From positions 88,758 to 152,757 of the forward strand of contig CAKPEZ010000002.1 of assembly GCA_934149465.1 (NCBI GenBank): a DNA stretch of 64,000 nt. Direction: 5' to 3'. Origin of the DNA: an uncultured Bacilli bacterium. Lineage in GTDB: Bacteria; Bacillota_I; Bacilli_A; RF39; UBA660. The notes below the pieces were generated by a model. That model made no database searches, was not told the origin of the DNA, and worked only from the letters and a program-made list of their open reading frames with translations. Positions 1 through 64,000 of this stretch are shown here, one piece after another. Position 1 is the stretch's first letter; each line of letters starts with the position of its first letter. The position numbers and the translations under genes are program-made.

Positions 1-509
1 ATCATGATACTCGTAAATTTGGAAAGATGTATTTAATAAAGAAAGAAGATATTAATAAGATAGGTCCTTTAAAAGATCTTGGCTTAGAGCCATTTTCTTT
101 AGAACTTACATCTTCTTATTTAAAAGAAAAACTAAGAAATAAGAACTTACCTATAAAAAGTATTTTACTTGATCAAAGTATTATTACTGGTATTGGGAAT
201 ATCTATGCTGATGAGATATTATTTTTATCTAAGATAAATCCTTTAAAGAAAGGAAAAGATCTTAGTACTGATGAATTAGATAAGATTATTCTTAATACTA
301 GGAAGACCTTAAAAGAAGCAATTACTAAAGGAGGTACTACCATTCATAGTTATGCTTCAGTAGATGGAATAACTGGTAAATTTCAAAATGAATTACTAGT
401 TCATACTAAAGAAAATACTCCTTGTATTAATTGTCAAAGTAATATAGAAAAAATCAAAATAGGAGGAAGATCTACTTACTTTTGTCCTAATTGTCAGAAA
501 ATGAAATAA
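1..509 (+). CDS. mutM: Formamidopyrimidine-DNA glycosylase (Fpg/MutM), C-terminal portion; 5' end lies outside the window
   Basis: Reading frame is open from base 3, upstream of the listed ATG. Two C-x2-C pairs at the C-terminus (CINCQ...CPNCQ) are the Fpg zinc finger, preceded by an H2TH-like region. Confidence 0.75.
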   Translation, partial: HDTRKFGKMYLIKKEDINKIGPLKDLGLEPFSLELTSSYLKEKLRNKNLPIKSILLDQSIITGIGNIYADEILFLSKINPLKKGKDLSTDELDKIILNTRKTLKEAITKGGTTIHSYASVDGITGKFQNELLVHTKENTPCINCQSNIEKIKIGGRSTYFCPNCQKMK

Positions 510-852
510 CAAAGAATTATATATAATGATGTAAGGAATGATTAAAAATGGACGTATGGGAAGAAATGTATAATAAAGCAAAAAAAGAATAACACAAAGA
601 AAAAGTATCTCCTTTTATTGTTGCCCATTACGTAGTATCAGAAGTTAAAAAGCGAAGATGGAGAAATATTTACAGATTTTTGTATTGAAAGTACTAGCGG
701 AGTTATGAATTTATGCACCAAACGAGTAGTTGCTTTAAATATGCACATGAATACCGAAAAAAAGGTTAAATTAGTTGATGTACTTCCAAATTGGTGGGGA
801 GATAAACGTTATCACAATAAATGAAAGTATTATCAAAGAAAGTGTGAAATAA

Positions 853-1491
853 ATGGAATACGAAGTAAGATTTTATTATAGTACTGAGGAGCTAAACAGT
901 ATTTTAGAAAAACTAAAACAAGGGAAAAATTTAAATAGTCAGCCAAGAACTTATGAAAAGACTATTCAATATAATCATTGTGATTCAAAATATGATTTTT
1001 ATAGCAAAGAAATTGATGGAAGATTTAGACTTAGAATTTCATTAAATGAAATAAATACTAAATGTAAGCTTAGTTGGAAAAGAAGATTAAAAAATACTAC
1101 CGAAACAGAAGTAAATAAAGAAGAAGAAAAAGAAGTAAGAATTAATCCTGATGATATAGATAATTTTTTATTTATAATAAATAAAGTTATGCATTTTATA
1201 GTAGTTGAAAGTTATGAGAGATATAGAACGATATTTGAAAACGAAGAAGTGGAAATATCAGTTGATGAGTATCCATTTGGAGTATGTGTGGAGATAGAAA
1301 ATAAAAGTATCACAGGAGATCCGGAAGCTATTGTTAAAAAGTGGGTTAATATATTAGGGCTAAGAATTGAAGATGCATATAGATTATCTTGGGATGATAA
1401 ATACTTTGAGCTTTGCCAAGAACAAGGAATAGAAAATTTTAGAGAGGTAGCATTTGGTAAACCAATGCCATCTATAAAAAAGAAAAAATAA
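853..1491 (+). CDS. CYTH-domain protein (CyaB / thiamine-triphosphatase-like triphosphate tunnel enzyme)
   Basis: N-terminal EYEVRF (ExExK-like), RFRLRI, and C-terminal VDEYPFGVCVEIE matching the CYTH v-d-e-x-G-x-F-v-E-i-E block. Confidence 0.6.
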   Translation: MEYEVRFYYSTEELNSILEKLKQGKNLNSQPRTYEKTIQYNHCDSKYDFYSKEIDGRFRLRISLNEINTKCKLSWKRRLKNTTETEVNKEEEKEVRINPDDIDNFLFIINKVMHFIVVESYERYRTIFENEEVEISVDEYPFGVCVEIENKSITGDPEAIVKKWVNILGLRIEDAYRLSWDDKYFELCQEQGIENFREVAFGKPMPSIKKKK

Positions 1492-1587
1492 TTGAAATTA
1501 ACTTCTTCTAGATAATAAAAGAAGTTAATTTCTCTTTATTTTACTCAAGAAAGATGATACAATTAACTTAAAGAGGTGTAGTTAATT

Positions 1588-2514
1588 ATGGAAAAAAAGA
1601 AAATTGCAGTTTTAATACCATGTTATAATGAAGCAATTACTATTAAGAAAGTAGTAGAAGATTATAAAGAGGTATTACCAGAAGCAGATATTTATGTGTA
1701 TGATAATAATTCCACTGATGGTACTGACAAGATTGCTAAAGAAGCAGGAGCAATCGTAAGATATGAATATAAACAAGGAAAAGGTAATGTCATTAGAAGA
1801 ATGTTTAAAGATATAAATGCTGATTGTTACTTAATGATTGATGGTGATGATACTTATCCTAAAGAAAATGCCAGAGAAATGTGTGATCTTATTTTAGAAG
1901 GAAAAGCTGATATGGTAATAGGAGATAGACTTTCTTCAACATATTTTACAGAGAATAAAAGACCATTTCATAATTTTGGAAATAAGATAGTTCGTTTTTT
2001 AATAAATAAATTATTTAAGAATAATGTTAAAGATATTATGACTGGTTATAGAGCATTTAGTTATGAGTTTGTAAAGGGATTTCCAGTTTTATCAAAGGGA
2101 TTTGAAATAGAGACAGAGATGACTATTCATGCTGTTGATAAAAATTTTAAATTAGTAGAAATTCCAGTTACTTATAGAGATCGTCCTAAAGGATCAGCAT
2201 CTAAGTTAAATACTTATAGTGATGGATTTAAAGTATTAAAGACAATTGCAGTCTTATTTAAAGAATATAAGCCAGCATTCTTCTTTAATATATTATCAAT
2301 ATTACTTATATTAATATCTTTAATATTTATGGTGCCAGTATTTTTAGAATATTATAAGACTGGATTAGTTCCTAGATTTCCATCTTTAATAGTAGGATGT
2401 TTTATATTACTTGTAAGTATTTTATTATGGATTACAGGAATTATCTTACAAGTAATAACTAAGAAACATAAACAACTTTATGAGTTATATTTAATTAGAT
2501 TGGAGAAGAAGTAA
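1588..2514 (+). CDS. Family-2 glycosyltransferase, GtrB/DPM1-like polyprenyl-phosphate sugar synthase, with C-terminal TM helices
   Basis: IAVLIPCYNE start, YDNNSTDGT, DGDD DxD-like motif, two hydrophobic helices at the C-terminus. Overlaps the downstream GtrA-like gene at its stop. Confidence 0.75.
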   Translation: MEKKKIAVLIPCYNEAITIKKVVEDYKEVLPEADIYVYDNNSTDGTDKIAKEAGAIVRYEYKQGKGNVIRRMFKDINADCYLMIDGDDTYPKENAREMCDLILEGKADMVIGDRLSSTYFTENKRPFHNFGNKIVRFLINKLFKNNVKDIMTGYRAFSYEFVKGFPVLSKGFEIETEMTIHAVDKNFKLVEIPVTYRDRPKGSASKLNTYSDGFKVLKTIAVLFKEYKPAFFFNILSILLILISLIFMVPVFLEYYKTGLVPRFPSLIVGCFILLVSILLWITGIILQVITKKHKQLYELYLIRLEKK

Positions 2515-2897
2515 TGGATAAATTAATTAAGCAAATACTTAAATTTGGTGTAGTTGGAGGAATAGCTTTTTTAATAGATTATTCTTTATTATATATATTA
2601 ACAGAATACGCTAAAATACCAGTATTATATTCTTCAGTAATTTCTTTTTCAGTATCTGTAATATTTAATTATATCTTAAGTACTAAGTGGGTATTTACTA
2701 CTAAGGAAAAACAAACTTTAAAAGATTTTATTATCTTTGTTTTATTAAGTGTTATAGGTCTTGGAATTAATCAGTTAATTATGTATTTAGGAGTAGATAA
2801 ACTTAATATATATTATATGATTGTTAAGCTATTTGCAACCGCAGTAGTAATGGTTTATAACTTTATATCAAGAAAATTAATAATAGAAAAGAAATAA
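2514..2897 (+). CDS. GtrA-family small membrane protein (polyprenyl-phosphate sugar flippase-like)
   Basis: 127 aa, four predicted TM helices, KFGVVGGIAFLIDYSLLY start typical of the GtrA family. Translationally coupled to the upstream GT2. Confidence 0.7.
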   Translation: MDKLIKQILKFGVVGGIAFLIDYSLLYILTEYAKIPVLYSSVISFSVSVIFNYILSTKWVFTTKEKQTLKDFIIFVLLSVIGLGINQLIMYLGVDKLNIYYMIVKLFATAVVMVYNFISRKLIIEKK

Positions 2898-2908
2898 AGA
2901 AAGATCGG

Positions 2909-4528
2909 TTAAGATCTTTCTTTAATCATTAATGGAACACTTAGAAGAATAGGGAATATTAAGATAAATGGGAACATATATCTTAAAGAAAAAGATAGAG
3001 GAGTTGCACACATCATGCTAATCCACATAGCAAGATATGGAATATACAAAAGAGTATATTCTTTATTTTTATAACTACTTAATAGCATACTTATTATAAT
3101 AAGCCAAATACAAGTTCCAGGATAAAGATACTGAGAATATTTGTAATAGAAATTTTCTAATTTTTCCTCTATGCTGTTAGGAAATAAATCTTTTTGAAAT
3201 AAGTTATATCTTTCTTTTTGCGTTTCTACGTAGGTGTCAGTAGTATTACTAAAAACATCATAGTACATGTTATGACCATCAGTAATAAGGCCAACGCTCC
3301 AAAAACTTTCGGTTTGATAAGCATAACTTTCAATATAAATATCTAAATTTTTAAGAAGAATTGTTCCCCAGTTTTTTAAGAAACGCAATTTATTAATTTG
3401 TAAATATTCTCTATCAAAATCTTTATGCCATTTAATAGGATCAACAGTACCATGATTATAAGATTTTTTTATTTCTTCAAAACTTAGAAGATGACTTACT
3501 AGATCTTTTTCTCCTCTACTTAAGTTACCATTATTTGCAACCACTGCAGATATTTGTTGTAATGGAATAGCCATACTTTCTTGAAAATAGTGCTTTACGT
3601 TATATCTTTTTTGGATAATTTTATTTGCTGATGTGTTAATAATGAAAGGAACTAATAATAAGATAAGCATTTTTTTATTAAAATATTTCTTGCAACGAAT
3701 TATTAAGATAATACTTGTTATTATATAGATCACGAAAGCATTAGATCTAGTTAAGAACATAGTAGTATTAAGAATGATGTAGTAAATAATGAACTTCTTG
3801 TTACTTAGATATTCTCCTTTAGTTTCAATTATTTTCGTAAGAAGTAAGAATAAATAAATTAAAAGACTAGCAAATAATACATCTTTTACTGCAAATATTG
3901 AGTATGATGCGTATATAGGAGTAAATGCGTATATTCCAAGAATTATACTAAGAAGAATAGGAGATACTTTTCTTTTAGCAAGAAATGCTAGAGTGTAAGA
4001 TAAAGTAAAGATAATAAATAGCATTTGCAGAAAAGTAAATATTCCAAAGCCAATAATTCCATTTCCTAAGATATTATATCCTATCTTAATAGTAAAGATA
4101 TTTAGTAAATAGCTATATCCTATTGGATGCTGGGAAGAAGCTGCTCCTGGAGAAGTTAGTTGATAGAACGTGTCATAGTCTGCTCCACCAGGGAAAAACG
4201 TTAGATAAGAGATTATCCAAACAACAAATAGAGTAATAAAAGAGATTAAGAAGATCTTTTTTATTTGTTTATCTTGGTAATTAGAAGTATTAAGATTTAT
4301 TTTTTCTATTCTTTTTACTAAGAATTTTAAAATTAGAAAAGATAAGCTTCCTATTAAGATAAACTTGATAAATAAGAAGAAGTAATTAATATTACTAAGA
4401 AATCTAATAGTATTAGGATTATTCTTCATTAGTATTTCTATATTAATAGCAATACTTATTAATATAGATGTAATAATAATATTAAGATTATTTTTTATTT
4501 TTTCCTTCATAATTATACCTCGTTTCAT
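2909..4528 (-). CDS. Polytopic membrane protein, putative GT-C-fold glycosyltransferase (GtrC/YfhO-like partner of the GtrA/GtrB pair)
   Basis: 539 aa with more than 10 hydrophobic helices and an extracytoplasmic soluble domain. Position is convergent with the gtrA/gtrB-like genes. No specific motif recognised. Confidence 0.4.
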   Translation of the reverse strand: MKRGIIMKEKIKNNLNIIITSILISIAINIEILMKNNPNTIRFLSNINYFFLFIKFILIGSLSFLILKFLVKRIEKINLNTSNYQDKQIKKIFLISFITLFVVWIISYLTFFPGGADYDTFYQLTSPGAASSQHPIGYSYLLNIFTIKIGYNILGNGIIGFGIFTFLQMLFIIFTLSYTLAFLAKRKVSPILLSIILGIYAFTPIYASYSIFAVKDVLFASLLIYLFLLLTKIIETKGEYLSNKKFIIYYIILNTTMFLTRSNAFVIYIITSIILIIRCKKYFNKKMLILLLVPFIINTSANKIIQKRYNVKHYFQESMAIPLQQISAVVANNGNLSRGEKDLVSHLLSFEEIKKSYNHGTVDPIKWHKDFDREYLQINKLRFLKNWGTILLKNLDIYIESYAYQTESFWSVGLITDGHNMYYDVFSNTTDTYVETQKERYNLFQKDLFPNSIEEKLENFYYKYSQYLYPGTCIWLIIISMLLSSYKNKEYTLLYIPYLAMWISMMCATPLSFSLRYMFPFILIFPILLSVPLMIKERS

Positions 4529-4610
4529 AGAAGATTATATCATGATTTATCTTTAAGATAAAGATATTTACTTATTAAAGGATAAATGCTAAAATGAAAA
4601 TGGTGATATT

Positions 4611-6152
4611 ATGAACAAAATAAAAGAAATCTTAACAAAAAAAAGGATCTTAGTATTTCTTGCAATTACTCTTTGTATGTTAATAGCGTTATTCTTTGAT
4701 TTTAAAAAAGAAACTTTTGATGGAGATGAGATATATAGTTATACTTTAGCAACTTCTCCAAATGGTGGATTTATGGTAGGAAATGTTCCTTCTAATACTT
4801 TTACTAGTCCAGTAGTATATAATGAAGCTTTAACTTTAAATAAAGCAGATTTATTTCATTTTTATAAAGTATATTTAAATCAAGCTAATGATGTTCATCC
4901 TCCTTTTTATTATTTTCTTTTTAATTTAGCAGCATCTTTTAAATTAGATTATTTTACGAAATGGACAGGATTATCCTTAAACTTAATGTTTTTTCTTGTT
5001 ACTTTAGTATTTGTTTATCTTATTAGTAAGAAATTGACTAAGAATATATATGCTAGTATATTTATAACGCTTTTATATGGACTTAGTGTAGGAGCACTTA
5101 GTAATGAAACTTTTATTAGAATGTATATGCTATCTACTATGTTTGGAACTATCTTTATATATCTTTTATTATTACTTGATGATGATAATAGTAAGTTTTA
5201 CTTATATCCATTTATTACAGTAATAACTTATTTAGGCTTTATGACTCATTATTATTTTTTAGTATTTGCGTTTTTTGCTTCTTTATTTTATGTTATATAT
5301 TTACTTACTAATAAGAGATATAAGAAGTTAATATTATTTTCCGTATTTACTTTATTAGGAGTTATCTTAGGATTTATTACTTTTAGACCAGCTTATGATC
5401 ATATGTTTAAAGGCTATAGAGGAGTAGAGTCTTCAACTAATCTTACTAGTTCTAATTTAAAATATAATTTAGATAAGATGTATCCTAGATTTAATGAAGA
5501 AGCTTTTTATAGTGATTTTCCTATTGTTATTTTCTTATTTATAAGTACTTTAGTATATGCTTTATTAAAAGTTAATCCTAAGAAGTTAATAAAAGATAAT
5601 AGATATCTTATAATAATATTATTAACTATTCTTTCTTATTTCTTCTTAGTAGTAAAGATGATTCCTATCTTATCAACTAGATATATCTATATTATTTATC
5701 CATATATCTCTATAATACTAGTTACTTTTTTAAATAAATATCTACCTAAGAAATACTTTTCTTTAGTATCAGGATTACTTTTATTACTTTGCTTTATTAA
5801 TTTAGTTAGAATAAAACCTTCTTGGAGTAATAGTATTCCAAATAAGGAGAAAGATCTTATATATAAATATCAAGCTTATCCTTATATATGTGCAGTAGAA
5901 AGTGATTATCACTTAATAGGAAAAGCCCCTTTCTTAATGAAATTCTCTAAAATTTATATTTCTTTTGATTTTAATGAAGATAATATTAAAGATATTCTTT
6001 TATATTTAAAAGAAAATAATATTAATAAAGTTTTATTTGACTTATCTGTATTAAAAGATGAGAATAAGTATTTAGATCTTCTTAAAGAAGATGATAACTA
6101 TGTTAATTCTTTTAAGACAGATATTGGTATAGTATATGAATACGCTTTTTAA
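4611..6152 (+). CDS. GT-C membrane glycosyltransferase of the PMT/ArnT (GT39/GT83) type
   Basis: 513 aa polytopic protein. First extracytoplasmic loop carries FDGDEIYSY (the DE motif of PMT/ArnT-type GT-C enzymes). Large C-terminal soluble domain. Confidence 0.55.
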   Translation: MNKIKEILTKKRILVFLAITLCMLIALFFDFKKETFDGDEIYSYTLATSPNGGFMVGNVPSNTFTSPVVYNEALTLNKADLFHFYKVYLNQANDVHPPFYYFLFNLAASFKLDYFTKWTGLSLNLMFFLVTLVFVYLISKKLTKNIYASIFITLLYGLSVGALSNETFIRMYMLSTMFGTIFIYLLLLLDDDNSKFYLYPFITVITYLGFMTHYYFLVFAFFASLFYVIYLLTNKRYKKLILFSVFTLLGVILGFITFRPAYDHMFKGYRGVESSTNLTSSNLKYNLDKMYPRFNEEAFYSDFPIVIFLFISTLVYALLKVNPKKLIKDNRYLIIILLTILSYFFLVVKMIPILSTRYIYIIYPYISIILVTFLNKYLPKKYFSLVSGLLLLLCFINLVRIKPSWSNSIPNKEKDLIYKYQAYPYICAVESDYHLIGKAPFLMKFSKIYISFDFNEDNIKDILLYLKENNINKVLFDLSVLKDENKYLDLLKEDDNYVNSFKTDIGIVYEYAF

Positions 6153-6167
6153 AGGAGATAATTAAGT

Positions 6168-7133
6168 ATGATTGGTGTTTTAATTCCTAGTTTAAATCCT
6201 GATGATAGGTTAATTACTTTAGTAAAAGAATTAAAAAATAATAAGATAGATAATATTTTTATAGTAAATGATGGATCTTCTTTAGAATATGATAAATATT
6301 TTAAGAAGTGTGAAGATCTTGGGTGTATTGTGTTTAAGAATAAAGTAAATATGGGGAAGGGATATTCCTTAAAGAAAGGGATAAATAATATAAATAAAGA
6401 TTATCCTAATATAAAAGGAATAGTAACTGCTGATAGTGATGGTCAGCATTTAGTTAGAGATATTATAAGAGTTAAAGAAGTTCTAATGAAAGAAGATATT
6501 CTTGTATTAGGAGTAAGATGCTTTAATAATAAGAGTATTCCTATTAGAAGTAAGATAGGAAATAGATTTTCTTCTTTATATTTAAAGCTAATAAAAGGAA
6601 TATCTTTAGAAGATACTCAAACTGGATTAAGAGGAATTCCAAGAAAAGATTTTGATTATGCTTTAAATATAAAGGGAGATAGATTTGACTATGAAATGAA
6701 TTTTCTTTTAAATTTACAAGAAGAGTATACTACTATATTAATAGATACTATTTATAAAAAAGATCATACTAGTCATTTTAAGACAGTTATAGATTCTCTT
6801 AGAATATATAAATCATTAGGAATATCTTTCTTAATAGAATTATCTTCTTATTTAATATTTTTTCTTTTGTTAAGAAATAATATTTCTTTTATTATATCAG
6901 TAATTATCTTTGGAATATATAATTATACTTTATATAAATATATATTATCTTTAGATAAAAGATCTTCTTTAGTATATTTATTCTTCTTAGGAATAAACTT
7001 GCTAATTAATTATTTCTTATTAAAAGTAAATCTATTTTTTAAAGTTATATTTATCTTAATAATCTTTATAATTAAGTTTATTTTAATACAAAGATTATTG
7101 TTAAATAAGAAGAAATTATTATATAGATCTTGA
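6168..7133 (+). CDS. Second GT2 glycosyltransferase (GtrB/CsbB-like) with C-terminal TM region
   Basis: IGVLIPSLNPDD, VNDGSS, ADSDGQH motif, and a hydrophobic C-terminal third. Confidence 0.7.
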   Translation: MIGVLIPSLNPDDRLITLVKELKNNKIDNIFIVNDGSSLEYDKYFKKCEDLGCIVFKNKVNMGKGYSLKKGINNINKDYPNIKGIVTADSDGQHLVRDIIRVKEVLMKEDILVLGVRCFNNKSIPIRSKIGNRFSSLYLKLIKGISLEDTQTGLRGIPRKDFDYALNIKGDRFDYEMNFLLNLQEEYTTILIDTIYKKDHTSHFKTVIDSLRIYKSLGISFLIELSSYLIFFLLLRNNISFIISVIIFGIYNYTLYKYILSLDKRSSLVYLFFLGINLLINYFLLKVNLFFKVIFILIIFIIKFILIQRLLLNKKKLLYRS

Positions 7134-7326
7134 TTAATTAGATGGAATTTGTTAGAATTAAAGAGAAAGTAAGATAAGAAGAAAGAAGTGATATTTTTAT
7201 GAATAATTTATTAAATAATTCTTCTTACTACGTAAATAATATAATAAATAAATCTATACATATAAAACGTTAGAGTAATCTAATACGTTTTTTAGTATAG
7301 ATTTTTTTATACTTTAGAAAGAGAAT

Positions 7327-7355
7327 TTGCTTTTTAGAAGAAAATTTGCTATAAT
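7327..7355 (+). promoter_or_regulatory. Near-consensus sigma-A promoter (TTGCTT-17-TATAAT) upstream of the kinase-like gene
   Basis: TTGCTT at 7327-7332, 17-nt spacer, TATAAT at 7350-7355. The GGGGGA RBS and ATG at 7384 follow. Confidence 0.4.
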
Positions 7356-7383
7356 AAGTTCTACTTAAAAAAGGGGGATTGTT

Positions 7384-8136
7384 ATGGTATTTAGAAATTC
7401 TTCTGAACTTATAGATAAATTAAGAAAGATGAGAGAAATTGGCTTTGGAAGTCAGGGAACTGCGTATTATGATCCTATAACTAAGAAAGTATATAAAATA
7501 TTTTTCTATGCTTATGAAGAAGATTTTGAAGAAGATGAAGATACTTTATATAAAGAAAGTGAGTTATTAAAATTTAAAGATATTTCTAATGATACAGTGA
7601 TATTTCCTAAAGAATCTATTATCGTTAAAGATGAAATAGTTGGGTATATTACTCCTTTTGTAGAAGGAAAGAATTTAGATAGGATAGCTCCTTTAAAGAT
7701 AAATTATAATTCTTTTTTAATGGCAAGTGAGGTAGCACTTAGAGATATAGAAAAGCTTTCTTATGATAAAGTAGCAATGTACGATGTAATATATAATACT
7801 ATGTATAAAGATGGTTCACTTAAGATTATTGATACTGATGAATTTAGTTATAGTAGTAAGAGTATTGAAGAAATAAATCAAGATAATATGTATTTCTTTA
7901 ATACAGGGCTTATCTTATTTTTAACTTATGGTCTATTTGAAGAGTTTATTCAAAGTAATTCTAAATTATCTAGTTTATATTCTGATAAGAAGGATATAAT
8001 TACTTTTTTAAAAGTTTTTCGTGATAGATTAAGTAAAAAGGTAGGAAAAGAGATAATTACTTTAGAAGATGCTTCTTCTTGTTTAAATAAACATAAGATA
8101 AAAGATAAAAGAAATAGATTTATTCGTAATTATTAA
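7384..8136 (+). CDS. Protein-kinase-like fold protein (possible CotS/spore-coat-kinase-like or small-molecule kinase)
   Basis: Gly-rich loop GFGSQGTAYY followed by VYKIF (Lys), a D-x3-N segment YDVIYN and a DFG-like IIDTDEF, in a 250-aa protein. Confidence 0.4.
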   Translation: MVFRNSSELIDKLRKMREIGFGSQGTAYYDPITKKVYKIFFYAYEEDFEEDEDTLYKESELLKFKDISNDTVIFPKESIIVKDEIVGYITPFVEGKNLDRIAPLKINYNSFLMASEVALRDIEKLSYDKVAMYDVIYNTMYKDGSLKIIDTDEFSYSSKSIEEINQDNMYFFNTGLILFLTYGLFEEFIQSNSKLSSLYSDKKDIITFLKVFRDRLSKKVGKEIITLEDASSCLNKHKIKDKRNRFIRNY

Positions 8137-8152
8137 AAAGCTTCTTAAAAAA

Positions 8153-8377
8153 TTAAGAAGCTTTTTTTTCGGAGAAAATAACATTCATAAAAAGATAATA
8201 AATAGTAATTGGAACCATGATAGTAGTAATTAAGCAATAAGACCATACGGGTAAGTTTAGACTACTAGCAGGAACCGGATCGGTAGAAAAGCCAGATTTA
8301 GTTTTAATATACATTTCATATATTAAGAAAATAAGACTGGCTAGAGAAAATATGCTTGCTATGCATTTCTTTTTCAT
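8153..8377 (-). CDS. Small hydrophobic membrane protein (hypothetical)
   Basis: 74 aa with two predicted TM helices. The 3' end overlaps a bidirectional terminator hairpin, so it may be spurious. Confidence 0.3.
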   Translation of the reverse strand: MKKKCIASIFSLASLIFLIYEMYIKTKSGFSTDPVPASSLNLPVWSYCLITTIMVPITIYYLFMNVIFSEKKAS

Positions 8378-8427
8378 AAAGTTCTATAACCTCCATAAAA
8401 TATTCACTTCGTATCACTATTATAGGT

Positions 8428-8449
8428 CTTGACGACCTCTTTTGTCAAG
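8428..8449. promoter_or_regulatory. Inverted repeat CTTGAC-N10-GTCAAG, candidate operator
   Basis: Perfect 6-bp arms (8428-8433 and 8444-8449) 60 bp upstream of the small HTH gene. Confidence 0.25.
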
Positions 8450-8508
8450 AGTTCTATGATGTTAAAAAGTGTATCATAAAAAGTTACACTAATATAAAGA
8501 GGTAGTAT

Positions 8509-8697
8509 ATGAATAAAAAAAGAGTATTTATGATAAAATATGGCGATGGTTATTACGTTTTTAAATTAGAGCATCTTCTAGCTAGTATTAATAAGACAAA
8601 ATATTCTCTATCAAAAGAATTAGATATAGAATATAAAGTAATTAATAGATATGCTCATGGAGATCAAAATCTAGAGTTTACTAAAGATGAAAGTTAG
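8509..8697 (+). CDS. Small XRE-like helix-turn-helix protein
   Basis: 62 aa. SLSKELDIEYKVINRYAHG resembles the HTH_3 recognition-helix region. AGAGGTAG RBS upstream. Confidence 0.4.
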   Translation: MNKKRVFMIKYGDGYYVFKLEHLLASINKTKYSLSKELDIEYKVINRYAHGDQNLEFTKDES

Positions 8698-8763
8698 CGT
8701 CTTTTTTTATTTGCTAATAAATTTTAAATATGGTATAATAAAAAAAGAAGAAGGGAGATATTT

Positions 8764-9288
8764 ATGAATAAGACTTTAAAAAATATTTTAATAATAATAG
8801 GTTCTATTTTTGGCTTTGCGATATTAGCATTTATATTCTTTTTAGTAATTGGTATTTTCTTAGGAGCAGATGAGAAAACATTTACATCTCATGGATTTAC
8901 TATTACATTAACTGATGATTTCTATGAAAAGGATTATGCTTCTTTAACAGCATACTTTGAAAGCTCAGATGTAATAGTAACAGCATTAAAAGAAGATTTT
9001 ACCTCTTTAGAAGTAGTTGGACTTAATGCTTCTTCTAGTGTTTCTGATTATATGAAAGCAGTTTTTGAAACAAACGAATTTTCTGGAGATATTAAAAAAT
9101 CTTCAAATGGTAAGTATGAATATACTGAGTATAAAAGCAGTTCAAGTGGTAAAGAATTTTCTTATCTTATGGTTACTTTAAAAGGTAAAGATGCGTTTTG
9201 GTTAGTTAACTTTGCTTGTGAAAGTAAAAATATAGATGAATATCGTGAAAAATTCTTAAAATATGCAGATACTATTAAAGTTGATTAA
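8764..9288 (+). CDS. N-terminally membrane-anchored extracytoplasmic protein, function unknown
   Basis: One N-terminal TM helix, then a 140-aa soluble domain. Strong GGAG RBS. Confidence 0.45.
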   Translation: MNKTLKNILIIIGSIFGFAILAFIFFLVIGIFLGADEKTFTSHGFTITLTDDFYEKDYASLTAYFESSDVIVTALKEDFTSLEVVGLNASSSVSDYMKAVFETNEFSGDIKKSSNGKYEYTEYKSSSSGKEFSYLMVTLKGKDAFWLVNFACESKNIDEYREKFLKYADTIKVD

Positions 9289-9468
9289 AAAGAATAACTA
9301 ATTTATTTATTTGCTTAGCTAAAATATTAAAAATTGTTTATGTAAAGAAGCGTAAAGCTTCTTTTTTGTTATTTGGTTTATTAGATATAAGTATGCTATA
9401 ATGAGCTTAAGAAGAAGAAAAAGCATTTTTTTCTTTTTAAAAGCGATAAACTAAAATGGAGGATATAA

Positions 9469-11697
9469 ATGATAAAGTTAAAAAATGTCTCAAAATTTTA
9501 TTATAGTAAAGGCGTAGTAGCAAGCGGTTTTTCTAAAGTTAATTTAGAATTTAAAATAGGGGAATTTGTCGCTATTACAGGAGAAAGCGGAAGTGGTAAG
9601 TCAACTCTTTTAAATGTTATTAGTGGTCTTGATACTTATGAAGAAGGAGAAATGTATATAAATGGTGAAGAAACAAGCCATTATACTGAAAAGGACTTTG
9701 AAGATTATAGACGTAAGTATATAGGAAATATATTTCAAAATTTTAACTTAGTAAATAGCTATACTGTTTATCAAAATATTGAATTAGTTCTTCTTTTAAA
9801 TGGAAAAAAGAAAAAAGAAATAAAAAATGATGTGCTAGATCTTATTAGAAAAGTTGATTTATATCGTTTTCGTAATACTAAAGTATCTAAATTATCAGGA
9901 GGACAAAAACAAAGAGTAGCAATTGCAAGAGCACTTGCTAAAGATACTCCTATTATAATAGCAGATGAACCAACAGGAAACTTAGATAGTAAATCAGCAT
10001 CTAGCATAATAAAGTTACTAAGTGAAATTGCTAAAGATAAACTAGTAATTATTGTAACTCATAACTACGAACAAGTAGAACCATATGTAACAAGAAAAAT
10101 AAAAATGCATGATGGAAGTGTTTTAGAAGATAAAGTAATTAGAAAAGTAAATACTAAAGAAGAAATAAAAGATAATCTAACTTATCATAATATTACTTTT
10201 TTAAATAAGATAAGATTAGGAATAAGAAATGCTTTTAATATAGTACCTAAGTTTTTATTAGTACTTTTAGTATATCTTTTTGTAACAGTTTCTCTTATTT
10301 CTGAGTATGCTTCTTTTAAACATGATGAATATTTAGCATCTAAAAGTGGGTATAATAATATTTTTCAAGAATTAAGTGATAAAAGAATAATCATTAAAAA
10401 GAAAGATCAAACTCCATTTACTAATGAAGAATATCAAGATATTAAAAAATTAGCTAATGTAAAAAGCGTAATAGAAAATGATTTATTATTAGATACTAGT
10501 TTTTATCTTAGTGATAATGAAAATTTATGGCTTAATAGTCAGTTTTTAGATCTTGAACTTTATCATGAAGGTGATTTAGATTTAGGAAGAATGCCAGAAA
10601 GCGATAATGAAATAATTATTAAAGGAAGCAAAGATGATTATTATATTGGAGATAATGGGAAAGATATCTTAGATAAAGAAGTATATCTTCAAAATAATTA
10701 TACTGGGGAATTAAATAAAGATCTTCCTTTAAAAATAGTTGGAATTAAATATGAAGAAAACGCTAATTATTATTCAATTCAAACAGCATATGCTAATAAA
10801 AAGATAATGACCAAGATATCTTTTCAAAATAACGAACAATATAGTAAGATGAAAGTCTTATTTGAAGATAAGTATTATACTTCTAGTTATAATAATCCAT
10901 ATTTTAAGATAATAAAAAATAATAATGTTCCTTCTGGAAGTGTATATGTATCTGAAGATTTAAATTATTCTTGTCCTAAAGAAAAATGCTTAGGAGAACC
11001 ATTGAAAATAGAAGTATCTAACTTATATTATTATGATTCAGCTTATTTAACAGTAAAAAACATTTATAATAATAAAAATATTAAATCTTTACTTGGAATA
11101 GATGATTATGATAATGTAAATGGAGCAATCTTTATAAGTGAGGAAGATTATAATAAACTATTTAATAAAGATAACTATCAAAGTAGTGTCTTTGTATCAA
11201 ATGTAAATGATATAGATAAGACAGCCACTTCTTTAGAAGAGATGGGATATAAAACATTAAAAATAAAAGATACTCTTGTTAGTGATGGAACAACACAGAT
11301 GATTAGAATATTAAAAACAGTAGTAATTGTCATCTTAGTAATAACTTTATTCTTTATTTCATATTTCGTAATTAGAATAATCTTAAAATCTAGAAATGTT
11401 TACTTTTCAATTATTAGGATGCTTGGAGCGACTAAAAAAATTTCTAAGCAATTATTGGTAATAGAATTATTTACTGTCTATAACATAGCATATTTTTCTT
11501 TTATGATTTTTCTTCTTTTAGGAAAATTTAATATAATAAATGTTAACTTTGTCTCAACTATATTAACTTATTTAAAGTTTAATGACTATGTACTATTATA
11601 CTTAATCTTACTTGGTATGTCTTATTTAATTAGTCAAAAATTTGCTAAAAAGTTATTTAAAAATAGTGCTACATCAACTTTGAAAGAGGAGGTATAA
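9469..11697 (+). CDS. Fused ABC transporter ATPase + FtsX-type permease (MacB-like)
   Basis: Walker A GESGSGKST, signature LSGGQKQR, Walker B IIIADEPTGNLD, H-loop VTHN. C-terminal half has one TM, a large extracytoplasmic domain, then a 3-TM FtsX domain. Confidence 0.8.
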   Translation: MIKLKNVSKFYYSKGVVASGFSKVNLEFKIGEFVAITGESGSGKSTLLNVISGLDTYEEGEMYINGEETSHYTEKDFEDYRRKYIGNIFQNFNLVNSYTVYQNIELVLLLNGKKKKEIKNDVLDLIRKVDLYRFRNTKVSKLSGGQKQRVAIARALAKDTPIIIADEPTGNLDSKSASSIIKLLSEIAKDKLVIIVTHNYEQVEPYVTRKIKMHDGSVLEDKVIRKVNTKEEIKDNLTYHNITFLNKIRLGIRNAFNIVPKFLLVLLVYLFVTVSLISEYASFKHDEYLASKSGYNNIFQELSDKRIIIKKKDQTPFTNEEYQDIKKLANVKSVIENDLLLDTSFYLSDNENLWLNSQFLDLELYHEGDLDLGRMPESDNEIIIKGSKDDYYIGDNGKDILDKEVYLQNNYTGELNKDLPLKIVGIKYEENANYYSIQTAYANKKIMTKISFQNNEQYSKMKVLFEDKYYTSSYNNPYFKIIKNNNVPSGSVYVSEDLNYSCPKEKCLGEPLKIEVSNLYYYDSAYLTVKNIYNNKNIKSLLGIDDYDNVNGAIFISEEDYNKLFNKDNYQSSVFVSNVNDIDKTATSLEEMGYKTLKIKDTLVSDGTTQMIRILKTVVIVILVITLFFISYFVIRIILKSRNVYFSIIRMLGATKKISKQLLVIELFTVYNIAYFSFMIFLLLGKFNIINVNFVSTILTYLKFNDYVLLYLILLGMSYLISQKFAKKLFKNSATSTLKEEV

Positions 11698-11699
11698 AA

Positions 11700-14153
11700 A
11701 TGATAGAACTACGAAATGTAAATAAATATTTTAATAAAGGTAGAAAAAACGCTATTCATGTAATTAATAATACTTCTTTAACTTTAGAAAATAATGGATT
11801 AGTTGCACTATTAGGAAATTCTGGTTCAGGAAAAACAACTCTTTTAAATGCAATTGGTGGCTTAGATAACGTTCAAAGTGGAAGTATTTATATAGATGGT
11901 CAAAAATTAAATTCTAAGTTAGTATATAAAACAGATAAAATTCGTAATTTAAATATAGGTTATATTTTTCAAGATTATAAATTAATAGATAATCTAAGTG
12001 TATATGATAATGTTGCACTTGTTTTAACAATGATTGGCATTAAAAATAAGGATGAAATAAATAAAAGAGTATCTTATGTCCTTGATAAAGTAGGTATGCT
12101 AAGATACAAAAAAAGACCAGCTGGAATGTTATCTGGTGGTGAAAGGCAAAGAGTAGGTATAGCAAGAGCACTTGTAAAAGATCCAAATATCATTCTAGCA
12201 GATGAACCAACAGGTAATCTAGATAGTAAGAATTCTTTAGAAATTATGAAAATAATTAAAGCTATTTCTAAAGAAAGACTAGTAATATTAGTAACTCATG
12301 AACAAGCTTTAGCAAAATTCTATGCTTCTAGAATTATTGAAATAAAAGATGGAACTATTACTAATGATTATCTAAATGAACACGCAGATACTCTTGATTA
12401 TGAAATAGATAATTGTTTCTATTTAAAAGATTTTTCTTCTAAAGAAAATCTTTCAAATAAAGATTATAATATAAATATTTATTCAGAAGTTAAAGAAAAG
12501 ATTAACTTAGATATAGTTTTAAAAAATGGAAATATTTATATAAAAAGTAAAAATAAAGAGAAAATAGAAGTAATAGATGATAATTCTAATATCGAATTTA
12601 TTGATGATCACTACCGAAAAATTAATAAAGAAGATATTTTGAATTATGATTTTGATTTAAAGAAAGTAATTAATTCTAATGAGAAAAAAAGATATTCTTC
12701 TATCTTTAATCCACTTACTTTAATTATAAATGGTTTTAAAAAAGTATTTGCATTTTCTTTTTTAAAGAAAATCTTATTAGGAGGATTCTTCTTATCTGGA
12801 ATATTTATTATGTATGCTGTTAGTAGCATCTTTGCTTCACTAAATGTTAAAGATGAAGATTTTGTAAAAATAAATAGAAATTATTTAACAATAGTTACTA
12901 ATAATATTAAAGTAGAAGATTTTCTTGGATATGAAAAGAAAGATAATATTAAATACTTAATACCAGGATCATCTATTGTTAATTTAAAAGTAAAATATGA
13001 TGATTACTATCAAACAAGTAAAGTACTAGATAATATAAAAGCATCATTATCAGATATCTCAATGATAAAAGAAGAAGAATTAATATATGGAAGAATGCCA
13101 GAAAATAATCATGAAATTGTTCTTGATGAATTAAGTATAAAAAAGACTTATGAAAAAAACAATGCCAAAATGGCTGGACTTACTAAAGTATCAGACATGC
13201 TAGATAGACTAATCTATATAGATCATATGGAACCTTTTAAAATAGTTGGAATAGTAAGATTAAATAGTCCATCTGTCTATGTAGAAAGAGGTGAGTTTAC
13301 TAATATTATTGCTAATAGCCCTTCTTCTTCTGAGATAGATGATGGTTTCTTACTAGAAGAAGCAAGAAGCGATTATTATAATACTACTTCTATAGTTGAT
13401 TATGATTTATATAAAGAAGTAATTTCTTTAAAAGAAGGAAGAGCACCTCAAAATGATTATGAAGTAATAGTAAATATTGATAATAAATATGATATGCCCC
13501 TTAACAAAGAAATATCTTTAACTGTAAATGATCAAAAACTAAAAGTAGTAGGATACTATACTAGTAGTGAGAACTATAATTACTATTTAGTTAATAATAA
13601 TACAATAAAATATCTAAATATAAGAAATGCTTCTAATATTACAGTTTATACTGATAATAAAGACGCTACTATTAATGAGTTTAGAAATCTTAACTTAAAT
13701 ATTCGAGATAGCTATGAACAAAGCAAAAGTGAATATTTAGAAGCTAATAAAGAAAATGTTCGTAATACTTTGATTGTATCTGGAATAATTTTGCTTATTT
13801 CATTAGTAGAAATATTCTTAATGATTAGATCTTCGTTCTTATCTCGAATTAAAGAAATTGGAATTTATAGGGCAATAGGCGTTAAGAAAAGTGATATATA
13901 TAAAATGTTTTATGGAGAAATATTTGCAATTACAACTTTAGCATCATTACCAGGACTTATCTTTATGGCATATATCCTAAGCGTTATTTCTTCAATAAAA
14001 TTTTTATCAAGAATGTTCCTTATTAATCCTGGTATTATAATTATTTCTATAATCTTTATTTATTTGTTTAACTTAATTGTTGGGCTAATACCAGTATTTA
14101 CAACTATTAGAAAAACACCTGCGCAAATATTAGCACGTCATGATTTAGATTAG
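11700..14153 (+). CDS. Second fused ABC ATPase + FtsX permease (MacB-like), translationally coupled to the first
   Basis: GNSGSGKTT, LSGGERQR, ILADEPTGNLD, VTHE. C-terminal FtsX-like TM region. Starts 3 nt after the upstream stop. Confidence 0.8.
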   Translation: MIELRNVNKYFNKGRKNAIHVINNTSLTLENNGLVALLGNSGSGKTTLLNAIGGLDNVQSGSIYIDGQKLNSKLVYKTDKIRNLNIGYIFQDYKLIDNLSVYDNVALVLTMIGIKNKDEINKRVSYVLDKVGMLRYKKRPAGMLSGGERQRVGIARALVKDPNIILADEPTGNLDSKNSLEIMKIIKAISKERLVILVTHEQALAKFYASRIIEIKDGTITNDYLNEHADTLDYEIDNCFYLKDFSSKENLSNKDYNINIYSEVKEKINLDIVLKNGNIYIKSKNKEKIEVIDDNSNIEFIDDHYRKINKEDILNYDFDLKKVINSNEKKRYSSIFNPLTLIINGFKKVFAFSFLKKILLGGFFLSGIFIMYAVSSIFASLNVKDEDFVKINRNYLTIVTNNIKVEDFLGYEKKDNIKYLIPGSSIVNLKVKYDDYYQTSKVLDNIKASLSDISMIKEEELIYGRMPENNHEIVLDELSIKKTYEKNNAKMAGLTKVSDMLDRLIYIDHMEPFKIVGIVRLNSPSVYVERGEFTNIIANSPSSSEIDDGFLLEEARSDYYNTTSIVDYDLYKEVISLKEGRAPQNDYEVIVNIDNKYDMPLNKEISLTVNDQKLKVVGYYTSSENYNYYLVNNNTIKYLNIRNASNITVYTDNKDATINEFRNLNLNIRDSYEQSKSEYLEANKENVRNTLIVSGIILLISLVEIFLMIRSSFLSRIKEIGIYRAIGVKKSDIYKMFYGEIFAITTLASLPGLIFMAYILSVISSIKFLSRMFLINPGIIIISIIFIYLFNLIVGLIPVFTTIRKTPAQILARHDLD

Positions 14154-14180
14154 AAAGACTAAAAAAAGTCTTTCTTTTTT
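14153..14180 (+). terminator. Rho-independent terminator
   Basis: GAAAGACT-A7-GTCTTTC followed by a T-run. Confidence 0.6.
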
Positions 14181-14255
14181 ACACATGCTTTACTAAATTT
14201 ATTTATATATTAAAATAAAAATGCTATAATATACTTAATAAATTAGGAGGTAAAT

Positions 14256-16034
14256 ATGAAACTAACAGGAAAGCCATCAATTGATAAGCCATGGCTACAA
14301 TATTATCCAGAAGAATCTATTAACGAAGAGATTCCATATGAAAATATCTATACTGCACTAGTAAGAGAAAATAAAAATTTTAAAACTATTACAGCACTTA
14401 ATTATTTTGGAAGAAAAATAACTTATGAGGAAATGTTTAAAAATATTGATGATGCATCTAGAGCATTAATTGCGTTTGGAGTAAAAAAGGGAGATGTAGT
14501 AACTATTATTTCTCCAACGTTACCAGAAACATCTTATATATTTTTAGCACTTGCTAAAATTGGAGCAATTTCTAATATGGTTGATCCAAGGACAAGTCCT
14601 GAGGGAATAGAAGAATATATAAAAGAAGCAGAATCTAAATTAATATTTATTATTGATAGTTATGCTTATAAATTAAAAAATTTAAAAAATAAAGCTGAAA
14701 TTCAAGATATTATTACTTTTTCACCAAGTGATTCATTACCATTTGGTTTAAAAATGGGCTATGAATTAAAAACATTTCTTGAAAAGAAAAAAGGAGATAC
14801 ACCTTTAATGGAAGATGTTATTCCTTGGAAAAAATTTATTTCTAAGAAAGATGATATTAATATAGATTATCAATTTGAAGAAGTAGATGCTTCACTACCA
14901 GCAGTTATTGAACATACGGGAGGTACTACAGGAACACCTAAAGGAGTATTATTATCTCATTATAATCTTCTTTCAACTGCCTATCAATGTATCTATGCTG
15001 GATTTGACTTTCAAAGAAAGCAAACTTGGCTTAATATAATGCCTTTATTTATTGCTTATGGAGCAGGAAATGGTTTTTTACTTCCATTATTATGTGGAAT
15101 GGAAGTAATCTTAATACCAGCATTTGATCCAAATAAATTTGCAAATCTATTAAATAAATATAAACCTAATCATATGATAGGGGTACCATCACATTATGGA
15201 CATATTATAAAAAGTCCACTTTTAGCTAAAGCAGATTTAAGTTATGTAATAGCGCCTACTGTTGGTGGAGATGGAATGGATAAAAAACTTGAAATAGAAG
15301 TAAATGACTTTTTAGAAAAACATAACTGTCCATATAAGATTGTAAAAGGCTATGGAATGACTGAAGTAAATGCTGCAGTAGCGGCTTGCAATTCTAACGA
15401 ATCTAATACTTTAGGTAGCGTTGGTATTCCCTTTCCTCAAACAACTATTTCAATCTTTGCTCCTGGGACAACTAAAGAGTTAGGATATAACGAAGAAGGA
15501 GAAGTATGTATTACTGGGCCAAATACAATGCTTGGTTATTGGAAAAATCAAAAAGCTACAGATGATATAATTTGGCAACACGAAGATGGAAAAAAATGGG
15601 TACATTCTGGAGATTTAGGTTATATAAACGAAAACGGTCAACTATTTATAATGGGACGTATTAAGAGAATGATTGTTCGTCATGATGGATTTAAGATATT
15701 CCCACCTAAAATTGAAGAAATAATAAGTGAAATACCAGCAATATCTTCTTGCCAAGTAGTTGGATTTAAAGATTTAGCATATGCTCAAGGTGAATTACCA
15801 ATGGTTCATGTTATCTTGAAAGAAGAATACCGTGGTATGGAAGAAGAAGTAAAAAGCTTAATAATGAGGATTTGTCATGAAAAACTTCAAGAATATGCTA
15901 TTCCATATGATGTAGTATTTGAAGAGAAATTCCCTTTAACTCTTCTTGGTAAAATAGATTTTAAGAAATTATCAGATGAAGATAATGAAAGAATGGCTAA
16001 AGCAGCACCTAAGAAGTTAACAAAAACGAAATAA
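14256..16034 (+). CDS. AMP-dependent synthetase / acyl-CoA ligase (FadD-like)
   Basis: TGGTTGTPKGV AMP-binding core motif, YGMTE, GDLGY. 592 aa. Confidence 0.8.
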   Translation: MKLTGKPSIDKPWLQYYPEESINEEIPYENIYTALVRENKNFKTITALNYFGRKITYEEMFKNIDDASRALIAFGVKKGDVVTIISPTLPETSYIFLALAKIGAISNMVDPRTSPEGIEEYIKEAESKLIFIIDSYAYKLKNLKNKAEIQDIITFSPSDSLPFGLKMGYELKTFLEKKKGDTPLMEDVIPWKKFISKKDDINIDYQFEEVDASLPAVIEHTGGTTGTPKGVLLSHYNLLSTAYQCIYAGFDFQRKQTWLNIMPLFIAYGAGNGFLLPLLCGMEVILIPAFDPNKFANLLNKYKPNHMIGVPSHYGHIIKSPLLAKADLSYVIAPTVGGDGMDKKLEIEVNDFLEKHNCPYKIVKGYGMTEVNAAVAACNSNESNTLGSVGIPFPQTTISIFAPGTTKELGYNEEGEVCITGPNTMLGYWKNQKATDDIIWQHEDGKKWVHSGDLGYINENGQLFIMGRIKRMIVRHDGFKIFPPKIEEIISEIPAISSCQVVGFKDLAYAQGELPMVHVILKEEYRGMEEEVKSLIMRICHEKLQEYAIPYDVVFEEKFPLTLLGKIDFKKLSDEDNERMAKAAPKKLTKTK

Positions 16035-16042
16035 GAATACGA

Positions 16043-16067
16043 AAAACGACAAAAGTCGTTTTTTTTA
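16043..16067 (+). terminator. Rho-independent terminator
   Basis: AAACGAC-AAAA-GTCGTTT followed by T8. Confidence 0.6.
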
Positions 16068-16130
16068 AGTTTAGTATCGCTAAAAAGACAAGCCTATGAT
16101 ATAATAAAATATATAATAGGAGGCGGTTAT

Positions 16131-17960
16131 ATGCAAATAGGAGTTACAGTAATTTGTTGTAGCTTATTATATAGTATTATGGTAGGAATAGTATATTTCT
16201 TAAAACCTAAAGTAAATAATACTGAAAATAAAATTTATAGTTTCTTAATGAAAATAAATATCTTTGGACTTTTCTTAGAACTTGGTTGTTGTTTTTTCGT
16301 TTATAACAAAGATATATCTTCATTCTATTCAACAATGAATATTTTCATAAATAAAGCATTTTTAATTTATTTATTGTTATGGGAATTTACCTTTACATTT
16401 TATACATTCTATATTTCATTTAGTAGAAACGAAAAATTTAAACAACTATATAAGAATAATAAAGATAAAATTCTTCTTGGAATAGGAATAGCTTATTTCT
16501 TAGTTTTACTCTTAGTAGTAGGACTCCCATTATATTACTGTAATGAAGGAGGATATGTTTATTCTTATGGACCTGCTACTGATATATTATTTATAGTAGG
16601 AGGAATATCTATCTTAGTAGATAATTTCTGTGTATTTAAAAATTTTAAAAAAGTAGCAACTAAGAAATACTATCCATTATTTATTTTAATTTTATTAATG
16701 ATTTTAGTTTTTGTTATTAGAGAGATAAACCCTGGATTAATAGTAATCAATTCAGTATTTGCATTTGTTACAGTACTTATGTACTTTACTATTGAGAATC
16801 CTGATTTACAATTAGTTGATGAACTTATTAGAAATAGAGAAATAGTAGAGAAATCAATTGAAGATAAATCAACATTTTTATTTAAGATGACTGAAGAAGT
16901 TAGAAATCCTCTTAAGAAGATTATTGATAATATAGATTCTTATAATATTACTGATGATCCTAAAGATAAGGAATTATATATTGATAATGTCTTAGAAAAT
17001 GCGAATAATTTAACTTTTATAGTTAATAATATCTTAGATATTAGTAATATGGATATCAATAATATTAGAATTACTAATAGTATTTATAATGCTTATACTT
17101 TCTTTGAAGATATAAGAAAGAAAACACTTCCTGAAACTAAGAAGAAAAATTTAGAATTTCGCTATGAAGTAAGTAATAATTTACCTAAATTTCTTTATGG
17201 AGATAACGTTAAATTAAAACAAGCTATAATGTCAATTATCTTAAATGCAGTAAAACATACTACTACAGGATTCGTTGATGTTGATGTTAATACAATTATT
17301 CGTTATGATATCTGTAGATTAATTATCTCAGTAAAAGATTCTGGATGTGGAATGAGTCTTGAAAAAATAAATAATATCTTAAATCAAAAAGGAGAACTTA
17401 CTAAAGGAGATTTAGCTAAGCTTAATAAAGTTGATGTTGATTTAACCGTAGCGCTTAAAATAATTAAAATATTAAATGGTAATGTTCATATAAAAAGTAA
17501 ACTTGGGGAAGGTACTGAATTTACAATAGTACTTGATCAAAAAATAGATTTACCTAAAAATAATATTTTAGATATTAAAAAATATGATTATGCAATTGGT
17601 AAGAAGATATTACTAGTAGATGATAAATTAGATGAAATAAGAAAAATAGAAGATTTACTTACTACTTCTTCTAAAGATGTTATTAATTTAGCCATGTTAG
17701 GATCAGAATGTATTGAAAAGATTAAAGCTGGTGAAAAATATGATTTAATTATTATCAATGATGAATTAAGACCGGTAAATGCTCTTCCTACTTTGCAAAA
17801 GTTAAAAGAAATAAAGAGATTTAATACTCCAGTAGTAGTGCTTTTAGATAAGAATAAAGAGTTTATTAAAAGACATTATTTAGAAGATGGTTTTGATGAT
17901 TATATTTTAAGAAGTAATTTAGAAGAAGAAATAAAAAGAATAATTGATAAATATTATTAA
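16131..17960 (+). CDS. Membrane hybrid sensor-kinase homolog with degenerate phospho-sites (Glu replaces the H-box His) and a C-terminal receiver-like domain
   Basis: 6-7 N-terminal TM helices. DHp H-box reads MTEEVRNPL instead of SHELRTPL. N box NAVKHT, G1 DSGCGM and G2 GEGTEF are intact. C-terminal LLVDD...IIINDELRP receiver-like domain lacks the conserved Thr and Lys. Confidence 0.65.
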   Translation: MQIGVTVICCSLLYSIMVGIVYFLKPKVNNTENKIYSFLMKINIFGLFLELGCCFFVYNKDISSFYSTMNIFINKAFLIYLLLWEFTFTFYTFYISFSRNEKFKQLYKNNKDKILLGIGIAYFLVLLLVVGLPLYYCNEGGYVYSYGPATDILFIVGGISILVDNFCVFKNFKKVATKKYYPLFILILLMILVFVIREINPGLIVINSVFAFVTVLMYFTIENPDLQLVDELIRNREIVEKSIEDKSTFLFKMTEEVRNPLKKIIDNIDSYNITDDPKDKELYIDNVLENANNLTFIVNNILDISNMDINNIRITNSIYNAYTFFEDIRKKTLPETKKKNLEFRYEVSNNLPKFLYGDNVKLKQAIMSIILNAVKHTTTGFVDVDVNTIIRYDICRLIISVKDSGCGMSLEKINNILNQKGELTKGDLAKLNKVDVDLTVALKIIKILNGNVHIKSKLGEGTEFTIVLDQKIDLPKNNILDIKKYDYAIGKKILLVDDKLDEIRKIEDLLTTSSKDVINLAMLGSECIEKIKAGEKYDLIIINDELRPVNALPTLQKLKEIKRFNTPVVVLLDKNKEFIKRHYLEDGFDDYILRSNLEEEIKRIIDKYY

Positions 17961-17963
17961 AAA

Positions 17964-17997
17964 AAGATGTTCCTTAAAAAAAGAAACATCTTTTTTA
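17964..17997. terminator. Bidirectional terminator between the kinase homolog and the convergent tetR gene
   Basis: AAGATGTT-N13-AACATCTT with T-runs on both sides. Confidence 0.5.
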
Positions 17998-18594
17998 TTT
18001 TAATAAAGATTTAATCGCATCAAATAAGTAGGGCTTATATTCATTAATTGGAAGTGGTTCTTTTTTTACTATTGAAGTAAAACAAGTAGAACTAACTAAT
18101 TCTACGATTATAAAAAAAGTTACTTCTGGATTTTTTAATTTAATTTTACTTTTTTTTAAGCCATCAATAAAATGATTATATAATCCTAAACTTTCACTTT
18201 CCATCAAATTAGAAAGATTCTTACTATAAATTCCTAAAGACATATTCTTGCCAATTAATTTTAAAAGAAGCGGTTTAGTAGCAAGTTCATCAATTATATA
18301 ATTAATTACAAAATTCATTTGCTTTTCAAAATCAGTAATATTTTCTTTTTTTAAATGAATAATCGCATCATTAAATAATTGATGTGATTTATTTATAATA
18401 ATGTGGTTCTGTAAATCATATTTATCTTTAAAATAAAGATAAAATGTTCCTTTAGCAATCTTTGCTTCATCGACGATATCCTGTATTGAAGTATCTTTAA
18501 TATCTTTTTTACCAAGTAGGGTATAACCAGCATCTAATAATTTTCTCTTTTTTTCTAGTTTACCTTCTTCTACTTTTGATAGCTCTTTATCCAT
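17995..18594 (-). CDS. TetR/AcrR-family transcriptional regulator
   Basis: N-terminal HTH TSIQDIVDEAKIAKGTFYLYFKDKYDL. 199 aa. Divergent from an MMPL transporter gene. Confidence 0.8.
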   Translation of the reverse strand: MDKELSKVEEGKLEKKRKLLDAGYTLLGKKDIKDTSIQDIVDEAKIAKGTFYLYFKDKYDLQNHIIINKSHQLFNDAIIHLKKENITDFEKQMNFVINYIIDELATKPLLLKLIGKNMSLGIYSKNLSNLMESESLGLYNHFIDGLKKSKIKLKNPEVTFFIIVELVSSTCFTSIVKKEPLPINEYKPYLFDAIKSLLK

Positions 18595-18676
18595 TATCTA
18601 TCACCTCACACTAATTTTAATTCAAAATAAGAAAATAGTCAATTTTCTTTTTAATAAGCATAATATAAATAGGGTA

Positions 18677-18725
18677 TTGACTAACGGTCATTGTTATGAT
18701 AGAATTAAAAATGACCGTTGGTCAT
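18677..18725. promoter_or_regulatory. Two palindromic TetR-type operator candidates overlapping the MMPL promoter
   Basis: TTGACTAACGGTCATT (18677-18692) and AATGACCGTTGGTCAT (18709-18725) are inverted copies of one another (14/15). The first overlaps a TTGACT -35 and flanks TATGATAGAAT. Confidence 0.4.
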
Positions 18726-18737
18726 AAGAGGTGAAAT

Positions 18738-20810
18738 ATGAAAAAAATAAGTGAATTTATTTGTAAAAAGAAATATCTTATTCTAATATTAACTATCTTA
18801 TTAACAGTTATTTCTTTAGTTGGAATACATGCAACTAAGATAAACTATGATATTTTAGTATATTTACCAGAAGATATTGAAACTATGAAAGGTCAAAAGA
18901 TATTAACTGAGGACTTTGAGATGGGAGCGTTTTCTATTACTGTAGTAGAGAATATGCCTTCTAAAGATCTTTTAAAATTAGAAGATCAAATTAGAAACAT
19001 AGATGGCGTTTTGATGGTAGAAAGTGCATCTGATTTAGTTGGTACTACTATTCCTCTTGAAATGCTACCAAGTGAGATAGTATCAAAAGTTCATAAAGAT
19101 AATACCGACTTATTACTTATAACTTTTAAAGATGGAACTTCTTCAGAAACAACAACTAATGCTGTTTCAAAGATTAGAGAAATTACTTCATCTAATGTTA
19201 AAGTAGGCGGTATGAGTGCGATGGTACTTGATACAAGAGAATTATCTGATCAAGAAATAACTATTTATATTTTGATCGCAGTAGGACTATGTGCAATTAT
19301 TTTGATGATATCCTTAGATTCTTATTTTGTACCAGTATTATTACTTGGTAATATTGGAATTGCCATCTTATTTAATATGGGAAGTAATGTCTTTTTAGGA
19401 GAAATATCTTATATTACTAAGGCAATAAGTGCAGTACTTCAGCTTGGAGTAACTACCGACTTTTCTATCTTCTTATATCATCGTTATGAAGAATTAAAGA
19501 AAGAATCTAAGAATAGAGAAGATGCTATGAGTAAGGCAATAATGGATACATTTACTTCGGTAATTGGAAGTTCATTTACTACTATTGCTGGATTCTTAGC
19601 ACTTTGTGCGATGAATTTAACTTTAGGAAAAGATATTGGTTTAGTAATGGCTAAAGGAGTATTATGTGGAGTTATTTGCGTTCTTACCGTTTTTCCTGCT
19701 TTACTATTAGTATTTGATAATATTGTAGAGAAGACTTCACATAAAATAATCCTTCCTAAATTTGAAGGATTAAAAGACTTTATAATTAAGAACTACAAAG
19801 TAATATTTATAATCTTTATTATTTTGATATTACCTGCTTACTTAGGAAATAAACATACAGAAAGTTATTATAACTTAGATAAAAGTCTTCCTGATACATT
19901 AGATAGTAGCGTTGCTAATAAGATATTAAAAGAAGATTTTGGAATAGTTTCTCCAGAGATAATCTTAATAGATAAAGATTTAAGTTCTTCTAAAATAAGT
20001 GCTATGTGTGATGAGATAATTGATGTAGAAGGAATAGACTTTGTATTAAATATAGATAAATTAAATGAATACGGAATTACTAAGAATATGCTTAGTGATG
20101 ATCTTTTAAAAAAGGTAGAAAGTGATAAATATCAAATGATTTTAATAAACTCTAGTTATGATATTGCAACTGATGAATTAAATAATCAAGTAACTACTGT
20201 TAATGAAATTATTAAGAAATATGATTCAAATGCTATTTTAGCAGGAGAAGGTCCTCTTATGAAAGATTTAGTTGAAATTAGTAATCAGGACTTTATTAAT
20301 GTTAATTATAGCTCTATAATTATTATCTTTATAATTATGCTTATTATATTAAAATCACTATCATTACCAGTTATCTTGGTAAGTACTGTAGAATTTGCAA
20401 TTATGCTTAATATGGCTATTCCATATTATATGGGAGTAAAACTTCCATTTATAGCATCCATTGTAATTGGAACAATTCAGCTTGGAGCAACAATAGACTA
20501 TGCTATTTTAATGACTACTAAATACCTAGAAGCAAGAAAGAAGATGGATAAAAAATCTTCAGTTAAGTATGCTTTAGATGGATCAGTTTCATCTATTATA
20601 GTAAGTGCTTTATGTTTCTTTGGAGCAACTTTTGGAGTAGGTATTTATTCTAAACTAGAAATGATTAGCTCATTATGCATCCTTATCGCAAGAGGAGCAA
20701 TTATTAGTATGATAGTAGTTATATTTGTCTTACCAGCATTACTTATAATATTTGATAAATTAATTTGTAAGACAACACTTGGAATGAAAGGAAGGAAAAA
20801 ATATGAATAA
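18738..20810 (+). CDS. MMPL/RND-superfamily membrane transporter
   Basis: 690 aa, two 6-TM bundles each preceded by a large extracytoplasmic loop. Divergent TetR regulator. Confidence 0.75.
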   Translation: MKKISEFICKKKYLILILTILLTVISLVGIHATKINYDILVYLPEDIETMKGQKILTEDFEMGAFSITVVENMPSKDLLKLEDQIRNIDGVLMVESASDLVGTTIPLEMLPSEIVSKVHKDNTDLLLITFKDGTSSETTTNAVSKIREITSSNVKVGGMSAMVLDTRELSDQEITIYILIAVGLCAIILMISLDSYFVPVLLLGNIGIAILFNMGSNVFLGEISYITKAISAVLQLGVTTDFSIFLYHRYEELKKESKNREDAMSKAIMDTFTSVIGSSFTTIAGFLALCAMNLTLGKDIGLVMAKGVLCGVICVLTVFPALLLVFDNIVEKTSHKIILPKFEGLKDFIIKNYKVIFIIFIILILPAYLGNKHTESYYNLDKSLPDTLDSSVANKILKEDFGIVSPEIILIDKDLSSSKISAMCDEIIDVEGIDFVLNIDKLNEYGITKNMLSDDLLKKVESDKYQMILINSSYDIATDELNNQVTTVNEIIKKYDSNAILAGEGPLMKDLVEISNQDFINVNYSSIIIIFIIMLIILKSLSLPVILVSTVEFAIMLNMAIPYYMGVKLPFIASIVIGTIQLGATIDYAILMTTKYLEARKKMDKKSSVKYALDGSVSSIIVSALCFFGATFGVGIYSKLEMISSLCILIARGAIISMIVVIFVLPALLIIFDKLICKTTLGMKGRKKYE

Positions 20811-22503
20811 AAAATTTACTAAAGTAGTAAGTGCTACTTTAATTATTAGTATGTTATTTACTAATGTAATGCCAGTATATGCTTTAACTAAAGATGAAAC
20901 TATCTATAGTAAATTAAATACAAATGGTACTGTAAAAAGTACTCTAGTAAATGAACATCTAACAAGAAGTGATAATGAAGAAATGGAAGATGTTACTATC
21001 TTAAAAGATATTTTAAATATTAATGGAGATGAAACTTATCAAGAAAAAGATGGTAAAATAGTTTGGAAAACTAATGAAAAAGATCTATTTTATCAAGGAA
21101 CTACTGATAAAGCTTTACCTATTAGCGCAAGTATTACTTATAAATTGGATGGAGAAGAAATTTCTTTAAATAAATTACTTGGTCAAAAAGGACACGTTGA
21201 AATTATTTTAAATTATCAAAATAATCTTGTTAATGAAACTTACGTTGGTAATAAAAAAGAAACTTTATATACTCCATTTGTAGTAACAATGGGATTAATC
21301 CTTAATAATAAAGAAAATAAAAATATTAGTATTTCTAATGGTAAAATAGTTAACCTAGGAAATAAGAATATCTTAGTTGGTATTGCTACTCCAGGAATGT
21401 ATGATAATTTAAAAATAAAAGAATTTAAGAATTTAGATAGCATTACTATTAGTTATGATACAACCAATTTTAGCTTACCATCTATCTATAATGTTGCTAC
21501 TAATAAAATAGTAGAAGATGATGATTTAGAAATATTTAATAAATTAGATAATTTATATAGTAGTTATCAATTATTATCTTCTAAAGTAGATGAATTAGAA
21601 GAAGGCGCTAATACTCTTTATGAAGGGATGGAATCTTTAAATGATGGTATCTTATCTTTAGATAGTGGATTAACTTCTCTTTATGATGGAATAACTTTAA
21701 TTCAAAGTAAATTAGAAGATTCTCTTGCTAAGTATGCTGATATGTCTATTTCTGATGAAATGATTTCTTCTGTCAAAGAAGAAGCTACTAAAGAAGCAGT
21801 TTTAGCAATTGAAAGTAAAAAAGAAGATTTATTAAAGCAAGCTAAAAATAAAGTAGATGCTAAATTTACTTCTTATTATAAAGATATAATTGGTAATCAA
21901 GCAGTAAGTAATATTGAGAAAATGTATGGACCTTTAGATGATACTACTAAAGCTCTTATATATAATACAGCAGTTAATACATCATATACTGTAGCATTAG
22001 AAACAGCTAAAGAAACCACTTATGAAACTGCTATTCAAATAGCAAAAATACTTGCACCTAATATAGCAGAAAACATTTTAAAAGAAACAACAACAACTAT
22101 TATGAAAGAAACAACATCTTCTTTAAAAGAACTTACAGAAGCAATAAATTACCTAGAAACTGGTGTAACTAAATTACAAGATGGTTCTAGTAAATTAGTA
22201 TTAGGAAGTTCTAATATATTAGAAGGTAACAAATCTCTAAGTGAAGGAATTCATACATTTAATGAACAAGGAATAAAAAAACTTAATAGTTATTTTGATT
22301 ATGAACTTATAAATAAAGTAAAAAAATTATCTATTCTTTCTAAAGAATATCAGACATTAGATTCTAAGGATGATAGTGCTAATGGTAAGAGTAAACTTAT
22401 TATGGTAATAGATAGTGTAGAAAAGAAAAGTACTCCGCAAAAAGAAAATACTAAGAAAGTAAAAACATCTTTTTGGGATAGAATAGTAAACTTATTTAAA
22501 TAA
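20803..22503 (+). CDS. Secreted coiled-coil protein with YhgE/Pip-like repeat region
   Basis: Signal peptide VMPVYA-LTKDE. Repeated L-x2-G heptad-like motifs LEEGANTLYEGMESLNDGILSLDSGLTSLYDGI typical of the YhgE/Pip soluble domain. Overlaps the MMPL stop by 8 nt. Confidence 0.45.
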   Translation: MNKKFTKVVSATLIISMLFTNVMPVYALTKDETIYSKLNTNGTVKSTLVNEHLTRSDNEEMEDVTILKDILNINGDETYQEKDGKIVWKTNEKDLFYQGTTDKALPISASITYKLDGEEISLNKLLGQKGHVEIILNYQNNLVNETYVGNKKETLYTPFVVTMGLILNNKENKNISISNGKIVNLGNKNILVGIATPGMYDNLKIKEFKNLDSITISYDTTNFSLPSIYNVATNKIVEDDDLEIFNKLDNLYSSYQLLSSKVDELEEGANTLYEGMESLNDGILSLDSGLTSLYDGITLIQSKLEDSLAKYADMSISDEMISSVKEEATKEAVLAIESKKEDLLKQAKNKVDAKFTSYYKDIIGNQAVSNIEKMYGPLDDTTKALIYNTAVNTSYTVALETAKETTYETAIQIAKILAPNIAENILKETTTTIMKETTSSLKELTEAINYLETGVTKLQDGSSKLVLGSSNILEGNKSLSEGIHTFNEQGIKKLNSYFDYELINKVKKLSILSKEYQTLDSKDDSANGKSKLIMVIDSVEKKSTPQKENTKKVKTSFWDRIVNLFK

Positions 22504-22508
22504 TTAAG

Positions 22509-22535
22509 AACTTCGTTATATAGCGAAGTTTTTTT
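22509..22535 (+). terminator. Rho-independent terminator
   Basis: AACTTCG-N8-CGAAGTT followed by T7. Confidence 0.6.
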
Positions 22536-22636
22536 ATCTTTGACATAATATTTAAGTAATTTTGTATAATTAAGTAAAGAAGTGCTTTTGATTACTAGTA
22601 CTTCATGATATAATTAAATAAAGAGAAGGTGGTTTT

Positions 22637-23722
22637 TTGAGAGTAATTATTAGTGCTGGCGGAACTGGAGGACATATTATTCCAGCAATAGCAATTATGA
22701 ATAAAATAAAAGAAAAAGAACCAGATAGTGAGTTTTTATATATTGGAACTCATAATAGAATGGAAAAAGACTTAATTCCTGAAATGGGAATTAGATATGA
22801 AGCTATTACAATAAATGGACTTAGAAGGAAAATAAGCTTAGATAATATTAAAAATATTGGTAATTATCTAAAGGCTTTAAAAAAGTGTAAAAAAATTATA
22901 TCTGAATTTAAACCAGACGTTGTAGTAGGAGCAGGTGGATATGTAACTGCCCCAGTTATTTATACTGCAAAAAAACTAGGATATAAAACTTTTATTCATG
23001 AACAAAACAGTGTTGTTGGTTTATCAAATAAATATTTAAGTAGATATGCAGATAAAGTAGGAGTGTCTTTTGAAAGTACTATGAAAGACTTTGATTCTAA
23101 AAAAGTTGTTCTAACAGGAAATCCTAGTAGTGAAAAAGCTTTATTAGCAAAGAAAGCAACTAAAGAAGAGTACAAGTTAAGTAAAAATAAAAAATTAGTT
23201 TTAATTGTAATGGGAAGCTTAGGTAGTAGCACTGTTAATAATAAAATAGTAAATATGCTTGATGATTTTAAAGATAAAAATTATGAAGTTGTATTTGTAA
23301 CTGGTAATTCTTATTATAATAAAGTTAAAGATTTAAAAGTTCCCTCTAATGTTAAAGTAGTTCCTTTTATATATGAAATGCCTTCATTAATGAAAATAAC
23401 TGATTTAATGATTACTAGAGCAGGAGCTTCAACAATGAGTGAAATTATGGCAATTGGACTTCCTTCAATATTTATACCAAGTCCTTACGTTGCTAATAAT
23501 CATCAATATAAAAACGCTATGGATTTAGTAAAAAGAAAAGCTGGATTAATACTAGAAGAAAAAGATCTAACTAAAGAAAAATTACTACAAATGATTGATG
23601 ATTTACTTAATAACCCTAAAGAATATCAAATGATAAAAAGTAACTTAGTAGCGCTAGGAATTTCTGATAGTGCTGAAAAAATATACAATGTATTAAGAAA
23701 GCTCGTGGATAATGATGGATGA
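22637..23722 (+). CDS. murG: UDP-GlcNAc:lipid I N-acetylglucosaminyltransferase MurG (TTG start)
   Basis: GGTGGHIIPA N-terminal motif. GT28 architecture. 361 aa. Confidence 0.9.
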   Translation: MRVIISAGGTGGHIIPAIAIMNKIKEKEPDSEFLYIGTHNRMEKDLIPEMGIRYEAITINGLRRKISLDNIKNIGNYLKALKKCKKIISEFKPDVVVGAGGYVTAPVIYTAKKLGYKTFIHEQNSVVGLSNKYLSRYADKVGVSFESTMKDFDSKKVVLTGNPSSEKALLAKKATKEEYKLSKNKKLVLIVMGSLGSSTVNNKIVNMLDDFKDKNYEVVFVTGNSYYNKVKDLKVPSNVKVVPFIYEMPSLMKITDLMITRAGASTMSEIMAIGLPSIFIPSPYVANNHQYKNAMDLVKRKAGLILEEKDLTKEKLLQMIDDLLNNPKEYQMIKSNLVALGISDSAEKIYNVLRKLVDNDG

Positions 23723-24614
23723 TTTTGGAAAATATGTAAAAAAAAATAAATTAGGAAAATTATTAGAAGAATTTAGTTTAAAAGGATATAATACTTATAA
23801 TGTTAATGGTAAAGCTCGTTATATTGTATATCCTAATGATGTAGAAGGATTAAAAGGAATAGTTCGTTATTTAAAAGAAAATAATTTAAAATATCAAGTT
23901 TTAGGATATGGAAGTAACGTAATTTTTTATAATAAATATTATGATGGTGTAATTATTAAATTAGATTTATTTAATAACTTAGAAATAAAGAATAATAAAG
24001 TAATAGTAGGAAGTGGTTATTCTCTTATTAAAGTAGCATTAAAGACTGCTAAATTAGGATTAACAGGATTAGAATTTGCTTCTGGAATACCTGGTAGTGT
24101 TGGTGGAGCTGTAGTAATGAATGCAGGAGCATATAAATCAGATATGGGATATGTCGTTCAAAAGGTAAAAGTCTTAACTCCTGATCTTGAAGTAAAAACT
24201 TTATATAATAAGGATTTAAACTATCATTATCGTACATCTTTTTTAAAAGAAAATAAAGATTATATTGTATTAGAAGCAACTCTTTCTTTAAAACATGGGA
24301 AAAAAGAGGCGATAATGGATTTAATTAAGACAAGAAAAGAAAAAAGATTTGCATCTCAGCCACTAGAATATCCGTCAGCAGGAAGTGTTTTTAGAAATCC
24401 TAAAGATATGTATGCAGGAGAATTAATTGAAAAAAGTAATCTAAAAAAGACTAATATAAATGGGGCAGAGGTTTCAGAAAAACATGCTAATTTTATTATT
24501 AATAAAGGTAAATGCTCTGGTAAAGATATAGCTGATTTAATTGAATTAGTTCAAAAAAAAGTAAAAGAAGATCATGGTGTTGATCTAATCTTAGAACAAG
24601 AAATTATAAAATAG
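23712..24614 (+). CDS. murB: UDP-N-acetylenolpyruvoylglucosamine reductase MurB
   Basis: FAD-binding N-terminal domain (VLGYGSNVIF). 300 aa. Overlaps the murG stop. Confidence 0.85.
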   Translation: MMDDFGKYVKKNKLGKLLEEFSLKGYNTYNVNGKARYIVYPNDVEGLKGIVRYLKENNLKYQVLGYGSNVIFYNKYYDGVIIKLDLFNNLEIKNNKVIVGSGYSLIKVALKTAKLGLTGLEFASGIPGSVGGAVVMNAGAYKSDMGYVVQKVKVLTPDLEVKTLYNKDLNYHYRTSFLKENKDYIVLEATLSLKHGKKEAIMDLIKTRKEKRFASQPLEYPSAGSVFRNPKDMYAGELIEKSNLKKTNINGAEVSEKHANFIINKGKCSGKDIADLIELVQKKVKEDHGVDLILEQEIIK

Positions 24615-24626
24615 GAGGAACATATT

Positions 24627-25328
24627 ATGGATGATACTAAAAAGAAGATTAAGATTAAAGTGAAAAAGAAAAAAATAAATTTAAAAAAGATCTTAGTCTT
24701 ATTATTAGGATTATATCTATTATACTTTTTAGTATCATCTATTTTAAAAATGCCAATTAAAAATATCTACGTAACTGGTAATAATTATTTATCTGATAAA
24801 GAAGTATTAGAACTTGCTGGTATTAAAGATTATCCATCTTACTTTCTTACTACTAAAAGAAAAATGACTAAAGAATTACTAAAAAATAAATATATAAAAG
24901 AAGTAAAGATAGAAAAAAAATTCTTTTGGAAAGTATATCTAAATATTTCAGAATACAAAGTTCTAGCTTTAGATAAAGTAACTGGTAAAATAATCTTAGA
25001 AAACGGTAAAAAAGAAGAAAACACTTATAATATTAGAGATATTCCTATTCTTTTAAATGAAATTGATGAAAAAGAATATACTAAATTTATTAAAGCATTT
25101 AGTAAAGTAGATAGTGATATATTAAATCAAATATCAGAAATAGAGTATGCTCCTTCTAACGTTGATAACAAGCGTTTTATTTTATATATGAATGATACTA
25201 ATTATGTATATATATCTTTGGATAAAATAGATAAACTAAATGAATATAATAAAATAAAAAATGATTTAGAAGGAAAAAAAGGTATTCTTTATCTAGATTC
25301 AGGAAATTATTTTGAAATTAGAAAATAA
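24627..25328 (+). CDS. ftsQ: Cell-division protein FtsQ/DivIB (single TM + POTRA)
   Basis: Basic N-terminus, one TM helix, POTRA-like IKNIYVTGNNYLSDKEVLELAGI. Sits directly after murB. Confidence 0.6.
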   Translation: MDDTKKKIKIKVKKKKINLKKILVLLLGLYLLYFLVSSILKMPIKNIYVTGNNYLSDKEVLELAGIKDYPSYFLTTKRKMTKELLKNKYIKEVKIEKKFFWKVYLNISEYKVLALDKVTGKIILENGKKEENTYNIRDIPILLNEIDEKEYTKFIKAFSKVDSDILNQISEIEYAPSNVDNKRFILYMNDTNYVYISLDKIDKLNEYNKIKNDLEGKKGILYLDSGNYFEIRK

Positions 25329-25379
25329 AAATTGTTATATTTTAAAAGTTATATTATAATATTAAGAAGAGGTAAAAAA

Positions 25380-26111
25380 ATGAATAACGATGAATTAAAA
25401 ATTCCCAATCATTTAGCGATTATTATGGATGGCAATGGTAGATGGGCGAAAGAAAGAGGCTTATCTAGAAGTATGGGTCATTTAGAAGGAAGTAAAACAT
25501 TAGAAAAAATTGCTCTTTACGCCTTTGAAAGAGGAGTTAAGATATTAAGTGTTTTTGCTTTTTCAACAGAGAATTTTAAAAGAAGTAAAGAAGAAGTAGA
25601 TTATTTAATGAATTTATTTGTTCAAATGTTTGATTTAAAAAAGAATGTCTTTAATGCTAAAGATATTAAAGTAGTTTTTTCTAAAAAAGAATGTGGATTA
25701 CCAGATGCTGTTGAAAAGAAAATAATATCTTTAACAGAAAAAACTAAAAATAACAAGTCAGGAATACTTAATATCTGTATTAATTATGGTGGACAAGATG
25801 AAATAGTTGATACAAGTAAAAAATTAATTAAGCTAGTTAATGAGAAAAAGCTAAATATTGATGATATTACTAAAGAAGTATTTACTAAAAACTTGTATCA
25901 AGATTTAGAGCCAATAGACTTACTTATTAGAACAAGCGGGGAACAGCGTATTAGTAATTTTATGCTATGGCAAATGGCTTATTCAGAGCTATATTTTACA
26001 AAAACATATTTTCCTTCATTTAATGAAAATGATTTAGAAGAAGCTTTTTTAGCGTATAATAAAAGAGAAAGAAGATTTGGTGGGATAAAAGATGAAAAAA
26101 AGAATAATTAG
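25380..26111 (+). CDS. uppS: Undecaprenyl-diphosphate synthase UppS
   Basis: HLAIIMDGNGRWA motif. Start moved to the ATG at 25380, which has a better RBS than the 25332 ORF start. Confidence 0.9.
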   Translation: MNNDELKIPNHLAIIMDGNGRWAKERGLSRSMGHLEGSKTLEKIALYAFERGVKILSVFAFSTENFKRSKEEVDYLMNLFVQMFDLKKNVFNAKDIKVVFSKKECGLPDAVEKKIISLTEKTKNNKSGILNICINYGGQDEIVDTSKKLIKLVNEKKLNIDDITKEVFTKNLYQDLEPIDLLIRTSGEQRISNFMLWQMAYSELYFTKTYFPSFNENDLEEAFLAYNKRERRFGGIKDEKKNN

Positions 26112-26871
26112 TGCAGTTATAATATTAATAGTAACAATTAGCTCTTTACTTGTTTCTAAAGATGTTTTTGGAATATATCTTTTTATTAGTGCTATTTTAG
26201 CTATGAAAGAAGTACTTGCTACAAGAGAAAGTAAGAAAAAATTAGAATTTATTAGTTTTATTAGTTATGTGATAACTAGTCTATTAGTAACTAATAAGTG
26301 GCTTTTTAATTTTAATCTAGTATCTTTAATAATTCTAGATTTAATCTTATTTTTTACTCCAATTATTTTTTATAATAATGATGAAAAATATAATATTATG
26401 GATGCTTGCTATTTAATTGGAATGACTTTATTAATAGGAATATCTTTAAATGGATTATTATTATTTAGAATTGAGAATATTTTCTTAGCGCTTCTTGTAT
26501 ATGTAGTTTGTTATATAACAGATACTTATGCTTATATTGGAGGAAGCTTAATAGGAAAGCATAAACTTACTAGTATTTCTCCAAAGAAAACTTGGGAAGG
26601 AAGTATAATTGCAACAGTAGTTGGTTCTTTCATAACAACCTTATACTTACTTGCTTTCTTAAAACAAAGTAATATATTACTTTGCATAATAATTAGTATT
26701 TTCTTAACGATAGTATGTCAATTTGGAGATCTAATTTTCAGTAGTATAAAAAGACATTTTAAAATTAAAGATTTTTCTAATTTAATACCTGGACATGGTG
26801 GTATGTTAGATCGGCTTGATAGTATTATTTTTGTTTCATTAATGCTAATAATACTTAGTAGTTTAATATAA
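26092..26871 (+). CDS. cdsA: Phosphatidate cytidylyltransferase CdsA
   Basis: KTWEGSIIATVVGS signature. Polytopic protein. Confidence 0.85.
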   Translation: MKKRIISAVIILIVTISSLLVSKDVFGIYLFISAILAMKEVLATRESKKKLEFISFISYVITSLLVTNKWLFNFNLVSLIILDLILFFTPIIFYNNDEKYNIMDACYLIGMTLLIGISLNGLLLFRIENIFLALLVYVVCYITDTYAYIGGSLIGKHKLTSISPKKTWEGSIIATVVGSFITTLYLLAFLKQSNILLCIIISIFLTIVCQFGDLIFSSIKRHFKIKDFSNLIPGHGGMLDRLDSIIFVSLMLIILSSLI

Positions 26872-26882
26872 GGGAGGTAATT

Positions 26883-27926
26883 ATGACACTAATATATTTT
26901 ATTTTAATTCTAGGAGCAACAATATTTGTTCATGAATTTGGGCACTTTCTATTTGCTAAATTAGCAAATATTTATGTTTATGAATTTTCAATAGGAATGG
27001 GTAAAAAGATTTTTTCTTTTAAAAGTAAGAAAGGAGAAACTGAATATAATATTCGTCTTATTCCATTAGGAGGATTTGTTCGCTTGGCTGGAGAAGATGT
27101 TTCTGATGGTGATACCATTTCTAAAGATCGTCTTCTTGGTAATAAAGGATTTTGGCAAAGATTTTTTACAATGTTCGCAGGAGCAGGATTTAATTTTCTT
27201 TTCGCTTTTATTGTTTTATTTATGACTGCTTTGATATGGGGAAGTACTAGCAATAAACCTATTTTAGGAAATGTTCCTAATGATTATCCAGCATATCAAG
27301 CAGGACTTCGTGAAGGAGATAAAATTATCTATGTTAATGATAAGAAAATTAAAACTTGGGATGATGTTACTTGGGAATTATCTTTAAATAATGGGAAAAG
27401 CATGGAATTTGTTGTAACCGATCAAAATAATAAAGAAAAAAAAGTAACAGTAAAACCTTTGGAAGAAAAGGATGAAAATGGGGAAATAACTTATAAATAT
27501 GGAGTAGGTTTAAAAACAGTTAAACTAACTGGTATTGCTAATTCATTTAATTACGCAGTAGTTAAAAGTGGATCTTTATTCAAAATGATGTTTAAAACAT
27601 TAGGAAGTTTATTTACTGGTGGTGTTAGCGTTAATGATTTATCTGGTCCAGTTGGAATTTATAGTGTTGTTGATTCCCAAGCTAAAGCAGGAATAGCAAG
27701 TTTATTATATTTAGTAGCGTTCTTAAGTATTAACGTTGGAGTAATTAATTTAATTCCATTCCCAGCATTTGATGGTGGTAGAATATTGTTCTTATTTATT
27801 GAAAAAATTAAAGGAAGTCCAGTTGATCCTAAAGTAGAAAATATGATTCATAATATTGGTTTCTTCTTACTACTTGGATTAATGATTTACGTTACATTTA
27901 ATGATATAATTAAACTATTTAGATAA
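26883..27926 (+). CDS. rseP: RIP site-2 zinc metalloprotease RseP/RasP
   Basis: HEFGHF zinc motif in TM1, internal PDZ domain, C-terminal LDGG region. Confidence 0.85.
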   Translation: MTLIYFILILGATIFVHEFGHFLFAKLANIYVYEFSIGMGKKIFSFKSKKGETEYNIRLIPLGGFVRLAGEDVSDGDTISKDRLLGNKGFWQRFFTMFAGAGFNFLFAFIVLFMTALIWGSTSNKPILGNVPNDYPAYQAGLREGDKIIYVNDKKIKTWDDVTWELSLNNGKSMEFVVTDQNNKEKKVTVKPLEEKDENGEITYKYGVGLKTVKLTGIANSFNYAVVKSGSLFKMMFKTLGSLFTGGVSVNDLSGPVGIYSVVDSQAKAGIASLLYLVAFLSINVGVINLIPFPAFDGGRILFLFIEKIKGSPVDPKVENMIHNIGFFLLLGLMIYVTFNDIIKLFR

Positions 27927-27935
27927 AAGATATCA

Positions 27936-27961
27936 AAAAGTCTATTAATTAGACTTTTTTC
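27936..27961 (+). terminator. Rho-independent terminator
   Basis: AAAAGTCT-ATTAATT-AGACTTTT followed by TT. Confidence 0.6.
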
Positions 27962-27999
27962 TTATTTAATGATAGTATTATAGTAAGGAAGTGATTTTA

Positions 28000-28536
28000 A
28001 TGAATGTAGAATATGAATGTACTTGCTTAGAGATTAATAAAGAAGAACTTATTAAGAAGCTAGAAGAAATGGGTGCTAAAAGGGAAGGAGATTTCTTTCA
28101 AAAAAGATATGTTTATGATTTTAATCCTAAAATTCCTAATAAATGGATTAGACTTAGAACTAATGGAGTAAAATCTACTTTGACTATTAAGAATGTTCTT
28201 GATAAGAATTCTATTGGAGGAACATTAGAACTAGAAATAGAAGTATCAGATTTTGAAAAGACTAATCTTATTTTAGAAGAACTAGGATATCATCATAGAA
28301 ATTATCAAGAAAATAAAAGAACTACTTATAGTTTAGATGGAGTAAATTTTGATATAGATTCTTGGCCTTTTATTCCTACTTATGTTGAGATAGAAGGATA
28401 TAATGAAGAAATAGTTAAAGAAATGATTACTAGATTAAATCTTGATAATGAGAAAATTACTAATTATGATGTTACTAGTATTTATGAAGAAATTTATAAT
28501 ATAGATGTTCTTTCTATAAAAGATTTATATTTTTAG
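28000..28536 (+). CDS. CYTH-domain protein, second paralog
   Basis: YVYDF, WIRLR, LTIK, LELEIEV, and C-terminal FDIDSWPFIPTYVEIEG CYTH signature. The ATG at 28000 fits the AAGGAAG RBS better than the GTG at 27991. Confidence 0.65.
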   Translation: MNVEYECTCLEINKEELIKKLEEMGAKREGDFFQKRYVYDFNPKIPNKWIRLRTNGVKSTLTIKNVLDKNSIGGTLELEIEVSDFEKTNLILEELGYHHRNYQENKRTTYSLDGVNFDIDSWPFIPTYVEIEGYNEEIVKEMITRLNLDNEKITNYDVTSIYEEIYNIDVLSIKDLYF

Positions 28537-28594
28537 GAGAACTTGACTTCTAAAAAATAAAATATTATCATATAACGTAAAAGAAAGACGTGAT

Positions 28595-29623
28595 ATGATG
28601 CTAAAACCTTTGAAGATAAGTTATGGAAATAATAATATATGGGAATATATAAATCCTAAGAATAATGATTATTTTTCTAAAATGAATGAAATAGAAATTA
28701 AAGAATTATTATATTATTTAGATGATTACTATCTAGATTACCGAGATACTCTTAACTTAGATAGTAATACTACTTTTGGCGTAGAACTTGAATATGAAGA
28801 AATATCTTACAAAGTAATAGAGAAGATTTTATATAAAGAAGAACTATATGATTGGCTTAGTAAAAAAGATTTATCTATATCTATTGGCGGAGAAGTAATA
28901 TCTCCAATATTAAGAGATAACTTAAAAAAATGGCAAGAATTAAAAAGGACTTGCAATATTTTAAATGAGTATGCTAAAACTTTAGATCATTCTAGTACTC
29001 ATGTTCATGTAGGAGCGCATATTTTAGGAGATGATCCTAAAAATTTACTTAATTTTATCAAACTATGGTCAGCCTATGAAAGTATAATCTTTCATTTTTC
29101 CTATGGAGAACACCTTTCAGCAAGACCAATTATTAATATGTATTCTAGTAGATTAAAAGAGATCTTTTATGCAGATTATCACAAAGCTAAGCATAAAAGT
29201 GTAGAAGAAATTTTATATCTAGTTGCCCATCGGAGAACTCAAGCAGTTAATTTTAATAATCTTACTTCTCTAAAAGAAATAAAACCTAAAAATACTATTG
29301 AATTTAGATGTCCAAATGGTACTTTTGATCCAGTTATTTGTCAAAATAATATTAATTTATTTACTAAATTATTAAAATATGCAAGAAACTCTAACTTTAA
29401 TGAAGATATCGTTGATAGAAGCTTTAAAAATAATCTTAATTTAAGAGATTACGATATCATAAATTTAAAAGAAGCTCTAGAATTAGTTGATTTAATTTTT
29501 GATAATAATTTAGACAAAATCTATTTTCTAAGACAATACTTAAAATTTTCTTTAACAGGACACACTTTTATTAAAATGTCTCCTCCTTTTACTAAGTATA
29601 CCTTAACAAAAAAGAAGCTTTAA
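28595..29623 (+). CDS. Amidoligase_2-family protein (glutamine-synthetase-like carboxylate-amine ligase)
   Basis: FGVELEYEE (G-x-E-x-E), GGEVISPIL, STHVHVG and TIEFRCPNGTFDP blocks match the family's conserved motifs. 58 bp downstream of the CYTH gene. Confidence 0.6.
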   Translation: MMLKPLKISYGNNNIWEYINPKNNDYFSKMNEIEIKELLYYLDDYYLDYRDTLNLDSNTTFGVELEYEEISYKVIEKILYKEELYDWLSKKDLSISIGGEVISPILRDNLKKWQELKRTCNILNEYAKTLDHSSTHVHVGAHILGDDPKNLLNFIKLWSAYESIIFHFSYGEHLSARPIINMYSSRLKEIFYADYHKAKHKSVEEILYLVAHRRTQAVNFNNLTSLKEIKPKNTIEFRCPNGTFDPVICQNNINLFTKLLKYARNSNFNEDIVDRSFKNNLNLRDYDIINLKEALELVDLIFDNNLDKIYFLRQYLKFSLTGHTFIKMSPPFTKYTLTKKKL

Positions 29624-30714
29624 TCAGCTTCTTTTTGATTTAAATATTTATTATAACAACTCTTAGATTTTAAAGAAGTATATTCTTCATGAATTTCTCT
29701 TACTATAGAACTAACATTTTTAAAGAAACTTTCAAAATTATTAGTATATTGCTTAGTAGTAAGAACAGAAAGTAGGTAAGGATTATCATCAAATATTAAA
29801 GCATTATCATGAACATATTCCTTTTCAAGACCATATTTATTAGCAATCAACTTAAAATCAGTACCATTAGTAATATATTTAACACCGCTATCAACAAAAT
29901 AACTAACAAGTTCTTGATCAAGTTCTGTATTTTCTAAATAAAACTTATTATATAATACTCTCATATAAGTATTAGCATCTTTAGCACTAATATTTCCAAA
30001 ATATTGATTATAAGTCATTAAAGAATCAACATTATACTGTTTCCAGTACTTTTTAATATTATCTATTCCTAAATAATCGCAAAGTAGTTTATGAGCAATA
30101 TTATCGCTATTGATAATTGCAACCTTACATAAATACCTAACTGTATATTTACTTCCTACTTTATCATTTTTTATAACACCAGTCCCACCTAAATAATACT
30201 TAGCTAAATAAGTAACTTCATCTTCTAAATTAATCTTATTTTGCTTAGCTAAATCATAAGCATATATTACTACTGCTGCTTTTACAGTAGAAGCTGCAAA
30301 TAAAGAATTCTTACTATTATAAGATAAATTAAATCCACTAGAAATATCCTCATAAGAAAAAGCAAAAGCATTAGAATCATATTTAAAAAGATTATTTAAC
30401 TTATTAATATTATTAGTTAATTTAGTAGAGTACTCTTTCTGATCAAGAGGATTCTTTATACAATCAGTAAATTTATCAATAGCAGATTTATCATATTTAA
30501 GATTATTATTAGGATCATTTTGATAATTCTCATAATCTTCTTTTAATTTATCATCTAACTTCTCAATTTGTTTTTGATAATTTAAGTTATTAATCATTTT
30601 TTTAACTAAGTTATAGCTTAATGCTAAGACTATTCCACAAAAAATTCCAATAGTAATTGCAAGCCACGTTTTTATTTTTCTTTTTGGTTTCTTTTTACTC
30701 ACATCAATTCCCAC
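29620..30714 (-). CDS. Membrane-anchored class-A beta-lactamase-like serine hydrolase
   Basis: N-terminal TM anchor. ASTVKA (S-x-x-K) active-site motif, SDN-like INSDN, KYG (KTG-like). Convergent, overlaps the amidoligase gene by 4 nt. Confidence 0.6.
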   Translation of the reverse strand: MGIDVSKKKPKRKIKTWLAITIGIFCGIVLALSYNLVKKMINNLNYQKQIEKLDDKLKEDYENYQNDPNNNLKYDKSAIDKFTDCIKNPLDQKEYSTKLTNNINKLNNLFKYDSNAFAFSYEDISSGFNLSYNSKNSLFAASTVKAAVVIYAYDLAKQNKINLEDEVTYLAKYYLGGTGVIKNDKVGSKYTVRYLCKVAIINSDNIAHKLLCDYLGIDNIKKYWKQYNVDSLMTYNQYFGNISAKDANTYMRVLYNKFYLENTELDQELVSYFVDSGVKYITNGTDFKLIANKYGLEKEYVHDNALIFDDNPYLLSVLTTKQYTNNFESFFKNVSSIVREIHEEYTSLKSKSCYNKYLNQKEAD

Positions 30715-30845
30715 TTTCTAATATTATAAAATAATTATACACCTATTCTAACAATAAGAAAAGGATTATTATTTAGTGCAAAAACATAAAAGGTTAACTA
30801 ACATGAAATTTTATTAATAAAAATATTGACTTTTCTATAGAAAAT

Positions 30846-31466
30846 ATGATAAATTTTAATAAATTAGAAAGGCAGATATATATGAATAACAAAGGTACTA
30901 TCAAGTTAGAAACTAAAAATTTAATCTTAAGAAAAGGAACAATAGAAGATGCTAAAATGATATATGAAAATTATGGAATAGATCCACTAGTATCAAAGTA
31001 TGTTGTTTGGAATAGGCATGAAAGTATAGATGATGCACTAAATTTAATGAGAAAGTGGGAAGAAAGTTATCAAGATAAAAATTCTTATAAATGGCTAGTA
31101 GCAGAAAAAGAAACAAATGAAGTAATTGGTTCAATATCTGCTGTAAAAGTAGATATAAAAAATAAAACTATTGAATTAGGATATTGCTTTGGATCTAAGT
31201 GGTGGAATAAGGGGTACGCAACGGAAACTTTAAAGAGAGTAATAAAATTTTTCTTTGAAGAAGAGAATGTAGAAACAATTTGCGCCAGACATTTGACTGA
31301 TAACAAAGCTAGCGGTAAAGTCATGTTAAAGTCTGGGATGATTTTTGAGGGAATATTAAGAAATAGAATGATCGACAAAGTAACTGGCAAACCAATGGGA
31401 CTAGCTTCTTATTCAATAATAAAGGATGATTATTTTAAAAATAAAGGAAATCAAAGATATGAATAG
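30846..31466 (+). CDS. GNAT N-acetyltransferase (RimJ/RimL-like)
   Basis: Acetyl-CoA-binding region WWNKGYATETLKRVI. The true start may be the ATG at 30882. Confidence 0.7.
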   Translation: MINFNKLERQIYMNNKGTIKLETKNLILRKGTIEDAKMIYENYGIDPLVSKYVVWNRHESIDDALNLMRKWEESYQDKNSYKWLVAEKETNEVIGSISAVKVDIKNKTIELGYCFGSKWWNKGYATETLKRVIKFFFEEENVETICARHLTDNKASGKVMLKSGMIFEGILRNRMIDKVTGKPMGLASYSIIKDDYFKNKGNQRYE

Positions 31467-31909
31467 TGATAAAAAAGAATTAATAATAAGAAATGCTAAG
31501 ATAGAAGACGCAGAAAGCATAGTTAAGTGTAAAAATAAAATTTCTGAATATATAGTATGTGAAATAAATAACAAAGTTGTAGGATTTTTAAGATTTGGAA
31601 AAAACAGGAAAAATTATTGATGATAAATTTCTAAAAGAAGGCGAGGTAGTTTATATAGTTAGAGCATATACGTTTATTAATTCTGATGGTATTTATAAAT
31701 CTGTTCTTACAGAAATACCATTTAAATATACTAAGTTAAAAGAAAAAATTAACATTCATGAGAATTCATATCCTTTAAGTAATGTTTTAACTCCAATTGA
31801 TTCTTTAAAAACGGTTATTAAACTAAGTGCTGATGAGTCAAATACGTACTATTTAAAATATTCTAAGTCAGCATTTGATGAGGTAGAAGAATTCTTTAAT
31901 AATAATTAA
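31459..31909 (+). pseudogene. Possible frameshifted second acetyltransferase-like gene (two ORFs 31459..31620 and 31595..31909 in different frames)
   Basis: The N-terminal ORF begins with a coupled ATGAATAG overlap and has a GNAT-like start (IRNAKIEDAESI...VVGFLRF). It stops inside an A6 run (GGAAAAAACAGGAAAAA). The downstream ORF continues in another frame from a TTG codon. Confidence 0.25.
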
Positions 31910-31910
31910 G

Positions 31911-31950
31911 AAAAGCGAGTAATAATAGAATTTATTATTATTCGCTTTCT
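31911..31950. terminator. Bidirectional terminator hairpin
   Basis: AAAGCGAGTAATAATA-GAATTT-ATTATTATTCGCTTT between convergent genes. Confidence 0.5.
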
Positions 31951-32814
31951 TTATTTATATAGTTCTTTCTTTATAAGATCGATATTATCTTTCATAATAG
32001 TTAGATAACTTTGATTAGAATTAGTAATTCCTCCGTCAATACTTTTCATTGTATTTAAAACTGAAATAGTAGCGCCATAATTATCTTTAAGATTAGTTAC
32101 TATATCATTAACCTCTTCACTACTTGAGAAAATATATTTTATTTTATTTCTATTTAAAAGAAGTTTTACTTCAGAAATAGTTTTTTCAGTAACTTGATTA
32201 TTAGAATTATCAAGAGAAATAATATTTAATCCATATTTTTCTAAGAAACTAAATGAATCATTATCTACTACAATAGTATCATATTCAGAGTTTTTAACTA
32301 TTTCTTTTAATTCAGCATCTAACTCAGATAAGCTAATCTTTAAAGATTGATAATTTTCATCTACTTCTTTAATTAAATAAGGATTAGTAATATATTCTTC
32401 TAGACCAGTTTTAACATTTTGAGCCATCATTAAGTAGTTATAAGGATTAAGCCATAATTCTTCAGTACTATAAGTATAATTTACACCAAGCGCGCTATCA
32501 ATTATTTTTAAATTCTTATTTTTATTGATAAGATCAACTGCTAAATCACGTTCAGTATCTCTTTTTGAATTAAATACAAATAATCCACTACGAGAATATT
32601 CATTTAATTGTTTACTAGTAAATTCATAATTATCAATATCAATACCACTAGGATAAACACTAAAAATATCAGAATTATCTCCATATAGGGAATCAATAAG
32701 ATAATGAACTGGGTATAAAGTAGTGTAAATCTTTATATCTTCCATGTCATCTCTTTTAAAGCATCCAGTTAATAAAAATATCAGCATTATTAAGCATAAT
32801 AGTTTTTTCTTCAT
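31951..32814 (-). CDS. TroA/ZnuA-fold lipoprotein with degenerate metal site (orphan solute-binding protein)
   Basis: Lipobox LLTGC. Cluster-9 SBP pattern IYTTLYPVHYL...SVYPSGIDIDNYEFTSK...EELWLNP...DNDSFSF, but the usual His ligands are replaced by N, L and N. No ABC permease or ATPase adjacent. Confidence 0.5.
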   Translation of the reverse strand: MKKKLLCLIMLIFLLTGCFKRDDMEDIKIYTTLYPVHYLIDSLYGDNSDIFSVYPSGIDIDNYEFTSKQLNEYSRSGLFVFNSKRDTERDLAVDLINKNKNLKIIDSALGVNYTYSTEELWLNPYNYLMMAQNVKTGLEEYITNPYLIKEVDENYQSLKISLSELDAELKEIVKNSEYDTIVVDNDSFSFLEKYGLNIISLDNSNNQVTEKTISEVKLLLNRNKIKYIFSSSEEVNDIVTNLKDNYGATISVLNTMKSIDGGITNSNQSYLTIMKDNIDLIKKELYK

Positions 32815-33035
32815 TATTTTCCTTCTTTCTTTGGAACTGGATCATATCCATATCCGCCCCAAGGTGCACAACGTAACAATCTTTTAATTCCAAGGATAAT
32901 TCCTTTAAATATGCCATATTCATTAATAGATATAATCATATAATTAGAGCAACTTGGATAATATCTACAATAACTATGACACTTTAAAGGAATCCTTTGA
33001 TAGAATTTAATTAAACTAATAATTATCTTTTTCAT
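32814..33035 (-). CDS. yidD: Membrane protein insertion efficiency factor YidD
   Basis: CRYYPSCSNY...RCAPWGGYGYDPVP signature. 73 aa. Confidence 0.8.
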   Translation of the reverse strand: MKKIIISLIKFYQRIPLKCHSYCRYYPSCSNYMIISINEYGIFKGIILGIKRLLRCAPWGGYGYDPVPKKEGK

Positions 33036-33120
33036 ATTTATTATTTTACTCTATTTTTTATCTTTTGTAAATGGTAGATCAATATTATCAAGATACGTGG
33101 TATAATAAATGTATTAACAA

Positions 33121-33789
33121 ATGGAGATGAGAAAAATGCATATATTAGAGAAATTAAATATTGTTCCAAGTGATATGAATTTATTTATAACAGCGTTAAC
33201 CCATACATCATATACTAATGAACATGAGAATTGTCCTAGTTATGAAAGATTAGAATTCTTGGGTGATGCTATTTTAGAAGCAATTATTAGTGATTATTTA
33301 TATAAAGAAGAAAAGTATGAGGAAGGATCTATGACTAAGATAAGAGCATCTTATGTTTGTGAAAGAGCATTATATGAATATGCTAAAGATTTAGATCTTC
33401 CTTTAGATATGCGTCTTGGTTCAGGAGAACATGGTCATGATAATCAAACTATAATAGCAGATATGTTTGAAGCTTTTATTGGAGCATTATATCTAGATAA
33501 GGGATATGATTATACTAAAAAAATAGTTTTAGATATTATAGTTCCATATATAGATAAGAAAATGGAATTTCTAAAAGATTATAAGACTATCTTACAAGAA
33601 TCAGTACAAACAGTAAAGAAAAGTGTAATATATGAAATAATAGATGAACAAGGACCTGCTCATAATAGAATGTTTACAGCTCAAGTAAAAGTTGATAATA
33701 TTATTATGGGCAAGGGAGTAGCCTCTTCTAAGAAACAAGCAGAACAGCTTGCTGCTAAAGAAGCATTAAGTAGAAAAGCTAAAATATAA
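33121..33789 (+). CDS. rnc: Ribonuclease III
   Basis: ERLEFLGDAILE catalytic signature plus C-terminal dsRBD (GPAHNRMFTAQVKV...GKGVASSKKQAEQLAAKEAL). Confidence 0.9.
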   Translation: MEMRKMHILEKLNIVPSDMNLFITALTHTSYTNEHENCPSYERLEFLGDAILEAIISDYLYKEEKYEEGSMTKIRASYVCERALYEYAKDLDLPLDMRLGSGEHGHDNQTIIADMFEAFIGALYLDKGYDYTKKIVLDIIVPYIDKKMEFLKDYKTILQESVQTVKKSVIYEIIDEQGPAHNRMFTAQVKVDNIIMGKGVASSKKQAEQLAAKEALSRKAKI

Positions 33790-34686
33790 TATTCCAAGTA
33801 TCAAAGATAGACCTGAGTGAATAATTCTTGCTATTAAAAATGGAAGATATTTTATTTTAGTTCCACTTATTTGAGAAGATACTTGTAAATGAACAGATAT
33901 TCCTCCAAATGATAAGATCATCGAAGTTAAGATAATTTTTACTTTTAAAGGAATAGCTAAGATGCTTAGTTCTTTTAAGCCAATAGTAATTTCTAAAATA
34001 GATTTAACTAAACAAGATATATAAATATTATTTGGAAGATATTTTAATATTAGTGAAGATACTATTAAAAAAATAGTTAATATTCCAAGAATTAATAGTA
34101 AACTATCTATACTAGAAGTTACAGAATTTATTAAGATCTTTCCAAAAGAAAGTTCTTTCTTTTTATCTATTTTATTATTTTCACTTACAGAAGAATAATT
34201 TCTAAAGATAATACCAATAAGAATATTTGGAAGATAATGACAAATCATAATAATAGGACCAATATTTTTATTATTAAAGAAGACTCCTAACACCCCTAAA
34301 ATAAATAATGGATTAGAAAAGTGAGTAAAAGTTAATAATTTACTAGCTTCTTTATCACTGATATAACCATTATCGTATAATATTCTGGTATTTCTGGCAT
34401 TAGAAGGAAATCCTGAAAATATAGATAAAAAGAATACTAACAAAGAACTATCATTAATATTAAATAAATTCTTAAAAAAAGGAAATATCTTAGTTAAATA
34501 ATATCCAGCATTATAACTAATTAGAATACTGGCAATAATAAAAAAAGGCCACAAAGTAGGAACTAAATTATTAATCCAAATATTTAACGCTTCAAAAACA
34601 GTATTAATAACTAGATCTTTATTTAAAAAAATTAAAATACTTATTAAAATAGTAATACCAACAATTAATAGATCTTTCTTTTTCAT
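33766..34686 (-). CDS. Polytopic membrane protein, YlbJ/SpmA-like (nucleoside-recognition Gate domain) sporulation membrane protein candidate
   Basis: 306 aa, about 8 TM helices. TFTHFSNPLFILGVLG resembles Gate-domain proteins. Adjacent to a ylbL-like gene, as in Bacillus. Confidence 0.4.
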   Translation of the reverse strand: MKKKDLLIVGITILISILIFLNKDLVINTVFEALNIWINNLVPTLWPFFIIASILISYNAGYYLTKIFPFFKNLFNINDSSLLVFFLSIFSGFPSNARNTRILYDNGYISDKEASKLLTFTHFSNPLFILGVLGVFFNNKNIGPIIMICHYLPNILIGIIFRNYSSVSENNKIDKKKELSFGKILINSVTSSIDSLLLILGILTIFLIVSSLILKYLPNNIYISCLVKSILEITIGLKELSILAIPLKVKIILTSMILSFGGISVHLQVSSQISGTKIKYLPFLIARIIHSGLSLILGILYFSFST

Positions 34687-34753
34687 AATAAAATATATGT
34701 TTTAATAAGCAAGAATATTAGAGGTAAATAAAAATATAAATAATAGTAAAGGA

Positions 34754-35734
34754 ATGATAAAAATGATCAAAAAATTCTTAAAAGCTAATCTATCTTGTAT
34801 AGTAATTATCTTAATAGGTTTATTTTTAACTTATTATAGATTACCTTATTACATTCTAGCTCCAGGAGGCACGATTGATATTAGTAATAGAGTTACTGTT
34901 GATAAAAAGCCATCTAAAATAAATGGAAGTTTAAACTTATTATATGCTACTCAGTATCAAGCAAATATACCAATGTATCTGTTATCTTATATTATAGATA
35001 CTCTTGATAGAGAAAAAGTTTCAGATGAACAAGTAGGTGATGAAACTGTTAAAGAAATAGAACTTAGAAATAAGTATTTATTAGATAATTCTATTAATAA
35101 TGCATTATATGTAGCATATCATGAATCTAATACAGATCTTACTATCAAAAGTTCTAAAGTAATAGTACTTGCTGCTTCTAAAGATAATCCTAATAAATTT
35201 AGAGTAGGAGACGTAATTCTTTCAATAGATGAAAAGAAAATTAATAATGTATCAGATATTAAAAATATTGAAAATCCTAATAATGAGTATAAATTTATAG
35301 TAGAAAGGGATAACCAAGAAATTACTATTAATGCAAGTAAAGATAAAGAAGGAAAGTATGGGATAGTTCTTACTACTAACTATGAATATAATCTTCCAGA
35401 TGATATAGAAATAAAATTTAAAAAGAGTGAAAGCGGTCCATCAGGAGGATTAATGCTATCTCTTAGTATCTATAGTGCTCTTAATAACGAAGATTTAATA
35501 AAAGGGAAAAAGATTGCAGGTACTGGAACTATTTCTTTAGACGGAACTGTTGGAGAAATAGGTGGAGTAAAATATAAATTAATAGGAGCTGCTCGTAATA
35601 AGGTAGATATAATGTTAGTACCAGAAGAAAACTATGACGAATGTCTTAACTTAAAAGAAAAATATAAATATGATATTGAGGTAGTAAAAGTTCATACCTT
35701 TACTGACGCTATTAACTACTTAAGATCTTTATAA
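34754..35734 (+). CDS. PDZ + Lon-like (S16) serine protease, YlbL/SepM family
   Basis: N-terminal TM, PDZ (GDVILSIDEKKI), C-terminal Lon-like domain with SGPSGGLMLSL catalytic-Ser motif and GAARNK. Confidence 0.7.
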   Translation: MIKMIKKFLKANLSCIVIILIGLFLTYYRLPYYILAPGGTIDISNRVTVDKKPSKINGSLNLLYATQYQANIPMYLLSYIIDTLDREKVSDEQVGDETVKEIELRNKYLLDNSINNALYVAYHESNTDLTIKSSKVIVLAASKDNPNKFRVGDVILSIDEKKINNVSDIKNIENPNNEYKFIVERDNQEITINASKDKEGKYGIVLTTNYEYNLPDDIEIKFKKSESGPSGGLMLSLSIYSALNNEDLIKGKKIAGTGTISLDGTVGEIGGVKYKLIGAARNKVDIMLVPEENYDECLNLKEKYKYDIEVVKVHTFTDAINYLRSL

Positions 35735-35784
35735 TTAATAAATAAAAAAAGCACTGTTTATACCAGATAAACTTAGTACTTTTT

Positions 35785-37314
35785 TTATTTTTTTAATTTT
35801 CTTTTTATCAAGTTAATTACTCTTTTTAAAAGTAATCTTGTATTCTTATCAAATAAATACATAATAGAAAGAGTAATCAAACTAATTAATACAAAAGTTA
35901 TTCCAAGGGATAAGATAATCATTATATATCCCTTTATATTAAGCATAAATATATTTTCAATAGGCTTTATTAAAAATAAAGTAACTATATAAATGAGACT
36001 TGCTATTAAATAAGGCTTTATAATATCAAGAATTTTTTCTTTAGAAAATATTTTCTTTTTAGCTAAAATGCACTTTAATATTAAGTTAACTATAAATGCT
36101 AAAACAGTTGCACTAAGAATACCATTTAATCCAAAGTATTTAATAAATATAAGAGATAATCCTACATTAATAACTGCAGATATTAATACGTGGTTCTTAT
36201 TATCTTTAAATAAACCATTTGAATTAATCATTGAATATAGTGGAAAATAAATAGTTGTAAAAAAGAGTGTTGATGTAAATAAACATACTGATAGATAAGA
36301 TAAATTATAAAGATTATCTTTTATCCAGGCATTTAAAACAAATGCTCTAATACCAATTAAAAAAGTAAGAGAAAAAGCAAATGCAATTATAATAAAGCCA
36401 GATAAATATTCTTTATATAATAGATAAGCTTTATTATCTTCTTTTTTAGCAAAGACATTTCCAAATGAATAAATAGCGCCGTTATTTATTCTAGCAATTA
36501 TTTCATTTAAGAATCTTAGAATATAATTATAAGAACTATAAATACTAACAGATATAGGACCTAAAAAAGCCATTAATAAAATAGAATCAGTATTATTAGT
36601 AACTAAGTATCCAACTTGATACCATGCTAAATCTTTAATCATTTTATTACTAGAAGTATCTTTTCTTTCAATTTCTTTAAGCCAAGGATATTTCTTTTCA
36701 ATTAACTTCTCAATAATAATTTCTTCAATAATTTTAACTATAAGTATCGTAACAGCGATTGCTACTAAGTTTTTAAATATTAAAACAGCAATAATAGTTA
36801 GAATATCACAAACAAGTTTAATTATATTGGTAGGAAAAGTATATAAATATTTTTCCTGATTAGCAGATACTACTGCTTGATAGGCTTGCTTTTTCCAAAA
36901 GAAAGGAATAAGATAAGATACTGCTATAATAAAAAATGAAAGTAAACTTGGTAATTTATAGCCGTTTTCAAAACTAGCAAAGAAATATAATCCTAAAGTA
37001 GTAGCGATTATTATTAGTAAAATGATATACCCAATTTTCTTAAATGTTTTTCTACTTCCTGAATAAATTGCATTTATATCATCTTTGTTATCTTCAGCAA
37101 ATGGTTTATATAATTTATAAATAACAGCATCCGTAAAACCACACTGAGCAAGAAATACATAAGTAATAACTTGGTTTATAAATTGATAATATCCATTACC
37201 AGTATCTCCTAAGTATTTTATTAAAACTGTAACTTTAATAATTCCGACTATTCCAATTAAAATATAGGGAATAGTATCTGCTAAAATATTTAAAAAAACT
37301 TTTTTCGTACGCAT
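35785..37314 (-). CDS. MOP-superfamily polysaccharide/lipid-II flippase-like membrane protein (Wzx/MurJ/SpoVB type)
   Basis: About 500 aa with about 14 TM helices. Start set at the ATG that follows a GGAGGAG RBS (MRTKK...). The longer ORF reaches 37329. Confidence 0.6.
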   Translation of the reverse strand: MRTKKVFLNILADTIPYILIGIVGIIKVTVLIKYLGDTGNGYYQFINQVITYVFLAQCGFTDAVIYKLYKPFAEDNKDDINAIYSGSRKTFKKIGYIILLIIIATTLGLYFFASFENGYKLPSLLSFFIIAVSYLIPFFWKKQAYQAVVSANQEKYLYTFPTNIIKLVCDILTIIAVLIFKNLVAIAVTILIVKIIEEIIIEKLIEKKYPWLKEIERKDTSSNKMIKDLAWYQVGYLVTNNTDSILLMAFLGPISVSIYSSYNYILRFLNEIIARINNGAIYSFGNVFAKKEDNKAYLLYKEYLSGFIIIAFAFSLTFLIGIRAFVLNAWIKDNLYNLSYLSVCLFTSTLFFTTIYFPLYSMINSNGLFKDNKNHVLISAVINVGLSLIFIKYFGLNGILSATVLAFIVNLILKCILAKKKIFSKEKILDIIKPYLIASLIYIVTLFLIKPIENIFMLNIKGYIMIILSLGITFVLISLITLSIMYLFDKNTRLLLKRVINLIKRKLKK

Positions 37315-37411
37315 AATTAACTCCTCCATGTATTAATATTATAATATAAAAACGAAAAATTAAAAATAATTATTGTATTTATTTTTGATTTATGTTAATA
37401 TAATCTTGGCT

Positions 37412-37514
37412 TTTCAAATACACACGAATGAGGATTTAATATCTCTAGTGCTTAATTTATAAGTGAGAATTAAAGAAGATTCATTCGGAGGATACAAACA
37501 AAGGAGGAAAAAAT
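37412..37514 (+). promoter_or_regulatory. Structured 5' leader of rpsB (candidate S2 autoregulatory element)
   Basis: Long-range complementarity: CGAATGA (37425-37431) pairs with TCATTCG (37481-37487) immediately before the GGAGG RBS. Confidence 0.3.
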
Positions 37515-38459
37515 ATGGCAGTAGTATCTATGAGTTACTTACTAGAAGCTGGAGTTCATTTTGGACATCAAACTAAAAGATGGAATCCTAAAATGAAGGA
37601 ATATATCTTTGCAGCAAGAGATGATATTTATATCATTGATTTACAAAAGACTGTAAAGAAAATAGAAGAAGCTTATGCTAAGTTAAATGAAATTGCCGCT
37701 AATGGCGGAAAGGTTTTATATGTTGGAACTAAGAAGCAAGCTAGTGAAGTTTGCCGTGAAGAAGCAACTCGTTCTAACATGTATTATGTAACAGAAAGAT
37801 GGCTTGGAGGAACACTAACTAACTTTAAGACTATTAAAAAGAGAATTAATCGCTTAGAAGAAATTGAAAAAATGGAAGAAGATGGAACTTTTGCATTACT
37901 TCCTAAGAAAGAAGTTATTGGACTTAAGAAAGAATATGAAAAGTTAAATCGTAACCTATGTGGTATCAGAGATATGAAGAAACTTCCTGATGCATTAATT
38001 ATTGTTGATTCAACAAAAGAAATTAACGCTATTAGAGAAGCTAAAATTCTTGGTATTCCAGTATTTGGTGTTATTGACACTAACTGTGATCCAGATGTTG
38101 TTGATTATGTTATCCCTGGTAATGATGATGCTGTAAGAGCAATCAAAGTTGTTCTTGGAGTATTAACTAATGCGATTGTTGAAGCTAATGGTGGAACTAT
38201 AGTTGATTATGTTACAGAAGATGAACATCATGATAAAGCAAAAGAACAAACTAAAGAAAAAGTAAATGCCAAAGAAACATCTAAAAAGCCTGTTGTTAAA
38301 GAAGAATCTATTAAAGAAGAAGAAAAGCTAAGTAAAAAAGAAACTAAAATAGATTTAAATATTTTAACAGTAACAGAACTTAAAGAATTAGCTAAGAAAA
38401 AAGAAATCAAAGGCTATTCTAAGATGAAAAAAGAAGAATTACTTGAAGTTTTAAAATAA
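37515..38459 (+). CDS. rpsB: 30S ribosomal protein S2 with about 70-aa lysine-rich C-terminal extension ending in a Rho_N/SAP-like motif
   Basis: The N-terminal 240 aa are canonical S2 ([18 protein letters not shown]). The tail [34 protein letters not shown] matches the Rho N-terminal helix-hairpin motif. Confidence 0.9.
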
Positions 38460-38509
38460 AAATAGATGATTATTATTAATCATCTTTAATTTAAAAAGGA
38501 GAAGCAAAA

Positions 38510-39382
38510 ATGATTAGTGCAAGCATGGTAAAAGAGTTAAGAGAAACAACAGGAGCTGGAATGCTTGATTGTAAAAAAGCTTTAGAAGCAGTTAATGGTA
38601 ATATGGAAGAAGCTATTACTTGGCTTCGTGAAAAAGGAATTTCTAAAGCTGCTAAAAAAGCTAGCAGAATTGCCGCAGAAGGTCTTGCTACTACTAAAAT
38701 TAGTGGTAACAAAGCAGTTATTGTTGAATTAAACTCTGAAACTGATTTCGTTGCTAAAAACGAAGAATTTAAAGAATTAATTAATCTAATAGCAGATGCT
38801 ATTATAAATGCAGAACCAACTACTAATGAAGAAGTTTTATCTCTTTCTGTAAATGGTCAAACTATTGAAGAATTAATTACTCAAAAGATTGCTAAAATTG
38901 GAGAAAAATTAAGCTTTAGAAGATTTGCTTTATTAACTAAGAATGATGATGAAGTTTTTGGTAGTTATGCACATATGGGTGGAAAGATTGTTACTTTAGT
39001 AAAACTTACTGGTAATAATAATGAACTTGCTAAAGATATTGCTATGCATATAGCAGCAATGCGTCCTTTATATTTAAATAAAGACGAAGTACCTGCTGAT
39101 GTATTAGAAAAAGAAAGAAATATTTTAAAAGAACAAGCTCAAAACGAAGGCTTAAAAGCAGATAAAATTGATATGATTATTAATGGTCGTATTAATAAGT
39201 ACTATGAAGAAGTATGCTTAGAAGATCAAGCTTTTATTAAAGAAAATAAAGTAAAAGTAAGCACTTACGTTAAGAATAATAATTCTAAAATAGTTTCATT
39301 TGTTCGCTACGAAGTAGGAGAAGGAATGGAAAAACGCGAAGATGATTTTGCAGCTGAAGTTATGAAACAAGCTAACGCTTAA
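38510..39382 (+). CDS. tsf: Elongation factor Ts
   Basis: VKELRETTGAGMLDCKKAL UBA-like N-terminus. 290 aa. Confidence 0.9.
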   Translation: MISASMVKELRETTGAGMLDCKKALEAVNGNMEEAITWLREKGISKAAKKASRIAAEGLATTKISGNKAVIVELNSETDFVAKNEEFKELINLIADAIINAEPTTNEEVLSLSVNGQTIEELITQKIAKIGEKLSFRRFALLTKNDDEVFGSYAHMGGKIVTLVKLTGNNNELAKDIAMHIAAMRPLYLNKDEVPADVLEKERNILKEQAQNEGLKADKIDMIINGRINKYYEEVCLEDQAFIKENKVKVSTYVKNNNSKIVSFVRYEVGEGMEKREDDFAAEVMKQANA

Positions 39383-39383
39383 A

Positions 39384-39415
39384 GAAAAAGAGGAAAAAAC
39401 TCTTTTTCTTTTTTT
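39384..39415 (+). terminator. Rho-independent terminator after tsf
   Basis: GAAAAAGAG-GAAAAAA-CTCTTTTTC followed by a T-run. Confidence 0.6.
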
Positions 39416-39451
39416 AAAATTTATGATATGATAAAAGATATGAGGTGGATT

Positions 39452-40369
39452 ATGAAGGCAGCAATTATTTATAACCCGACAAGTGGGAAACAATTTAATA
39501 CAGATAAAGTAAGAAAACAATTTCTAAATATTTTAACTGAAGCTAAATATGAAGCTAATTTTTATGTTACTGAGTATCATTTGCACGCTAAAAAAATTAT
39601 AAAAGAATTAAGTGATGATACTGATTTAGTATTAGTAGTAGGAGGAGATGGAACTTTAAATGAAGTAATATCTGGTAATTGTGAAAGAGAAAAACAACTC
39701 TTAATATCACCAATCCCCGTAGGTACTACTAATGATGTATGTAATATGCTTGGTTATGGGAAAAATATTCTAACTAATTTAAAAAATGCTTTAACTGGAG
39801 AAGTTAAAAATTTAGATATTTACGCTATAAATGGTCATCCTTTTATCTATGTCGCAGGATTTGGTAAATTTACTAATGTTCCTTATGATACTAAGAGAGA
39901 TAAGAAAAAAAAGTGGGGATATTTAGCATATGTTATGGAAGGGGTAAGATCATTTTTTAATAAAGATGATCTATATGAATTAACTTATGAAGTAGAATCT
40001 GGTAAGTATACGGGATTATATTCTTTTATTTCTGTTTCAAACGCTAGTAGAATAGCTGGATTTAATAACGTTTTTAAAGATGTTAAACTTAATGATGGAA
40101 AAATAGAAGTTCTCTTATCTAACATAGTAAAGAAAAAAGATTTAATTAGAAGTTTATATTTCCTAGCATCTAATGATATTTCTAATGTTCCTGGATTCTA
40201 CTTTCATAGAACTAGTTATTTAAGAATAACGTTTAAGAAAATTCCTAAGAATAGCTGGTGTATAGATGGTGAAAAACTAGAAGATGCAAATCTTACTTAC
40301 GAAATAAAAAAATTAACTACTATCAAAGTATTAGTAACTAAAAATGCAGATCCTAATCTATTTGTATAA
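39452..40369 (+). CDS. DAGK-catalytic-domain lipid kinase (YegS/DagK family)
   Basis: KAAIIYNPTSG and GGDGT motifs. About 300 aa. Confidence 0.75.
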   Translation: MKAAIIYNPTSGKQFNTDKVRKQFLNILTEAKYEANFYVTEYHLHAKKIIKELSDDTDLVLVVGGDGTLNEVISGNCEREKQLLISPIPVGTTNDVCNMLGYGKNILTNLKNALTGEVKNLDIYAINGHPFIYVAGFGKFTNVPYDTKRDKKKKWGYLAYVMEGVRSFFNKDDLYELTYEVESGKYTGLYSFISVSNASRIAGFNNVFKDVKLNDGKIEVLLSNIVKKKDLIRSLYFLASNDISNVPGFYFHRTSYLRITFKKIPKNSWCIDGEKLEDANLTYEIKKLTTIKVLVTKNADPNLFV

Positions 40370-40458
40370 TAAATAAGTAAAGCTCTAGTTTAATAAGAGA
40401 TTTTACTTGTTTTTTTTATGATGGTTTGTTATTATTAATATAGAAAGAAGATGAAAAT

Positions 40459-41628
40459 ATGAGAAGCATATTTAAAAAAATGGATAAAACTTTGCTTGTT
40501 ACAACGATTATTTTTTTTGCATTTGGTCTTATTATGATTCAAAGTGCTTCTTCTATGGAATCATATATGCGTTATGGGGCAAGTCCTTATAACTACTTTA
40601 TTAAACAGTTATTATTTTTACTTATGGGAGCAGTTGTTTTTTTAATGATCATTTTTTGGCCAACTAAGAATTATATGAAAACGGAAAAACTTATATTAGG
40701 TGGATCTTTATTAGCTCTTCTTGGACTTCCTTTATATGGAAGTGTTGCTAAGGGGGCAAAAAGCTGGTATGATTTAAAAGTATTTTCTCTTCAGCCTTCA
40801 GAGTTTATTAAAGTATTATTTATAGTTTATTTAGCAGTTTATTATGAAAAAAATAAGGATAATCTTTCTAATCAGTGGGTTTTAATGAAGCCTCTTATTT
40901 ATGCTTTAATAATTATCTTATTAATAGCGTCCCAGCCAGATTTAGGAACTGCGACTATTTTTGCTGGAATTGTCTTTTTAACTTTTTATGTAGTTCCTAT
41001 GCCTAAGAATAGCAAAAAGATGATTAATAAGATTATTATTAGTTTAATGCTTATAGTAGCGGCTATTTTAATTACTACTAAAGGATCTGTATTACAAAGT
41101 TATCAGTTACAAAGATTAAACTTTATTGATCCTTGTGAAAGATATAAAGAAGATTCTGGTTATCAGCTTTGTAATAGTTTTATTGCATTTAATGGGGGAG
41201 GACTTACTGGAAAGGGAATAGGGGGAAGTACGCAAAAATATTTATATCTTCCTGAAAGTTATACAGATTTTATTTATCCAATCATTGTTGAAGAGTGGGG
41301 ACTTATTGTTGGAATTATTATTTTACTTGCTTACTTGTTTGTTTTATATAGGACTTTAAAGATAGCCTTACGAGCAACTAATCTTAAGAACTCTTTAATA
41401 GCCTATGGTATTTTTATTTACTTACTAGCTCATATTTTAGTAAATCTTCTTGGAGTAACAGGACTTATCCCTCTTACCGGAGTACCACTTCCATTTTTAT
41501 CTTATGGAGGAAGTTACTCTCTTTCTCTTATGATAGCGCTTGGTCTTGTCCAAAGAGTAGAAATAGAAACTAGAAGTTCTAAAGAAAGAGAAATGAGGAA
41601 AAAGAAACGTGCTACTAACAAAGAATGA
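40459..41628 (+). CDS. SEDS-family peptidoglycan glycosyltransferase (FtsW/RodA/SpoVE)
   Basis: 10-TM protein with the large extracytoplasmic loop and conserved C-terminal GGSS-like region (SYGGSYSLSLM). Confidence 0.8.
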   Translation: MRSIFKKMDKTLLVTTIIFFAFGLIMIQSASSMESYMRYGASPYNYFIKQLLFLLMGAVVFLMIIFWPTKNYMKTEKLILGGSLLALLGLPLYGSVAKGAKSWYDLKVFSLQPSEFIKVLFIVYLAVYYEKNKDNLSNQWVLMKPLIYALIIILLIASQPDLGTATIFAGIVFLTFYVVPMPKNSKKMINKIIISLMLIVAAILITTKGSVLQSYQLQRLNFIDPCERYKEDSGYQLCNSFIAFNGGGLTGKGIGGSTQKYLYLPESYTDFIYPIIVEEWGLIVGIIILLAYLFVLYRTLKIALRATNLKNSLIAYGIFIYLLAHILVNLLGVTGLIPLTGVPLPFLSYGGSYSLSLMIALGLVQRVEIETRSSKEREMRKKKRATNKE

Positions 41629-42316
41629 TCAAATTTTAGTTAAACAAGTAAGTGATAACTTAAAAAGAGGAAGAACTTCTTCCTTTCTAGATAAAAGAGA
41701 ATTATCCTTAGTAATAAGCTATTTAAATAAAAATAAATCTTCTTATCAAATTTATTATCTTTTTAATGACTGTGATAAAGTAATTATTTATGATAAAGAA
41801 TTACCTAAGATAACATTATTTAAAATAATAAGTAAAATTAATCTTACCAATAGCGATATTTTAGGAACTTTATTTTCTTTAAATATAGATAGACATATAT
41901 TTGGAGATATTATTGAAATAGATGAAATATTTTATTTTCCAGTATTAGATAATATTGCTTCTTATATTAAGAATAATTTAACTATAATAAAGAAAAGTAT
42001 GATAACTTTGGAAGAAGAATCTCTTTCTTTAATAGAAAATTATGAACGAAATTATGATACTTTAGAATATATAGTATCTAGTCCTAGAATAGATATTATT
42101 GTTTCTAGAATTACTAATTTAAGTAGAAAAAACGTATTAGAGTTATTTAACAAGAATGAAATCTTACTTAATTATAATTATTCTAATAACTATGCTTATC
42201 TATTAAAAGAAGGAGATGTTTTCTCAATTAGAAAGCATGGGAAATATCGTTATAAGGGAATAATTAGAGAAACTAAATCTAAAAAGAAAGTCATAAAATT
42301 AGAAAAATACAAGTAA
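41609..42316 (+). CDS. YlmH-like RNA-binding S4-domain protein
   Basis: C-terminal S4-like segment RIDIIVSRITNLSRKNVLELF...EGDVFSIR. GTG start overlapping the SEDS gene end. Confidence 0.45.
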   Translation: MLLTKNDQILVKQVSDNLKRGRTSSFLDKRELSLVISYLNKNKSSYQIYYLFNDCDKVIIYDKELPKITLFKIISKINLTNSDILGTLFSLNIDRHIFGDIIEIDEIFYFPVLDNIASYIKNNLTIIKKSMITLEEESLSLIENYERNYDTLEYIVSSPRIDIIVSRITNLSRKNVLELFNKNEILLNYNYSNNYAYLLKEGDVFSIRKHGKYRYKGIIRETKSKKKVIKLEKYK

Positions 42317-42384
42317 AATTCTCCTTGTATTTTTCTTTGATATTGTGTATAATTTATATGGGATATAATTTTAGGAGGAGAGAT

Positions 42385-43002
42385 ATGTTTTTTAAAGCTT
42401 TTGAAGAAATACTTGGTAATGTTTGGCCTATGCTAATAATTATTTGCGTAATAGCAATTTCTTGCCGAATTGCATATATTTCTATTCATCATAAGAAGAT
42501 TGTCCTATATAGAGAAATATTAATGCTAGTATCACTTGTTTATTTACTATGTTTATATTATGTAGTTACTTTTCAAGATGTTAACTATGGTGGAATTAAC
42601 TTAGTACCATTTAAAGAGATGTTTCGCTATGATATAAATAGTCGTTTATTTTTAAAAAATGTTTTAGGAAATATTATATTATTTATTCCTTATGGTCTTT
42701 TTGTATCTTATTACTTAAAATGTAAAAAAGTTTACTGGCCAATTTTATTAACTGGAATAGCCTCAACAACGATAGAACTTGTTCAATATAAAATTGGTAG
42801 GGTTTTTGATATAGATGATATTATATTAAATATATTTGGTGGTATAGTAGGGTTTTTATTGTTTATAGGACTAGATGCCATTAAAAATAGAATGCCATCT
42901 TTTATGAAACATGAATGGTTCTTAAATTTAATTATCATTGTTATTATTATTTTAGTTATAATATATGGATTTAAAATTGATATAGTAGGGTTGTGGAATT
43001 AA
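42385..43002 (+). CDS. VanZ-family membrane protein
   Basis: NVLGNIILFIPYGLFVSY and four TM helices. ATG at 42385 preferred over the upstream ORF start. Confidence 0.6.
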   Translation: MFFKAFEEILGNVWPMLIIICVIAISCRIAYISIHHKKIVLYREILMLVSLVYLLCLYYVVTFQDVNYGGINLVPFKEMFRYDINSRLFLKNVLGNIILFIPYGLFVSYYLKCKKVYWPILLTGIASTTIELVQYKIGRVFDIDDIILNIFGGIVGFLLFIGLDAIKNRMPSFMKHEWFLNLIIIVIIILVIIYGFKIDIVGLWN

Positions 43003-43442
43003 TGTTTGAAATAATAAATGAAACTGACAAAGATATAGAAGAATTAAAAGAGGTAGAAAACTTTCTTAAATTTGTTGTAAAAAAAGAAAAACTAGAGAAT
43101 GCTATTTTTAATATTATTATAATAGATAATCCAAGAATAAAAGAAATTAATCGTGATTATAGAAAAATAGACCGAGAAACTGATGTAATAAGCTTTGCTT
43201 TAGAAGATAGCAAAGATTTAGAATATGAAGATTTTAGATTACTTGGAGATATTTATATTTCTATTGATAAAGCAGTCAGTCAAAGTATTGAATATAATCA
43301 TTCTTTATTAAGAGAATTATCTTTTTTAAGTATTCATGGTTTACTTCATTTACTTGGGTATGACCATATGAAAGAAGAAGATGAAAAGATTATGTTCGGA
43401 AAGCAAGAGGAGTTATTAAATGAATACCAAATCAAGAGGTAG
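43002..43442 (+). CDS. ybeY: rRNA maturation endoribonuclease YbeY
   Basis: HGLLHLLGYDH zinc-binding signature. Confidence 0.85.
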   Translation: MFEIINETDKDIEELKEVENFLKFVVKKEKLENAIFNIIIIDNPRIKEINRDYRKIDRETDVISFALEDSKDLEYEDFRLLGDIYISIDKAVSQSIEYNHSLLRELSFLSIHGLLHLLGYDHMKEEDEKIMFGKQEELLNEYQIKR

Positions 43443-43806
43443 AACTTCTTTTATTAGTAGTGTTAATCACTGCTTAGATGGAATTTCTTATACATTAAAA
43501 ACAGAACGTAACTTTAGAATTGAGTTTATTTTTGCTTTTTTAGTAGTTATCCTTGGTTTTATTTTAAAGATATCTTTAATAGAGTGGATTATTTGCTTAT
43601 TATTAATATCTTTTGTTTTAGTATTAGAATTAATAAATACTGCGATTGAAAGATTAACTGATTTTGTAAAAAAAGATTATGATGAAGAGATAAAAAATAT
43701 AAAAGATATAACTGCAGCATTTGTCTTTGTAATGAGTTCATTTGCTTTTGTAATAGGGTTAATTATCTTTGCTCCCAAAATTTTAGCATTAATAATAGGA
43801 GGATAA
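43420..43806 (+). CDS. dgkA: Membrane diacylglycerol/undecaprenol kinase DgkA
   Basis: 128 aa, 3 TM helices, ELINTAIERLTD motif. Conserved position between ybeY and cdd. Confidence 0.75.
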   Translation: MNTKSRGRTSFISSVNHCLDGISYTLKTERNFRIEFIFAFLVVILGFILKISLIEWIICLLLISFVLVLELINTAIERLTDFVKKDYDEEIKNIKDITAAFVFVMSSFAFVIGLIIFAPKILALIIGG

Positions 43807-43807
43807 T

Positions 43808-44194
43808 ATGAAAGAAGAACTAAAAAAATTATTAGAAAACTCTTATAGTCCATATTCTAAATTTAGAGTATCTTCTATTGTTGTAACTAATGATGGGAAT
43901 ATCTTTAAGGGAGTAAATGTTGAAAACGCTTCTTTTGGTGCAACTATATGTGCTGAGAGAAACGCTATTACAAATGCTATAACCTCTGGTTATACTAAAA
44001 ATGATTTTACTAAATTATATATAATGAGTGATGCTAAGGAAGGAAGTATGCCTTGCTTTATGTGTAGGCAAGTAATAAATGAATTTTTTCTTCCTACTAG
44101 CGAAGTTATTATTATGAATAAAGAGGGAATAGAAAAAAGATTTTTGGTAAAGGATATTTGTCCTTATCCATTTTTAGAAAGTGATTTTAAATAA
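43808..44194 (+). CDS. cdd: Cytidine deaminase
   Basis: CAERNAI and PCFMCRQ zinc-binding motifs. Confidence 0.85.
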   Translation: MKEELKKLLENSYSPYSKFRVSSIVVTNDGNIFKGVNVENASFGATICAERNAITNAITSGYTKNDFTKLYIMSDAKEGSMPCFMCRQVINEFFLPTSEVIIMNKEGIEKRFLVKDICPYPFLESDFK

Positions 44195-44218
44195 AAACAG
44201 GGAAGTAGAGGTGATTTT

Positions 44219-45109
44219 ATGAGAAGTGGATTTGTTAGCTTAGTTGGAAGGCCTAATGTAGGTAAATCAACTTTATTAAATAGTATTCTTGGGAAAAAGA
44301 TTGCTATTACATCAAACAAACCGCAAACAACTAGAAATATAATCCAAGGAATTTATAATGATGATGATACGCAAATTGTCTTTGTAGATACTCCTGGTAT
44401 TCATAAGCCTAAGAATAAATTAGGAAAAATGCTAAATAAAGAAGCTTATTTTTCAATTCAAGATGTTGATGTTGTTCTATTCTTAATTGATATAACAGAA
44501 AAACTTGGAAAAGGAGATTTATTTGTTATTGATGTTTTAAAGAATATCAATAAACCAGTTATTCTTGTAATCAATAAAATAGATATGGTATCTAAAGAAC
44601 AAATTCTTTTAACAATAGATGAATATCGTAATCTATATGATTTTGAAGAAATAGTACCAATATCAGCACTAAAAAAAGATAATGTTTTAAGATTAGTTAA
44701 TGTTATTAAGAAATATCTTAAAGATGAAATAAAATATTTTGATGATAATACTATTACTAGTAGTTCTAAAGAATTTATTATAAGTGAATTAATTAGAGAA
44801 AAGATTTTATATTTAACCGACGAAGAAGTACCTCATTCTGTTACTTGCGTTGTAGAGAGTATAAAAGACGAAGAAAATGTTGTGAATATAAATGCTTTAA
44901 TTGTAGTTGATAGAGAAAGCTTAAGAAAGATTATTATCGGTAAGCAAGGATCAATGATTAAAGAAATTGGAACTAAAGCAAGACTTGATATTGAAGAATT
45001 CTTAGGAAAGAAAGTATATCTTGAACTTTTTGTTAAAGTTTTACCTAAGTGGCGTGATAAAGATAAATACTTAAATGAGCTTGGTTTTAGAGATATGGAT
45101 TTAGATTAG
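44219..45109 (+). CDS. era: GTPase Era
   Basis: G1 GRPNVGKST, G3 DTPG, G4 NKID, C-terminal KH domain. Confidence 0.9.
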   Translation: MRSGFVSLVGRPNVGKSTLLNSILGKKIAITSNKPQTTRNIIQGIYNDDDTQIVFVDTPGIHKPKNKLGKMLNKEAYFSIQDVDVVLFLIDITEKLGKGDLFVIDVLKNINKPVILVINKIDMVSKEQILLTIDEYRNLYDFEEIVPISALKKDNVLRLVNVIKKYLKDEIKYFDDNTITSSSKEFIISELIREKILYLTDEEVPHSVTCVVESIKDEENVVNINALIVVDRESLRKIIIGKQGSMIKEIGTKARLDIEEFLGKKVYLELFVKVLPKWRDKDKYLNELGFRDMDLD

Positions 45110-45113
45110 AAAT

Positions 45114-46217
45114 ATGGAAAATAAATTTTGTTATAGCAAGTATGCTTGTCTTGATCAAGATGCCTTAAAGTTAAGAAGTGAAAATAAAGACTTTCGCTCT
45201 GTTTACTCAAGAGATGCTGATAAAATATTATTTTCTCTTTCTTATTCTCGTTATATAGATAAAACTCAAGTTTTTTCTTTCCAAGAAAACGATCATATTA
45301 CCAAAAGAATTATTCACGTTTCTTTAGTTAGTAGAATAGCAAGAACAATTGGTCGTAATTTAGGACTTAATGAAGACTTAATAGAAGCTATTTCCCTAGG
45401 GCATGATATAGGCCATGTTCCATTAGGACACTTAGGAGAAAAATTTTTAAATGAAATTAGCTTAAAATATTTAAATGAACGCTTTTTACATAATGTTCAA
45501 AGTGTTAGAAATTTTTTAAATATAGAAAAAGACGGACTTGGATGTAATTTATCTATTCAAGTATTAGATGGTATTCTTTGTCATAATGGAGAAAAAATTT
45601 TAAAAGAATATCATTATCATCCGAAAACTATTCAAGATTTCTTTTCTGATTATGAGAAGTGCTATCAAGAAAAGCAATTACTTACTGATATTGTGCCTAT
45701 GACTTTAGAAGGTGCTGTTGTTAGGATTAGCGATGTTATTGGATATCTAGGAAGAGGTTTAGAAGATGCCATTATTTTAGGAATTTTAAAAAAAGAAGAT
45801 ATTCCCAAAGAAATAAAAAATAACTTAGGAGAAGATAATAAAACAATTATTGATAAAGCAGTAGCGGATATCATTACTAATAGTCAAGATAAAAATTATA
45901 TTACAATGAGTGAAAATATGTACAATTCTTTAAATTTATTAATGAAGTTTAACTACAAAAATATTTATAATAAAGCAAACTCTAGAGAAAAAGTAGAAAA
46001 ATATCAAGAAATGTTTAATACTGTTTTTGAAGAAAATTTAAAATATCTTCAAAATAAAGATTATTCTAAAGATATTTATCAAATATTTCTTAAGAATATG
46101 CACAAAACATATTTAAAAGAAACTAAAGATATGCGAATAGTAATAGATTATATTGCAGGAATGACTGATGATTTCTTTTTTAGGGAATATAAAAAAATAA
46201 TAAATAAAAATGTATAA
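45114..46217 (+). CDS. HD-domain phosphohydrolase, dGTPase (Dgt)-like
   Basis: RIIHVSLVSRIARTIG...GHDIGHVPLGH HD motif. Inserted between era and yqzL/recO. Confidence 0.65.
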   Translation: MENKFCYSKYACLDQDALKLRSENKDFRSVYSRDADKILFSLSYSRYIDKTQVFSFQENDHITKRIIHVSLVSRIARTIGRNLGLNEDLIEAISLGHDIGHVPLGHLGEKFLNEISLKYLNERFLHNVQSVRNFLNIEKDGLGCNLSIQVLDGILCHNGEKILKEYHYHPKTIQDFFSDYEKCYQEKQLLTDIVPMTLEGAVVRISDVIGYLGRGLEDAIILGILKKEDIPKEIKNNLGEDNKTIIDKAVADIITNSQDKNYITMSENMYNSLNLLMKFNYKNIYNKANSREKVEKYQEMFNTVFEENLKYLQNKDYSKDIYQIFLKNMHKTYLKETKDMRIVIDYIAGMTDDFFFREYKKIINKNV

Positions 46218-46257
46218 AAAATATTTCTTTTGATCATTATGATATTAGGTGATTAAA

Positions 46258-46344
46258 ATGAATAAAAATGACTTATGGCAATTATTTAAGAAGACAGGAA
46301 AAATAGAATATTATTTAAAATATAAAGAATTATCTAAGAAGTGA
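46258..46344 (+). CDS. yqzL: YqzL-family small protein (28 aa), absent from the ORF track
   Basis: MNKNDLWQLFKKTGKIEYYLKYKELSKK resembles YqzL (W-x-F-x2-TG-x-IE-x-YL-x2-KE). Conserved era-yqzL-recO synteny. Confidence 0.45.
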   Translation: MNKNDLWQLFKKTGKIEYYLKYKELSKK

Positions 46345-46356
46345 TGTGATTAACAG

Positions 46357-47094
46357 GTGATAAAAAAGGTAGAAGGAGTCATAGTAAAAGAAATTCCTTA
46401 TAAAGAAAGTAGTAAAATTATAACCGTATTTACTAAAGATGATGGTATACTAGGAATATATGCTAAGGGAGTTAGAAAACTAACTAGTAAAATAGGTGCC
46501 AAAGTTAATAAACTTACATATGGATATTTTCATATAAAATATAATGAAAATGGATTATCTTCTTTAATTGATATAGAAATAATAGATCCTTTAAAAAATA
46601 TCAAAAAGGATTTAACTATGATCTGCTATGCAAGTTTTCTATCTGAATTATCTTCTCAAGTTTATCGTCATGATAATAATAAAGAAATATATAATCTTTA
46701 TATAAATAGCATTTTAAAAATTAACTCTGGATATAAGCCTTTAGTAATAAGTAATATTTTAGAATTAAAACTACTTTCATATCTTGGAATAAAGCCTGTA
46801 ATTGATAGCTGTGTAGAATGTGGTGGAAAAGAAGATATTGTAACTTTATCTAGTTATAAAGGAGGATATATCTGTAAGAGGTGCCTTACTAATGAAAAGA
46901 TAGTATTATCTAAAACAATAAAACTAATTAGAATGTTTTATTATGTTGATATTTCTAAAATAAGCAATATTTCTATTAGTGATGAAGTAGAAAATGAAAT
47001 AAATAGTTTTATTGATGATTACTATGAAAGATATAGTGGGCTATATTTAAAGAGTAAAGAATTTCTAAGAAATATTAATGAGCTTCAAACGTAG
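46357..47094 (+). CDS. recO: DNA repair protein RecO
   Basis: N-terminal OB fold (EGVIVKEIPYKESSKIITVFT) and C-terminal 4-Cys zinc motif CVECGG...CKRC. Confidence 0.8.
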   Translation: MIKKVEGVIVKEIPYKESSKIITVFTKDDGILGIYAKGVRKLTSKIGAKVNKLTYGYFHIKYNENGLSSLIDIEIIDPLKNIKKDLTMICYASFLSELSSQVYRHDNNKEIYNLYINSILKINSGYKPLVISNILELKLLSYLGIKPVIDSCVECGGKEDIVTLSSYKGGYICKRCLTNEKIVLSKTIKLIRMFYYVDISKISNISISDEVENEINSFIDDYYERYSGLYLKSKEFLRNINELQT

Positions 47095-47157
47095 AAGTTC
47101 ATTTTTGACTTTAAAAATAAGAGATGCTATGAAGATGCTTAAAGGAGGAATGTATTT

Positions 47158-47940
47158 ATGAAAATAACACTTGATACTAATATTAAAAAATTATCATTTT
47201 TTCAAAATAGAGAAGCTTTATGTATGATGTTTTATAAAAATGGAATTATTAGTCTTAGAGATCTTCTTTTAGCCGATCAAGAAACATTGTTAAGAATACG
47301 TAATTTTGGTCCTAAATCGCTTTTTGAATTAAAAGAGATGTGCAATGATTTAGAAAATACTTATCATTTTAGTAATGATCTTGAATTAAAAAAAGCTAGA
47401 GAATTGAGAAGTAAGATAACGTTAGATATGCCTATTTATAAGTTAGATATTTTTAAGAAGAATTCATATTATAAAAGCATCGGATTATCTTTAATGGAAA
47501 ATGATATTATTACGTTAGAAGACTTATTAAAAAGTACTGATGCTAGTATTATAAATGCTTCTAGATTAACAGACTTAGCTTTAACAGAAATAAAAAAATA
47601 TTTAACTTCTTTACAAGATGAGTATCATTTTTCTTTTTCTAAAGAAAAATTGTCTTTAGATACTAAAATATCTTCAATAAATGAGTTATTGCCTCTTGGA
47701 GCAGTTATTCGTAATTTAGAATCTCATAATATTATTACTATTTCTGATTTAATAGACGCTAATGATGAAGAGGTTTTAAAAGCTCGTAATGTTGGTAAAA
47801 AGAAATTATTAAAAATAAAAGAAATATTAGAAGAAGTTATAAATTCTATTCCAGTAGAATCAAAAGAAAATTCTGGAAAAAAATTGATTTTTACATTGAA
47901 AGAAATAGAACAAGAAAAACAGTTCACTAAAAGAAAATAA
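47158..47940 (+). CDS. Protein made of three tandem RNA-polymerase alpha C-terminal-domain (alphaCTD)-like HhH modules
   Basis: Three repeats resembling alphaCTD (LSVRSANCLKNAGI-TIGDLV...EELLKIPNLGKKSLEEIKEKL). Repeat 1 is LSFFQNREALCMMFYKNGIISLRDLLLADQETLLRIRNFGPKSLFELKEMC. Repeats 2 and 3 are similar. Confidence 0.55.
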   Translation: MKITLDTNIKKLSFFQNREALCMMFYKNGIISLRDLLLADQETLLRIRNFGPKSLFELKEMCNDLENTYHFSNDLELKKARELRSKITLDMPIYKLDIFKKNSYYKSIGLSLMENDIITLEDLLKSTDASIINASRLTDLALTEIKKYLTSLQDEYHFSFSKEKLSLDTKISSINELLPLGAVIRNLESHNIITISDLIDANDEEVLKARNVGKKKLLKIKEILEEVINSIPVESKENSGKKLIFTLKEIEQEKQFTKRK

Positions 47941-47967
47941 ATACATATATTTTAGTGGTGATGCTTT

Positions 47968-48186
47968 TTGAGTGAGAAAATATCTATTGATAAAGGAATA
48001 TTAAGATTAAATAAAAAAATTTATTCCGGAATATTACTTAGTAGCGCTTCTTATACAACTATATGCAGTTATGCTTTAATAAAGGAGCCATCTTTATATT
48101 TAGGATTACTCTTTTCATTTGGCATGGTTACTTCTTTATCAAGTACTTATTTACTAATAAAAACTAAAAAAAGACTTTTAAGATAG
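47968..48186 (+). CDS. Small hypothetical membrane protein
   Basis: 72 aa with two hydrophobic segments. No RBS evident. Confidence 0.3.
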   Translation: MSEKISIDKGILRLNKKIYSGILLSSASYTTICSYALIKEPSLYLGLLFSFGMVTSLSSTYLLIKTKKRLLR

Positions 48187-48224
48187 GTCTTTTTTTGTTA
48201 TAATTGACGGTAGGACGTGAAAAT

Positions 48225-49403
48225 ATGGATAAAATAATTTTAATAAAATATGGAGAATTAACTACTAAAAAAGATAATCGTAATTTATTTGTTAATATAT
48301 TATATAATAACGTTAAAGATAAACTATCTAAATATGATGTCAAAATAAAAAAAGATAGAGTAAGAATGTTTATTGAATCAGCAAATGATGATATTGATAA
48401 AATTGCTGAAGATCTTAAAGAAGTATTTGGAATTCATCGTATAGTAATATGCGAAAAAGTAAATACTAATATCGATGAAATAAAAGAATTAGTACTTAAA
48501 ACTTTTAAAGAAAAAGATATTAAGACTTTTAAAATTGAAACAAAACGCAGTGATAAAGATTTTCCATATCACAGCATGGAAATAAATAATATATTAGGTG
48601 GACTTATTTTAAAGAATATTCCTAATATAAAAGTTGATGTTCATAATCCAGAATATCTTTTAAAAATAGAAATAAGAAAAGATTATACTTATATATATAC
48701 AAAAGAACTATCTGGAATAGGAGGATATCCTGTTGGTGTTCAAGGGAAAGGCTTAGTAATGTTATCTGGTGGAATAGACTCTCCAGTCTCTGCTTATCTT
48801 GCAATGAAAAGAGGAATAAAAATTGAATGTATTTATTTTGAATCTCCTCCCCATACTAGCTTGCAAGCTAAAAATAAAGTTATTAAATTAGTTCAAACTT
48901 TAACTAAATATCAAAAAGATATAAAACTTCATATTATTAATTTTACTGCTATGCAAGAACTTATTTATAGCAAAATGGATCCTACTTATATGATAACCAT
49001 TATGCGAAGAATGATGTATAGAATAAGTGAGAGTATTGCTAAGAGAAATAAAGATTTAATTATTATAAATGGAGAAAGCGTAGGACAAGTAGCAAGTCAA
49101 ACATTAAATAGCATGAAAGTAATTAATTCAGTTACTAATTATCCTATTTTAAGACCAGTAGCGTGTCTTGATAAATTAGAAATAATCGCTTTAGCTAAAA
49201 AGATCGGGACTTATGAAACGTCTATTTTACCTTATGAAGATTGCTGTACTATCTTTGTCCCTAAACATCCAGTAATTAATCCTAAGTTAGAAAGAGCAGT
49301 TTTTTTAGAAGAAAACACTTTATATCAAGATACTTTAAATGAATGTGTAGAAAGTGCTTCTTATGAAGTAATTTCATATAAAGCAAGCAAAAATTTATTT
49401 TAA
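48225..49403 (+). CDS. thiI: tRNA 4-thiouridine synthase ThiI (THUMP + PP-loop)
   Basis: PP-loop SGGIDSPV. Start at MDKIILIKYGE. Confidence 0.85.
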   Translation: MDKIILIKYGELTTKKDNRNLFVNILYNNVKDKLSKYDVKIKKDRVRMFIESANDDIDKIAEDLKEVFGIHRIVICEKVNTNIDEIKELVLKTFKEKDIKTFKIETKRSDKDFPYHSMEINNILGGLILKNIPNIKVDVHNPEYLLKIEIRKDYTYIYTKELSGIGGYPVGVQGKGLVMLSGGIDSPVSAYLAMKRGIKIECIYFESPPHTSLQAKNKVIKLVQTLTKYQKDIKLHIINFTAMQELIYSKMDPTYMITIMRRMMYRISESIAKRNKDLIIINGESVGQVASQTLNSMKVINSVTNYPILRPVACLDKLEIIALAKKIGTYETSILPYEDCCTIFVPKHPVINPKLERAVFLEENTLYQDTLNECVESASYEVISYKASKNLF

Positions 49404-49484
49404 CAAAAATTACCAATAAAAAAGTAGTATGATATTTCATTATTATCACACTCTATGAATGTAGGAGGTGAGAATAATGAACGG

Positions 49485-49683
49485 TTCAAATAATAAGATG
49501 GTAGTACCTGGTTCTAAACAAGCTATCGAAAGAATGAAATATGAGATCGCTAATGAATTCGGAGTTAATTTAGGTCCTGATACAACTGCAAGAGCAAACG
49601 GATCAGTTGGTGGTGAAATAACTAAACGTTTAGTTAAGTTAGGAGAAAACCAAATTAGTGGTGGAAATTACCAAGCTAAATAA
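49485..49683 (+). CDS. Alpha/beta-type small acid-soluble spore protein
   Basis: [40 protein letters not shown] is the canonical SASP signature. ATG at 49485 follows a GGAGGTGAG RBS. Confidence 0.8.
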
Positions 49684-49697
49684 CTTATATAAACAAA

Positions 49698-49725
49698 AGT
49701 AGCTAAGATTGTTAGCTACTTTTTT
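49698..49725 (+). terminator. Rho-independent terminator after the SASP gene
   Basis: AGTAGCTA-AGATTGT-TAGCTACT followed by T5. Confidence 0.6.
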
Positions 49726-49734
49726 AGGATCAAA

Positions 49735-49835
49735 AAAGAGATCGTCCCCTGAAGCACGATCTCCAAAAAAGAATAAAAAGGGGTTGGCTAGTGTGATACT
49801 AGCACCAATTCATCTAATAATTTGAATTGGTGATA
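49735..49835 (+). ncRNA. Candidate structured RNA / GC-rich hairpin pair in an AT-rich spacer
   Basis: GAGATCGT-CCCCTGAAGC-ACGATCTC (8-bp stem) and GCTAGT-GTGAT-ACTAGC hairpins. Locally much GC-richer than the flanks. Lies between a terminator and the downstream promoter. Confidence 0.2.
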
Positions 49836-49959
49836 TATATATTAATCGAACTTGTTTTATTTGTCAAGCGAAAATAATAAAAAAATATTTTTTTATTAAA
49901 ACTACTTGAAAAAAAGTTTAGTATATTATATACTGATATCATAAGAGGAGGTAAGAAAA

Positions 49960-50499
49960 GTGGACAATAAGAAATTATTTGGAGCAATTATTGGAGTAAT
50001 CGCATTCATTGCAGTCATCGCTGGAGCAACTTATGCTTGGTTTACATGGACATCTTCTCCAACAACTGTTGGAGGTACAACTGGATGCTTTGATATCGTT
50101 TATGCGAAAGGAACTGATATTAGTGGATCATTAGTTCCATCATCTAATTATACTGGTGGAAAATCTACTTCAGTTACTATTAATATTGATCCAAAGTGTA
50201 CAATCACTGGTAAGGCTACTTTAAAATTAACTACTAATGCTACTGCGACTGCTACTGCTATTCCTTTAACAGCTGGAGCTGTTAAATGGGCTGTGTATAA
50301 AAGTGGTGCAACTGATGCACTTGCAACTGGTACAGTAACTGCTACTGGTACTATTGATTTAGCTCAAGTTGATTTAACTACAACTGCTACTACTTATGAT
50401 TTTTACGTATGGCTTGATGGAACAATTGCTGACAACACTTATGTTGGTAAGACTTATTCTGGTTCTATTAGTGCTACTGCGACTCAAAATGCTAGTTAA
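49960..50499 (+). CDS. Secreted/anchored Thr-Ala-Gly-rich protein with TasA/SipW-cognate-like N-terminus (paralog 1)
   Basis: GTG start 8 nt after an AGGAGG RBS. N-terminal hydrophobic segment ending GATYAWFTW (compare TasA GGTWAAF). Low-complexity T/A/G-rich body. DFYVWLDG motif shared with paralogs 2 and 3. Confidence 0.5.
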   Translation: MDNKKLFGAIIGVIAFIAVIAGATYAWFTWTSSPTTVGGTTGCFDIVYAKGTDISGSLVPSSNYTGGKSTSVTINIDPKCTITGKATLKLTTNATATATAIPLTAGAVKWAVYKSGATDALATGTVTATGTIDLAQVDLTTTATTYDFYVWLDGTIADNTYVGKTYSGSISATATQNAS

Positions 50500-50576
50500 A
50501 ATTGAACGTTTAAAGCGTTCTTTTTTTATTGACTATTTACTTCTTTTTGCGTACAATTATTTAGTAGGTGAGAACT

Positions 50577-52769
50577 ATGAGTAGTTATGTTAAAGGAACT
50601 TATATTCAAAATATTTATGCTTCTGATACTGGATATACAGTAGGACTTTTCAAAGTTCTTGAAACTAATGATGAAGAATTAATTGAATATAAAAATAGAT
50701 TAATCAACTTTGTCGGAACATTTGCTAATATAAAAGAAAAAAACAATTATATATTTAGAGGGAATTGTATTAATCATCCAAGGTATGGTTTTCAGTACTC
50801 AGTTTTAGAATATGAAGTAGTAATGCCAGAAGAAAATGATGAGCTAATTACTTTTTTATCAAGTGAATTATTTCCAATTGGGGAAAAAACTGCTATTAAA
50901 ATAGTAGAAAAATTTAAAGAGAATACTTTACCAATAATCTTAGATAATCCAAGGAGCTTATTATTAATTCCAAGAATTACTGAAGTAAAAGCAATGAAAA
51001 TTCATGATACCCTAGTAGAATATCAAGCTAGTAGCCATATAATTTTAGAATTAACTAAGATGGGTTTTTCTTCTAAACAAAGTTTTACTATTTTTAATAA
51101 ATATCAAAATGAAACTTTAGAAAAAGTAAATTTAAATATTTATAATTTAATAGATGACTTTTTAGATTTTAATTTTAAAGAAGTTGATGATATTGCTTTA
51201 AAAAATGGAATTAGTCTTACTGATGATCGAAGAATGAACGCTTTCGTTATTTATACTATGGAAAAATTATGCTTTGAAAAAGGGAATACTTATCTTTCTT
51301 TAGATGATATTCTTATGGATATGGAATTTATAAATGCAGAAAATTTAGAATATTTAATGATTAATCTTGTTAGAATGGGAAAGATAGTAATAGAAGATGA
51401 GCGCTACTATTTAAAAAAATTTTATGATGCTGAAAAATATATTGCTAATTTTTTAATAAATTTAAATAATAAAGAAGATGAATTAAATAAAGGAAAAATA
51501 AAAAAATATATTGATTATGTAAGTAGAGATGAAAATATTAACTATGATGATATTCAAAAAGATGCTATTTATAATGCTTTAGTAAATAAATTTACAATCA
51601 TTACTGGAGGACCTGGTACAGGTAAAACTACAATTGTAAAAGCTATTGTTAGCGTGCTAATTAATTATTTAGATGTAAAAGATAAAGATATTGCTCTTCT
51701 TGCTCCAACTGGAAGAGCTAGTAAAAAAATGTGTGAAAAGATGAATATTGGTGCATCTACTATTCATAGATTTCTAAAGTGGAATAAAGAAACTAATGAT
51801 TTTAATATTAATGAATATGAAAAAGCTATGCAAAAATATATAATTGTAGATGAAGTTAGTATGATTGATGTATCATTAATGGAAGCTTTAGTGAAAGGCT
51901 TAAAAAAAGATGTAAGGTTAATATTAGTAGGAGACTATAATCAACTTCCTAGTGTAAGAGAAGGTCAAGTTTTAAAAGATTTAATAGATTCTAATGCGTT
52001 TAAAGTTATTAAATTAACATCTTTATATAGACAAAATGAAAACTCTTATATTGTAAAGTTAGCAAGTGAAATTAAAGATAAAAATTTATCTAAAGATTTT
52101 GCTACTTTGAAAGATGATTATAATTTCATAAAATCTCCTGGTTATAACGTATCTTATTATATTAATGAAATTATTGATAAAGCTTTATTAAAGGGATATA
52201 CTAAAGACGATATTCAAGTATTAGCGCCTATGTATAAAGGAGAAAATGGAATAGATAATTTAAATAAAATATTACAAGAAAAAATTAATCCCGCTAGTTA
52301 TTTGAAAAAAGAGCTCAAAATAGGAGATATTATTTATAGACAAGGAGATAAAGTCTTACAATTAGTTAATAGTCCTGATGATAATATATTTAATGGAGAT
52401 ATTGGTTATATAGAAGATATTTTAACAAGTAAAGAATCTAAAACAAAAAGAAATGAAATAATTATTAATTTTGATGGAAATAAAGTTTCTTATACGCAGA
52501 CTCTTCTTAATAATATTCGTCATGGGTATGCCATTAGCGTTCATAAATCTCAAGGAAGTGAATTTAAAATGGTTATTATTCCCTTTGTTAATTCGTTTAA
52601 AAGAATGCTTTATAATAAACTTATCTACACAGCAGTAACTAGAGCTAAAAGCTATTTAATTATTGTTGGCGAAGAAAAGGCATTTATTGATGGAATAAAT
52701 AATGATTATATTGAAAATAGAAAAACTACTTTAAAAAAATTTATTACTGATAAGTATAATTTAGAATAA
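50577..52769 (+). CDS. recD2: RecD2-type ATP-dependent DNA helicase (RecD/TraA family, YrrC-like)
   Basis: N-terminal HhH domains, Walker A IITGGPGTGKTT, Walker B IVDEVSM, C-terminal RecD motifs (HKSQGSE). Start at the ATG at 50577. Confidence 0.85.
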   Translation: MSSYVKGTYIQNIYASDTGYTVGLFKVLETNDEELIEYKNRLINFVGTFANIKEKNNYIFRGNCINHPRYGFQYSVLEYEVVMPEENDELITFLSSELFPIGEKTAIKIVEKFKENTLPIILDNPRSLLLIPRITEVKAMKIHDTLVEYQASSHIILELTKMGFSSKQSFTIFNKYQNETLEKVNLNIYNLIDDFLDFNFKEVDDIALKNGISLTDDRRMNAFVIYTMEKLCFEKGNTYLSLDDILMDMEFINAENLEYLMINLVRMGKIVIEDERYYLKKFYDAEKYIANFLINLNNKEDELNKGKIKKYIDYVSRDENINYDDIQKDAIYNALVNKFTIITGGPGTGKTTIVKAIVSVLINYLDVKDKDIALLAPTGRASKKMCEKMNIGASTIHRFLKWNKETNDFNINEYEKAMQKYIIVDEVSMIDVSLMEALVKGLKKDVRLILVGDYNQLPSVREGQVLKDLIDSNAFKVIKLTSLYRQNENSYIVKLASEIKDKNLSKDFATLKDDYNFIKSPGYNVSYYINEIIDKALLKGYTKDDIQVLAPMYKGENGIDNLNKILQEKINPASYLKKELKIGDIIYRQGDKVLQLVNSPDDNIFNGDIGYIEDILTSKESKTKRNEIIINFDGNKVSYTQTLLNNIRHGYAISVHKSQGSEFKMVIIPFVNSFKRMLYNKLIYTAVTRAKSYLIIVGEEKAFIDGINNDYIENRKTTLKKFITDKYNLE

Positions 52770-52835
52770 TAAGTAAATAATACTAATGGTACTAAATGTA
52801 CCTGTCATATTTTTCTAAAGGAGGAATTATTAGTA

Positions 52836-52988
52836 ATGAAATTGAAAAGTGCTGCAATAATGACAGCAATAGGTGTTGGCGGAATAGTTTTATATAGTCA
52901 AATAAAAAACGGTAATATGGCGAAAATGATGCAGGCAATTAAGCCAAAAGCCAAAGATATGTTAAATGATTTAGAAGATATGATGTAA
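52836..52988 (+). CDS. Small protein (50 aa) with N-terminal hydrophobic helix, absent from the ORF track
   Basis: Strong RBS AAGGAGGAATTATTAGTAATG. Encodes MKLKSAAIMTAIGVGGIVLYSQIKNGNMAKMMQAIKPKAKDMLNDLEDMM. Followed by a terminator-like GAGCTCTTTTTAGAGCTCTTTTT. Confidence 0.4.
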   Translation: MKLKSAAIMTAIGVGGIVLYSQIKNGNMAKMMQAIKPKAKDMLNDLEDMM

Positions 52989-53075
52989 AGAAAGAGAGCT
53001 TTTTAGAGCTCTTTTTCTTTACTATTTTTTTTATATATGATATATTTATATTAAGAATAGTAGGAGATGAATTTA

Positions 53076-54116
53076 ATGAAAAAGAATACTTCTTGGGTTT
53101 TATTATTACAGATTTCCTTAATTTTAATTGCAGCAATAGCAAGTACTTATGCAATTAATTATTTTGCTAATACAATACAAACCAATATGGTAACTGCAAA
53201 TATTGATCTTTCTTATATAGGAGATTCAGAAGTAAGTGATTCTTTATTACCAATTAAAGATACTAAAGCAGAACAATCAGCAACTAAAGTAAAATTCTCA
53301 GTAATTGAGAAAAATAAAACTAACAATATTTATTCAGGATATAGAGTAGTTTTAAGAAATGTAACAGTTCCAGTAGAACTTAGAATTCCTGAAGTAAAAT
53401 GGCAATTAGTAAAAGGATTAACTGTTATAGCAAGTGGAAACTTTGAAAATATAACTAATACTGATCGTTATCTTTTAAATGAAGAATTACAAGTTTTGCC
53501 TAAATATGGAAGTACTGCTGATGAATTAGAATTTAGAGTATGGCTTAGTGATAACGATACTAATCAAATAGCGCTAGCAGGAAAAACTATCAGTTTTAAG
53601 GTTGATGTTGAATTGTACGTTATTAATGATAAAATTGAACCATTATTTTTAGGAATCCAAGATAAAGTAGTAGAAAAAAGTAGTACTCAATTTAATACTC
53701 TTACAGGAGTAAGTGCTGTCTTATCAGATGGAACTAATCTTGATGTAACTGCTAATATAACTAGCTTAGATATAAGTACACTAGGAGATAAAATAATAGT
53801 TTATAGTGCCAAAGACGCTAATGGGAAAACTGTTACCAAGACTAGAACAATTAGAGTACTAGATGATAAAGTAGTTCCTGTTATAGATATGTCAGAAGTT
53901 CCTTCATCAATAGCACTAGGCACAGAATATGATTTACAGTCCAAAGTCAAAGTTACTTATGGCTCTTCTAGTGGAAGTATGATTTGTGGATATGGAGATG
54001 ATATGTCTATTACTAAGCCATCAGCTATAGGAAGTTATAAGTTTAAATGTATTGCAACTGGAAATAATGGTTTAACATCAACAGCAAACAAAAACTTCTC
54101 AATTATTGGAAACTAA
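53076..54116 (+). CDS. Secreted protein, paralog 2 of the TasA/SipW-like-signal family, with C-terminal Ig-like region
   Basis: N-terminus ends in ASTYAINYFAN. Shares the GNFEN and FRVWLSD blocks with paralogs 1 and 3 (GSFEN, YVYLDG/YVWLDG). The C-terminal 150 aa are beta-rich and Big-like. Confidence 0.5.
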   Translation: MKKNTSWVLLLQISLILIAAIASTYAINYFANTIQTNMVTANIDLSYIGDSEVSDSLLPIKDTKAEQSATKVKFSVIEKNKTNNIYSGYRVVLRNVTVPVELRIPEVKWQLVKGLTVIASGNFENITNTDRYLLNEELQVLPKYGSTADELEFRVWLSDNDTNQIALAGKTISFKVDVELYVINDKIEPLFLGIQDKVVEKSSTQFNTLTGVSAVLSDGTNLDVTANITSLDISTLGDKIIVYSAKDANGKTVTKTRTIRVLDDKVVPVIDMSEVPSSIALGTEYDLQSKVKVTYGSSSGSMICGYGDDMSITKPSAIGSYKFKCIATGNNGLTSTANKNFSIIGN

Positions 54117-54156
54117 AGGAGTAAGGCATAACAAGCAAAATTTAAGTCTTAATAGT

Positions 54157-54180
54157 TAAATTTAAGAAAAGAACGTTTTG
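54157..54180 (+). terminator. Rho-independent terminator
   Basis: AAAAGAAC-GTTTT-GTTCTTTT followed by a T-run. Confidence 0.6.
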
Positions 54181-54221
54181 TTCTTTTTCTTTTCATGTTA
54201 TAATGATTAAAAGGTGATTTT

Positions 54222-56402
54222 ATGTATGCTAAAGTATTAACTGAAATAGGTGCTAAAAATGTTGATAAAACTTTTTTATATAGAATTCCATCTAATTTAG
54301 AATCATCTGTTTCTAAAGGAAAAAGAGTAAAAATTCCTTTTGGAAATAGATATTTAGAGGGATTTGTAGTAGATATAACTTCATCTTTAGAAGAAAATAT
54401 CAAAGTAAAAGATATATTAGAAGTTATTGATGAGAAAGCTATATTAAATGAGGAACTTCTTTTATTAGGAAAATATATTGCTGATAAAACGTTATGTTCT
54501 TTAATAACTGCTTATCAAACTATGCTTCCTAAGGCTTTAAAAGCTAATATAAAAATTAATATGAAACCTATTAAAGAAAAGTATTTACTTTTAAATAAGA
54601 ATAAAGATATAGATTCTTATTTAAAGAATTGTCCTTATAAATCACAAGTAGAAATATTAAATAAATTAAAAGAAGAAAAAGAGGTAAAGATAGATAAATT
54701 AACTAGTAGTATTAATACATTAATAAAAAAAGATCTAATTTATCTAGAATACCGTGATAAATATCGTTATGAATATAATAAAAATACTTTAGATAAGAAA
54801 GTAACTTTAAATGAAGAACAAGAAAATGCGGTAAATATCGTTAGTAATAATTTTAATAGCGCTATAACTTATCTATTATATGGGGTTACTGGAAGTGGAA
54901 AGACAGAAGTTTATCTTTCTCTTATCGAAAAAGTAATTAATAATGGAAAAAGTGCAATTATGCTTGTCCCAGAGATAAGTTTAACTCCGCAAATTATAAG
55001 CCGTTTTAAGGCGAGATTTGGGGATGATGTTGCTGTTTTACATAGTGCACTTAGTGATGGAGAAAGATATGATGAATATAGAAAAATAATGGAAAATAAG
55101 GTTCATATCGTAGTAGGAGCAAGAAGTGCTATTTTTGCACCACTTAAAAATATAGGCATCATTATTATTGATGAAGAGCACGTTCAAACTTATAAACAAG
55201 ATACTTCTCCTAGATATCATGCAAGAGATGTTGCTATTTGGCGAAGTAATTATTATAAATGTCCTCTTATACTAGGAAGTGCTACTCCTTCTTTAGAAAG
55301 TTATGCAAGAGCACTTAAGAATATTTATTATCTTTTAGAACTTAAGCAAAGAGCTAATAAAAAGGATCTTCCTAATATTACGGTTGTTGATATGAAAAAA
55401 GAATATGCTAAAAAGAATATGATTTTTTCAGATGCTTTAAAGAATAACATAAATAAGTGCTTAGACTTAAAAGAACAAGTAATTTTACTATTAAATAGAA
55501 GAGGATATTCTTCAATTATTACTTGTAAAGATTGCGGGCATGTTTTTAAATGTCCTAACTGTGATATTAGCTTAACTTATCATAAGACTTCTAACATACT
55601 AAGATGTCATTACTGCGGATATGCTACTAATTTTCCAAGTAATTGTCCTAACTGTAAGCAAAAAAATTTAAAAGATTTTGGCTTAGGAACTGAGAGATTA
55701 GAAGAAGAGATAAATCACTTATTTCCACAAGCAAGAGTTGTTCGAATGGATTTAGATACTACTTCTAAAAAGGGAGGTCATGAAAAAATTATTGACGATT
55801 TTGCCAACTATAAATATGATATCTTAGTTGGTACTCAGATGATTGCAAAAGGATTAGATTTTCCTTTAGTAACATTAGTAGGTGTTATTAATGCAGATAT
55901 GTCTTTAAATATTCCTGATTTTAGAAGTAGTGAAAGAACTTTCCAATTACTTTGCCAAGTTTCTGGAAGAGCAGGAAGAGCTTCTAAAGAAGGAAACGTT
56001 ATAGTGCAAGCTATTAATAATGAACACTATAGTATTAAGCATGCTATGAAACATGATTATCTTGGTTTTTATCAAGAAGAAATGAATATTAGGAAGATCT
56101 TAAAATATTCTCCTTATTATTATATTACTCTAATTAAAATAATGGCTAAAGATTATACAAAGGGAATGAATGAAGCAATAAAAATAGCATCTTACTTAAA
56201 AAAAGAATTATCTAAAGAAACAATAGTATTAGGACCAAGTCCTGCTAATGTTTTAAAAATAAATAATATTTATAATTTTCAGTGTATTATCAAATACCGC
56301 AAAGATGATAACTTAATAAAAACTCTTAAATTTATCGATAATAAATATATAATAGAAAAAGATATAAATATTTCTATAGATCAAGATCCATTAAGATTAT
56401 AA
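54222..56402 (+). CDS. priA: Primosomal protein N' (replication restart helicase PriA)
   Basis: Walker A GVTGSGKT, DEEH box, and the Cys-rich zinc region CKDCGHVFKCPNC...CHYCGY...CPNC. Confidence 0.9.
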   Translation: MYAKVLTEIGAKNVDKTFLYRIPSNLESSVSKGKRVKIPFGNRYLEGFVVDITSSLEENIKVKDILEVIDEKAILNEELLLLGKYIADKTLCSLITAYQTMLPKALKANIKINMKPIKEKYLLLNKNKDIDSYLKNCPYKSQVEILNKLKEEKEVKIDKLTSSINTLIKKDLIYLEYRDKYRYEYNKNTLDKKVTLNEEQENAVNIVSNNFNSAITYLLYGVTGSGKTEVYLSLIEKVINNGKSAIMLVPEISLTPQIISRFKARFGDDVAVLHSALSDGERYDEYRKIMENKVHIVVGARSAIFAPLKNIGIIIIDEEHVQTYKQDTSPRYHARDVAIWRSNYYKCPLILGSATPSLESYARALKNIYYLLELKQRANKKDLPNITVVDMKKEYAKKNMIFSDALKNNINKCLDLKEQVILLLNRRGYSSIITCKDCGHVFKCPNCDISLTYHKTSNILRCHYCGYATNFPSNCPNCKQKNLKDFGLGTERLEEEINHLFPQARVVRMDLDTTSKKGGHEKIIDDFANYKYDILVGTQMIAKGLDFPLVTLVGVINADMSLNIPDFRSSERTFQLLCQVSGRAGRASKEGNVIVQAINNEHYSIKHAMKHDYLGFYQEEMNIRKILKYSPYYYITLIKIMAKDYTKGMNEAIKIASYLKKELSKETIVLGPSPANVLKINNIYNFQCIIKYRKDDNLIKTLKFIDNKYIIEKDINISIDQDPLRL

Positions 56403-56413
56403 GGAGGGATAAG

Positions 56414-57130
56414 ATGGAAAAGATTGTAATGAAAATAAGTGGAGAAGCTTTAAAAGATAGTAATAGTTCTATTAGTGAAGAAAAGTTAGATATTGTCTAT
56501 CAAAGTATAAAAATGCTTCTTGATAATAATAAGTCTTTAATATTAATTACAGGAGGAGGAAATATTTGGCGAGGTAGATCTCATAAGAATATGGACGATA
56601 ATACTAAAGATAGCATTGGAATGCTTGCTACTGTAATGAATTCTCTTGCATTAAGAGATTATCTAACTAAAAATAATATAAAATCATATCTTTGCGGTTC
56701 ATTCTTAATTGAAGGAATTGTTCCTAAATATAATAAAGACGAGTGCTTAGAACATTTAAATAATAACGAGGTAATAATTATCTCTGGTGGAGTAGGCCTT
56801 CCATTTACAACAACCGATTTTGCTTGTGTTCAAAGAGCACTTGAATTAAAAGCAGATTATTTACTTATGGGAAAAAATATAGATGGAATTTATGATAAAG
56901 ATCCCAAAAAGTATAAGGATGCAGTTAAGTATGATGAATTAACTTTTGAGAGTTTCTTAGATATTCAAATAAAAAATGGATTAAGTAATCAAGGAGTAAT
57001 AGATGTTAATGCCCTTTCTTTACTTTGTGCTCATAAATTAAAGACTATTTTATATAAAATAGATGATAAAGACGCTATTAAAAAAATAATTAATAAAGAA
57101 AAAGTGGGGACTATAATTAAAGAACAGTAA
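56414..57130 (+). CDS. pyrH: UMP-kinase-like amino-acid-kinase family protein
   Basis: KISGEAL and ITGGGNIWRG motifs. 238 aa. Located after priA rather than after tsf. Confidence 0.7.
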   Translation: MEKIVMKISGEALKDSNSSISEEKLDIVYQSIKMLLDNNKSLILITGGGNIWRGRSHKNMDDNTKDSIGMLATVMNSLALRDYLTKNNIKSYLCGSFLIEGIVPKYNKDECLEHLNNNEVIIISGGVGLPFTTTDFACVQRALELKADYLLMGKNIDGIYDKDPKKYKDAVKYDELTFESFLDIQIKNGLSNQGVIDVNALSLLCAHKLKTILYKIDDKDAIKKIINKEKVGTIIKEQ

Positions 57131-57143
57131 AATGTTCTTTTTT
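57120..57143 (+). terminator. Rho-independent terminator overlapping the pyrH stop
   Basis: AAGAACA-GTAAAAT-GTTCTTT followed by T-run. Followed by a TTGACA-17-TATACT promoter for queA. Confidence 0.55.
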
Positions 57144-57210
57144 ATTTGACAGAAAGTAAGAATTTTGCTATACTAAAAAACGATTTTTATAAAAAGGGAG
57201 TAGCAGAAAA

Positions 57211-58233
57211 ATGAAAACAGATGATTTTGATTTTTACTTACCAGAAGAGTTAATCGCGCAAACGCCTCTTCTAAAAAGAGATTCTTCTAAAATGATGGTT
57301 TTAGATCGAAAAACACGTACTAGAAGTGATCATGTATTTACGGATATTATTGATTATTTAGAAGAAGGAGATACCTTAGTATTAAATGATACTAAAGTAC
57401 TCCCAGCTCGTCTTCATGGAATAAAAGAAGATACTAAAGCTCATATTGAAATATTACTTTTAAAAGAAGAGGATGCTGATACTTGGCAGTGTTTAGTAAA
57501 ACCAGCTAAAAGAATAGATGTTGGAACAAGAATAATCTTTAGTGATGAATTAAGTGCTAGATGCTTAGAAGTAAGAGAAGAAGGAATTAGAATATTAAAA
57601 TTAGAATATACTAAAATATTATATGAGATATTAGATAAATTAGGAGAAATGCCTTTACCTCCATATATAAAATCTCATCTAGAAGATAAAGATAGGTATC
57701 AAACAGTATATGCTAAAAATGAAGGAAGTGCGGCTGCGCCAACAGCAGGATTACACTTTACTAAAACGCTTCTTTCTAAAATAAAAGAAAAAGGCGTAAA
57801 TATTTGCTATGTAACTTTGCATGTTGGACTTGGTACTTTTAGACCAGTTAATGTAGAAGATGTAACTAAACATAAAATGCACAGTGAATATTATATTATG
57901 ACTAAAGAAACAGCAGATATCTTAAATAATACTAGAAAAAATGGGAAGAAAATTATCAGCGTTGGTACTACTTCAACAAGAACTTTAGAAACAATTATGA
58001 AGAAATATCATACTTTTAAAGAATGTAGTGGTTGGACAGATATTTTTATCTATCCTGGATATAAGTTTGAAGGAATAGATGCTTTAATTACGAACTTCCA
58101 TTTACCAAAATCAACTTTAATTATGTTAGTAAGTGCTTTTGCTGATAAAGATTTTATCTTAGATAGCTATAAAGATGCGGTTAATAAGAAATATCGTTTC
58201 TTCTCGTTTGGTGATTGTATGTTAATAAAATAA
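57211..58233 (+). CDS. queA: S-adenosylmethionine:tRNA ribosyltransferase-isomerase QueA
   Basis: N-terminal [14 protein letters not shown] signature. 340 aa. Confidence 0.9.
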
Positions 58234-58321
58234 CGAGAATTACGTTATTACGACAAAATTAACTAAAAAAAAAGGAAAATGAAATTTTTTGTAGAATATT
58301 AAATTAGGGGATGATTTTATT

Positions 58322-60055
58322 ATGAGGACGATTACTAACGAACTTATTAATGAAATTAGAAATAAAACGGATATCGTTAACGTAATATCAAATTATTTAC
58401 CACTAACCAAAAGAGGCAAAAATTACTTTGGCGTTTGCCCATTTCATGACGATCATTCTCCTAGTATGAGTGTTAGCTCTGAAAAGCAAATATATACATG
58501 CTTTTCATGCGGAGCTTCTGGTAATGTCTTTACTTTTGTTTCCGAGTATGAGCATATCTCATTTATTGAAGCAGTAAAATTACTTGGAGAAAAGCTTGGA
58601 TTAAGCCTTTCTAATGTCAAAGAAGAACACATTGATCCTAAATATGCTAACTATTATAAAATATATGACTTAGCAAGTAAATTTTATCAAAATAATATAA
58701 ATACAGCTCTAGGAAAAGAAGCCTATGCTTATCTAGAGAAAAGACATTTTGATAAAGATACTATTAGAAAATTTGGAATAGGCTTATCAAGTAAAAATAC
58801 TCCTCTTACCACGTTATTATTAAAAAGTGGTTATGATAAAGAAACTCTTATTACCTTAGGACTTACTAATGATGGAGAAAATGATCTATTTATAAATAGA
58901 ATTATGTTTCCTTTGTTTGATTTAAATGGACAAGTAGTAGGATTTAGTGGAAGAATTTACTTAACTAAAGATTCTAGTAAATATGTAAACTCTAAAGAAT
59001 CACCAATCTTTAAAAAAGGAGAACTTCTCTATAATTACCATAATGTAAAAGAGCACTTAAAAAAAAGTGATACTCTAATTATTATGGAAGGATTTATGGA
59101 TGTAATTAGAGCAAGTACTATTGGAATAGATAATTGTGTGGCATCTATGGGAACAGCAGTTACTAAAAATCAAGCTCTTCTTTTAAAGAAAAGTGCTAAT
59201 AATATAGTTCTTTGCTTTGATGGAGATTCAGCTGGAGAAGATGCTACTATCTCTTGTGCAGAACTTCTCTTAAAAAATGGAGTAACTCCTAAAGTGGTTA
59301 GACTAGAAGAAGAGTTAGATCCTGATGAATATATTCTAAAATATGGAGAAGAAGCTTTTAAACAAAAAATAAATAATCCAATAAGTTTATTAGAATTTAA
59401 AATGAACTTATTAAAAAAAGATCATAAATTTAATGATTTAAAAGATATATCTAATTATGTAAATGAAGTAATAAAGAATTTACTTAATGAAAATGATGAA
59501 ATTGTTATTGATTTAACTTTAAAAAAAGTAAGCAGTGAATTTAATATTGATTATGAAATATTAAAAAATAAATATTTAGCTAGTAAGAATAATACTAAAA
59601 AAGAAGTAATTATCTTAAAAGAAAATAAACAAATAACTAAAGATAAATATCTTCTTGCTTATCAAAGTATTATTAATTATATGCTAAAAAGTACAGAGGC
59701 AATTACAATATATGAAAAGAAAGCTCCTTATTTACCTAATGATCTATTAAGATATCTTGCTAATGAAATAATATCTTATTATCATAAATACGGTACAATT
59801 AATGTAGCGGACTTTATTAGTTATATAGAAGATAATAATGAATTAAAACAAGCTTTAAAAGATGTATTAAAAGTAAATACTAATGATAATTTTGAAGAAG
59901 ATGAAATAAATGATTATCTAAAAATTATCAATGAAGCTAATGTTAAATCTAAAATAAAAAGACTAGAAGAAGACTTAAAAAAAGAAACTGATCCTATCAA
60001 ACAAGGTCATATCTTGGATGAAATAAATCAAATTAAACTGATTTTAGGATCTTAA
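58322..60055 (+). CDS. dnaG: DNA primase DnaG
   Basis: Zinc ribbon CPFHDDHSPSMSV...CFSCG, and TOPRIM domain (EGFMD, DGDSAG). Confidence 0.9.
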   Translation: MRTITNELINEIRNKTDIVNVISNYLPLTKRGKNYFGVCPFHDDHSPSMSVSSEKQIYTCFSCGASGNVFTFVSEYEHISFIEAVKLLGEKLGLSLSNVKEEHIDPKYANYYKIYDLASKFYQNNINTALGKEAYAYLEKRHFDKDTIRKFGIGLSSKNTPLTTLLLKSGYDKETLITLGLTNDGENDLFINRIMFPLFDLNGQVVGFSGRIYLTKDSSKYVNSKESPIFKKGELLYNYHNVKEHLKKSDTLIIMEGFMDVIRASTIGIDNCVASMGTAVTKNQALLLKKSANNIVLCFDGDSAGEDATISCAELLLKNGVTPKVVRLEEELDPDEYILKYGEEAFKQKINNPISLLEFKMNLLKKDHKFNDLKDISNYVNEVIKNLLNENDEIVIDLTLKKVSSEFNIDYEILKNKYLASKNNTKKEVIILKENKQITKDKYLLAYQSIINYMLKSTEAITIYEKKAPYLPNDLLRYLANEIISYYHKYGTINVADFISYIEDNNELKQALKDVLKVNTNDNFEEDEINDYLKIINEANVKSKIKRLEEDLKKETDPIKQGHILDEINQIKLILGS

Positions 60056-60067
60056 GGAGGAAAAAGT

Positions 60068-61168
60068 ATGGTCGAAGAAATTAAAACTTTTGAAGAAAGA
60101 AAAAAAGCACTTATCAAAAAAGGAAAAGCAGATGGCTTTATAACTTATGAAGAACTTGCTAGTGAATTAAAAGGACTTGATCTAGATAGCGATGCTCTAG
60201 ATGAATTATATAATTCTTTAATTGAAAATAATATTGAAATTGTTTCAGATGATGATGATATTGGAAACGATGACAATGATGATGATGATGGTAATTTAGA
60301 AAAACTTTTAGAAGATAATACAATTGCTAAAGAATTATCTATTAATGATCCAGTTAGAATGTATCTAAAAGAAATAGGTAAAATATCTCTATTATCTTTA
60401 GATGAAGAATTAAAGTTATCCGAAAGAATAGTTAATGGTGATGAAGAAGCTAAAAATATATTAGCAGAATCTAATCTTCGTTTAGTAGTATCTATTGCTA
60501 AAAGATACGTAGGAAGAGGAATGCTATTTCTTGATCTAATTCAAGAAGGTAATATTGGCTTAATGAAAGCAGTTGAAAAGTTTGATGCTGCTAAAGGATA
60601 TAAATTTTCAACATATGCTACTTGGTGGATTAGACAAGCTATTACAAGAGCAATTGCCGATCAAGCAAGAACTATCAGAGTTCCTGTTCATATGGTTGAA
60701 ACTATTAATAAATTATCTCGTTTTCAACGACAATTAACTTTAGAATTAAATAGAGAACCTACTGATGAAGAACTTGCTAAAAAGATGAATACTACTCCTG
60801 ATAAAATAAGAGAAATAGTTAAAATAGCGCAAGAACCTGTATCATTAGAAACTCCAATTGGTGAAGAAGATGATTCTCACTTAGGAGATTTTGTTAAGGA
60901 TGAACGTACTATGAGTCCTGAAGAATATACTACTCATGAAATACTAAAAGATAAAATTTCTGATGTATTATTAACTTTAACTGAAAGAGAAGAACAAGTA
61001 TTACGTCTTCGTTTTGGACTTGATGATGGTTGTTGTAAGACCTTAGAAGAAGTAGGCCAAATGTTTGGTGTAACAAGAGAAAGAATTAGACAAATAGAAG
61101 CTAAAGCCCTAAGAAAATTACGTCATCCATCACGTTCTCGTCAATTAAAGGATTTCCTTAATGATTAA
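60068..61168 (+). CDS. sigA: Primary RNA polymerase sigma factor SigA/RpoD
   Basis: Regions 2-4: [58 protein letters not shown]. Confidence 0.9.
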
Positions 61169-61826
61169 TGTTAAATTATCTCCTAGATTAGAAGCAGTAT
61201 CATCTTATGTTAAAGATGATTCTAAAATAATAGATATTGGCTGTGATCATGCTTTTTTGGATATATATTTATATAAAAATAGAAATAATATTAAGATAAT
61301 TGCATCTGACGTTAATGAAAAAGCTCTGCAAAACGCTAAAGCTAATATTCATAAATATAACTTAGATAATAAGATAGATACTAGACTTGGTAGTGGTCTT
61401 ACTGTTTTAAATGATGAAGATATAGATACTATTATTCTAGCCGGAATGGGTAGTTTTACGATGCTAAAGATCTTAAATCATGATCTTTTAAAAAAAACTT
61501 CTATTAAGCAAATAATAGTTCAAAGTAATACAGATTTATATCTTCTTAGAAAAGAAGTAATAAAAAAAGGCTTCTATATTAAGAATGAACAAGTAATAAA
61601 AGAAAATAATCTATATTACGTAATAATTAATTTTGAACGTGGTAAAAGAAAATATTCTAAGAAAGAGTTATACTTAGGACCATGCTTAATAAAAGAAAAC
61701 GCTCCTATCTTTATTGAAAAGAAAACCAAAGAATTAAATAAATTAAAAACTATTTATAAGAAAATTCCTTGGTATCATATATTTCTTAAGATCAAAATAA
61801 AAAAATTAATAAGATTGTACAAATAG
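61161..61826 (+). CDS. trmK: tRNA (adenine22-N1)-methyltransferase TrmK (YqfN-like)
   Basis: SAM-binding [11 protein letters not shown]. Conserved position downstream of sigA. Confidence 0.7.
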
Positions 61827-61909
61827 TCTTATTAATTTTTTTATTTTTATATTTTAATCTAAATATTTCTATGTTATAATTATATTAAAGTAAGAAAGTA
61901 GGGAAAGAC

Positions 61910-63475
61910 ATGGAGAAGAAAAAAACATACATTATCTTAGGAATTATTACTTTAATAATAGTAGTTTTTGGAGTAACATTTGCTTGGGTTACCTGGAAAA
62001 GTGCAGATAATACCAACATAAATCTTACAGTAAATGGCTTAGATATTAAATCAACAGATATCGATATTACAGGAAATAATATTATGCCTGTCTTAGATAA
62101 AGAAAATGGAATAGTAGAAGATTTTACCGTAAAATCTAATACTGATACTGGAAATACTCCAGTATGTGCAGATTTTACTTTAACACTAACTTTATTACCA
62201 GATGGATTAAAAGATCCAAGTTTTAAATATGATATCTATAATGGTTCTACTTTAGTAGGAAGAGGAAGCTTTGAAAACTATAATCAAGGTGATGTTATTA
62301 CAATTGCAAGTGGTCAAAGCATTACAACAACAGAATCTAAATATAAAATATACGTCTATCTAGATGGTAACATGGATAATCCAATTACAGTTACTAAACA
62401 AACATTCTTATTCCATCTAAAAATAACAGCTAGCCAGCAAGAAGGAGCATGTACTCCAAGTGAGATAAAAGAACCATCTTTTGCTGATGATATTATAGAA
62501 AAATATAATAATAACAAAGATGCTACTCCAGTAAAAAATAATAATGTTGATTATTACTATGCTTCAAGTGAATCTTTAATGCAAGATAAAGCAGGTAATA
62601 TTAGATATTATGGAGCAAATCCAAATAATTATATTTACTTTAACTGTGATGATTATTCTAATCAAACAGCAGATACTTGTGAAGTATGGCGTATTATTGG
62701 AGTATTTGATGGTAAGATCAAACTAATTCGTAATAGTCTAATAGGTAAATATTCTTGGGATACATCAGCAAGTACAGTAAACTCTGGAAAAGGATATAAT
62801 CAGTGGGGAGAAAACGGTGATTATAAGGGAGCAGACTTAATGAAGCTTTTAAATCCAGGATATTCTGATAATACTGATTTAAATAAAAGTGGAACATCAA
62901 TAAAAGTAAATAATAGTTTATATTACAATGCTGGATCAGGAACTTGTTATAGTGGCAAAAGTAATGCGACGACGACATGTGACTTTACTAAGACAGGCTT
63001 AAAAAACGATCAAACAAGAAATTTAATTTCTAAGACATTATATTATCTAGGAGGAAATAATAATTCTTCGGTATATTCAGATCAAATGTATGAATACGAA
63101 AGAGGAACAGAACTAGGGGGTAGTCCTTATGCTTCTTCTACTTGGGAAGGATATATTGCTCTTCCATATGCAAGTGATTATGGATATGCCGCCGACTTTA
63201 ATAGTTGTACACAAATTTTAAATAATTATAGTGATACTTCTTGTACAAGCACCAACTGGATGAAATCAGTTCTAACTAGTATGGGTTGGTTATTATCGCC
63301 TTATTCTGTCTATTCTGACACTGCGTGGGTTGTGTATTTCTATGGGTATGTGAACGGCGACGCCGTGTATGTTGCTGATGGCGTTGCCCCGGTCCTTTAT
63401 CTAGAATCTAATGCGAATATAGATGGAGCAACAACTGGTACTAGTGATAATCCATATAAACTTATAGTAAGTTAA
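61910..63475 (+). CDS. Large secreted protein, paralog 3 of the TasA/SipW-like-signal family, with C-terminal DUF1566/C-type-lectin-like domain
   Basis: N-terminus ends in GVTFAWVTW. YVYLDG and GSFEN blocks are shared with the paralogs. C-terminal WRIIG...WLLSPYSVYSDTAWVVYFYGYVNGDAVYV aligns with the DUF1566 consensus (WRLP...yWSS...AWyvnFsnGnvn...yvRcVR). Confidence 0.5.
   Translation: MEKKKTYIILGIITLIIVVFGVTFAWVTWKSADNTNINLTVNGLDIKSTDIDITGNNIMPVLDKENGIVEDFTVKSNTDTGNTPVCADFTLTLTLLPDGLKDPSFKYDIYNGSTLVGRGSFENYNQGDVITIASGQSITTTESKYKIYVYLDGNMDNPITVTKQTFLFHLKITASQQEGACTPSEIKEPSFADDIIEKYNNNKDATPVKNNNVDYYYASSESLMQDKAGNIRYYGANPNNYIYFNCDDYSNQTADTCEVWRIIGVFDGKIKLIRNSLIGKYSWDTSASTVNSGKGYNQWGENGDYKGADLMKLLNPGYSDNTDLNKSGTSIKVNNSLYYNAGSGTCYSGKSNATTTCDFTKTGLKNDQTRNLISKTLYYLGGNNNSSVYSDQMYEYERGTELGGSPYASSTWEGYIALPYASDYGYAADFNSCTQILNNYSDTSCTSTNWMKSVLTSMGWLLSPYSVYSDTAWVVYFYGYVNGDAVYVADGVAPVLYLESNANIDGATTGTSDNPYKLIVS
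63290..63420 (+). other. Candidate DGR variable region (A-depleted, G/C-ending-codon-rich 3' end of the 61910 gene)
   Basis: In about 100 nt (63323-63405) only about 12% A, versus about 40% elsewhere. Codons TCG, GCG, GTG, GGC, GAC, GCC, CCG and GTC are otherwise rare here. NNC-type codons (TTC, AAC, GGC, GAC, GCC, GTC) cluster exactly over the DUF1566-like hypervariable tail. Confidence 0.3.
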
Positions 63476-63491
63476 AGCCTATTAAGAATTA

Positions 63492-63522
63492 AACTGTATC
63501 TTAAATAAAGATGCAGTTTTTT
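63492..63522 (+). terminator. Rho-independent terminator
   Basis: AAACTGTATCTT-AAATAA-AGATGCAGTTT followed by T-run. Confidence 0.55.
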
Positions 63523-63614
63523 GATTAATTTTGTTAATTATAATAAAGAATTTTACTTAAAAAGCTTTACAAATTCCTTTATTTAATATATGCTTAATAT
63601 AAGGTAGTGATAAT

Positions 63615-63992
63615 ATGATTGAGACACAAACAATTGATATTAGACAAGTTCAAAAGATCTTAAATAATTGTCCTAATTATGACGAAATAGTTAATTATGA
63701 ATACCAAGAAGGAGATTTACTTTCATCATCACTAATAGACTGGTATAGGGATTTAGTTTTCTCTGCTGATGGAGATGATGAACGTCAATTAAAAATAATT
63801 AATGTAGTAGATCGCAGTTTATCTATGTATATTACAGATAGTCGTTATAAAAGAGGATTAAAGCAAGTATTATCTAGTGAAGAAGTAAATGATCATAGCT
63901 TAATGAAACAAATTATAAAGAAGATTATATCTTTTACTGCCTATTATGAAAAAAGAGAAGTTTTTGATACTGTTAATTCTAAGTGGATCTAA
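63615..63992 (+). CDS. Hypothetical 125-aa protein immediately downstream of the candidate VR gene
   Basis: RBS AAGGTAG. No recognisable motif, mostly helical composition. Confidence 0.4.
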   Translation: MIETQTIDIRQVQKILNNCPNYDEIVNYEYQEGDLLSSSLIDWYRDLVFSADGDDERQLKIINVVDRSLSMYITDSRYKRGLKQVLSSEEVNDHSLMKQIIKKIISFTAYYEKREVFDTVNSKWI

Positions 63993-64000
63993 CTTATTAA

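Follow-up and report, generated by a model that had tools for sequence, protein, structure and literature searches.

One gene of the window (the whole 64,000-nucleotide stretch of DNA that was analysed) encodes a homologue of hybrid histidine kinases with a predicted seven-helix membrane sensor, in which the kinase and the fused receiver have both lost residues needed for phosphotransfer. Its domains are recognisable, its phosphotransfer residues are gone and it is evolutionarily maintained, which places it among the pseudo-histidine kinases and pseudo-receivers, a category of Collins and Childers cited in PMC12632262. The group to which it belongs, 7TM-ENPD, is a new family within this known category. 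The phosphate-passing residues are lost, yet the protein is conserved and encoded beside an acyl-activating ligase; it therefore probably senses or organises lipid uptake without phosphorylation. Our preferred reading, to which we give a probability of roughly 55%, is that what remains of a dismantled phosphorelay still serves as a membrane sensor or scaffold that needs no phosphorylation and is coupled to acyl-lipid metabolism.

The open reading frame described in an earlier note on this DNA is real, with an ATG start and a product of 609 residues (Table 1). In Pfam searches the product scores 49.9 bits for HATPase_c, above the cut-off, and 33.3 bits for Response_reg (cut-off 30.2), and matches HisKA below threshold (22 bits; cut-off 26.9); NCBIfam gives only sub-threshold matches to generic hybrid kinases. 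Seven helices are predicted in the membrane part (residues 2-24, 31-58, 64-97, 101-131, 148-170, 178-199 and 205-220), in line with the six or seven transmembrane segments proposed earlier, and a short extracytoplasmic β-hairpin is predicted at residues 135-146 (YxYSYGP). As modelled, the seven-helix domain is GPCR-like, and it is common to the phosphotransfer-competent (canonical) and degenerate clades described below. No Pfam or NCBIfam model covers it, and the family adds an undescribed bacterial 7TM sensor domain. Residues I221-D225 of the junction at its end are invariant across 76 homologues, and MYFTIENPD, or a variant differing at one residue, is present in at least 90 of 102 representatives. 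The window protein thus carries one of the two features by which the family is defined here, a seven-helix N-terminal domain ending in a (M/I)(Y/F)xTIENPD junction. A profile of the sensor domain matches 2,488 representatives (50% identity level) at E ≤ 1e-3, and among the best 150 of these, 78 of the 102 full-length representatives examined are without the histidine. Literature on RF39 histidine kinases and acyl-CoA synthetases and on 7TM fatty-acid sensing yielded nothing specific to the 7TM-ENPD family.

Table 1. Features of the pseudo-kinase gene, its product and its surroundings (nucleotide positions in the window; aa, residues of the product).
Feature	Position	Strand	Basis
AMP-forming (ANL-superfamily, FadD-like) ligase gene, 592 aa, conserved upstream partner	14256..16034	+	Pfam, NCBIfam, synteny
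Terminator-like hairpin and T-run between ligase and pseudo-kinase genes	16041..16064	+	10-pair stem, 3 G-C pairs
Segment from a possible own promoter (TGATATAAT, extended -10 at 16097-16105) to the ribosome-binding site	16097..16123	+	read from sequence
Ribosome-binding site AGGAGG, 7 nt before ATG	16118-16123	+	read from sequence
Pseudo-hybrid histidine kinase gene (7TM sensor-DHp-CA-REC)	16131..17960	+	ATG ORF, 609 aa
N-terminal seven-helix membrane domain, aa 1-220	16131..16790	+	predicted
Junction motif M-Y-F-T-I-E-N-P-D, aa 217-225, at the TM7/cytoplasm boundary into the DHp helix	16779..16805	+	
DHp-like helical hairpin, aa 224-305	16800..17045	+	AF2 helices 224-273, 277-305; HisKA 22 bits
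Codon gaa, E255 at the phospho-acceptor His position, H-box K-M-T-E-E-V-R-N-P-L	16893..16895	+	
CA (HATPase_c-like) domain, aa 317-472	17079..17546	+	Pfam, alignments, AF2, Foldseek
Degenerate G2 box, K433-V-D-V-D-L438 where G-x-G-L-G-L is expected	17427..17444	+	alignment to 7z8n
Pseudo-receiver, aa 492-608	17604..17954	+	Response_reg, alignments, AF2
Hairpin AAGATGTT...AACATCTT and T-run 3' of the stop, common to the convergent TetR gene	17964..17997	.	read from sequence

Alignment to the solved kinases GacS (7z8n) and RetS (6dk7/6dk8) sets 'msHEiRtPl' opposite 'mtEEvRnPl', and because the H-box histidine of both aligns with E255, this residue occupies the phospho-acceptor position. The His-to-Glu exchange seen earlier is therefore genuine, and it is not a single-base error, the gaa codon (16893-16895) being two base changes away from any His codon. 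The CA domain keeps the N-box N372 (17244-17246) and the G1 motif D403-S-G405-C-G407 (17337-17351), as had been claimed, but the G2 box, also described as intact, reads KVDVDL in place of GTGLGL; the G3 segment ('GEGTEF') was probably taken for G2. The F-box Phe is absent as well. Since G2 is degenerate, ATP binding by the window protein appears doubtful and catalysis very unlikely.

Receiver positions were set by ungapped alignment to the receivers of PhoP, MicA and ArlR, in which L572 (17844-17846) stands in for the Thr and R594 (17910-17912) for the Lys, in agreement with the Leu and Arg of the earlier note. Its statement that the acidic pocket is kept applies to D497 and D498 but not to the phospho-acceptor Asp: the pocket is only partly kept because N543 (17757-17759) occupies that position, and the aspartate counted before, D544, is the next residue. 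The functional receiver quintet D-D-D-T/S-K is thus missing from the window protein, as are the acceptor His and the full N/G1/F/G2 set of a functional HisKA kinase. The folds themselves are present. Foldseek matches the AF2 model of DHp plus CA to ShkA, GacS, HK853 and RetS, with E-values down to 1e-13, and the CA domain to ShkA, GacS, HK853, RetS and DivL; residues 492-608 are modelled as the alternating strands and helices of a (βα)5 receiver. Given E255, no alternative conserved DHp His, degenerate G2 and F boxes, and N543, L572 and R594, His-Asp phosphotransfer by the window protein is, to judge from its residues, impossible. About 0.9% of HisKA domains are without the His and about 2.0% of receivers without the Asp (PMC12632262), and the combined loss of kinase and receiver residues is no chance feature.

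The comparison of H-boxes among orthologues, named earlier as the way to refute this reading, was carried out: His occurs in none of 116 full-length homologues, spanning 38-99% identity, and in none of 15 strain variants. Among the residues seen more than once in the 116, the column holds Gln (76), Gly (10), Lys (10), Ala (8), Glu (4), Asn (4) and Ser (2), and more than 70 species-level relatives are without His, with Gln the commonest replacement. No substitute DHp histidine is conserved; 53 of 71 degenerate members have none, and no column holds one in more than 4 of the 71. Strain-specific decay is ruled out by the His-less strain variants and homologues, and the 15 variants share identical residues at every key position. 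The 609-residue reading frame is intact in all 15 members read of a 33-member 90% cluster, a full-length frame is found in more than 100 species-level relatives, and the identical sequence lies on 6 independent contigs.

The His-less clade was monophyletic in 100 of 100 bootstraps (neighbour-joining only, rooted on one distant paralogue) and has a single origin. Values of dN/dS are 0.06-0.15 overall and at most 0.24 within each of TM, DHp, CA and REC, and 0.10 for a canonical pair; the pseudo-kinase is under strong purifying selection and is strongly conserved across hundreds of uncultured gut bacteria. N372, D403, G405 and G407 are about 90-98% conserved within the His-less clade, and no G2 Gly is found in the degenerate clade. 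Across the family the receiver columns hold D543 in 95 of 116 members and K594 in 81 of 116, and the DHp residues E256, R/K258 and P260 are conserved; position 259 is variable (E 32, K 23, N 20, T 10, A 10, others). The earlier view of the protein as a pseudo-kinase and pseudo-receiver that performs no His-Asp phosphotransfer is strengthened by the His-less homologues, the lack of a substitute His and the purifying selection.

A canonical sister clade retains the complete set of His, G2 and D-D-D-T-K (MSHEIRTPLN, GTGLGL and VDD/LDD/LTA/KPI), its G2 box being IEGTGLGLAITKKL. The MYFTIENPD junction is identical between the canonical and degenerate clades, and conservation of the TM part is alike (0.48 vs 0.54), whereas the cytoplasmic part scores 0.52-0.55 among degenerate and 0.70-0.79 among canonical members. 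Pfam scores of the window protein and of a canonical relative (L028) are 22 and 65 bits for HisKA, 50 and 95 for HATPase_c, and 33 and 80 for REC. Branch lengths after the clade split are greater by a factor of about 2.8. Of 15 canonical loci, 13 carry an Hpt-REC gene, downstream or as a fusion, and no such gene adjoins any of the 71 degenerate members. The partner response regulator that the earlier note suggested was searched for, and none was found locally: the window holds no kinase, receiver or Hpt genes and no pseudo-kinase paralogues, and the ancestral Hpt-REC is found only beside the canonical sister clade. Outside the canonical cassettes, the flanks of 80 loci, about 700 kb in all, contain only one spo0A and one extra kinase, and no genome among the 80 loci listed has canonical and degenerate copies together. 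The canonical sister clade likewise occurs in uncultured gut Bacilli. Apparent intermediates, with the His kept and G2 lost, sit on contigs too short for gene context.

Directly upstream of the pseudo-kinase lies the conserved partner whose significance was at first overlooked, the acyl-activating ligase gene. Its product scores 241 bits for AMP-binding and also matches AMP-binding_C, and each of the catalytic motifs A3, A5, A7, A8 and A10 is preserved in 67-72 of the 72 ligases paired with a kinase; by these motifs the partner is an ANL enzyme. The best NCBIfam match is the long-chain-fatty-acid--CoA ligase PRK05605 (298 bits against a cut-off of 766), and the substrate is not assignable because the score lies below all equivalog cut-offs. 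The ligase gene ends 96 bp 5' of the pseudo-kinase, and the median gap in related loci is about 61 bp. In 71 of 80 related loci a ligase homologue and the kinase homologue are same-strand neighbours, the ligase being directly upstream in 66, and in 8 loci a PF01553 (PlsC-type) acyltransferase stands between the two or in the ligase's place. Over canonical and degenerate loci together, an AMP-forming ligase and/or a PF01553 acyltransferase lies directly upstream on the same strand in 75 of the 76 loci with upstream DNA; this is the second defining feature of the family, and the window has it. Tandem duplications have copied the ligase-kinase pair as a unit. In a mirror-tree comparison, ligase and kinase distances are correlated (r = 0.47; Mantel 0/999), but the effect is modest and due in part to species phylogeny, and among paralogous pairs the nearest neighbours of ligase and kinase sometimes disagree. 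Some ligases have long N-terminal extensions, which were considered as informative fusions and rejected, being a second, degenerate AMP-binding N-domain. The gene had been placed at the end of an ABC-FtsX/acyl-CoA ligase patch; the ligase has proved to be a conserved neighbour, but the remainder of the patch has not. A functional link to the window's ABC-FtsX, TetR and MMPL genes was dismissed, none of these being conserved beside the family, and the TetR of the window has no detectable relation to the TetR of another locus (L022).

In the window a terminator-like hairpin, which may be an attenuator or partial terminator, divides the ligase and pseudo-kinase genes, an observation that speaks against the coupling model. 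Of 57 comparable intergenic gaps in related loci, only 9 contain such a hairpin, and another 14 gene pairs overlap or are separated by less than 25 bp; co-transcription is thus the rule in the family, and the window belongs to a minority. The possible promoter of the pseudo-kinase carries low weight because a consensus scan did not call it, and so does the hairpin beyond the stop codon, which was uncalled by the scan and has too few G-C pairs.

Under the preferred reading, the ancestor would have been a bona fide 7TM hybrid kinase, encoded beside a fatty-acid-type AMP-forming ligase, that formed an H1-D1-H2-D2 phosphorelay with an adjacent Hpt-REC protein. This phosphorelay was then dismantled in a single ancient lineage of RF39-like gut Bacilli with reduced genomes, by replacement of the acceptor His (usually by Gln; by Glu here), loss of the F and G2 ATP-lid boxes and of the Hpt-REC gene, and loss in the receiver of the Thr and often of further active-site residues (in the window protein Asn replaces the Asp and Arg the Lys). 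Purifying selection has retained the 7TM sensor, the invariant ENPD junction, the DHp, CA and REC folds and the ligase adjacency. The 7TM bundle may still detect a membrane or lipid signal and would relay it by conformation and protein-protein contact, with no phosphate involved; the most likely target would be the neighbouring acyl-activating enzyme, recruited to the membrane or regulated, and the outcome would be a coupling of exogenous fatty-acid uptake or activation to membrane state. We infer that the ligand class of the sensor is membrane or lipid, that the pseudo-kinase is physically or functionally coupled to the ligase, and that no other kinase partner is encoded elsewhere in the genome; the scaffold role itself is plausible. 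The conserved N372, D403, G405 and G407 hint at a retained nucleotide-related role, which the scaffold model does not explain, and the ligase adjacency could be a leftover of ancestral co-regulation.

A bolder proposal, tentative and with the odds against it, is that a GPCR-like seven-helix lipid sensor, derived from a histidine kinase that has shed its entire phosphorelay, directly binds and gates the acyl-activating ligase, or anchors it at the membrane, and signals by conformation alone. If true, this would be a type of receptor-enzyme pair so far undescribed in bacteria, controlling the activation of exogenous fatty acids in fatty-acid-auxotrophic gut Bacilli, and the sister clades would form a natural before-and-after series in which a two-component pathway was rewired into direct allostery.

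The protein might instead modulate a bona fide histidine kinase encoded elsewhere, forming a heterodimer through its DHp or TM helices in the manner of RetS with GacS or RocA with CovS, with a ligase adjacency that is merely historical. RetS (E 1.9e-15) and GacS are among the best solved-structure sequence matches, the DHp helices are maintained, including the conserved E256, R/K258 and P260, and known multi-TM or hybrid pseudo-kinases act in this way (RocA, PMC7028121). Genomes of RF39 and RFN20 are reported to encode OmpR-type regulators (PMC7301438), so other two-component genes exist in such genomes. We nevertheless consider a kinase modulator unlikely: the window has no kinase, receiver or Hpt gene and the approximately 700 kb of flanks almost none, canonical and degenerate copies do not share a genome among the 80 loci listed, and the ligase/acyltransferase linkage in 75 of 76 loci and the duplication of the pair as a unit are left unexplained.

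Less probable still is a partial enzyme that relies on what remains, the E-x-x-N motif together with the N and G1 boxes, to serve either as a phosphatase or phospho-sink for a regulator that receives its phosphate elsewhere or as a sensor binding ATP/ADP. E256-V-R-N259 fits the E/DxxT/N motif of HisKA phosphatases, for which the His is reportedly not strictly essential (PMC12632262), and such a protein would accord with the 90-98% conservation of N372, D403, G405 and G407 in the His-less clade and with the D543 (95/116) and K594 (81/116) kept by most family receivers. However, position 259 is not conserved across the family, and phosphatase activity therefore cannot be its common function; moreover, the receiver of the window protein has Asn at the phospho-Asp position, no substrate regulator is encoded nearby, and the ATP-lid elements have gone with G2 and the F-box. 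That the gene is a non-functional relic decaying in the manner of a pseudogene, or a sequencing or assembly artefact, is suggested by the degradation of all catalytic signatures, by profile scores below those of canonical L028 and by the roughly 2.8-fold longer post-split branches, but has hardly any probability left. The frame is intact in the 15 cluster members and full-length in more than 100 species-level relatives, dN/dS is 0.06-0.15, motifs outside the catalytic sites are invariant and the exact sequence recurs on 6 independent contigs; these selection and conservation data refute it.

To our knowledge, pseudo-histidine kinases are recognised but rare and their mechanism is almost unexplored, the few that have been studied being DivL, RetS, RocA and PsmA. 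In the 7TM-ENPD family the canonical sister group is clear, so that comparison of residues and genes reveals what is lost and what is retained when phosphotransfer is abandoned. The candidate output is concrete: an acyl-activating enzyme that is intact and in some loci accompanied by an acyltransferase of the phospholipid type. The carriers are prevalent, uncultured gut Bacilli with reduced genomes and include Ca. Coprosoma, a member of the order RF39, which is reported to be without fatty-acid biosynthesis (PMC6784871). Because the carriers reportedly cannot make fatty acids, the module may bear on membranes built from host or community lipids.

The closest known system is the canonical sister clade (for example L028, L067-L072 and L076), itself uncharacterised, which is about 34-36% identical to the window protein over the full length. 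It shares the 7TM sensor, the MYFTIENPD junction, domain order and length, as well as the upstream ligase and an optional PlsC-type acyltransferase or HAD-like gene; it differs in having the His, the F and G2 boxes, the D-D-D-T-K receiver and the downstream Hpt-REC gene. PsmA of Streptomyces venezuelae resembles the window protein in its hybrid architecture, with a C-terminal receiver and Glu at the His position, in the variation of that residue among orthologues, and in its lineage-wide conservation (PMC12963549). PsmA functions independently of a phosphorelay, together with DivIVA at hyphal tips, and has neither conserved ATP-binding motifs nor an E/DxxT/N motif (PMC12963549). The likeness to PsmA is one of shared domains. 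A 7TM sensor, preserved N and G1 boxes and the ligase linkage set the window protein apart.

RocA of Streptococcus pyogenes, also a membrane protein of a Firmicute, combines an N-terminal domain of several helices (six TM predicted) with a DHp and a CA domain that is likewise degenerate; it functions in the absence of autophosphorylation, by binding a real kinase, CovS (PMC7028121). RocA keeps its DHp His (H246, dispensable) and has no receiver domain (PMC7028121), whereas the window protein has lost the His, carries a fused pseudo-receiver and has no partner kinase nearby. Two further histidine-kinase homologues, RetS of Pseudomonas aeruginosa and DivL of Caulobacter, signal through contacts between proteins in place of canonical autophosphorylation. 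DivL has Tyr where the His is expected (PMC4211667). Unlike the window protein, RetS keeps the His and has a periplasmic sensor and two receivers, DivL is built on PAS domains and reads DivK~P, and neither is known to be linked to an acyl-activating enzyme. Re-acylation of lysophospholipids by systems of the Aas/LplT type combines an acyl-ACP synthetase and a PlsC-type acyltransferase with a membrane partner, an MFS flippase. The membrane partner here is instead a kinase-derived 7TM protein, and the models NF005959, NF006386 and NF005291 of NCBIfam are matched weakly, far below family cut-offs. The likeness lies in the joint encoding of an AMP-forming ligase, an acyltransferase of the H(X)4D type and a polytopic membrane protein, and would fit the scavenging of exogenous acyl chains.

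The window contains the 609-aa pseudo-kinase ORF, in which Pfam recognizes HATPase_c and Response_reg domains and, below cut-off, HisKA (see the table); NCBIfam yielded nothing beyond hits far under threshold to ArcB, TorS, BarA, LuxQ and similar hybrid kinases. Phmmer alignment to GacS (7z8n) and RetS (6dk7/6dk8) places Glu255 at the phospho-acceptor position ('mtEEvRnPl' opposite 'msHEiRtPl'), and its gaa codon lies two substitutions from CAY, bearing out the His-to-Glu replacement described in the earlier note. That note had also read the N, G1 and G2 boxes as intact. Alignment to solved kinases confirmed Asn372 of the N box and D403-S-G-C-G407 of G1, but K433-V-D-V-D-L438 stands where G2 ('GtGLGL') would be, and the F box has likewise lost its Phe. 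Receiver positions were assigned by ungapped alignment to the receivers of PhoP, MicA and ArlR. The Thr and Lys positions are Leu572 and Arg594, as had been claimed; of the acidic pocket thought to be kept, Asp497 and Asp498 are retained, but the phospho-acceptor Asp falls opposite Asn543, Asp544 being only the +1 residue. The core of the original observation stands, with its account of the G2 box and of the phospho-Asp position corrected. By these alignments of the H-box, ATP boxes and receiver, the window protein has no phospho-acceptor His, no ATP lid and no phospho-Asp, and neither the receiver Thr nor the receiver Lys.

Positions of the features discussed (L, related locus from another genome)
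Feature	Sequence	Position	Strand	Remark
Pseudo-kinase gene	Window	16131..17960	+	
Glu255 codon	Window	16893-16895		gaa
HisKA	Pseudo-kinase	aa 246-308		22 bits; cut-off 26.9
HATPase_c	Pseudo-kinase	aa 357-470		49.9 bits
Response_reg	Pseudo-kinase	aa 493-605		33.3 bits
Sensor helices	Pseudo-kinase	aa 2-24, 31-58, 64-97, 101-131, 148-170, 178-199, 205-220		AlphaFold, pLDDT ~80
Ligase gene	Window	14256..16034	+	
Terminator-like hairpin	Window	16041-16064		
ABC ATPase gene	Window	9469..11697	+	
ABC ATPase gene	Window	11700..14153	+	FtsX match
TetR-family gene	Window	17995..18594	-	convergent
TetR-family gene	L022	7863-8432		same strand
MMPL-family gene	Window	18738..20810		
566-aa ORF	Window	20803..22503	+	no Pfam match
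Tandem pseudo-kinases	L010	2103-3920, 6001-7836		
Long ligase	L017	3183-5930		
Long ligase	L018	2113-4908		
Long ligase	L020	1240-3981		
Long ligase	L023	2121-5084		
spo0A	L039	3230-4015		Response_reg + Spo0A_C
~441-aa membrane protein	L004	9731-11286		

Six contigs carry the identical protein, which belongs to a 90% cluster of 33 members; the 15 variants read from this cluster are all 609 aa long and carry Asn543, Leu572 and Arg594. More than 100 full-length homologues (38–99% identity) were recovered from 5.8 billion proteins, and when each species was represented by a single genome, the scan turned up at least 553 relatives, almost all of them in gut MAGs labeled uncultured Bacilli, Tenericutes or Mollicutes. 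Among 116 full-length homologues, the H-box column holds Q (76), G (10), K (10), A (8), E (4), N (4) or S (2); the G2 glycine is absent throughout, and the receiver Thr position is Leu or Ile in most. With His in none of the 116 homologues and Glu255 in place of His in 15/15 strain variants, a strain accident was rejected. No substitute DHp His is present in 53 of the 71 degenerate members at the genomic loci, and no column contains more than four His. Of 102 full-length representatives sampled independently at 50% identity, 78 were without the His and 23 had it.

At fifteen of the 80 genomic loci the kinase has all of its signatures: the H-box FLS(N/S)MSHEIRTPLN, the G2 box IEGTGLGLAITKKL, and the receiver motifs VDDN, LILMDDMM, ALTA and SKPI. 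Profile scores of one such canonical kinase, at locus L028, are above those of the window protein (HisKA 65.5, HATPase_c 94.9, REC 80.4 bits). Directly 3' of the canonical kinases is a ~260-aa gene consisting of an Hpt and a receiver, without a DNA-binding domain, and at two loci (L044 and L072) kinase and Hpt form a single protein; by their signatures, kinase and Hpt-REC make up a complete H1-D1-H2-D2 phosphorelay. Hpt-REC homologues occur in 13/15 canonical loci, the contigs of the remaining two stopping just past the kinase gene, but beside none of the 71 degenerate members and nowhere in the 64-kb window. In a neighbor-joining tree rooted on a distant paralogue, the His-less members form one clade (100/100 bootstraps), the canonical members are paraphyletic, and branch depth past the split is 1.30 for degenerate versus 0.47 for canonical members. 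One clade with deeper branches points to a single ancient loss followed by faster evolution. A few mosaics among the 102 representatives (P0313, P0396, P0414, P0327 and P0306), together with locus L082, combine the H-box His with a degenerate G2. The P0313 receiver is degenerate too, and on its contig the gene is preceded by a ligase-like C-terminal fragment and not followed by Hpt-REC. Mosaic members may be intermediates or reversions.

AlphaFold models resolve the '6-7 TM domain' of the earlier note into seven helices (pTM 0.79 for the sensor domain by itself). The sole sizeable extracytoplasmic element is a 12-residue hairpin, YxYSYGP, and an unbroken helix joins the membrane part to the DHp. 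Read from the sequence, the positive charges of loops 25-30, 98-112 and 171-177 are consistent with an N-out, C-in topology. Family-invariant residues lie in the sensor (Lys25, Asn33, Tyr91, Pro133, Gly147, Pro182, Pro201) rather than at catalytic sites, and both clades share the same invariant junction, I221-E-N-P-D225. The sensor falls outside all Pfam and NCBIfam models; a profile of it matched 2,488 representatives (E <= 1e-3), in which it is always N-terminal and mostly within proteins of ~600 aa.

Nei-Gojobori dN/dS among His-less pairs is 0.06–0.15 overall and does not exceed 0.24 in any segment (TM, DHp, CA or REC), indistinguishable from a canonical pair (L070/L056, 0.10). TM conservation is alike between degenerate and canonical clades (0.48 vs 0.54), whereas cytoplasmic-domain conservation is lower in the degenerate clade (0.52–0.55 vs 0.70–0.79). 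Catalytic constraint has been relaxed there, with folds and many surface positions retained. The tandem pseudo-kinases of locus L010 have identical DHp, CA and REC domains (dN = dS = 0) and strongly diverged 7TM domains (dN 0.72, dS 1.18), which could represent a domain swap or gene conversion diversifying the sensor, or a MAG assembly artefact.

The pseudo-kinase gene had been placed at the end of an ABC-FtsX / acyl-CoA ligase patch; among all window genes, the upstream ligase alone recurs beside the kinase family. In 71/80 loci a same-strand ligase homologue adjoins the kinase homologue; in 66 of these it lies directly upstream, no more than 300 bp away, with a median gap of ~61 bp. Four of the nine ligase-less loci have no upstream DNA. 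L008, L010, L032 and L043 each carry a tandem duplication of the whole pair. A hairpin is absent from 48/57 gaps and 14 further pairs are <25 bp apart or overlapping, so most pairs look co-transcribed; the hairpin in the window (25% G+C) is a minority state. By its domains (AMP-binding, 241 bits, and AMP-binding_C) the ligase belongs to the ANL superfamily; it is nearest to long-chain-fatty-acid--CoA ligase families yet far below their cut-offs, and its catalytic motifs are conserved in 67–72 of 72 paired copies. The window ligase is about as close to the ligase of canonical L028 (51% identity) as to those of the nearest pseudo-kinases (52–55%); for the kinases the respective values are 36% and 49–56%. 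Distances among the ligases correlate with those among the kinases (r = 0.47, Mantel 0/999), although paralogous-pair neighbors are not strictly congruent. Paired ligases of 913–987 aa carry a second, degenerate AMP-binding N-domain ahead of the intact enzyme.

A PlsC-type acyltransferase of PF01553 (H(X)4D, 'CGNHLHVWDQ') and a HAD/NT5C-like domain lie between, or are fused to, the ligase and kinase genes at three canonical loci (L068, L072, L076) and one degenerate locus (L022), and a PF01553 acyltransferase is directly upstream in the ligase's stead at L034, L038, L039 and L064 (4/5 ligase-less loci with upstream DNA). In all, 75/76 loci with upstream sequence have one or both of an acyl-activating enzyme and a glycerolipid-type acyltransferase ahead of the (pseudo-)kinase. 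Some of the carriers (Ca. Coprosoma, L060 and L061) are members of the order RF39, whose genomes reportedly lack fatty-acid biosynthesis and presumably depend on exogenous fatty acids (PMC6784871). At L039, in a 'Mollicutes' MAG, spo0A lies ~170 bp upstream of the acyltransferase, which is followed by a degenerate kinase homologue; this placement may be coincidence or a sporulation-phosphorelay link. A ~441-aa membrane protein, absent from the window, follows the kinase homologue by ~30 bp in 17/80 loci, the L004 copy serving as the example of its cluster.

In the window, the two back-to-back ABC genes encode large proteins with an N-terminal ATPase and a long C-terminal part; neither is conserved beside the kinase family in related loci. 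TetR-family genes follow the pseudo-kinase in the window and at L022, with no detectable relation between their products at E < 1e-4. An 8-nt overlap between the MMPL-family gene and the 566-aa ORF suggests translational coupling.

The proposal that this pseudo-kinase/pseudo-receiver does not act via phosphotransfer proved right: autophosphorylation on the canonical His and uptake of phosphate at the canonical receiver Asp are impossible, no substitute His exists, and the ancestral Hpt-REC partner has been lost. Selection maintains the sensor, junction and folds, and the gene stays tied to acyl-lipid enzymes. We propose that the 7TM bundle would still sense a membrane or lipid cue, that signaling would now be conformational, and that the output may be the neighboring ligase, through membrane recruitment or allosteric control. 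Comparative genomics makes such phosphorylation-independent coupling to fatty-acid activation appear well motivated. An ancestral relay without adjacent DNA-binding output fits a post-translational target, without being evidence for one.

A pure scaffold leaves unexplained why Asn372, Asp403, Gly405 and Gly407 are still 90–98% conserved, a retention that may reflect residual adenine-nucleotide binding. It is possible, though unlikely, that the protein modulates a kinase encoded elsewhere, in the manner of RetS or RocA. We consider a leftover role as phosphatase, phospho-sink or sensor of nucleotides quite improbable; an ExxN motif in the window protein would suit a phosphatase but is not conserved in the family. 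The idea that the gene is a relic is scarcely credible and was rejected, given the low dN/dS and conserved folds.

Pseudo-histidine kinases are an accepted category, with ~0.9% of HisKA domains lacking the His and ~2.0% of receivers lacking the Asp (PMC12632262), and the literature search found no paper on this 7TM family. The nearest conceptual match is Streptomyces PsmA, which is hybrid-kinase-like, has an orthologue-variable Glu at the His position and acts independently of a phosphorelay, but is cytoplasmic and polar, with DivIVA as partner (PMC12963549). RocA is a Firmicute multi-TM pseudokinase acting on CovS (PMC7028121), and RetS and DivL are the remaining classic cases. The pseudo-kinase finding is real and its central interpretation right, as a family-level variation within the pseudo-histidine kinases; its new features are a 7TM sensor not described before, how large and how old the His-less clade is, an intact sister system that records how a whole phosphorelay was taken apart, down to the loss of a gene, and the near-obligate pairing with an acyl-activating enzyme.

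What the first reader, a model, noticed from the sequence alone, without database searches (positions are those of the whole stretch)
47158..47940. Standalone protein of three tandem RNA polymerase alphaCTD-like domains between recO and thiI
Each about 80-aa repeat matches the alpha-subunit C-terminal HhH domain that contacts UP elements and activators (for example LSFFQNREALCMMFYKNGIISLRDLLLADQETLLRIRNFGPKSLFELKEMC). A free triple-alphaCTD protein could compete with RNAP alpha for UP elements or activators, or tether DNA.
Basis: partly seen in the sequence, partly recalled or inferred. Interest (0 to 1): 0.5.

Follow-up and report, generated by a model that had tools for sequence, protein, structure and literature searches.

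The report
Free-standing triple alpha-CTD-like protein, species-specific
An uncultured gut bacterium carries a small, recently gained gene whose protein is three copies in a row of the DNA-contacting tail domain of RNA polymerase's alpha subunit, without the rest of that subunit; the domain call is solid, but its function is only inferred.

Summary
Window 47158-47940 (+) is an intact 260-aa ORF with a strong ribosome-binding site. It encodes three ~80-aa repeats that are significantly similar to one another. The protein passes Pfam PF03118 (RNA_pol_A_CTD): 56.7 bits against a cut-off of 23.8. Repeats 1 and 3 pass alone; repeat 2 is degenerate (13.8 bits).

The protein has no alpha N-terminal domain, so it is not an RNA polymerase subunit. 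It is also not a known repair HhH protein.

It is a species-restricted orphan. Among 1.84 billion representative proteins, only distant multi-alpha-CTD repeat proteins match. The closest sister genomes keep identical synteny but go straight from recO to a small membrane gene and thiI. The gene is therefore a single-gene insertion of about 830 bp, and it shows raised pN/pS.

DNA-contact residues are largely kept in repeat 1, partly in repeat 3 and lost in repeat 2. Activator-contact surfaces are not conserved.

The most likely role is multivalent binding of AT-rich DNA. The UP-element competitor or decoy idea is untested.

The parts
47158..47940 (+). ORF of the triple alpha-CTD-like protein (260 aa)
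   Evidence: Fifteen population alleles are all 260 aa.
47158..47367 (+). Repeat 1 (aa 1-70), the best-preserved alpha-CTD-like module. R18 is the plausible equivalent of E. coli R265; N49-F-G51-P-K53-S54 corresponds to N294-L-G296-K-K298-S299.
   Evidence: PF03118 29.1 bits. HMMER alignment to C. crescentus alpha-CTD 9zum_A. pLDDT about 81-89.
47368..47415 (+). Linker 1 (aa 71-86): basic, partly helical, low confidence
   Evidence: pLDDT 61-66; net charge +2
47416..47628 (+). Repeat 2 (aa 87-157), a degenerate module. Helix 1 is about 5 residues longer, and the HhH hairpin is replaced (R-L-T-D-L-A in place of N-x-G-x-K-S).
   Evidence: PF03118 13.8 bits, below the cut-off. No PDB alpha-CTD hit on its own. 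Homologous to R1 at E 4e-12. Same helix pattern, pLDDT 83-93.
47656..47847 (+). Repeat 3 (aa 167-230). N211-V-G213-K-K215-K216 is kept; the R265 position is A182 and the N268 position is R185.
   Evidence: PF03118 31.2 bits. Alignments to 9zum_A and 7xya_A. pLDDT 87-94.
47848..47937 (+). C-terminal basic helical tail (aa 231-260)
   Evidence: helices 233-259 at pLDDT 56-70; net charge +3
47141..47148 (+). Shine-Dalgarno sequence AAAGGAGG
   Evidence: sequence
47077..47103 (+). Terminator-like hairpin plus T-run at the end of recO. It is followed by TTGACT (47105-47110), a 17-nt spacer and TATGAA (47128-47133), a weak promoter-like site.
   Evidence: Consensus matches only; function not shown.
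47112..47944 (+). Approximate extent of the single-gene insertion relative to the sister genomes
   Evidence: Alignment with L093 and L095, where the recO stop is followed 47-44 nt later by the small membrane gene. The boundaries are approximate.
47968..48186 (+). Neighbouring small membrane ORF (72 aa, TTG start). It is conserved in the sister genomes and is not part of the insertion.
   Evidence: blastp 2.5e-10 and 2.9e-05 to the 70/81-aa ORFs of L095/L093. Three synonymous and no non-synonymous differences within the species.

Best explanation
The gene encodes a soluble 'beads-on-a-string' protein: three alpha-CTD-like helix-hairpin-helix modules joined by flexible linkers. It lacks the alpha N-terminal assembly domain, so it is not an RNA polymerase subunit.

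The gene entered this one lineage of uncultured, low-GC gut Bacilli as a single-gene insertion between recO and a small membrane gene. It is evolving faster than its housekeeping neighbours.

Inferred mechanism:
- Repeats 1 and 3 keep the minor-groove-contacting hairpin (N-x-G-x-K-S/K), and repeat 1 also keeps an Arg at the start of helix 1. They would bind A/T-rich duplex DNA weakly and with little sequence specificity, as alpha-CTD does at UP elements.
- Repeat 2 has lost these residues and would serve as a spacer or a protein-contact module.
- Two DNA-binding modules about 150 residues apart could clamp two A-tracts, or bridge DNA, in a genome that is about 75% A+T. Any effect on transcription would come from occupying promoter-upstream DNA rather than from mimicking alpha towards activators.

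Status of each step:
- Shown: the ORF, the repeats, the family and fold assignment, the absence of the alpha N-terminal domain, the restricted distribution and the insertion.
- Inferred: DNA binding, multivalency, and any effect on transcription.
For: - Domain identity: PF03118 56.7 bits against a 23.8 cut-off, three stretches; R1 29.1 and R3 31.2 bits alone. All PDB sequence hits with E<0.05 are RNAP alpha chains.
- DNA-contact residues: R18/C22/N49/G51/K53/S54 in R1 align with R265/C269/N294/G296/K298/S299. N211/G213/K215 in R3 also align. R265, N294 and K298 are reported as the UP-element minor-groove contacts (PMC5101437).
- Not RpoA: NCBIfam rpoA models score 22-46 bits against cut-offs of 228-523, and they match only the CTD region.
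- Real gene: strong SD sequence; 15 alleles, all 260 aa, with mostly conservative changes.
- Insertion: sister loci L093/L094/L095 (RecO 70% identical) have the same gene order but lack the gene. Eighty more distant relatives have no alpha-CTD-repeat ORF within ±10 kb of era-recO.
- Orphan status: an exhaustive phmmer search of 1.84e9 representatives gave only 29 hits at E<1e-3. Apart from a fragment of the same gene, all are distant multi-repeat proteins at ≤40% identity.
Against: - There are no experimental or expression data of any kind.
- The Arg equivalent to R265, the single most important UP-element contact, is present only in R1, and only if a 2-residue insertion in helix 1 is accepted. 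MAFFT places it slightly differently.
- The modules are not basic: net charge is +1, -3 and -2, and the whole protein is +2. Genuine alpha-CTDs are also acidic.
- Within-species pN/pS of 0.29-0.96, against 0.02-0.16 for era, HD, recO and thiI, could mean weak constraint, which fits a dispensable gene. The counts are small, and two of the compared alleles were picked because they were divergent.
Confidence: 0.4

Rival explanations
1. Evolutionarily young, weakly constrained orphan gene with little or no cellular role. An alpha-CTD-repeat cassette was picked up by horizontal transfer and is drifting.
For: - Present in one species cluster only and absent from sister genomes with identical synteny.
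- pN is the highest among the neighbours apart from cdd, which equals it in one comparison; pN/pS is 0.29-0.96.
- The central repeat is degenerate.
Against: - The ORF is intact and 260 aa in all 15 alleles examined, from many independent metagenomes, with no frameshifts or stop codons.
- It has a strong SD sequence.
- All three modules, including the degenerate one, are predicted to fold confidently.
- The least biased comparison (L001) still gives pN/pS 0.29, below 1.
Confidence: 0.2
2. Protein-level decoy or adaptor. The modules mimic alpha-CTD towards proteins that normally dock on it (activators, Spx-like regulators, sigma region 4), and so titrate or relocate them.
For: - The fold and family match alpha-CTD.
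- In other organisms, related tandem alpha-CTD proteins are fused to, or adjacent to, Sigma70_r4 domains (P0037, P0047, the neighbour in L088). This links the wider class to promoter-recognition machinery.
Against: - Known partner-contact residues are not conserved in any repeat. Positions equivalent to E. coli D259/E261 are K/S in R1, and T285-E288 become D-Q-E-T. The position of B. subtilis Y263 is Ala or Ile (alignments; the residue roles are from established literature and were not tested here).
- This protein has no sigma-r4 domain.
Confidence: 0.15
3. SAM-like protein-protein scaffold unrelated to transcription or DNA, for example one that oligomerises or organises a complex.
Confidence: 0.12
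4. Mobile-element or phage-derived factor (anti-host or defence-related) that landed in the chromosome.
For: - It is a single-gene insertion at a slot that holds different lineage-specific genes in different relatives.
- Phages encode small 'RNA polymerase alpha subunit C-terminal domain-containing proteins' with a similar predicted fold.
- A lineage-specific dGTPase-like gene, which matches a PADLOC model at 5e-50, lies two genes upstream.
- pN/pS is raised.
Against: - No tblastn match in 50,697 phage records or 72,556 plasmids.
- PHROGs hits are marginal (best E 3.6e-4, function unknown).
- No PADLOC family matches X.
- There is no integrase, no target-site duplication and no terminal repeat beyond chance.
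- GC content matches the host.
Confidence: 0.08
5. A generic HhH domain of a known repair or recombination protein (RuvA, ComEA, PolX, Rad51-type) that has been mislabelled as alpha-CTD.
For: HHH_5 scores 32 bits and RAD51D_N 28 bits, marginally above their cut-offs for the whole protein. Rad51/Dmc1 N-terminal domains and PolX appear among the fold matches. The gene lies next to recO.
Against: - PF03118 scores far higher (56.7 bits). The individual repeats are below the cut-off for HHH_5 and RAD51D_N but above it for PF03118.
- All PDB sequence hits at E<0.05 are alpha subunits.
- There is no catalytic or other repair domain in the 260 aa.
- The adjacency to recO is not conserved, because the gene is absent in the sister genomes.
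Confidence: 0.02

Closest known systems
C-terminal domain of bacterial RNA polymerase alpha subunit (Pfam PF03118; e.g. PDB 1z3e_B B. subtilis, 3k4g E. coli, 9zum C. crescentus bound to AT-rich DNA)
   Different: There is no alpha N-terminal domain and no linker to RNAP. There are three copies in one chain. The helix-1 segment is 2-5 residues longer. The R265 equivalent is missing in repeats 2 and 3. The activator and sigma contact surfaces are not conserved. Only the second half of the Pfam profile aligns.
Uncharacterised free-standing tandem alpha-CTD repeat proteins in metagenomes (P0017-P0047: 2-12 PF03118 copies, some with Sigma70_r4), and phage 'RNA polymerase alpha subunit C-terminal domain-containing proteins'
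   Same: Several PF03118 modules at a period of about 80 aa, without the alpha N-terminal domain. The '(I/L)(T/S)LDTxIxxL' cap that precedes each module is shared with P0023, P0024, P0027 and P0030.
   Different: There is no orthology: the best hit is 34% identical (E 6e-16). This protein is much more divergent from the alpha-CTD consensus, scoring 57 bits for 3 modules against 119-154 bits for 3-4 modules in the others. It has no sigma-r4 domain, no adjacent paralogue and no signal peptide. I found no functional study of any member.
NCBIfam NF005841 / PRK07758 (95-aa single alpha-CTD-like hypothetical protein)
   Same: A standalone alpha-CTD-like domain protein. Weak match: E 3e-6, 27.5 bits.
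   Different: The score is far below that family's cut-off (115 bits). PRK07758 has one domain, not three.
Other SAM-like/(HhH)2 modules: NusA AR1/AR2, Rad51/Dmc1 N-terminal domain, tandem SAM domains; tandem HhH arrays such as topoisomerase V (the last from my own knowledge, not tested)
   Different: Sequence identity is only 8-17%. Their Pfam families are not the best match for this protein.

Membership tests
Pfam PF03118 RNA_pol_A_CTD (domain family) | Profile HMM score above the curated gathering threshold | tested here: met
   Whole protein 56.7 bits against 23.8, E 1.9e-15, 3 stretches. R1 29.1 and R3 31.2 bits alone; R2 13.8 bits, below the cut-off.
Pfam PF03118 RNA_pol_A_CTD (domain family) | Compact helical alpha-CTD fold containing the HhH | tested here: met
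Pfam PF03118 RNA_pol_A_CTD (domain family) | DNA (UP-element) contact residues: E. coli R265, N268, C269, N294, G296, K298, S299 | tested here: inconclusive
   R1: R18, C22, N49, G51, K53 and S54 are kept, and N268 becomes L21, given a 2-residue insertion. R3: N211, G213 and K215 are kept; R265 becomes A182, N268 becomes R185 and S299 becomes K216. R2: none are kept. Binding itself was not tested.
RpoA, RNA polymerase alpha subunit | N-terminal dimerisation and assembly domain (PF01000/PF01193) followed by a linker and one CTD | tested here: not met
   No such Pfam hit. NCBIfam rpoA equivalogs score 22-46 bits against cut-offs of 228-523 and cover only the CTD columns.
Functional alpha-CTD mimic towards regulators | Conservation of partner-contact surfaces (E. 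coli 261 and 287 determinants; B. subtilis Y263 for Spx) | tested here: not met
   Aligned positions differ in all three repeats. The roles of these residues come from the literature and my own knowledge.
Generic HhH repair/recombination domains (PF14520 HHH_5, PF21794 RAD51D_N) | Best-scoring family, with the individual domain above its cut-off | tested here: not met
   HHH_5 scores 32.0 (cut-off 27) and RAD51D_N 28.0 (cut-off 27.3) for the whole protein, both well below PF03118. Per repeat: 16.5 and 18.1 bits for HHH_5, 23.7 for RAD51D_N, all below their cut-offs.
Free-standing tandem alpha-CTD repeat proteins (uncharacterised architecture class) | Two or more PF03118 modules in one chain without the alpha N-terminal domain | tested here: met
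   Three modules. Comparable proteins have 2-12 modules. This is an architecture class, not a demonstrated orthologous family.
Anti-phage defence or phage protein families | Match to PADLOC or PHROGs models, or to phage/plasmid records | tested here: not met
   PADLOC: no family for this protein beyond E 0.008. PHROGs: best E 3.6e-4, unknown function. tblastn against phages and plasmids: no match.

The most novel reading that the evidence does not exclude
This protein, and the wider unstudied set of free-standing tandem alpha-CTD proteins (2-12 copies, some fused to sigma region 4, some in adjacent paralogue pairs), may form a class of RNAP-independent readers of promoter-upstream A/T-rich DNA. 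Such trans-acting factors would occupy UP-element-like sites, or bridge them, and so tune transcription. The copy here would be a recently acquired, fast-evolving example in a reduced-genome gut bacterium.

A more extreme version, not excluded because the species' own rpoA could not be retrieved, is that the protein supplies alpha-CTD function in trans.
Probability: 0.12. Interest if true: 0.7.

Novelty: new variant of a known kind. Interest (0 to 1): 0.4.

Why it matters
Alpha-CTD is the textbook module through which RNA polymerase reads UP elements and receives activators. It is normally thought of only as part of the alpha subunit. A free protein made of nothing but alpha-CTD-like modules could compete with, or add to, that read-out.

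The searches here show that such proteins exist sporadically across metagenomes, with up to 12 modules and sometimes fused to sigma region 4, and no functional study turned up. This particular copy is a clean natural example of a recent single-gene gain, with sister genomes that lack it, which makes it a usable test case.

The practical limits are real. The host is uncultured, the protein is divergent, and nothing about its function has been demonstrated.

Tried and rejected
- Single-sequence AlphaFold gave pLDDT 34 and was unusable. It was replaced by a run with a 19-sequence alignment.
- The word-indexed homologue search with the protein and with the profile returned almost nothing beyond the species' own cluster.
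- Five literature searches (PF03118, RNA_pol_A_CTD, 'alpha CTD-like', paralog/homolog/repeat phrases) found no paper on free-standing or tandem alpha-CTD proteins. The phrase matching of 'alphaCTD' spellings is imperfect, so this absence is weak evidence.
- tblastn against phage and plasmid collections: no match.
- PHROGs gave marginal hits only. PADLOC gave nothing for this protein.
The afdb50 fold library was unavailable.
- Rfam and tRNA scans of the whole window found nothing, so there is no riboswitch or leader to explain regulation.
- The search for target-site duplications or terminal inverted repeats around the insertion found only short A/T-rich matches at chance level. These include a 10-nt perfect inverted repeat that brackets the ORF (47150-47159 / 47937-47946), one of several such 10-mers in 1.1 kb.
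- The promoter scan found fewer sites than the shuffled controls (21 against 26.4), so it is uninformative.
- Rejected ideas: an RNAP subunit paralogue (no N-terminal domain); a known repair HhH protein (family ranking); functional linkage to recO (adjacency not conserved).

Full report
**1. The observation**

AAAGGAGG lies at 47141-47148, nine bases before the start codon. The window is about 25% G+C throughout, and the gene (about 23%) does not stand out.

The upstream gene is recO and the next large downstream gene is thiI, by Pfam hits on the identical genes of locus L001.

**2. Three alpha-CTD-like repeats**

Pfam gives PF03118 RNA_pol_A_CTD at E 1.9e-15, 56.7 bits (cut-off 23.8), in three stretches. 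HHH_5 (32 bits) and RAD51D_N (28 bits) come next.

Scanned as separate thirds:
- Repeat 1: 29.1 bits.
- Repeat 3: 31.2 bits.
- Repeat 2: 13.8 bits, below the cut-off.

Only profile positions 28-67 of 67, the HhH half, are aligned.

The repeats are significantly similar to one another:
- R1-R2: 32% over 74 aa, E 4e-12, z 14.8 against shuffles.
- R1-R3: 30% over 66 aa, z 13.9.
- R2-R3: 31% over 39 aa, z 5.2.

The homology of repeat 2 therefore rests on repeat 1. On its own it finds no alpha-CTD in the PDB. For the whole protein and for repeat 1, every PDB sequence hit with E<0.05 is an RNA polymerase alpha chain.

NCBIfam rpoA models match only their C-terminal columns and score 22-46 bits against cut-offs of 228-523. 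There is no alpha N-terminal domain, so the protein is not an RNAP alpha subunit.

**3. Structure**

A single-sequence AlphaFold run failed (pLDDT 34). A run using a 19-sequence alignment of distant multi-repeat relatives (A2) gave mean pLDDT 80.3. It shows three modules at about 85-94, linkers (aa 71-90 and 157-172) at 43-66, and pTM 0.41. This is three independently folded modules with no fixed mutual arrangement. Each module has the same succession of helices.

- Foldseek's domain-level hits are alpha-CTDs, with TM normalised to target of 0.60-0.77.

**4. Functional residues**

R265, N294 and K298 of E. coli alpha-CTD are reported to contact the minor groove of A/T-rich UP elements (PMC5101437). 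The extended '265 determinant' (N268, C269, G296, S299) is from my own knowledge.

- Repeat 1: HMMER aligns R18-E-A-L-C22 with R-S-A-N-C of the C. crescentus CTD, with a two-residue insertion in helix 1, and N49-F-G51-P-K53-S54 with N-F-G-R-K-S.
- Repeat 3: R185-N-L aligns with N-C-L, which puts A182 at the R265 position. N211-V-G213-K-K215-K216 aligns with N-F-G-R-K-S.
- Repeat 2: the hairpin reads R-L-T-D-L-A, and helix 1 is about five residues longer.

Repeat 1 is therefore largely competent on paper, repeat 3 partly, and repeat 2 not at all.

Positions equivalent to the E. coli 261 and 287 determinants, and to B. subtilis Y263 (the Spx contact, from my own knowledge), are not conserved in any repeat. 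Net charge is +2 overall; the modules are +1, -3 and -2, and the linkers and tail are basic.

**5. Distribution**

The word-indexed search found a single 90% cluster of 41 sequences, plus a fragment. Fifteen alleles are all 260 aa, with 18 variable and mostly conservative positions. The samples include human-gut (Hadza) metagenomes.

Exhaustive phmmer against 1.84 billion cluster representatives found only 29 proteins at E<1e-3. Apart from the fragment, the best is 34% identical (E 6e-16). All are proteins with 2-12 alpha-CTD-like modules.

An Era-anchored scan of GTDB representative genomes returned 80 loci from uncultured gut 'Bacilli', formerly labelled Tenericutes, such as Clostridium sp. 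CAG:433, Ca. Coprovivens and Ca. Coprosoma (Era 58-69% identical). None has an alpha-CTD-repeat ORF within ±10 kb.

The decisive comparison used RecO. Its nearest non-conspecific homologues are 70% identical. Their contigs L093/L094 and L095 have the same order, VanZ-ybeY-dgkA-cdd-era-HD-recO-(small ORF)-thiI-SASP, but lack the gene. The small ORF there (81 or 70 aa) is the homologue of the window's 72-aa ORF (blastp 2.9e-05 and 2.5e-10).

The alignment of the junctions shows that the sister recO-to-small-ORF spacer is split in the window by about 830 bp (about 47112-47944). This segment carries only this gene and its SD sequence. More distant relatives hold unrelated genes at the same slot: a PAP2-like gene in L061, and unrelated 238- and 244-aa ORFs in L010 and L096.

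I found no transposon hallmarks, no phage or plasmid match and no defence-family match.

The three repeats are only about 30% identical to each other, whereas the host has diverged from its sisters by only about 30% in RecO. I therefore infer that the gene arrived already triplicated, rather than being built in place from rpoA. This is an inference and could not be tested without the host's rpoA.

**6. Constraint**

Against four other alleles, X shows pN 0.0095-0.019 and pN/pS 0.29-0.96. For era, HD, recO and thiI, pN/pS is 0.00-0.16 in the same comparisons. The counts are small (6-12 non-synonymous, 3-6 synonymous). Two of the alleles were chosen because they were divergent, which inflates pN. 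The less biased comparison (L001) gives 0.29.

The gene is therefore kept intact but evolves faster at the protein level than its neighbours.

**7. Transcription signals**

These are consensus matches only.
- A terminator-like hairpin with a T-run closes recO (47077-47103).
- TTGACT-17-TATGAA follows at 47105-47133.
- After the small ORF there is a weak A/T-rich hairpin (about 48166-48196), followed by TGTTATAAT (48196-48204) ahead of the thiI ATG at 48225.

The gene and the small ORF may therefore form their own unit, but the promoter scan as a whole is no better than shuffled sequence.

**8. The wider class**

The distant hits show that free-standing tandem alpha-CTD proteins are a real but unstudied architecture.
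- P0018 has 11-12 modules (PF03118, 452 bits).
- P0017, P0027, P0030 and P0037 have 3-4 modules.
- P0037, P0047 and the neighbour of P0030 carry Sigma70_r4 hits.
- P0023 and P0030 each sit next to a second alpha-CTD-repeat gene.
- P0042, P0044 and P0045 look like alpha subunits with a duplicated CTD.
- Phage proteins annotated 'RNA polymerase alpha subunit C-terminal domain-containing protein' appear among the BFVD fold matches.

The protein here shares the '(I/L)(T/S)LDTxIxxL' cap before each module with P0023, P0024, P0027 and P0030. It is the most divergent of these from the alpha-CTD consensus (57 bits for three modules).

**9. Verdict**

The gene is a species-specific gain. The proposed function is only partly supported.

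Multivalent, low-specificity binding of A/T-rich DNA through repeats 1 and 3 is my preferred mechanism (confidence about 0.4). The rivals are a drifting orphan gene, a protein decoy, a SAM-like scaffold, and a mobile-element factor.

I rate it a new variant of a known kind, of moderate interest.

Noticed in passing
window 47968-48186 (+): An unannotated 72-aa ORF (TTG start) that reads by eye as having two hydrophobic segments. The gene caller missed it on L001. It is conserved as 70/81-aa ORFs at the same position in sister genomes L095 and L093 (blastp 2.5e-10 and 2.9e-05). Within the species it shows 3 synonymous and no non-synonymous differences. It has no Pfam family. It is probably a real small membrane protein gene.
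   Followed up: partly
window 47158-47193, compared with L093 5689-5724 and L095 5137-5172: The first 12 codons of the alpha-CTD-repeat gene (MKITLDTNIKKL) resemble the first 12 codons of the sister species' small membrane gene (MKLKLDKGTLKL). About 24 of 36 nt match, and MAFFT aligned them. This could be chance in A/T-rich, Lys/Leu-rich starts, or a footprint of how the insertion happened.
   Followed up: no
window 45114-46217 (+): An HD-domain, dGTPase-like gene (PF01966 + PF13286) that also matches the PADLOC 'dGTPase' defence model at E 5e-50. It sits between era and recO only in this species and its closest sisters (L093-L095). In the recO-bearing loci among the 80 more distant relatives, recO lies about 10-630 nt downstream of era with no room for this gene (one exception, L052, at about 3.5 kb).
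   Followed up: partly
loci L087 and L088; proteins P0017-P0047: A diverse, apparently unstudied set of proteins with 2-12 tandem PF03118 modules. Some carry Sigma70_r4. Some have N-terminal hydrophobic, signal-like segments (P0017, P0018). Some occur as adjacent paralogue pairs. Some are alpha-subunit-like proteins with a duplicated CTD (P0042, P0044, P0045).
   Followed up: partly
window 49468-49683 (+) and 49960-50499 (+): An alpha/beta-type SASP gene (PF00269 on the L001 copy) in a small-genome gut Bacilli lineage, which suggests spore-former ancestry. It is followed by a 179-aa Thr/Ala-rich ORF with an N-terminal hydrophobic segment and no Pfam hit. The position of that ORF is shifted by an indel in L001.
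   Followed up: no
recO-downstream slot in L010, L061, L096: The position just after recO holds a different lineage-specific gene in each relative: an unrelated 238-aa ORF, a PAP2-like 139-aa membrane protein (by eye), and an unrelated 244-aa ORF. None of the two tested has a Pfam hit. The slot looks like a hot spot for gene turnover.
   Followed up: partly
window 1-64000: No tRNA gene and no Rfam family at gathering threshold anywhere in the 64 kb. Nearly all large ORFs are on the + strand and GC skew is positive throughout, consistent with one replichore's leading strand.
   Followed up: no

Follow-up and report, generated by a model that had tools for sequence, protein, structure and literature searches.

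Three paralogous exported proteins of an uncultured Bacilli bacterium and their possible kinship with TasA-type fibre subunits

Genes and features of the locus

Here we describe three open reading frames, p1, p2 and p3, located on the forward strand of a 64,000-nucleotide stretch of DNA (hereafter, the window) from an uncultured Bacilli bacterium (assembly GCA_934149465.1, contig CAKPEZ010000002.1). A previous sequence-only reading had singled them out by the end of their hydrophobic leaders; all three are indeed present on that strand, and the strings it had quoted were found in each of them: GATYAWFTW in p1, GVTFAWVTW in p3 and ASTYAINYF in p2. Their coordinates and associated features are collected in Table 1.

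Table 1. Coordinates and layout of p1, p2, p3 and associated features (positions in the window)
Feature	Position	Strand	Description
Promoter-like site upstream of p1	49906..49934	+	TTGAAA-17-TATACT; consensus match only
p1	49960..50499	+	179 aa, GTG start; module only, T/A/G-rich; candidate major subunit; mature tail W27-G39, then beta-sandwich aa 40-176; two Cys, C43 and C80
p1 signal peptide	49960..50037	+	aa 1-26, MDNKKLFGAIIGVIAFIAVIAGATYA; predicted cut after T24-Y25-A26
Terminator-like hairpin and T-run behind p1	50504..50530	+	immediately behind the stop codon
p2	53076..54116	+	346 aa (349 aa from the alternative ATG at 53067); leader to ASTYA; module to ~53645; Ig-like C-terminal region 53646-54116
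Bact_surface_Ig-like domain within p2	~53688-53858	+
p3	61910..63475	+	521 aa; leader aa 1-25 ending GVTFA; module to ~62461, then Cys-rich C-terminal domain of ~340 aa with DUF6273-like end
Odd-composition 3′ end of p3	63280..63415	+	47% GC, 15% A vs 30% GC, 39% A in the rest of the gene
Terminator-like hairpin behind p3	63491..63519	+

The p1 gene is preceded by a strong ribosome-binding site (AGGAGG, 8 nt ahead of its GTG) and, given the hairpin and T-run directly at its stop codon, looks monocistronic. The three genes are scattered among housekeeping genes as apparently monocistronic units. In the case of p2, the start and the reading frame previously proposed are real, but the longer of the two protein lengths had been attached to the wrong start codon. 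Since the ribosome-binding site AGGAG ends at 53066, the start at 53076 is the better spaced one, and public collections record the protein in the corresponding shorter form.

A shared module and a very large family

The three proteins had been proposed to share an N-terminal module of roughly 170 aa. Such a module exists, covers about 175 aa and goes far beyond chance similarity. By BLASTP, p1 and p3 match with an E-value of 1e-6 over 172 aa, p2 and p3 with 5e-5, and p1 and p2 with 0.05. A hidden Markov model built from the 29 homologues of p1 alone recovers p3 (2.5e-24, residues 1-178) and p2 (2.1e-6, residues 10-176), while a second one, built from 149 external representatives alone, recovers p1, p3 and p2 with E-values of 1e-71, 3.7e-42 and 2e-22, respectively. 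The next-best reading frame of the window reaches 0.19 with the latter model, and no further one scores. As previously suggested, p1, p2 and p3 are paralogous exported proteins, with a common module, a Sec-type leader and a modular architecture.

The internal blocks previously described as common to the three are less uniform: G(N/S)FEN is found in p2 and p3 but is absent from p1, and (Y/R)V(W/Y)L(D/S)G corresponds to YVWLDG in p1 and YVYLDG in p3, but to RVWLSD, without the final glycine, in p2. The low-complexity character attributed to p1 is evident from its composition, T, A, G and S adding up to 53.6% of the mature protein vs 21.3% in the reading frames of the window; threonine accounts for 22.9% and glutamate is completely missing. 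Regarding the Ig-like or lectin-like C-terminal regions announced for the longer proteins, p2 carries a Bact_surface_Ig-like domain (27.4 bits for a cutoff of 27), but for p3 the sole match, a weak one, is to DUF6273 (E 0.04).

When the modules of p2 and p3 served as queries, word-indexed searches for homologues returned nothing, and the family was reached solely through the homologues of p1 and an exhaustive profile search. It comprises 3,527 representatives at E <= 1e-3, that is, at least 3,500 clusters at 50% identity from uncultured gut Bacilli, and at least four paralogues lie in 84 kb of the present genome. The module is always N-terminal, in proteins of 112 to 1,052 aa whose C-terminal domains include DUF285/PARCEL, Flg_new, BspA-type LRR, Laminin_G_3, MBG, AgI/II and FGE-sulfatase. 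Exactly two cysteines occur in the module of 126 of the 181 members, a pattern that fits an extracellular disulfide. It is, in sum, a very large extracellular family for which neither Pfam nor NCBIfam provides a dedicated model: in the copies of these collections that we used, the modules of the tested members fall below the curated thresholds, except for the best TIGR04088 match (see below).

The split between a short subunit and long adhesin-bearing ones, already proposed for the window, is real and recurs across the family. The module-only protein of p1 type is conserved and syntenic across genomes, and human-gut contigs present tandem arrays in which three or four small subunits are followed by one of about 520 aa. 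Furthermore, five loci (L001, L024, L075, L080 and L081) show a PilC-like T2SSF gene and a prepilin peptidase gene flanked by five paralogues.

The leader and its putative peptidase

A regular-expression scan of all reading frames of the window of at least 70 aa found this type of leader in p1, p2 and p3 only. The hydrophobic region ends in G-x-T-[FWY]-A-x-F-[ST], represented by GATYAWFT in p1 and GVTFAWVT in p3, and by the divergent ASTYAINY in p2. The motif G(-5), T(-3), Y/F(-2), A(-1) is present in 171/181 family sequences and constitutes its most conserved columns (3.4-4.2 bits), T(-3) and A(-1) being near-invariant. The -3/-1 rule, together with the TasA site T-W-A|A, predicts that the p1 leader is cut after A26. 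The mature tail was also considered as the most conserved segment of the family and rejected: with 1.65 bits vs 1.84 bits for the folded domain it is only average, and the conserved part is the c-region of the leader.

TIGR04088, a leader model of 34 positions with a curated cutoff of 19 bits, had been put forward as a check of the SipW-type reading. It gives 6.5 bits (E 10) for p1 and no match for p2 or p3, either full-length or with the leader alone; a positive control, the 196-aa protein of metagenome contig L085, scores 26.6 bits. The absence of sipW from the window, already pointed out, holds for both types of signal peptidase, neither of them being encoded there according to phmmer and a motif scan. 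Moreover, sipW is absent from the sequence that flanks the window on the same contig, 10 kb on either side (L087, -10 kb, and L045, +9.5 kb), about 84 kb in total with the window, and it was found beside none of the gut-Bacilli family members in about 80 loci (L001-L084). One LepB-type peptidase is encoded in L044, and SipW was found only in the distant L085.

Two other sorting routes were considered and discarded. Lipoprotein sorting is ruled out by the lack of a lipobox, and sortase-assembled pilins by the lack of LPXTG, the C-termini of p1, p2 and p3 being ...ATATQNAS, ...NFSIIGN and ...NPYKLIVS.

Possible relationship with TasA-type proteins

The interpretation of these proteins as substrates of TasA/SipW type is partly sustained: the leader motif is the same, a link through L085 exists and the best structural match of the p1 model in the PDB is AbpA, but p1, p2 and p3 remain under the TIGR04088 and Peptidase_M73 (PF12389) thresholds and no sipW is nearby. 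For Peptidase_M73, p1 reaches 10.4 bits vs a required 22.5, over residues 4-33 only, and p2 and p3 give none. Among 150 representatives of the family, the commonest sub-threshold families at E <= 1 are Peptidase_M73 (19/150, best E 0.0011) and TIGR04088 (15/150); the best TIGR04088 E-value, 1.5e-5, is above the cutoff by comparison with the L085 scores. A p3-like protein of L013 matches Peptidase_M73 with 17.7 bits over residues 8-62, and a paralogue of L001 matches TIGR04090 weakly (14.5 bits).

The link is provided by L085, a contig in which SipW (TIGR02228, 114.5 bits) precedes three proteins that exceed the thresholds of both Peptidase_M73 and TIGR04088. The leaders of the three carry GATYAWFT, identical to that of p1, and the family model matches these proteins at both ends. 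Profile-profile alignment (hhalign) of the family with a profile of the L085/L086 proteins gives 96.0% probability and an E-value of 4.5e-9 over 163 columns at full length; without the signal peptides, the values are 24.8% and 7.9e-4, over 39 C-terminal columns only. Against Bacillus subtilis TasA alone, the probability is 6.7-12.9%, which is not significant, and the C-terminal strand is aligned. Profile searches of PDB sequences with the family returned nothing. What is shown at the level of sequence comparison is the same leader motif, G-x-T-[YF]-A followed by aromatic-F/L-T, and a C-terminal block, W/C-L-D-G...N-x-Y-x-G-K...A-x-Q, in common with SipW-operon proteins.

A further layer of evidence comes from predicted structures. 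The AlphaFold2 models (pLDDT 82-86) are nine-strand sandwiches in which the first 13 mature residues fall below 50; such predicted disorder is not specific evidence of a donor strand. In a Foldseek search of the PDB with the p1 model, the top match is the archaeal AbpA (7UEG; E-values of 1.7e-6 and 2.7e-5, probability 1.0), with a TM-score of 0.35-0.43 and 14-16% identity over approximately 170-190 aligned columns. The pilin domains of PapG and FimG are also among the matches.

The 3′ end of p3

It had also been suggested that the putative tip lectin could be diversified by a DGR. The segment of odd composition at the 3′ end of p3 aligns to the variable repeats that DGRs target in orthologues of p3, and these orthologues (L011, L012) are indeed targets: in L012, an RVT_1 gene is present and, of 23 mismatches along 103 nt, 22 coincide with adenines of the template repeat, the pattern of a DGR variable protein. 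For p3 itself, a window-wide repeat search, blastn with the segment resembling the variable repeat, and the gene content of the window and of the 9.5 kb downstream revealed neither template repeat nor reverse transcriptase.

A proposed mechanism and the alternatives

Our best explanation, to which we give a probability of roughly 55%, is that the module is a beta-jellyroll of about 150 aa, a distant branch of the superfamily of TasA, BsaA, camelysin (Peptidase_M73) and AbpA; that it is processed; that p1 polymerises; and that p2 and p3 are its adhesin-bearing subunits. The family probably builds or decorates surface fibres. In this scheme, a type I signal peptidase would cleave the leader behind A(-1); it could be the housekeeping LepB-type enzyme, in parallel with archaeal AbpA, or a SipW whose gene lies elsewhere. 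Once released, the N-terminal tail (W-F/L-T-W...), unstructured in the monomer model, would supply the donor strand that inserts into the following subunit. As a small, T/A/G-rich protein with its own putative promoter, a strong ribosome-binding site, a terminator-like hairpin and a tail that may act as donor strand, p1 would be the one that polymerises into a fibre or matrix, whereas p2 (Ig-like) and p3 (lectin-like) would attach to it by means of the shared module, serving as adhesin-bearing or nucleating subunits much as TapA does. Both the donor-strand exchange and the assignment of tip and major-subunit roles are what we infer from these similarities. More speculatively, passage through the wall could be aided by a type IV pilus-like machinery, as for BsaA/BsaC of Clostridium perfringens. 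An extended version, in which p1 would be the backbone of a SipW-independent fibre held together by donor-strand exchange, and dozens of plug-in paralogues with varied adhesin and lectin domains, some of them DGR-hypermutated, would turn it into a combinatorial and hypervariable display filament whose export across the wall T4P-like machinery would assist, is in our opinion doubtful.

A different conception, rather unlikely in our opinion although with several points in its favor, is that of non-polymerising surface proteins retained by an uncleaved signal anchor, where G-x-T-Y-A-W-F-T-W would be an interfacial belt and the sandwich a stalk for variable domains, of which p1 has none. AlphaFold2 gives residues 4-30 as a single helix, the G8xxxG12 of the p1 subfamily resembles a helix-packing motif, and the weak N-terminal matches are to anchor families (FliL, AmaP, the MBA N-terminus and the P110 adhesin N-terminus). 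Besides, dozens of paralogues with differing C-terminal adhesin domains recall Mollicutes-type variable surface proteins, and no dedicated peptidase gene is nearby. Nevertheless, near-invariant T(-3) and A(-1) are what a signal-peptidase site needs and an aromatic belt does not require, and in proteins of TasA type this same motif is where SipW cuts (PMC9674648). Furthermore, the window contains the peptidoglycan genes MurG, MurB, FtsW and UppS, so that a membrane-tethered domain of 150 aa would sit beneath the wall, and it is hard to see what purpose a conserved, syntenic protein reduced to the module, like p1, would have as a stalk bearing nothing.

It is also conceivable, but improbable, that these proteins belong to a type IV filament system (T4P, Com or Tad-like) as unconventional subunits or dedicated cargo, handled by a PilC-like platform and a prepilin peptidase rather than assembled as a TasA-type fibre. 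The T2SSF and Peptidase_A24 genes flanked by five paralogues occur in two or more species; canonical prepilin genes are found a few kb from members in L008, L013, L021, L022, L028, L047 and L052, and very large modular pilins (800-955 aa) accompany members at close range in L030, L033, L035, L072 and L073; L060 carries a TadB/TadC-like T2SSF pair upstream of a tandem array; and, in the present organism, p3 has a pilin gene 3.2 kb downstream. Archaeal type IV pilins, moreover, have a layout of helix and beta-sandwich similar to that of the present proteins, which counts in the same direction. However, most paralogues, p1, p2 and p3 included, lack the G|F-x-x-x-E prepilin site ahead of the hydrophobic segment and have no N_methyl match (PF07963), genuine pilins at the same loci showing KGFTL[IV]EL. 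A T2SSE ATPase was found in none of the loci and most of them have no T4P gene; as paralogues are dense and loci share synteny, proximity to T4P genes could be a coincidence. The role of T4P in the case of BsaA/BsaC, an export aid for TasA-like proteins (PMC11580942), fits our main explanation.

Cleavage of p1, p2 and p3 by a prepilin peptidase was also considered, in view of the T2SSF and A24 neighbours, and rejected: their motif lies past the hydrophobic segment, across the membrane from where an A24 peptidase would act, and most paralogues have no glycine before that segment.

That these are secreted camelysin-like metalloproteases without a structural role, as the original annotation of Peptidase_M73 ("camelysin metallo-endopeptidase", the one named Pfam family to which weak matches recur) would have it, is extremely improbable, the matches being sub-threshold and confined to the leader and first strand, and mature p1 being devoid of the glutamate that zinc metalloproteases need as acidic catalytic residue. 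TasA itself is a structural fibre protein, probably derived from an inactivated protease (PMC9245690).

Significance

If the module polymerises like TasA, BsaA and AbpA, the TasA superfamily would reach a major host-associated bacterial group, TasA-type fibres would be workable without an adjacent SipW, and a modular display of adhesins, DGR-diversified lectins included, would be added to their repertoire. The family would also be a second, independent setting for the proposed link between T4P machinery and the export of TasA-like matrix proteins. Should the module be merely a membrane-proximal stalk, the family would still represent the principal set of variable surface proteins in these bacteria. 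To our knowledge, no surface structures have been described for these low-GC gut Bacilli, which are known solely as metagenome-assembled genomes.

Comparison with known systems

Among the counterparts are the SipW-operon proteins of L085 and L086, which share the leader and the C-terminal block described above (WLDG or CLDG...N-x-Y-x-GK...A-x-Q) and likewise form a set in which a short paralogue, of 196 aa, is accompanied by two larger ones, of 347 and 408 aa. Unlike the present proteins, they score above the thresholds of PF12389 and TIGR04088, have their genes immediately after sipW and a BTAD regulator, and contain a mid-domain (NWNPGD and neighbours) without detectable counterpart in p1, p2 and p3.

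With TasA/TapA/SipW of Bacillus subtilis, the likeness begins at the cleavage site, GGGTWA|AFND in TasA and AGATYA|WFTW in p1 (G-x-T-aromatic-A), and continues with a tail straight after it, then a strand with G-x-x-D-[IL], a beta-sandwich that is probably of jellyroll type in the present proteins, and a C-terminal N-x-Y-x-G...A-T-Q strand. In TasA, the donor strand corresponds to residues 28-38, immediately past the cleavage site, and TapA has the same (PMC9674648). The coexistence of a short main subunit and longer paralogues with a common N-terminal region, as in the case of TapA, is a further similarity. However, our three proteins stay below the HMM thresholds and belong to no tapA-sipW-tasA operon; position +4 is D in TasA and W here; the present module shows a two-Cys pattern, is much smaller and lacks the helical insertions of TasA; and many paralogues with fused adhesin domains are found per genome.

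The modular type IV pilins of Gram-positives, such as PilB and PilC of Streptococcus sanguinis, combine a polymerisation module with bulky adhesin or lectin modules. The module is a different one, and the proteins described here have neither a class III signal peptide nor an N_methyl match, but the design principle, adhesin and lectin modules displayed on a filament by means of a polymerisation module, would be the same.

The BsaA/BsaB/BsaC system of C. perfringens (PMC11580942, PMC7395162) is built on TasA-like matrix proteins (TIGR04090). BsaA residues 28-38, disordered in monomer models, act as donor strand, and the protein remains signal-anchored until strand exchange takes place; its secretion depends partly on T4P genes (PMC11580942), which parallels the PilC/PilD and pilin genes found near members of the present family. 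It differs in its sipW operon and in its Glu-catalysed N-K isopeptide locks, since mature p1 has no glutamate and its tail neither asparagine nor lysine.

Finally, AbpA of Pyrobaculum calidifontis is archaeal, is encoded in its own operon together with AbpB and gave no sequence-level match with the present family. It is a TasA homologue, a bundling pilin cut by a generic signal peptidase (PMC9245690), whose kinship with TasA is perceptible at profile level only. With about 180 aa, a jellyroll with an N-terminal donor strand and a maturation that dispenses with a dedicated sipW, it resembles what is proposed here for p1.

Three secreted proteins with a common N-terminal module

The window has a GC content of ~25% and encodes Firmicute proteins of housekeeping and sporulation type (RecO, ThiI, alpha/beta SASP, RecD2, PriA, QueA, DnaG, SigA and TrmK, as well as MurG, MurB, FtsW and UppS). 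Set between such genes, p1, p2 and p3 look like separate transcription units, since each is accompanied by a promoter-like site of its own, by a terminator hairpin, or by the two together. Among the window ORFs, only these three show the pattern [GAS]-x-[TS]-[YF]-A-aromatic at the end of a hydrophobic leader. Pairwise BLASTP similarities are modest (1e-6 for p1/p3, 5e-5 for p2/p3, 0.05 for p1/p2). Profiles leaving out the window sequences recover p3 and p2 at 2.5e-24 and 2.1e-6 (p1-subfamily HMM) and at 3.7e-42 and 2e-22 (HMM from 149 external representatives), and none of the remaining window ORFs falls below 0.01 with either; judged by these profiles, the common module of ~175 aa is unambiguous.

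The sequence-only reading, which described three ORFs sharing an N-terminal module, one of them a short T/A/G-rich subunit, is thereby confirmed, the latter being p1, whose mature form contains 53.6% T+A+G+S (window background, 21.3%) and no Glu. Only minor points need correcting: the G(N/S)FEN block attributed to all three is missing from p1, the (Y/R)V(W/Y)L(D/S)G block does not hold for p2, which reads RVWLSD, and the start and length quoted for p2 were taken from two different start codons, 53076 being favoured by RBS spacing and public gene calls. As to the Ig-like or lectin-like C-terminal domains, p2 does end in a Bact_surface_Ig-like domain, and the C-terminal domain of p3 is Cys-rich, with a weak DUF6273 match.

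Elsewhere in the window, a protein of repeated helix-hairpin-helix units matching RNA_pol_A_CTD, the C-terminal domain of the RNA polymerase alpha subunit (E 1.9e-15), stands alone between recO and thiI, and two neighbouring fused ABC ATPase-permease genes look like an old tandem duplication.

Coordinates of the features discussed, in the window or in related public contigs (L numbers)
Feature	Location	Strand	Description
p1	49960-50499	+	179 aa; GTG start; strong AGGAGG RBS
p2	53067/53076-54116	+	349/346 aa depending on start
p3	61910-63475	+	521 aa
Last ~136 nt of p3	63280-63415		47% GC, 15% A
ORF directly after p3	63615-63992		125 aa
RNA_pol_A_CTD repeat protein	47158-47940		260 aa
Fused ABC gene pair	9469-14153		742 and 817 aa
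Similar ~100-nt segments in ABC genes	9892-9992; 12129-12229		79% identical
Fourth paralogue	L087 3215-5014		599 aa; same organism
Type IV prepilin gene	L045 14715-15128		same organism
Tandem subunit arrays	L060 152-6254; also L059, L061, L063, L064, L068		human-gut contigs
T2SSF + Peptidase_A24 locus	L001 10001-16701		five paralogues: 184, 215, 159, 189, 191 aa
Giant modular type IV pilins	L030 3839-6706; L033 1861-7500; L035 2207-7409; L072; L073		800-955 aa; KGFTLIELL N-termini
SipW operon	L085 3893-8972		higher-GC metagenome contig; see also L086
DGR in L012	VR 4349-4451; TR 4758-4860; accessory + RVT_1 ORFs 5452-7248
DGR repeats in L011	4965-5067 and 5371-5473

A large family of modular surface proteins

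Up to 108 public contigs carry the window's own proteins, for which no source gives a name; the related loci belong to MAGs obtained from gut and rumen and labelled as uncultured "Bacilli", "Erysipelotrichaceae", "Tenericutes" and "Bacillales". A search with p1 retrieved 29 unnamed homologues of 173-238 aa without a Pfam domain, and an exhaustive profile search extended the family to 3,527 representatives at 50% identity (E <= 1e-3; 1,183 at <= 1e-10). The module, which no Pfam or NCBIfam model covers, is N-terminal in every case, in proteins of 112-1,052 aa. The longer members add C-terminal domains that are all of surface-adhesin type: DUF285/PARCEL, Listeria-Bacteroides repeats, BspA-type LRRs, Laminin_G_3, MBG, AgI/II C2, Ig-like and FGE-sulfatase. 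Moreover, the paralogues are closely spaced: a fourth one (E 1.2e-23; leader ...GIGFTYAWLTW) lies between recX and polA ~6 kb upstream of the window, which brings the count to at least four in ~84 kb of this genome.

In 181 family sequences, the best-conserved columns are those of the leader end, G(-5), T(-3), Y/F(-2) and A(-1), with 3.4-4.2 bits, followed by W/Y/F, L/F, T/S and W/F. A type I signal-peptidase site calls for a small residue at -3 and another at -1, precisely the positions at which the aligned leaders carry near-invariant small residues. The leader end also mirrors the TasA site, G-G-G-T-W-A|A-F-N-D, checked against PDB 8AUR, where the chain begins at A28. Furthermore, 126 of the 181 modules contain exactly two Cys, a pattern consistent with an extracellular disulfide.

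A probable link to TasA; no SipW nearby

For the three proteins, the proposed SipW-class leader was not borne out by the curated model TIGR04088, with which p1 scores 6.5 bits (cutoff, 19) and p2 and p3 give no match; with Peptidase_M73 (PF12389), p1 reaches 10.4 bits against 22.5, the match being confined to the leader. Across the family, these are the commonest Pfam match (PF12389, 19 of 150 at E <= 1) and the commonest NCBIfam match (TIGR04088, 15 of 150, best 1.5e-5), far more often than any one model from a library of ~20,000 would be hit by chance.

A metagenome scan provided what, by sequence, would be the decisive bridge between the family and TasA-type proteins. The operon of L085, a textbook sipW-tasA-like arrangement, encodes a BTAD regulator, SipW (TIGR02228, 114.5 bits; cutoff 51.85) and three proteins of 408, 196 and 347 aa exceeding both the PF12389 and TIGR04088 cutoffs, whose leaders read GATYAWFT(D/A) where p1 has GATYAWFTW. 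Two stretches of these proteins are aligned by the family HMM, the N-terminus (30 bits) and a C-terminal block (iWlDg..n.Y.Gk.ysGyIsaeAtQ vs vCLDG..GNQYQGKvFkltaqfEAvQ). With a five-sequence profile of the L085/L086 proteins, hhalign gives 96.0% probability (E 4.5e-9, 163 columns); in a control with the signal peptides off both sides, the last 39 residues alone align, at 24.8% (E 7.9e-4). The same C-terminal strand is aligned in B. subtilis TasA.

AlphaFold2, run on p1 with 32 sequences, predicts a helix (4-30), a low-confidence linker and a nine-strand beta-sandwich (pLDDT 82.4); mature p1, from W27, gives pLDDT 86.4 and pTM 0.81, the first 13 residues being below pLDDT 50. For both models, Foldseek ranks AbpA (7UEG), a bundling pilin of Pyrobaculum, first in the PDB, with probability 1.0 and E 1.7e-6 and 2.7e-5. 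The TM-score of this match is only 0.35-0.43, and generic sandwiches and the PapG and FimG pilin domains come next; the predicted fold thus leans to the TasA superfamily without being decisive. Altogether, homology of the family to the TasA/BsaA superfamily is likely, on the basis of leader, terminal strand and predicted fold class rather than the whole domain.

As had been noted, the window contains no sipW, nor a signal peptidase of any type, and none is found in the same organism in the 10 kb before the window (L087) or the 9.5 kb after it (L045). No SipW occurs in ~900 kb flanking family members (L001-L084), where a single LepB-type housekeeping enzyme, in L044, sits in the usual rplS-lepB-rbgA position; a tapA-sipW-tasA style operon is therefore missing from this branch.

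Neighbouring type IV pilus genes

Relatives show a p1-RecD2-p3-like synteny. In human-gut contigs, three or four ~186-aa subunits stand in tandem, followed by one of ~520 aa, with a TadB/TadC-like T2SSF pair and yebC directly upstream in L060. In one lineage (L001-3, L024, L071, L074, L075, L080, L081), genes for a PilC-like T2SSF and a prepilin peptidase (Peptidase_A24) have five paralogues on their flanks, with no T2SSE ATPase within 10 kb and with QueA-DnaG-SigA after the locus, as in the window. In several further lineages, canonical prepilin genes are found close to family members, or else giant modular pilins, which lie upstream at a distance of a few kb and adjoin PriA, SpoIIIAH-like and GerM-like genes. 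In this organism, a canonical type IV prepilin (MGNKGFTLIELL..., N_methyl match) is encoded 3.2 kb past p3, ~2.7 kb past the window end, adjoining a SpoIIIAH-like gene and ahead of genes for a GyrB-family topoisomerase subunit, SpoIIGA and SigE. The family paralogues are not prepilins in their own right: a G|F..E site is missing, N_methyl gives no match, and the conserved motif is located past the helix, on its outer side.

In C. perfringens, whose sipW operon encodes the TasA-like BsaA and BsaB, secretion of the vWA-domain protein BsaC and, less clearly, of BsaA oligomers is reported to depend on type IV pilus genes (2025 preprint, PMC11580942). The neighbourhoods described here could reflect the same export coupling; with paralogues so dense and synteny shared, they could equally be due to chance.

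Possible diversification of the p3 3′ end

The suggested diversification of a tip lectin by a diversity-generating retroelement (DGR) holds for orthologues of p3 in L012 and L011, which are genuine targets. In L012, the 103-nt variable repeat (VR) differs from the downstream template repeat (TR) at 23 positions, 22 of them TR adenines, and MutS_I-like (122 aa), Avd-like (114 aa) and RVT_1 reverse transcriptase (367 aa) ORFs follow. The end of the window p3 aligns to these VRs and is alike in composition (remainder of the gene, 30% GC and 39% A), but neither TR nor reverse transcriptase is present in the window or 9.5 kb downstream; both the target of a remote DGR and a relic are possible. The ORF after p3 occupies the position of the L011/L012 accessory genes, with no Pfam match and no visible similarity to them.

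A possible donor-strand fibre or anchored stalk

Common to the family are the N-terminal module, predicted to fold as a beta-sandwich, and a Sec-type leader whose cleavage-type motif is shared with SipW substrates; adhesin domains are added at the C-terminus in modular fashion. We propose that a generic or remote signal peptidase would cut after A26 in p1, A25 in p3 and A26 of the 346-aa p2, and that the freed N-terminal tail would act as a donor strand, as residues 28-38 of TasA do (PMC9674648). The backbone would be formed by p1, and p2 and p3, like TapA, would be subunits that carry adhesins or serve in nucleation; more speculatively, type IV pilus machinery might aid export across the wall. 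For BsaA, it is reported that the signal sequence holds the protein at the membrane up to the moment of strand exchange and that residues 28-38 are disordered in monomer models (PMC11580942). The main rival keeps the leader of the family proteins as an anchor and dispenses with polymerisation, making the module a signal-anchored stalk for surface adhesins, which we consider unlikely.

To the explanation as a whole, a secreted TasA-like module with a cleaved leader forming a donor-strand fibre with adhesin subunits, we give a probability of roughly 0.55. We are more confident of its first part, a secreted member of the TasA superfamily being quite probable, than of the donor-strand fibre, a tentative proposal at slightly under even odds. 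The TasA-like idea was a good lead, partly borne out; as the scores lie below curated family thresholds and no SipW is nearby, p1-p3 are best kept out of the TasA/SipW class. A better description is a branch that is divergent, modular and hugely expanded, and that probably works like TasA, BsaA and AbpA.
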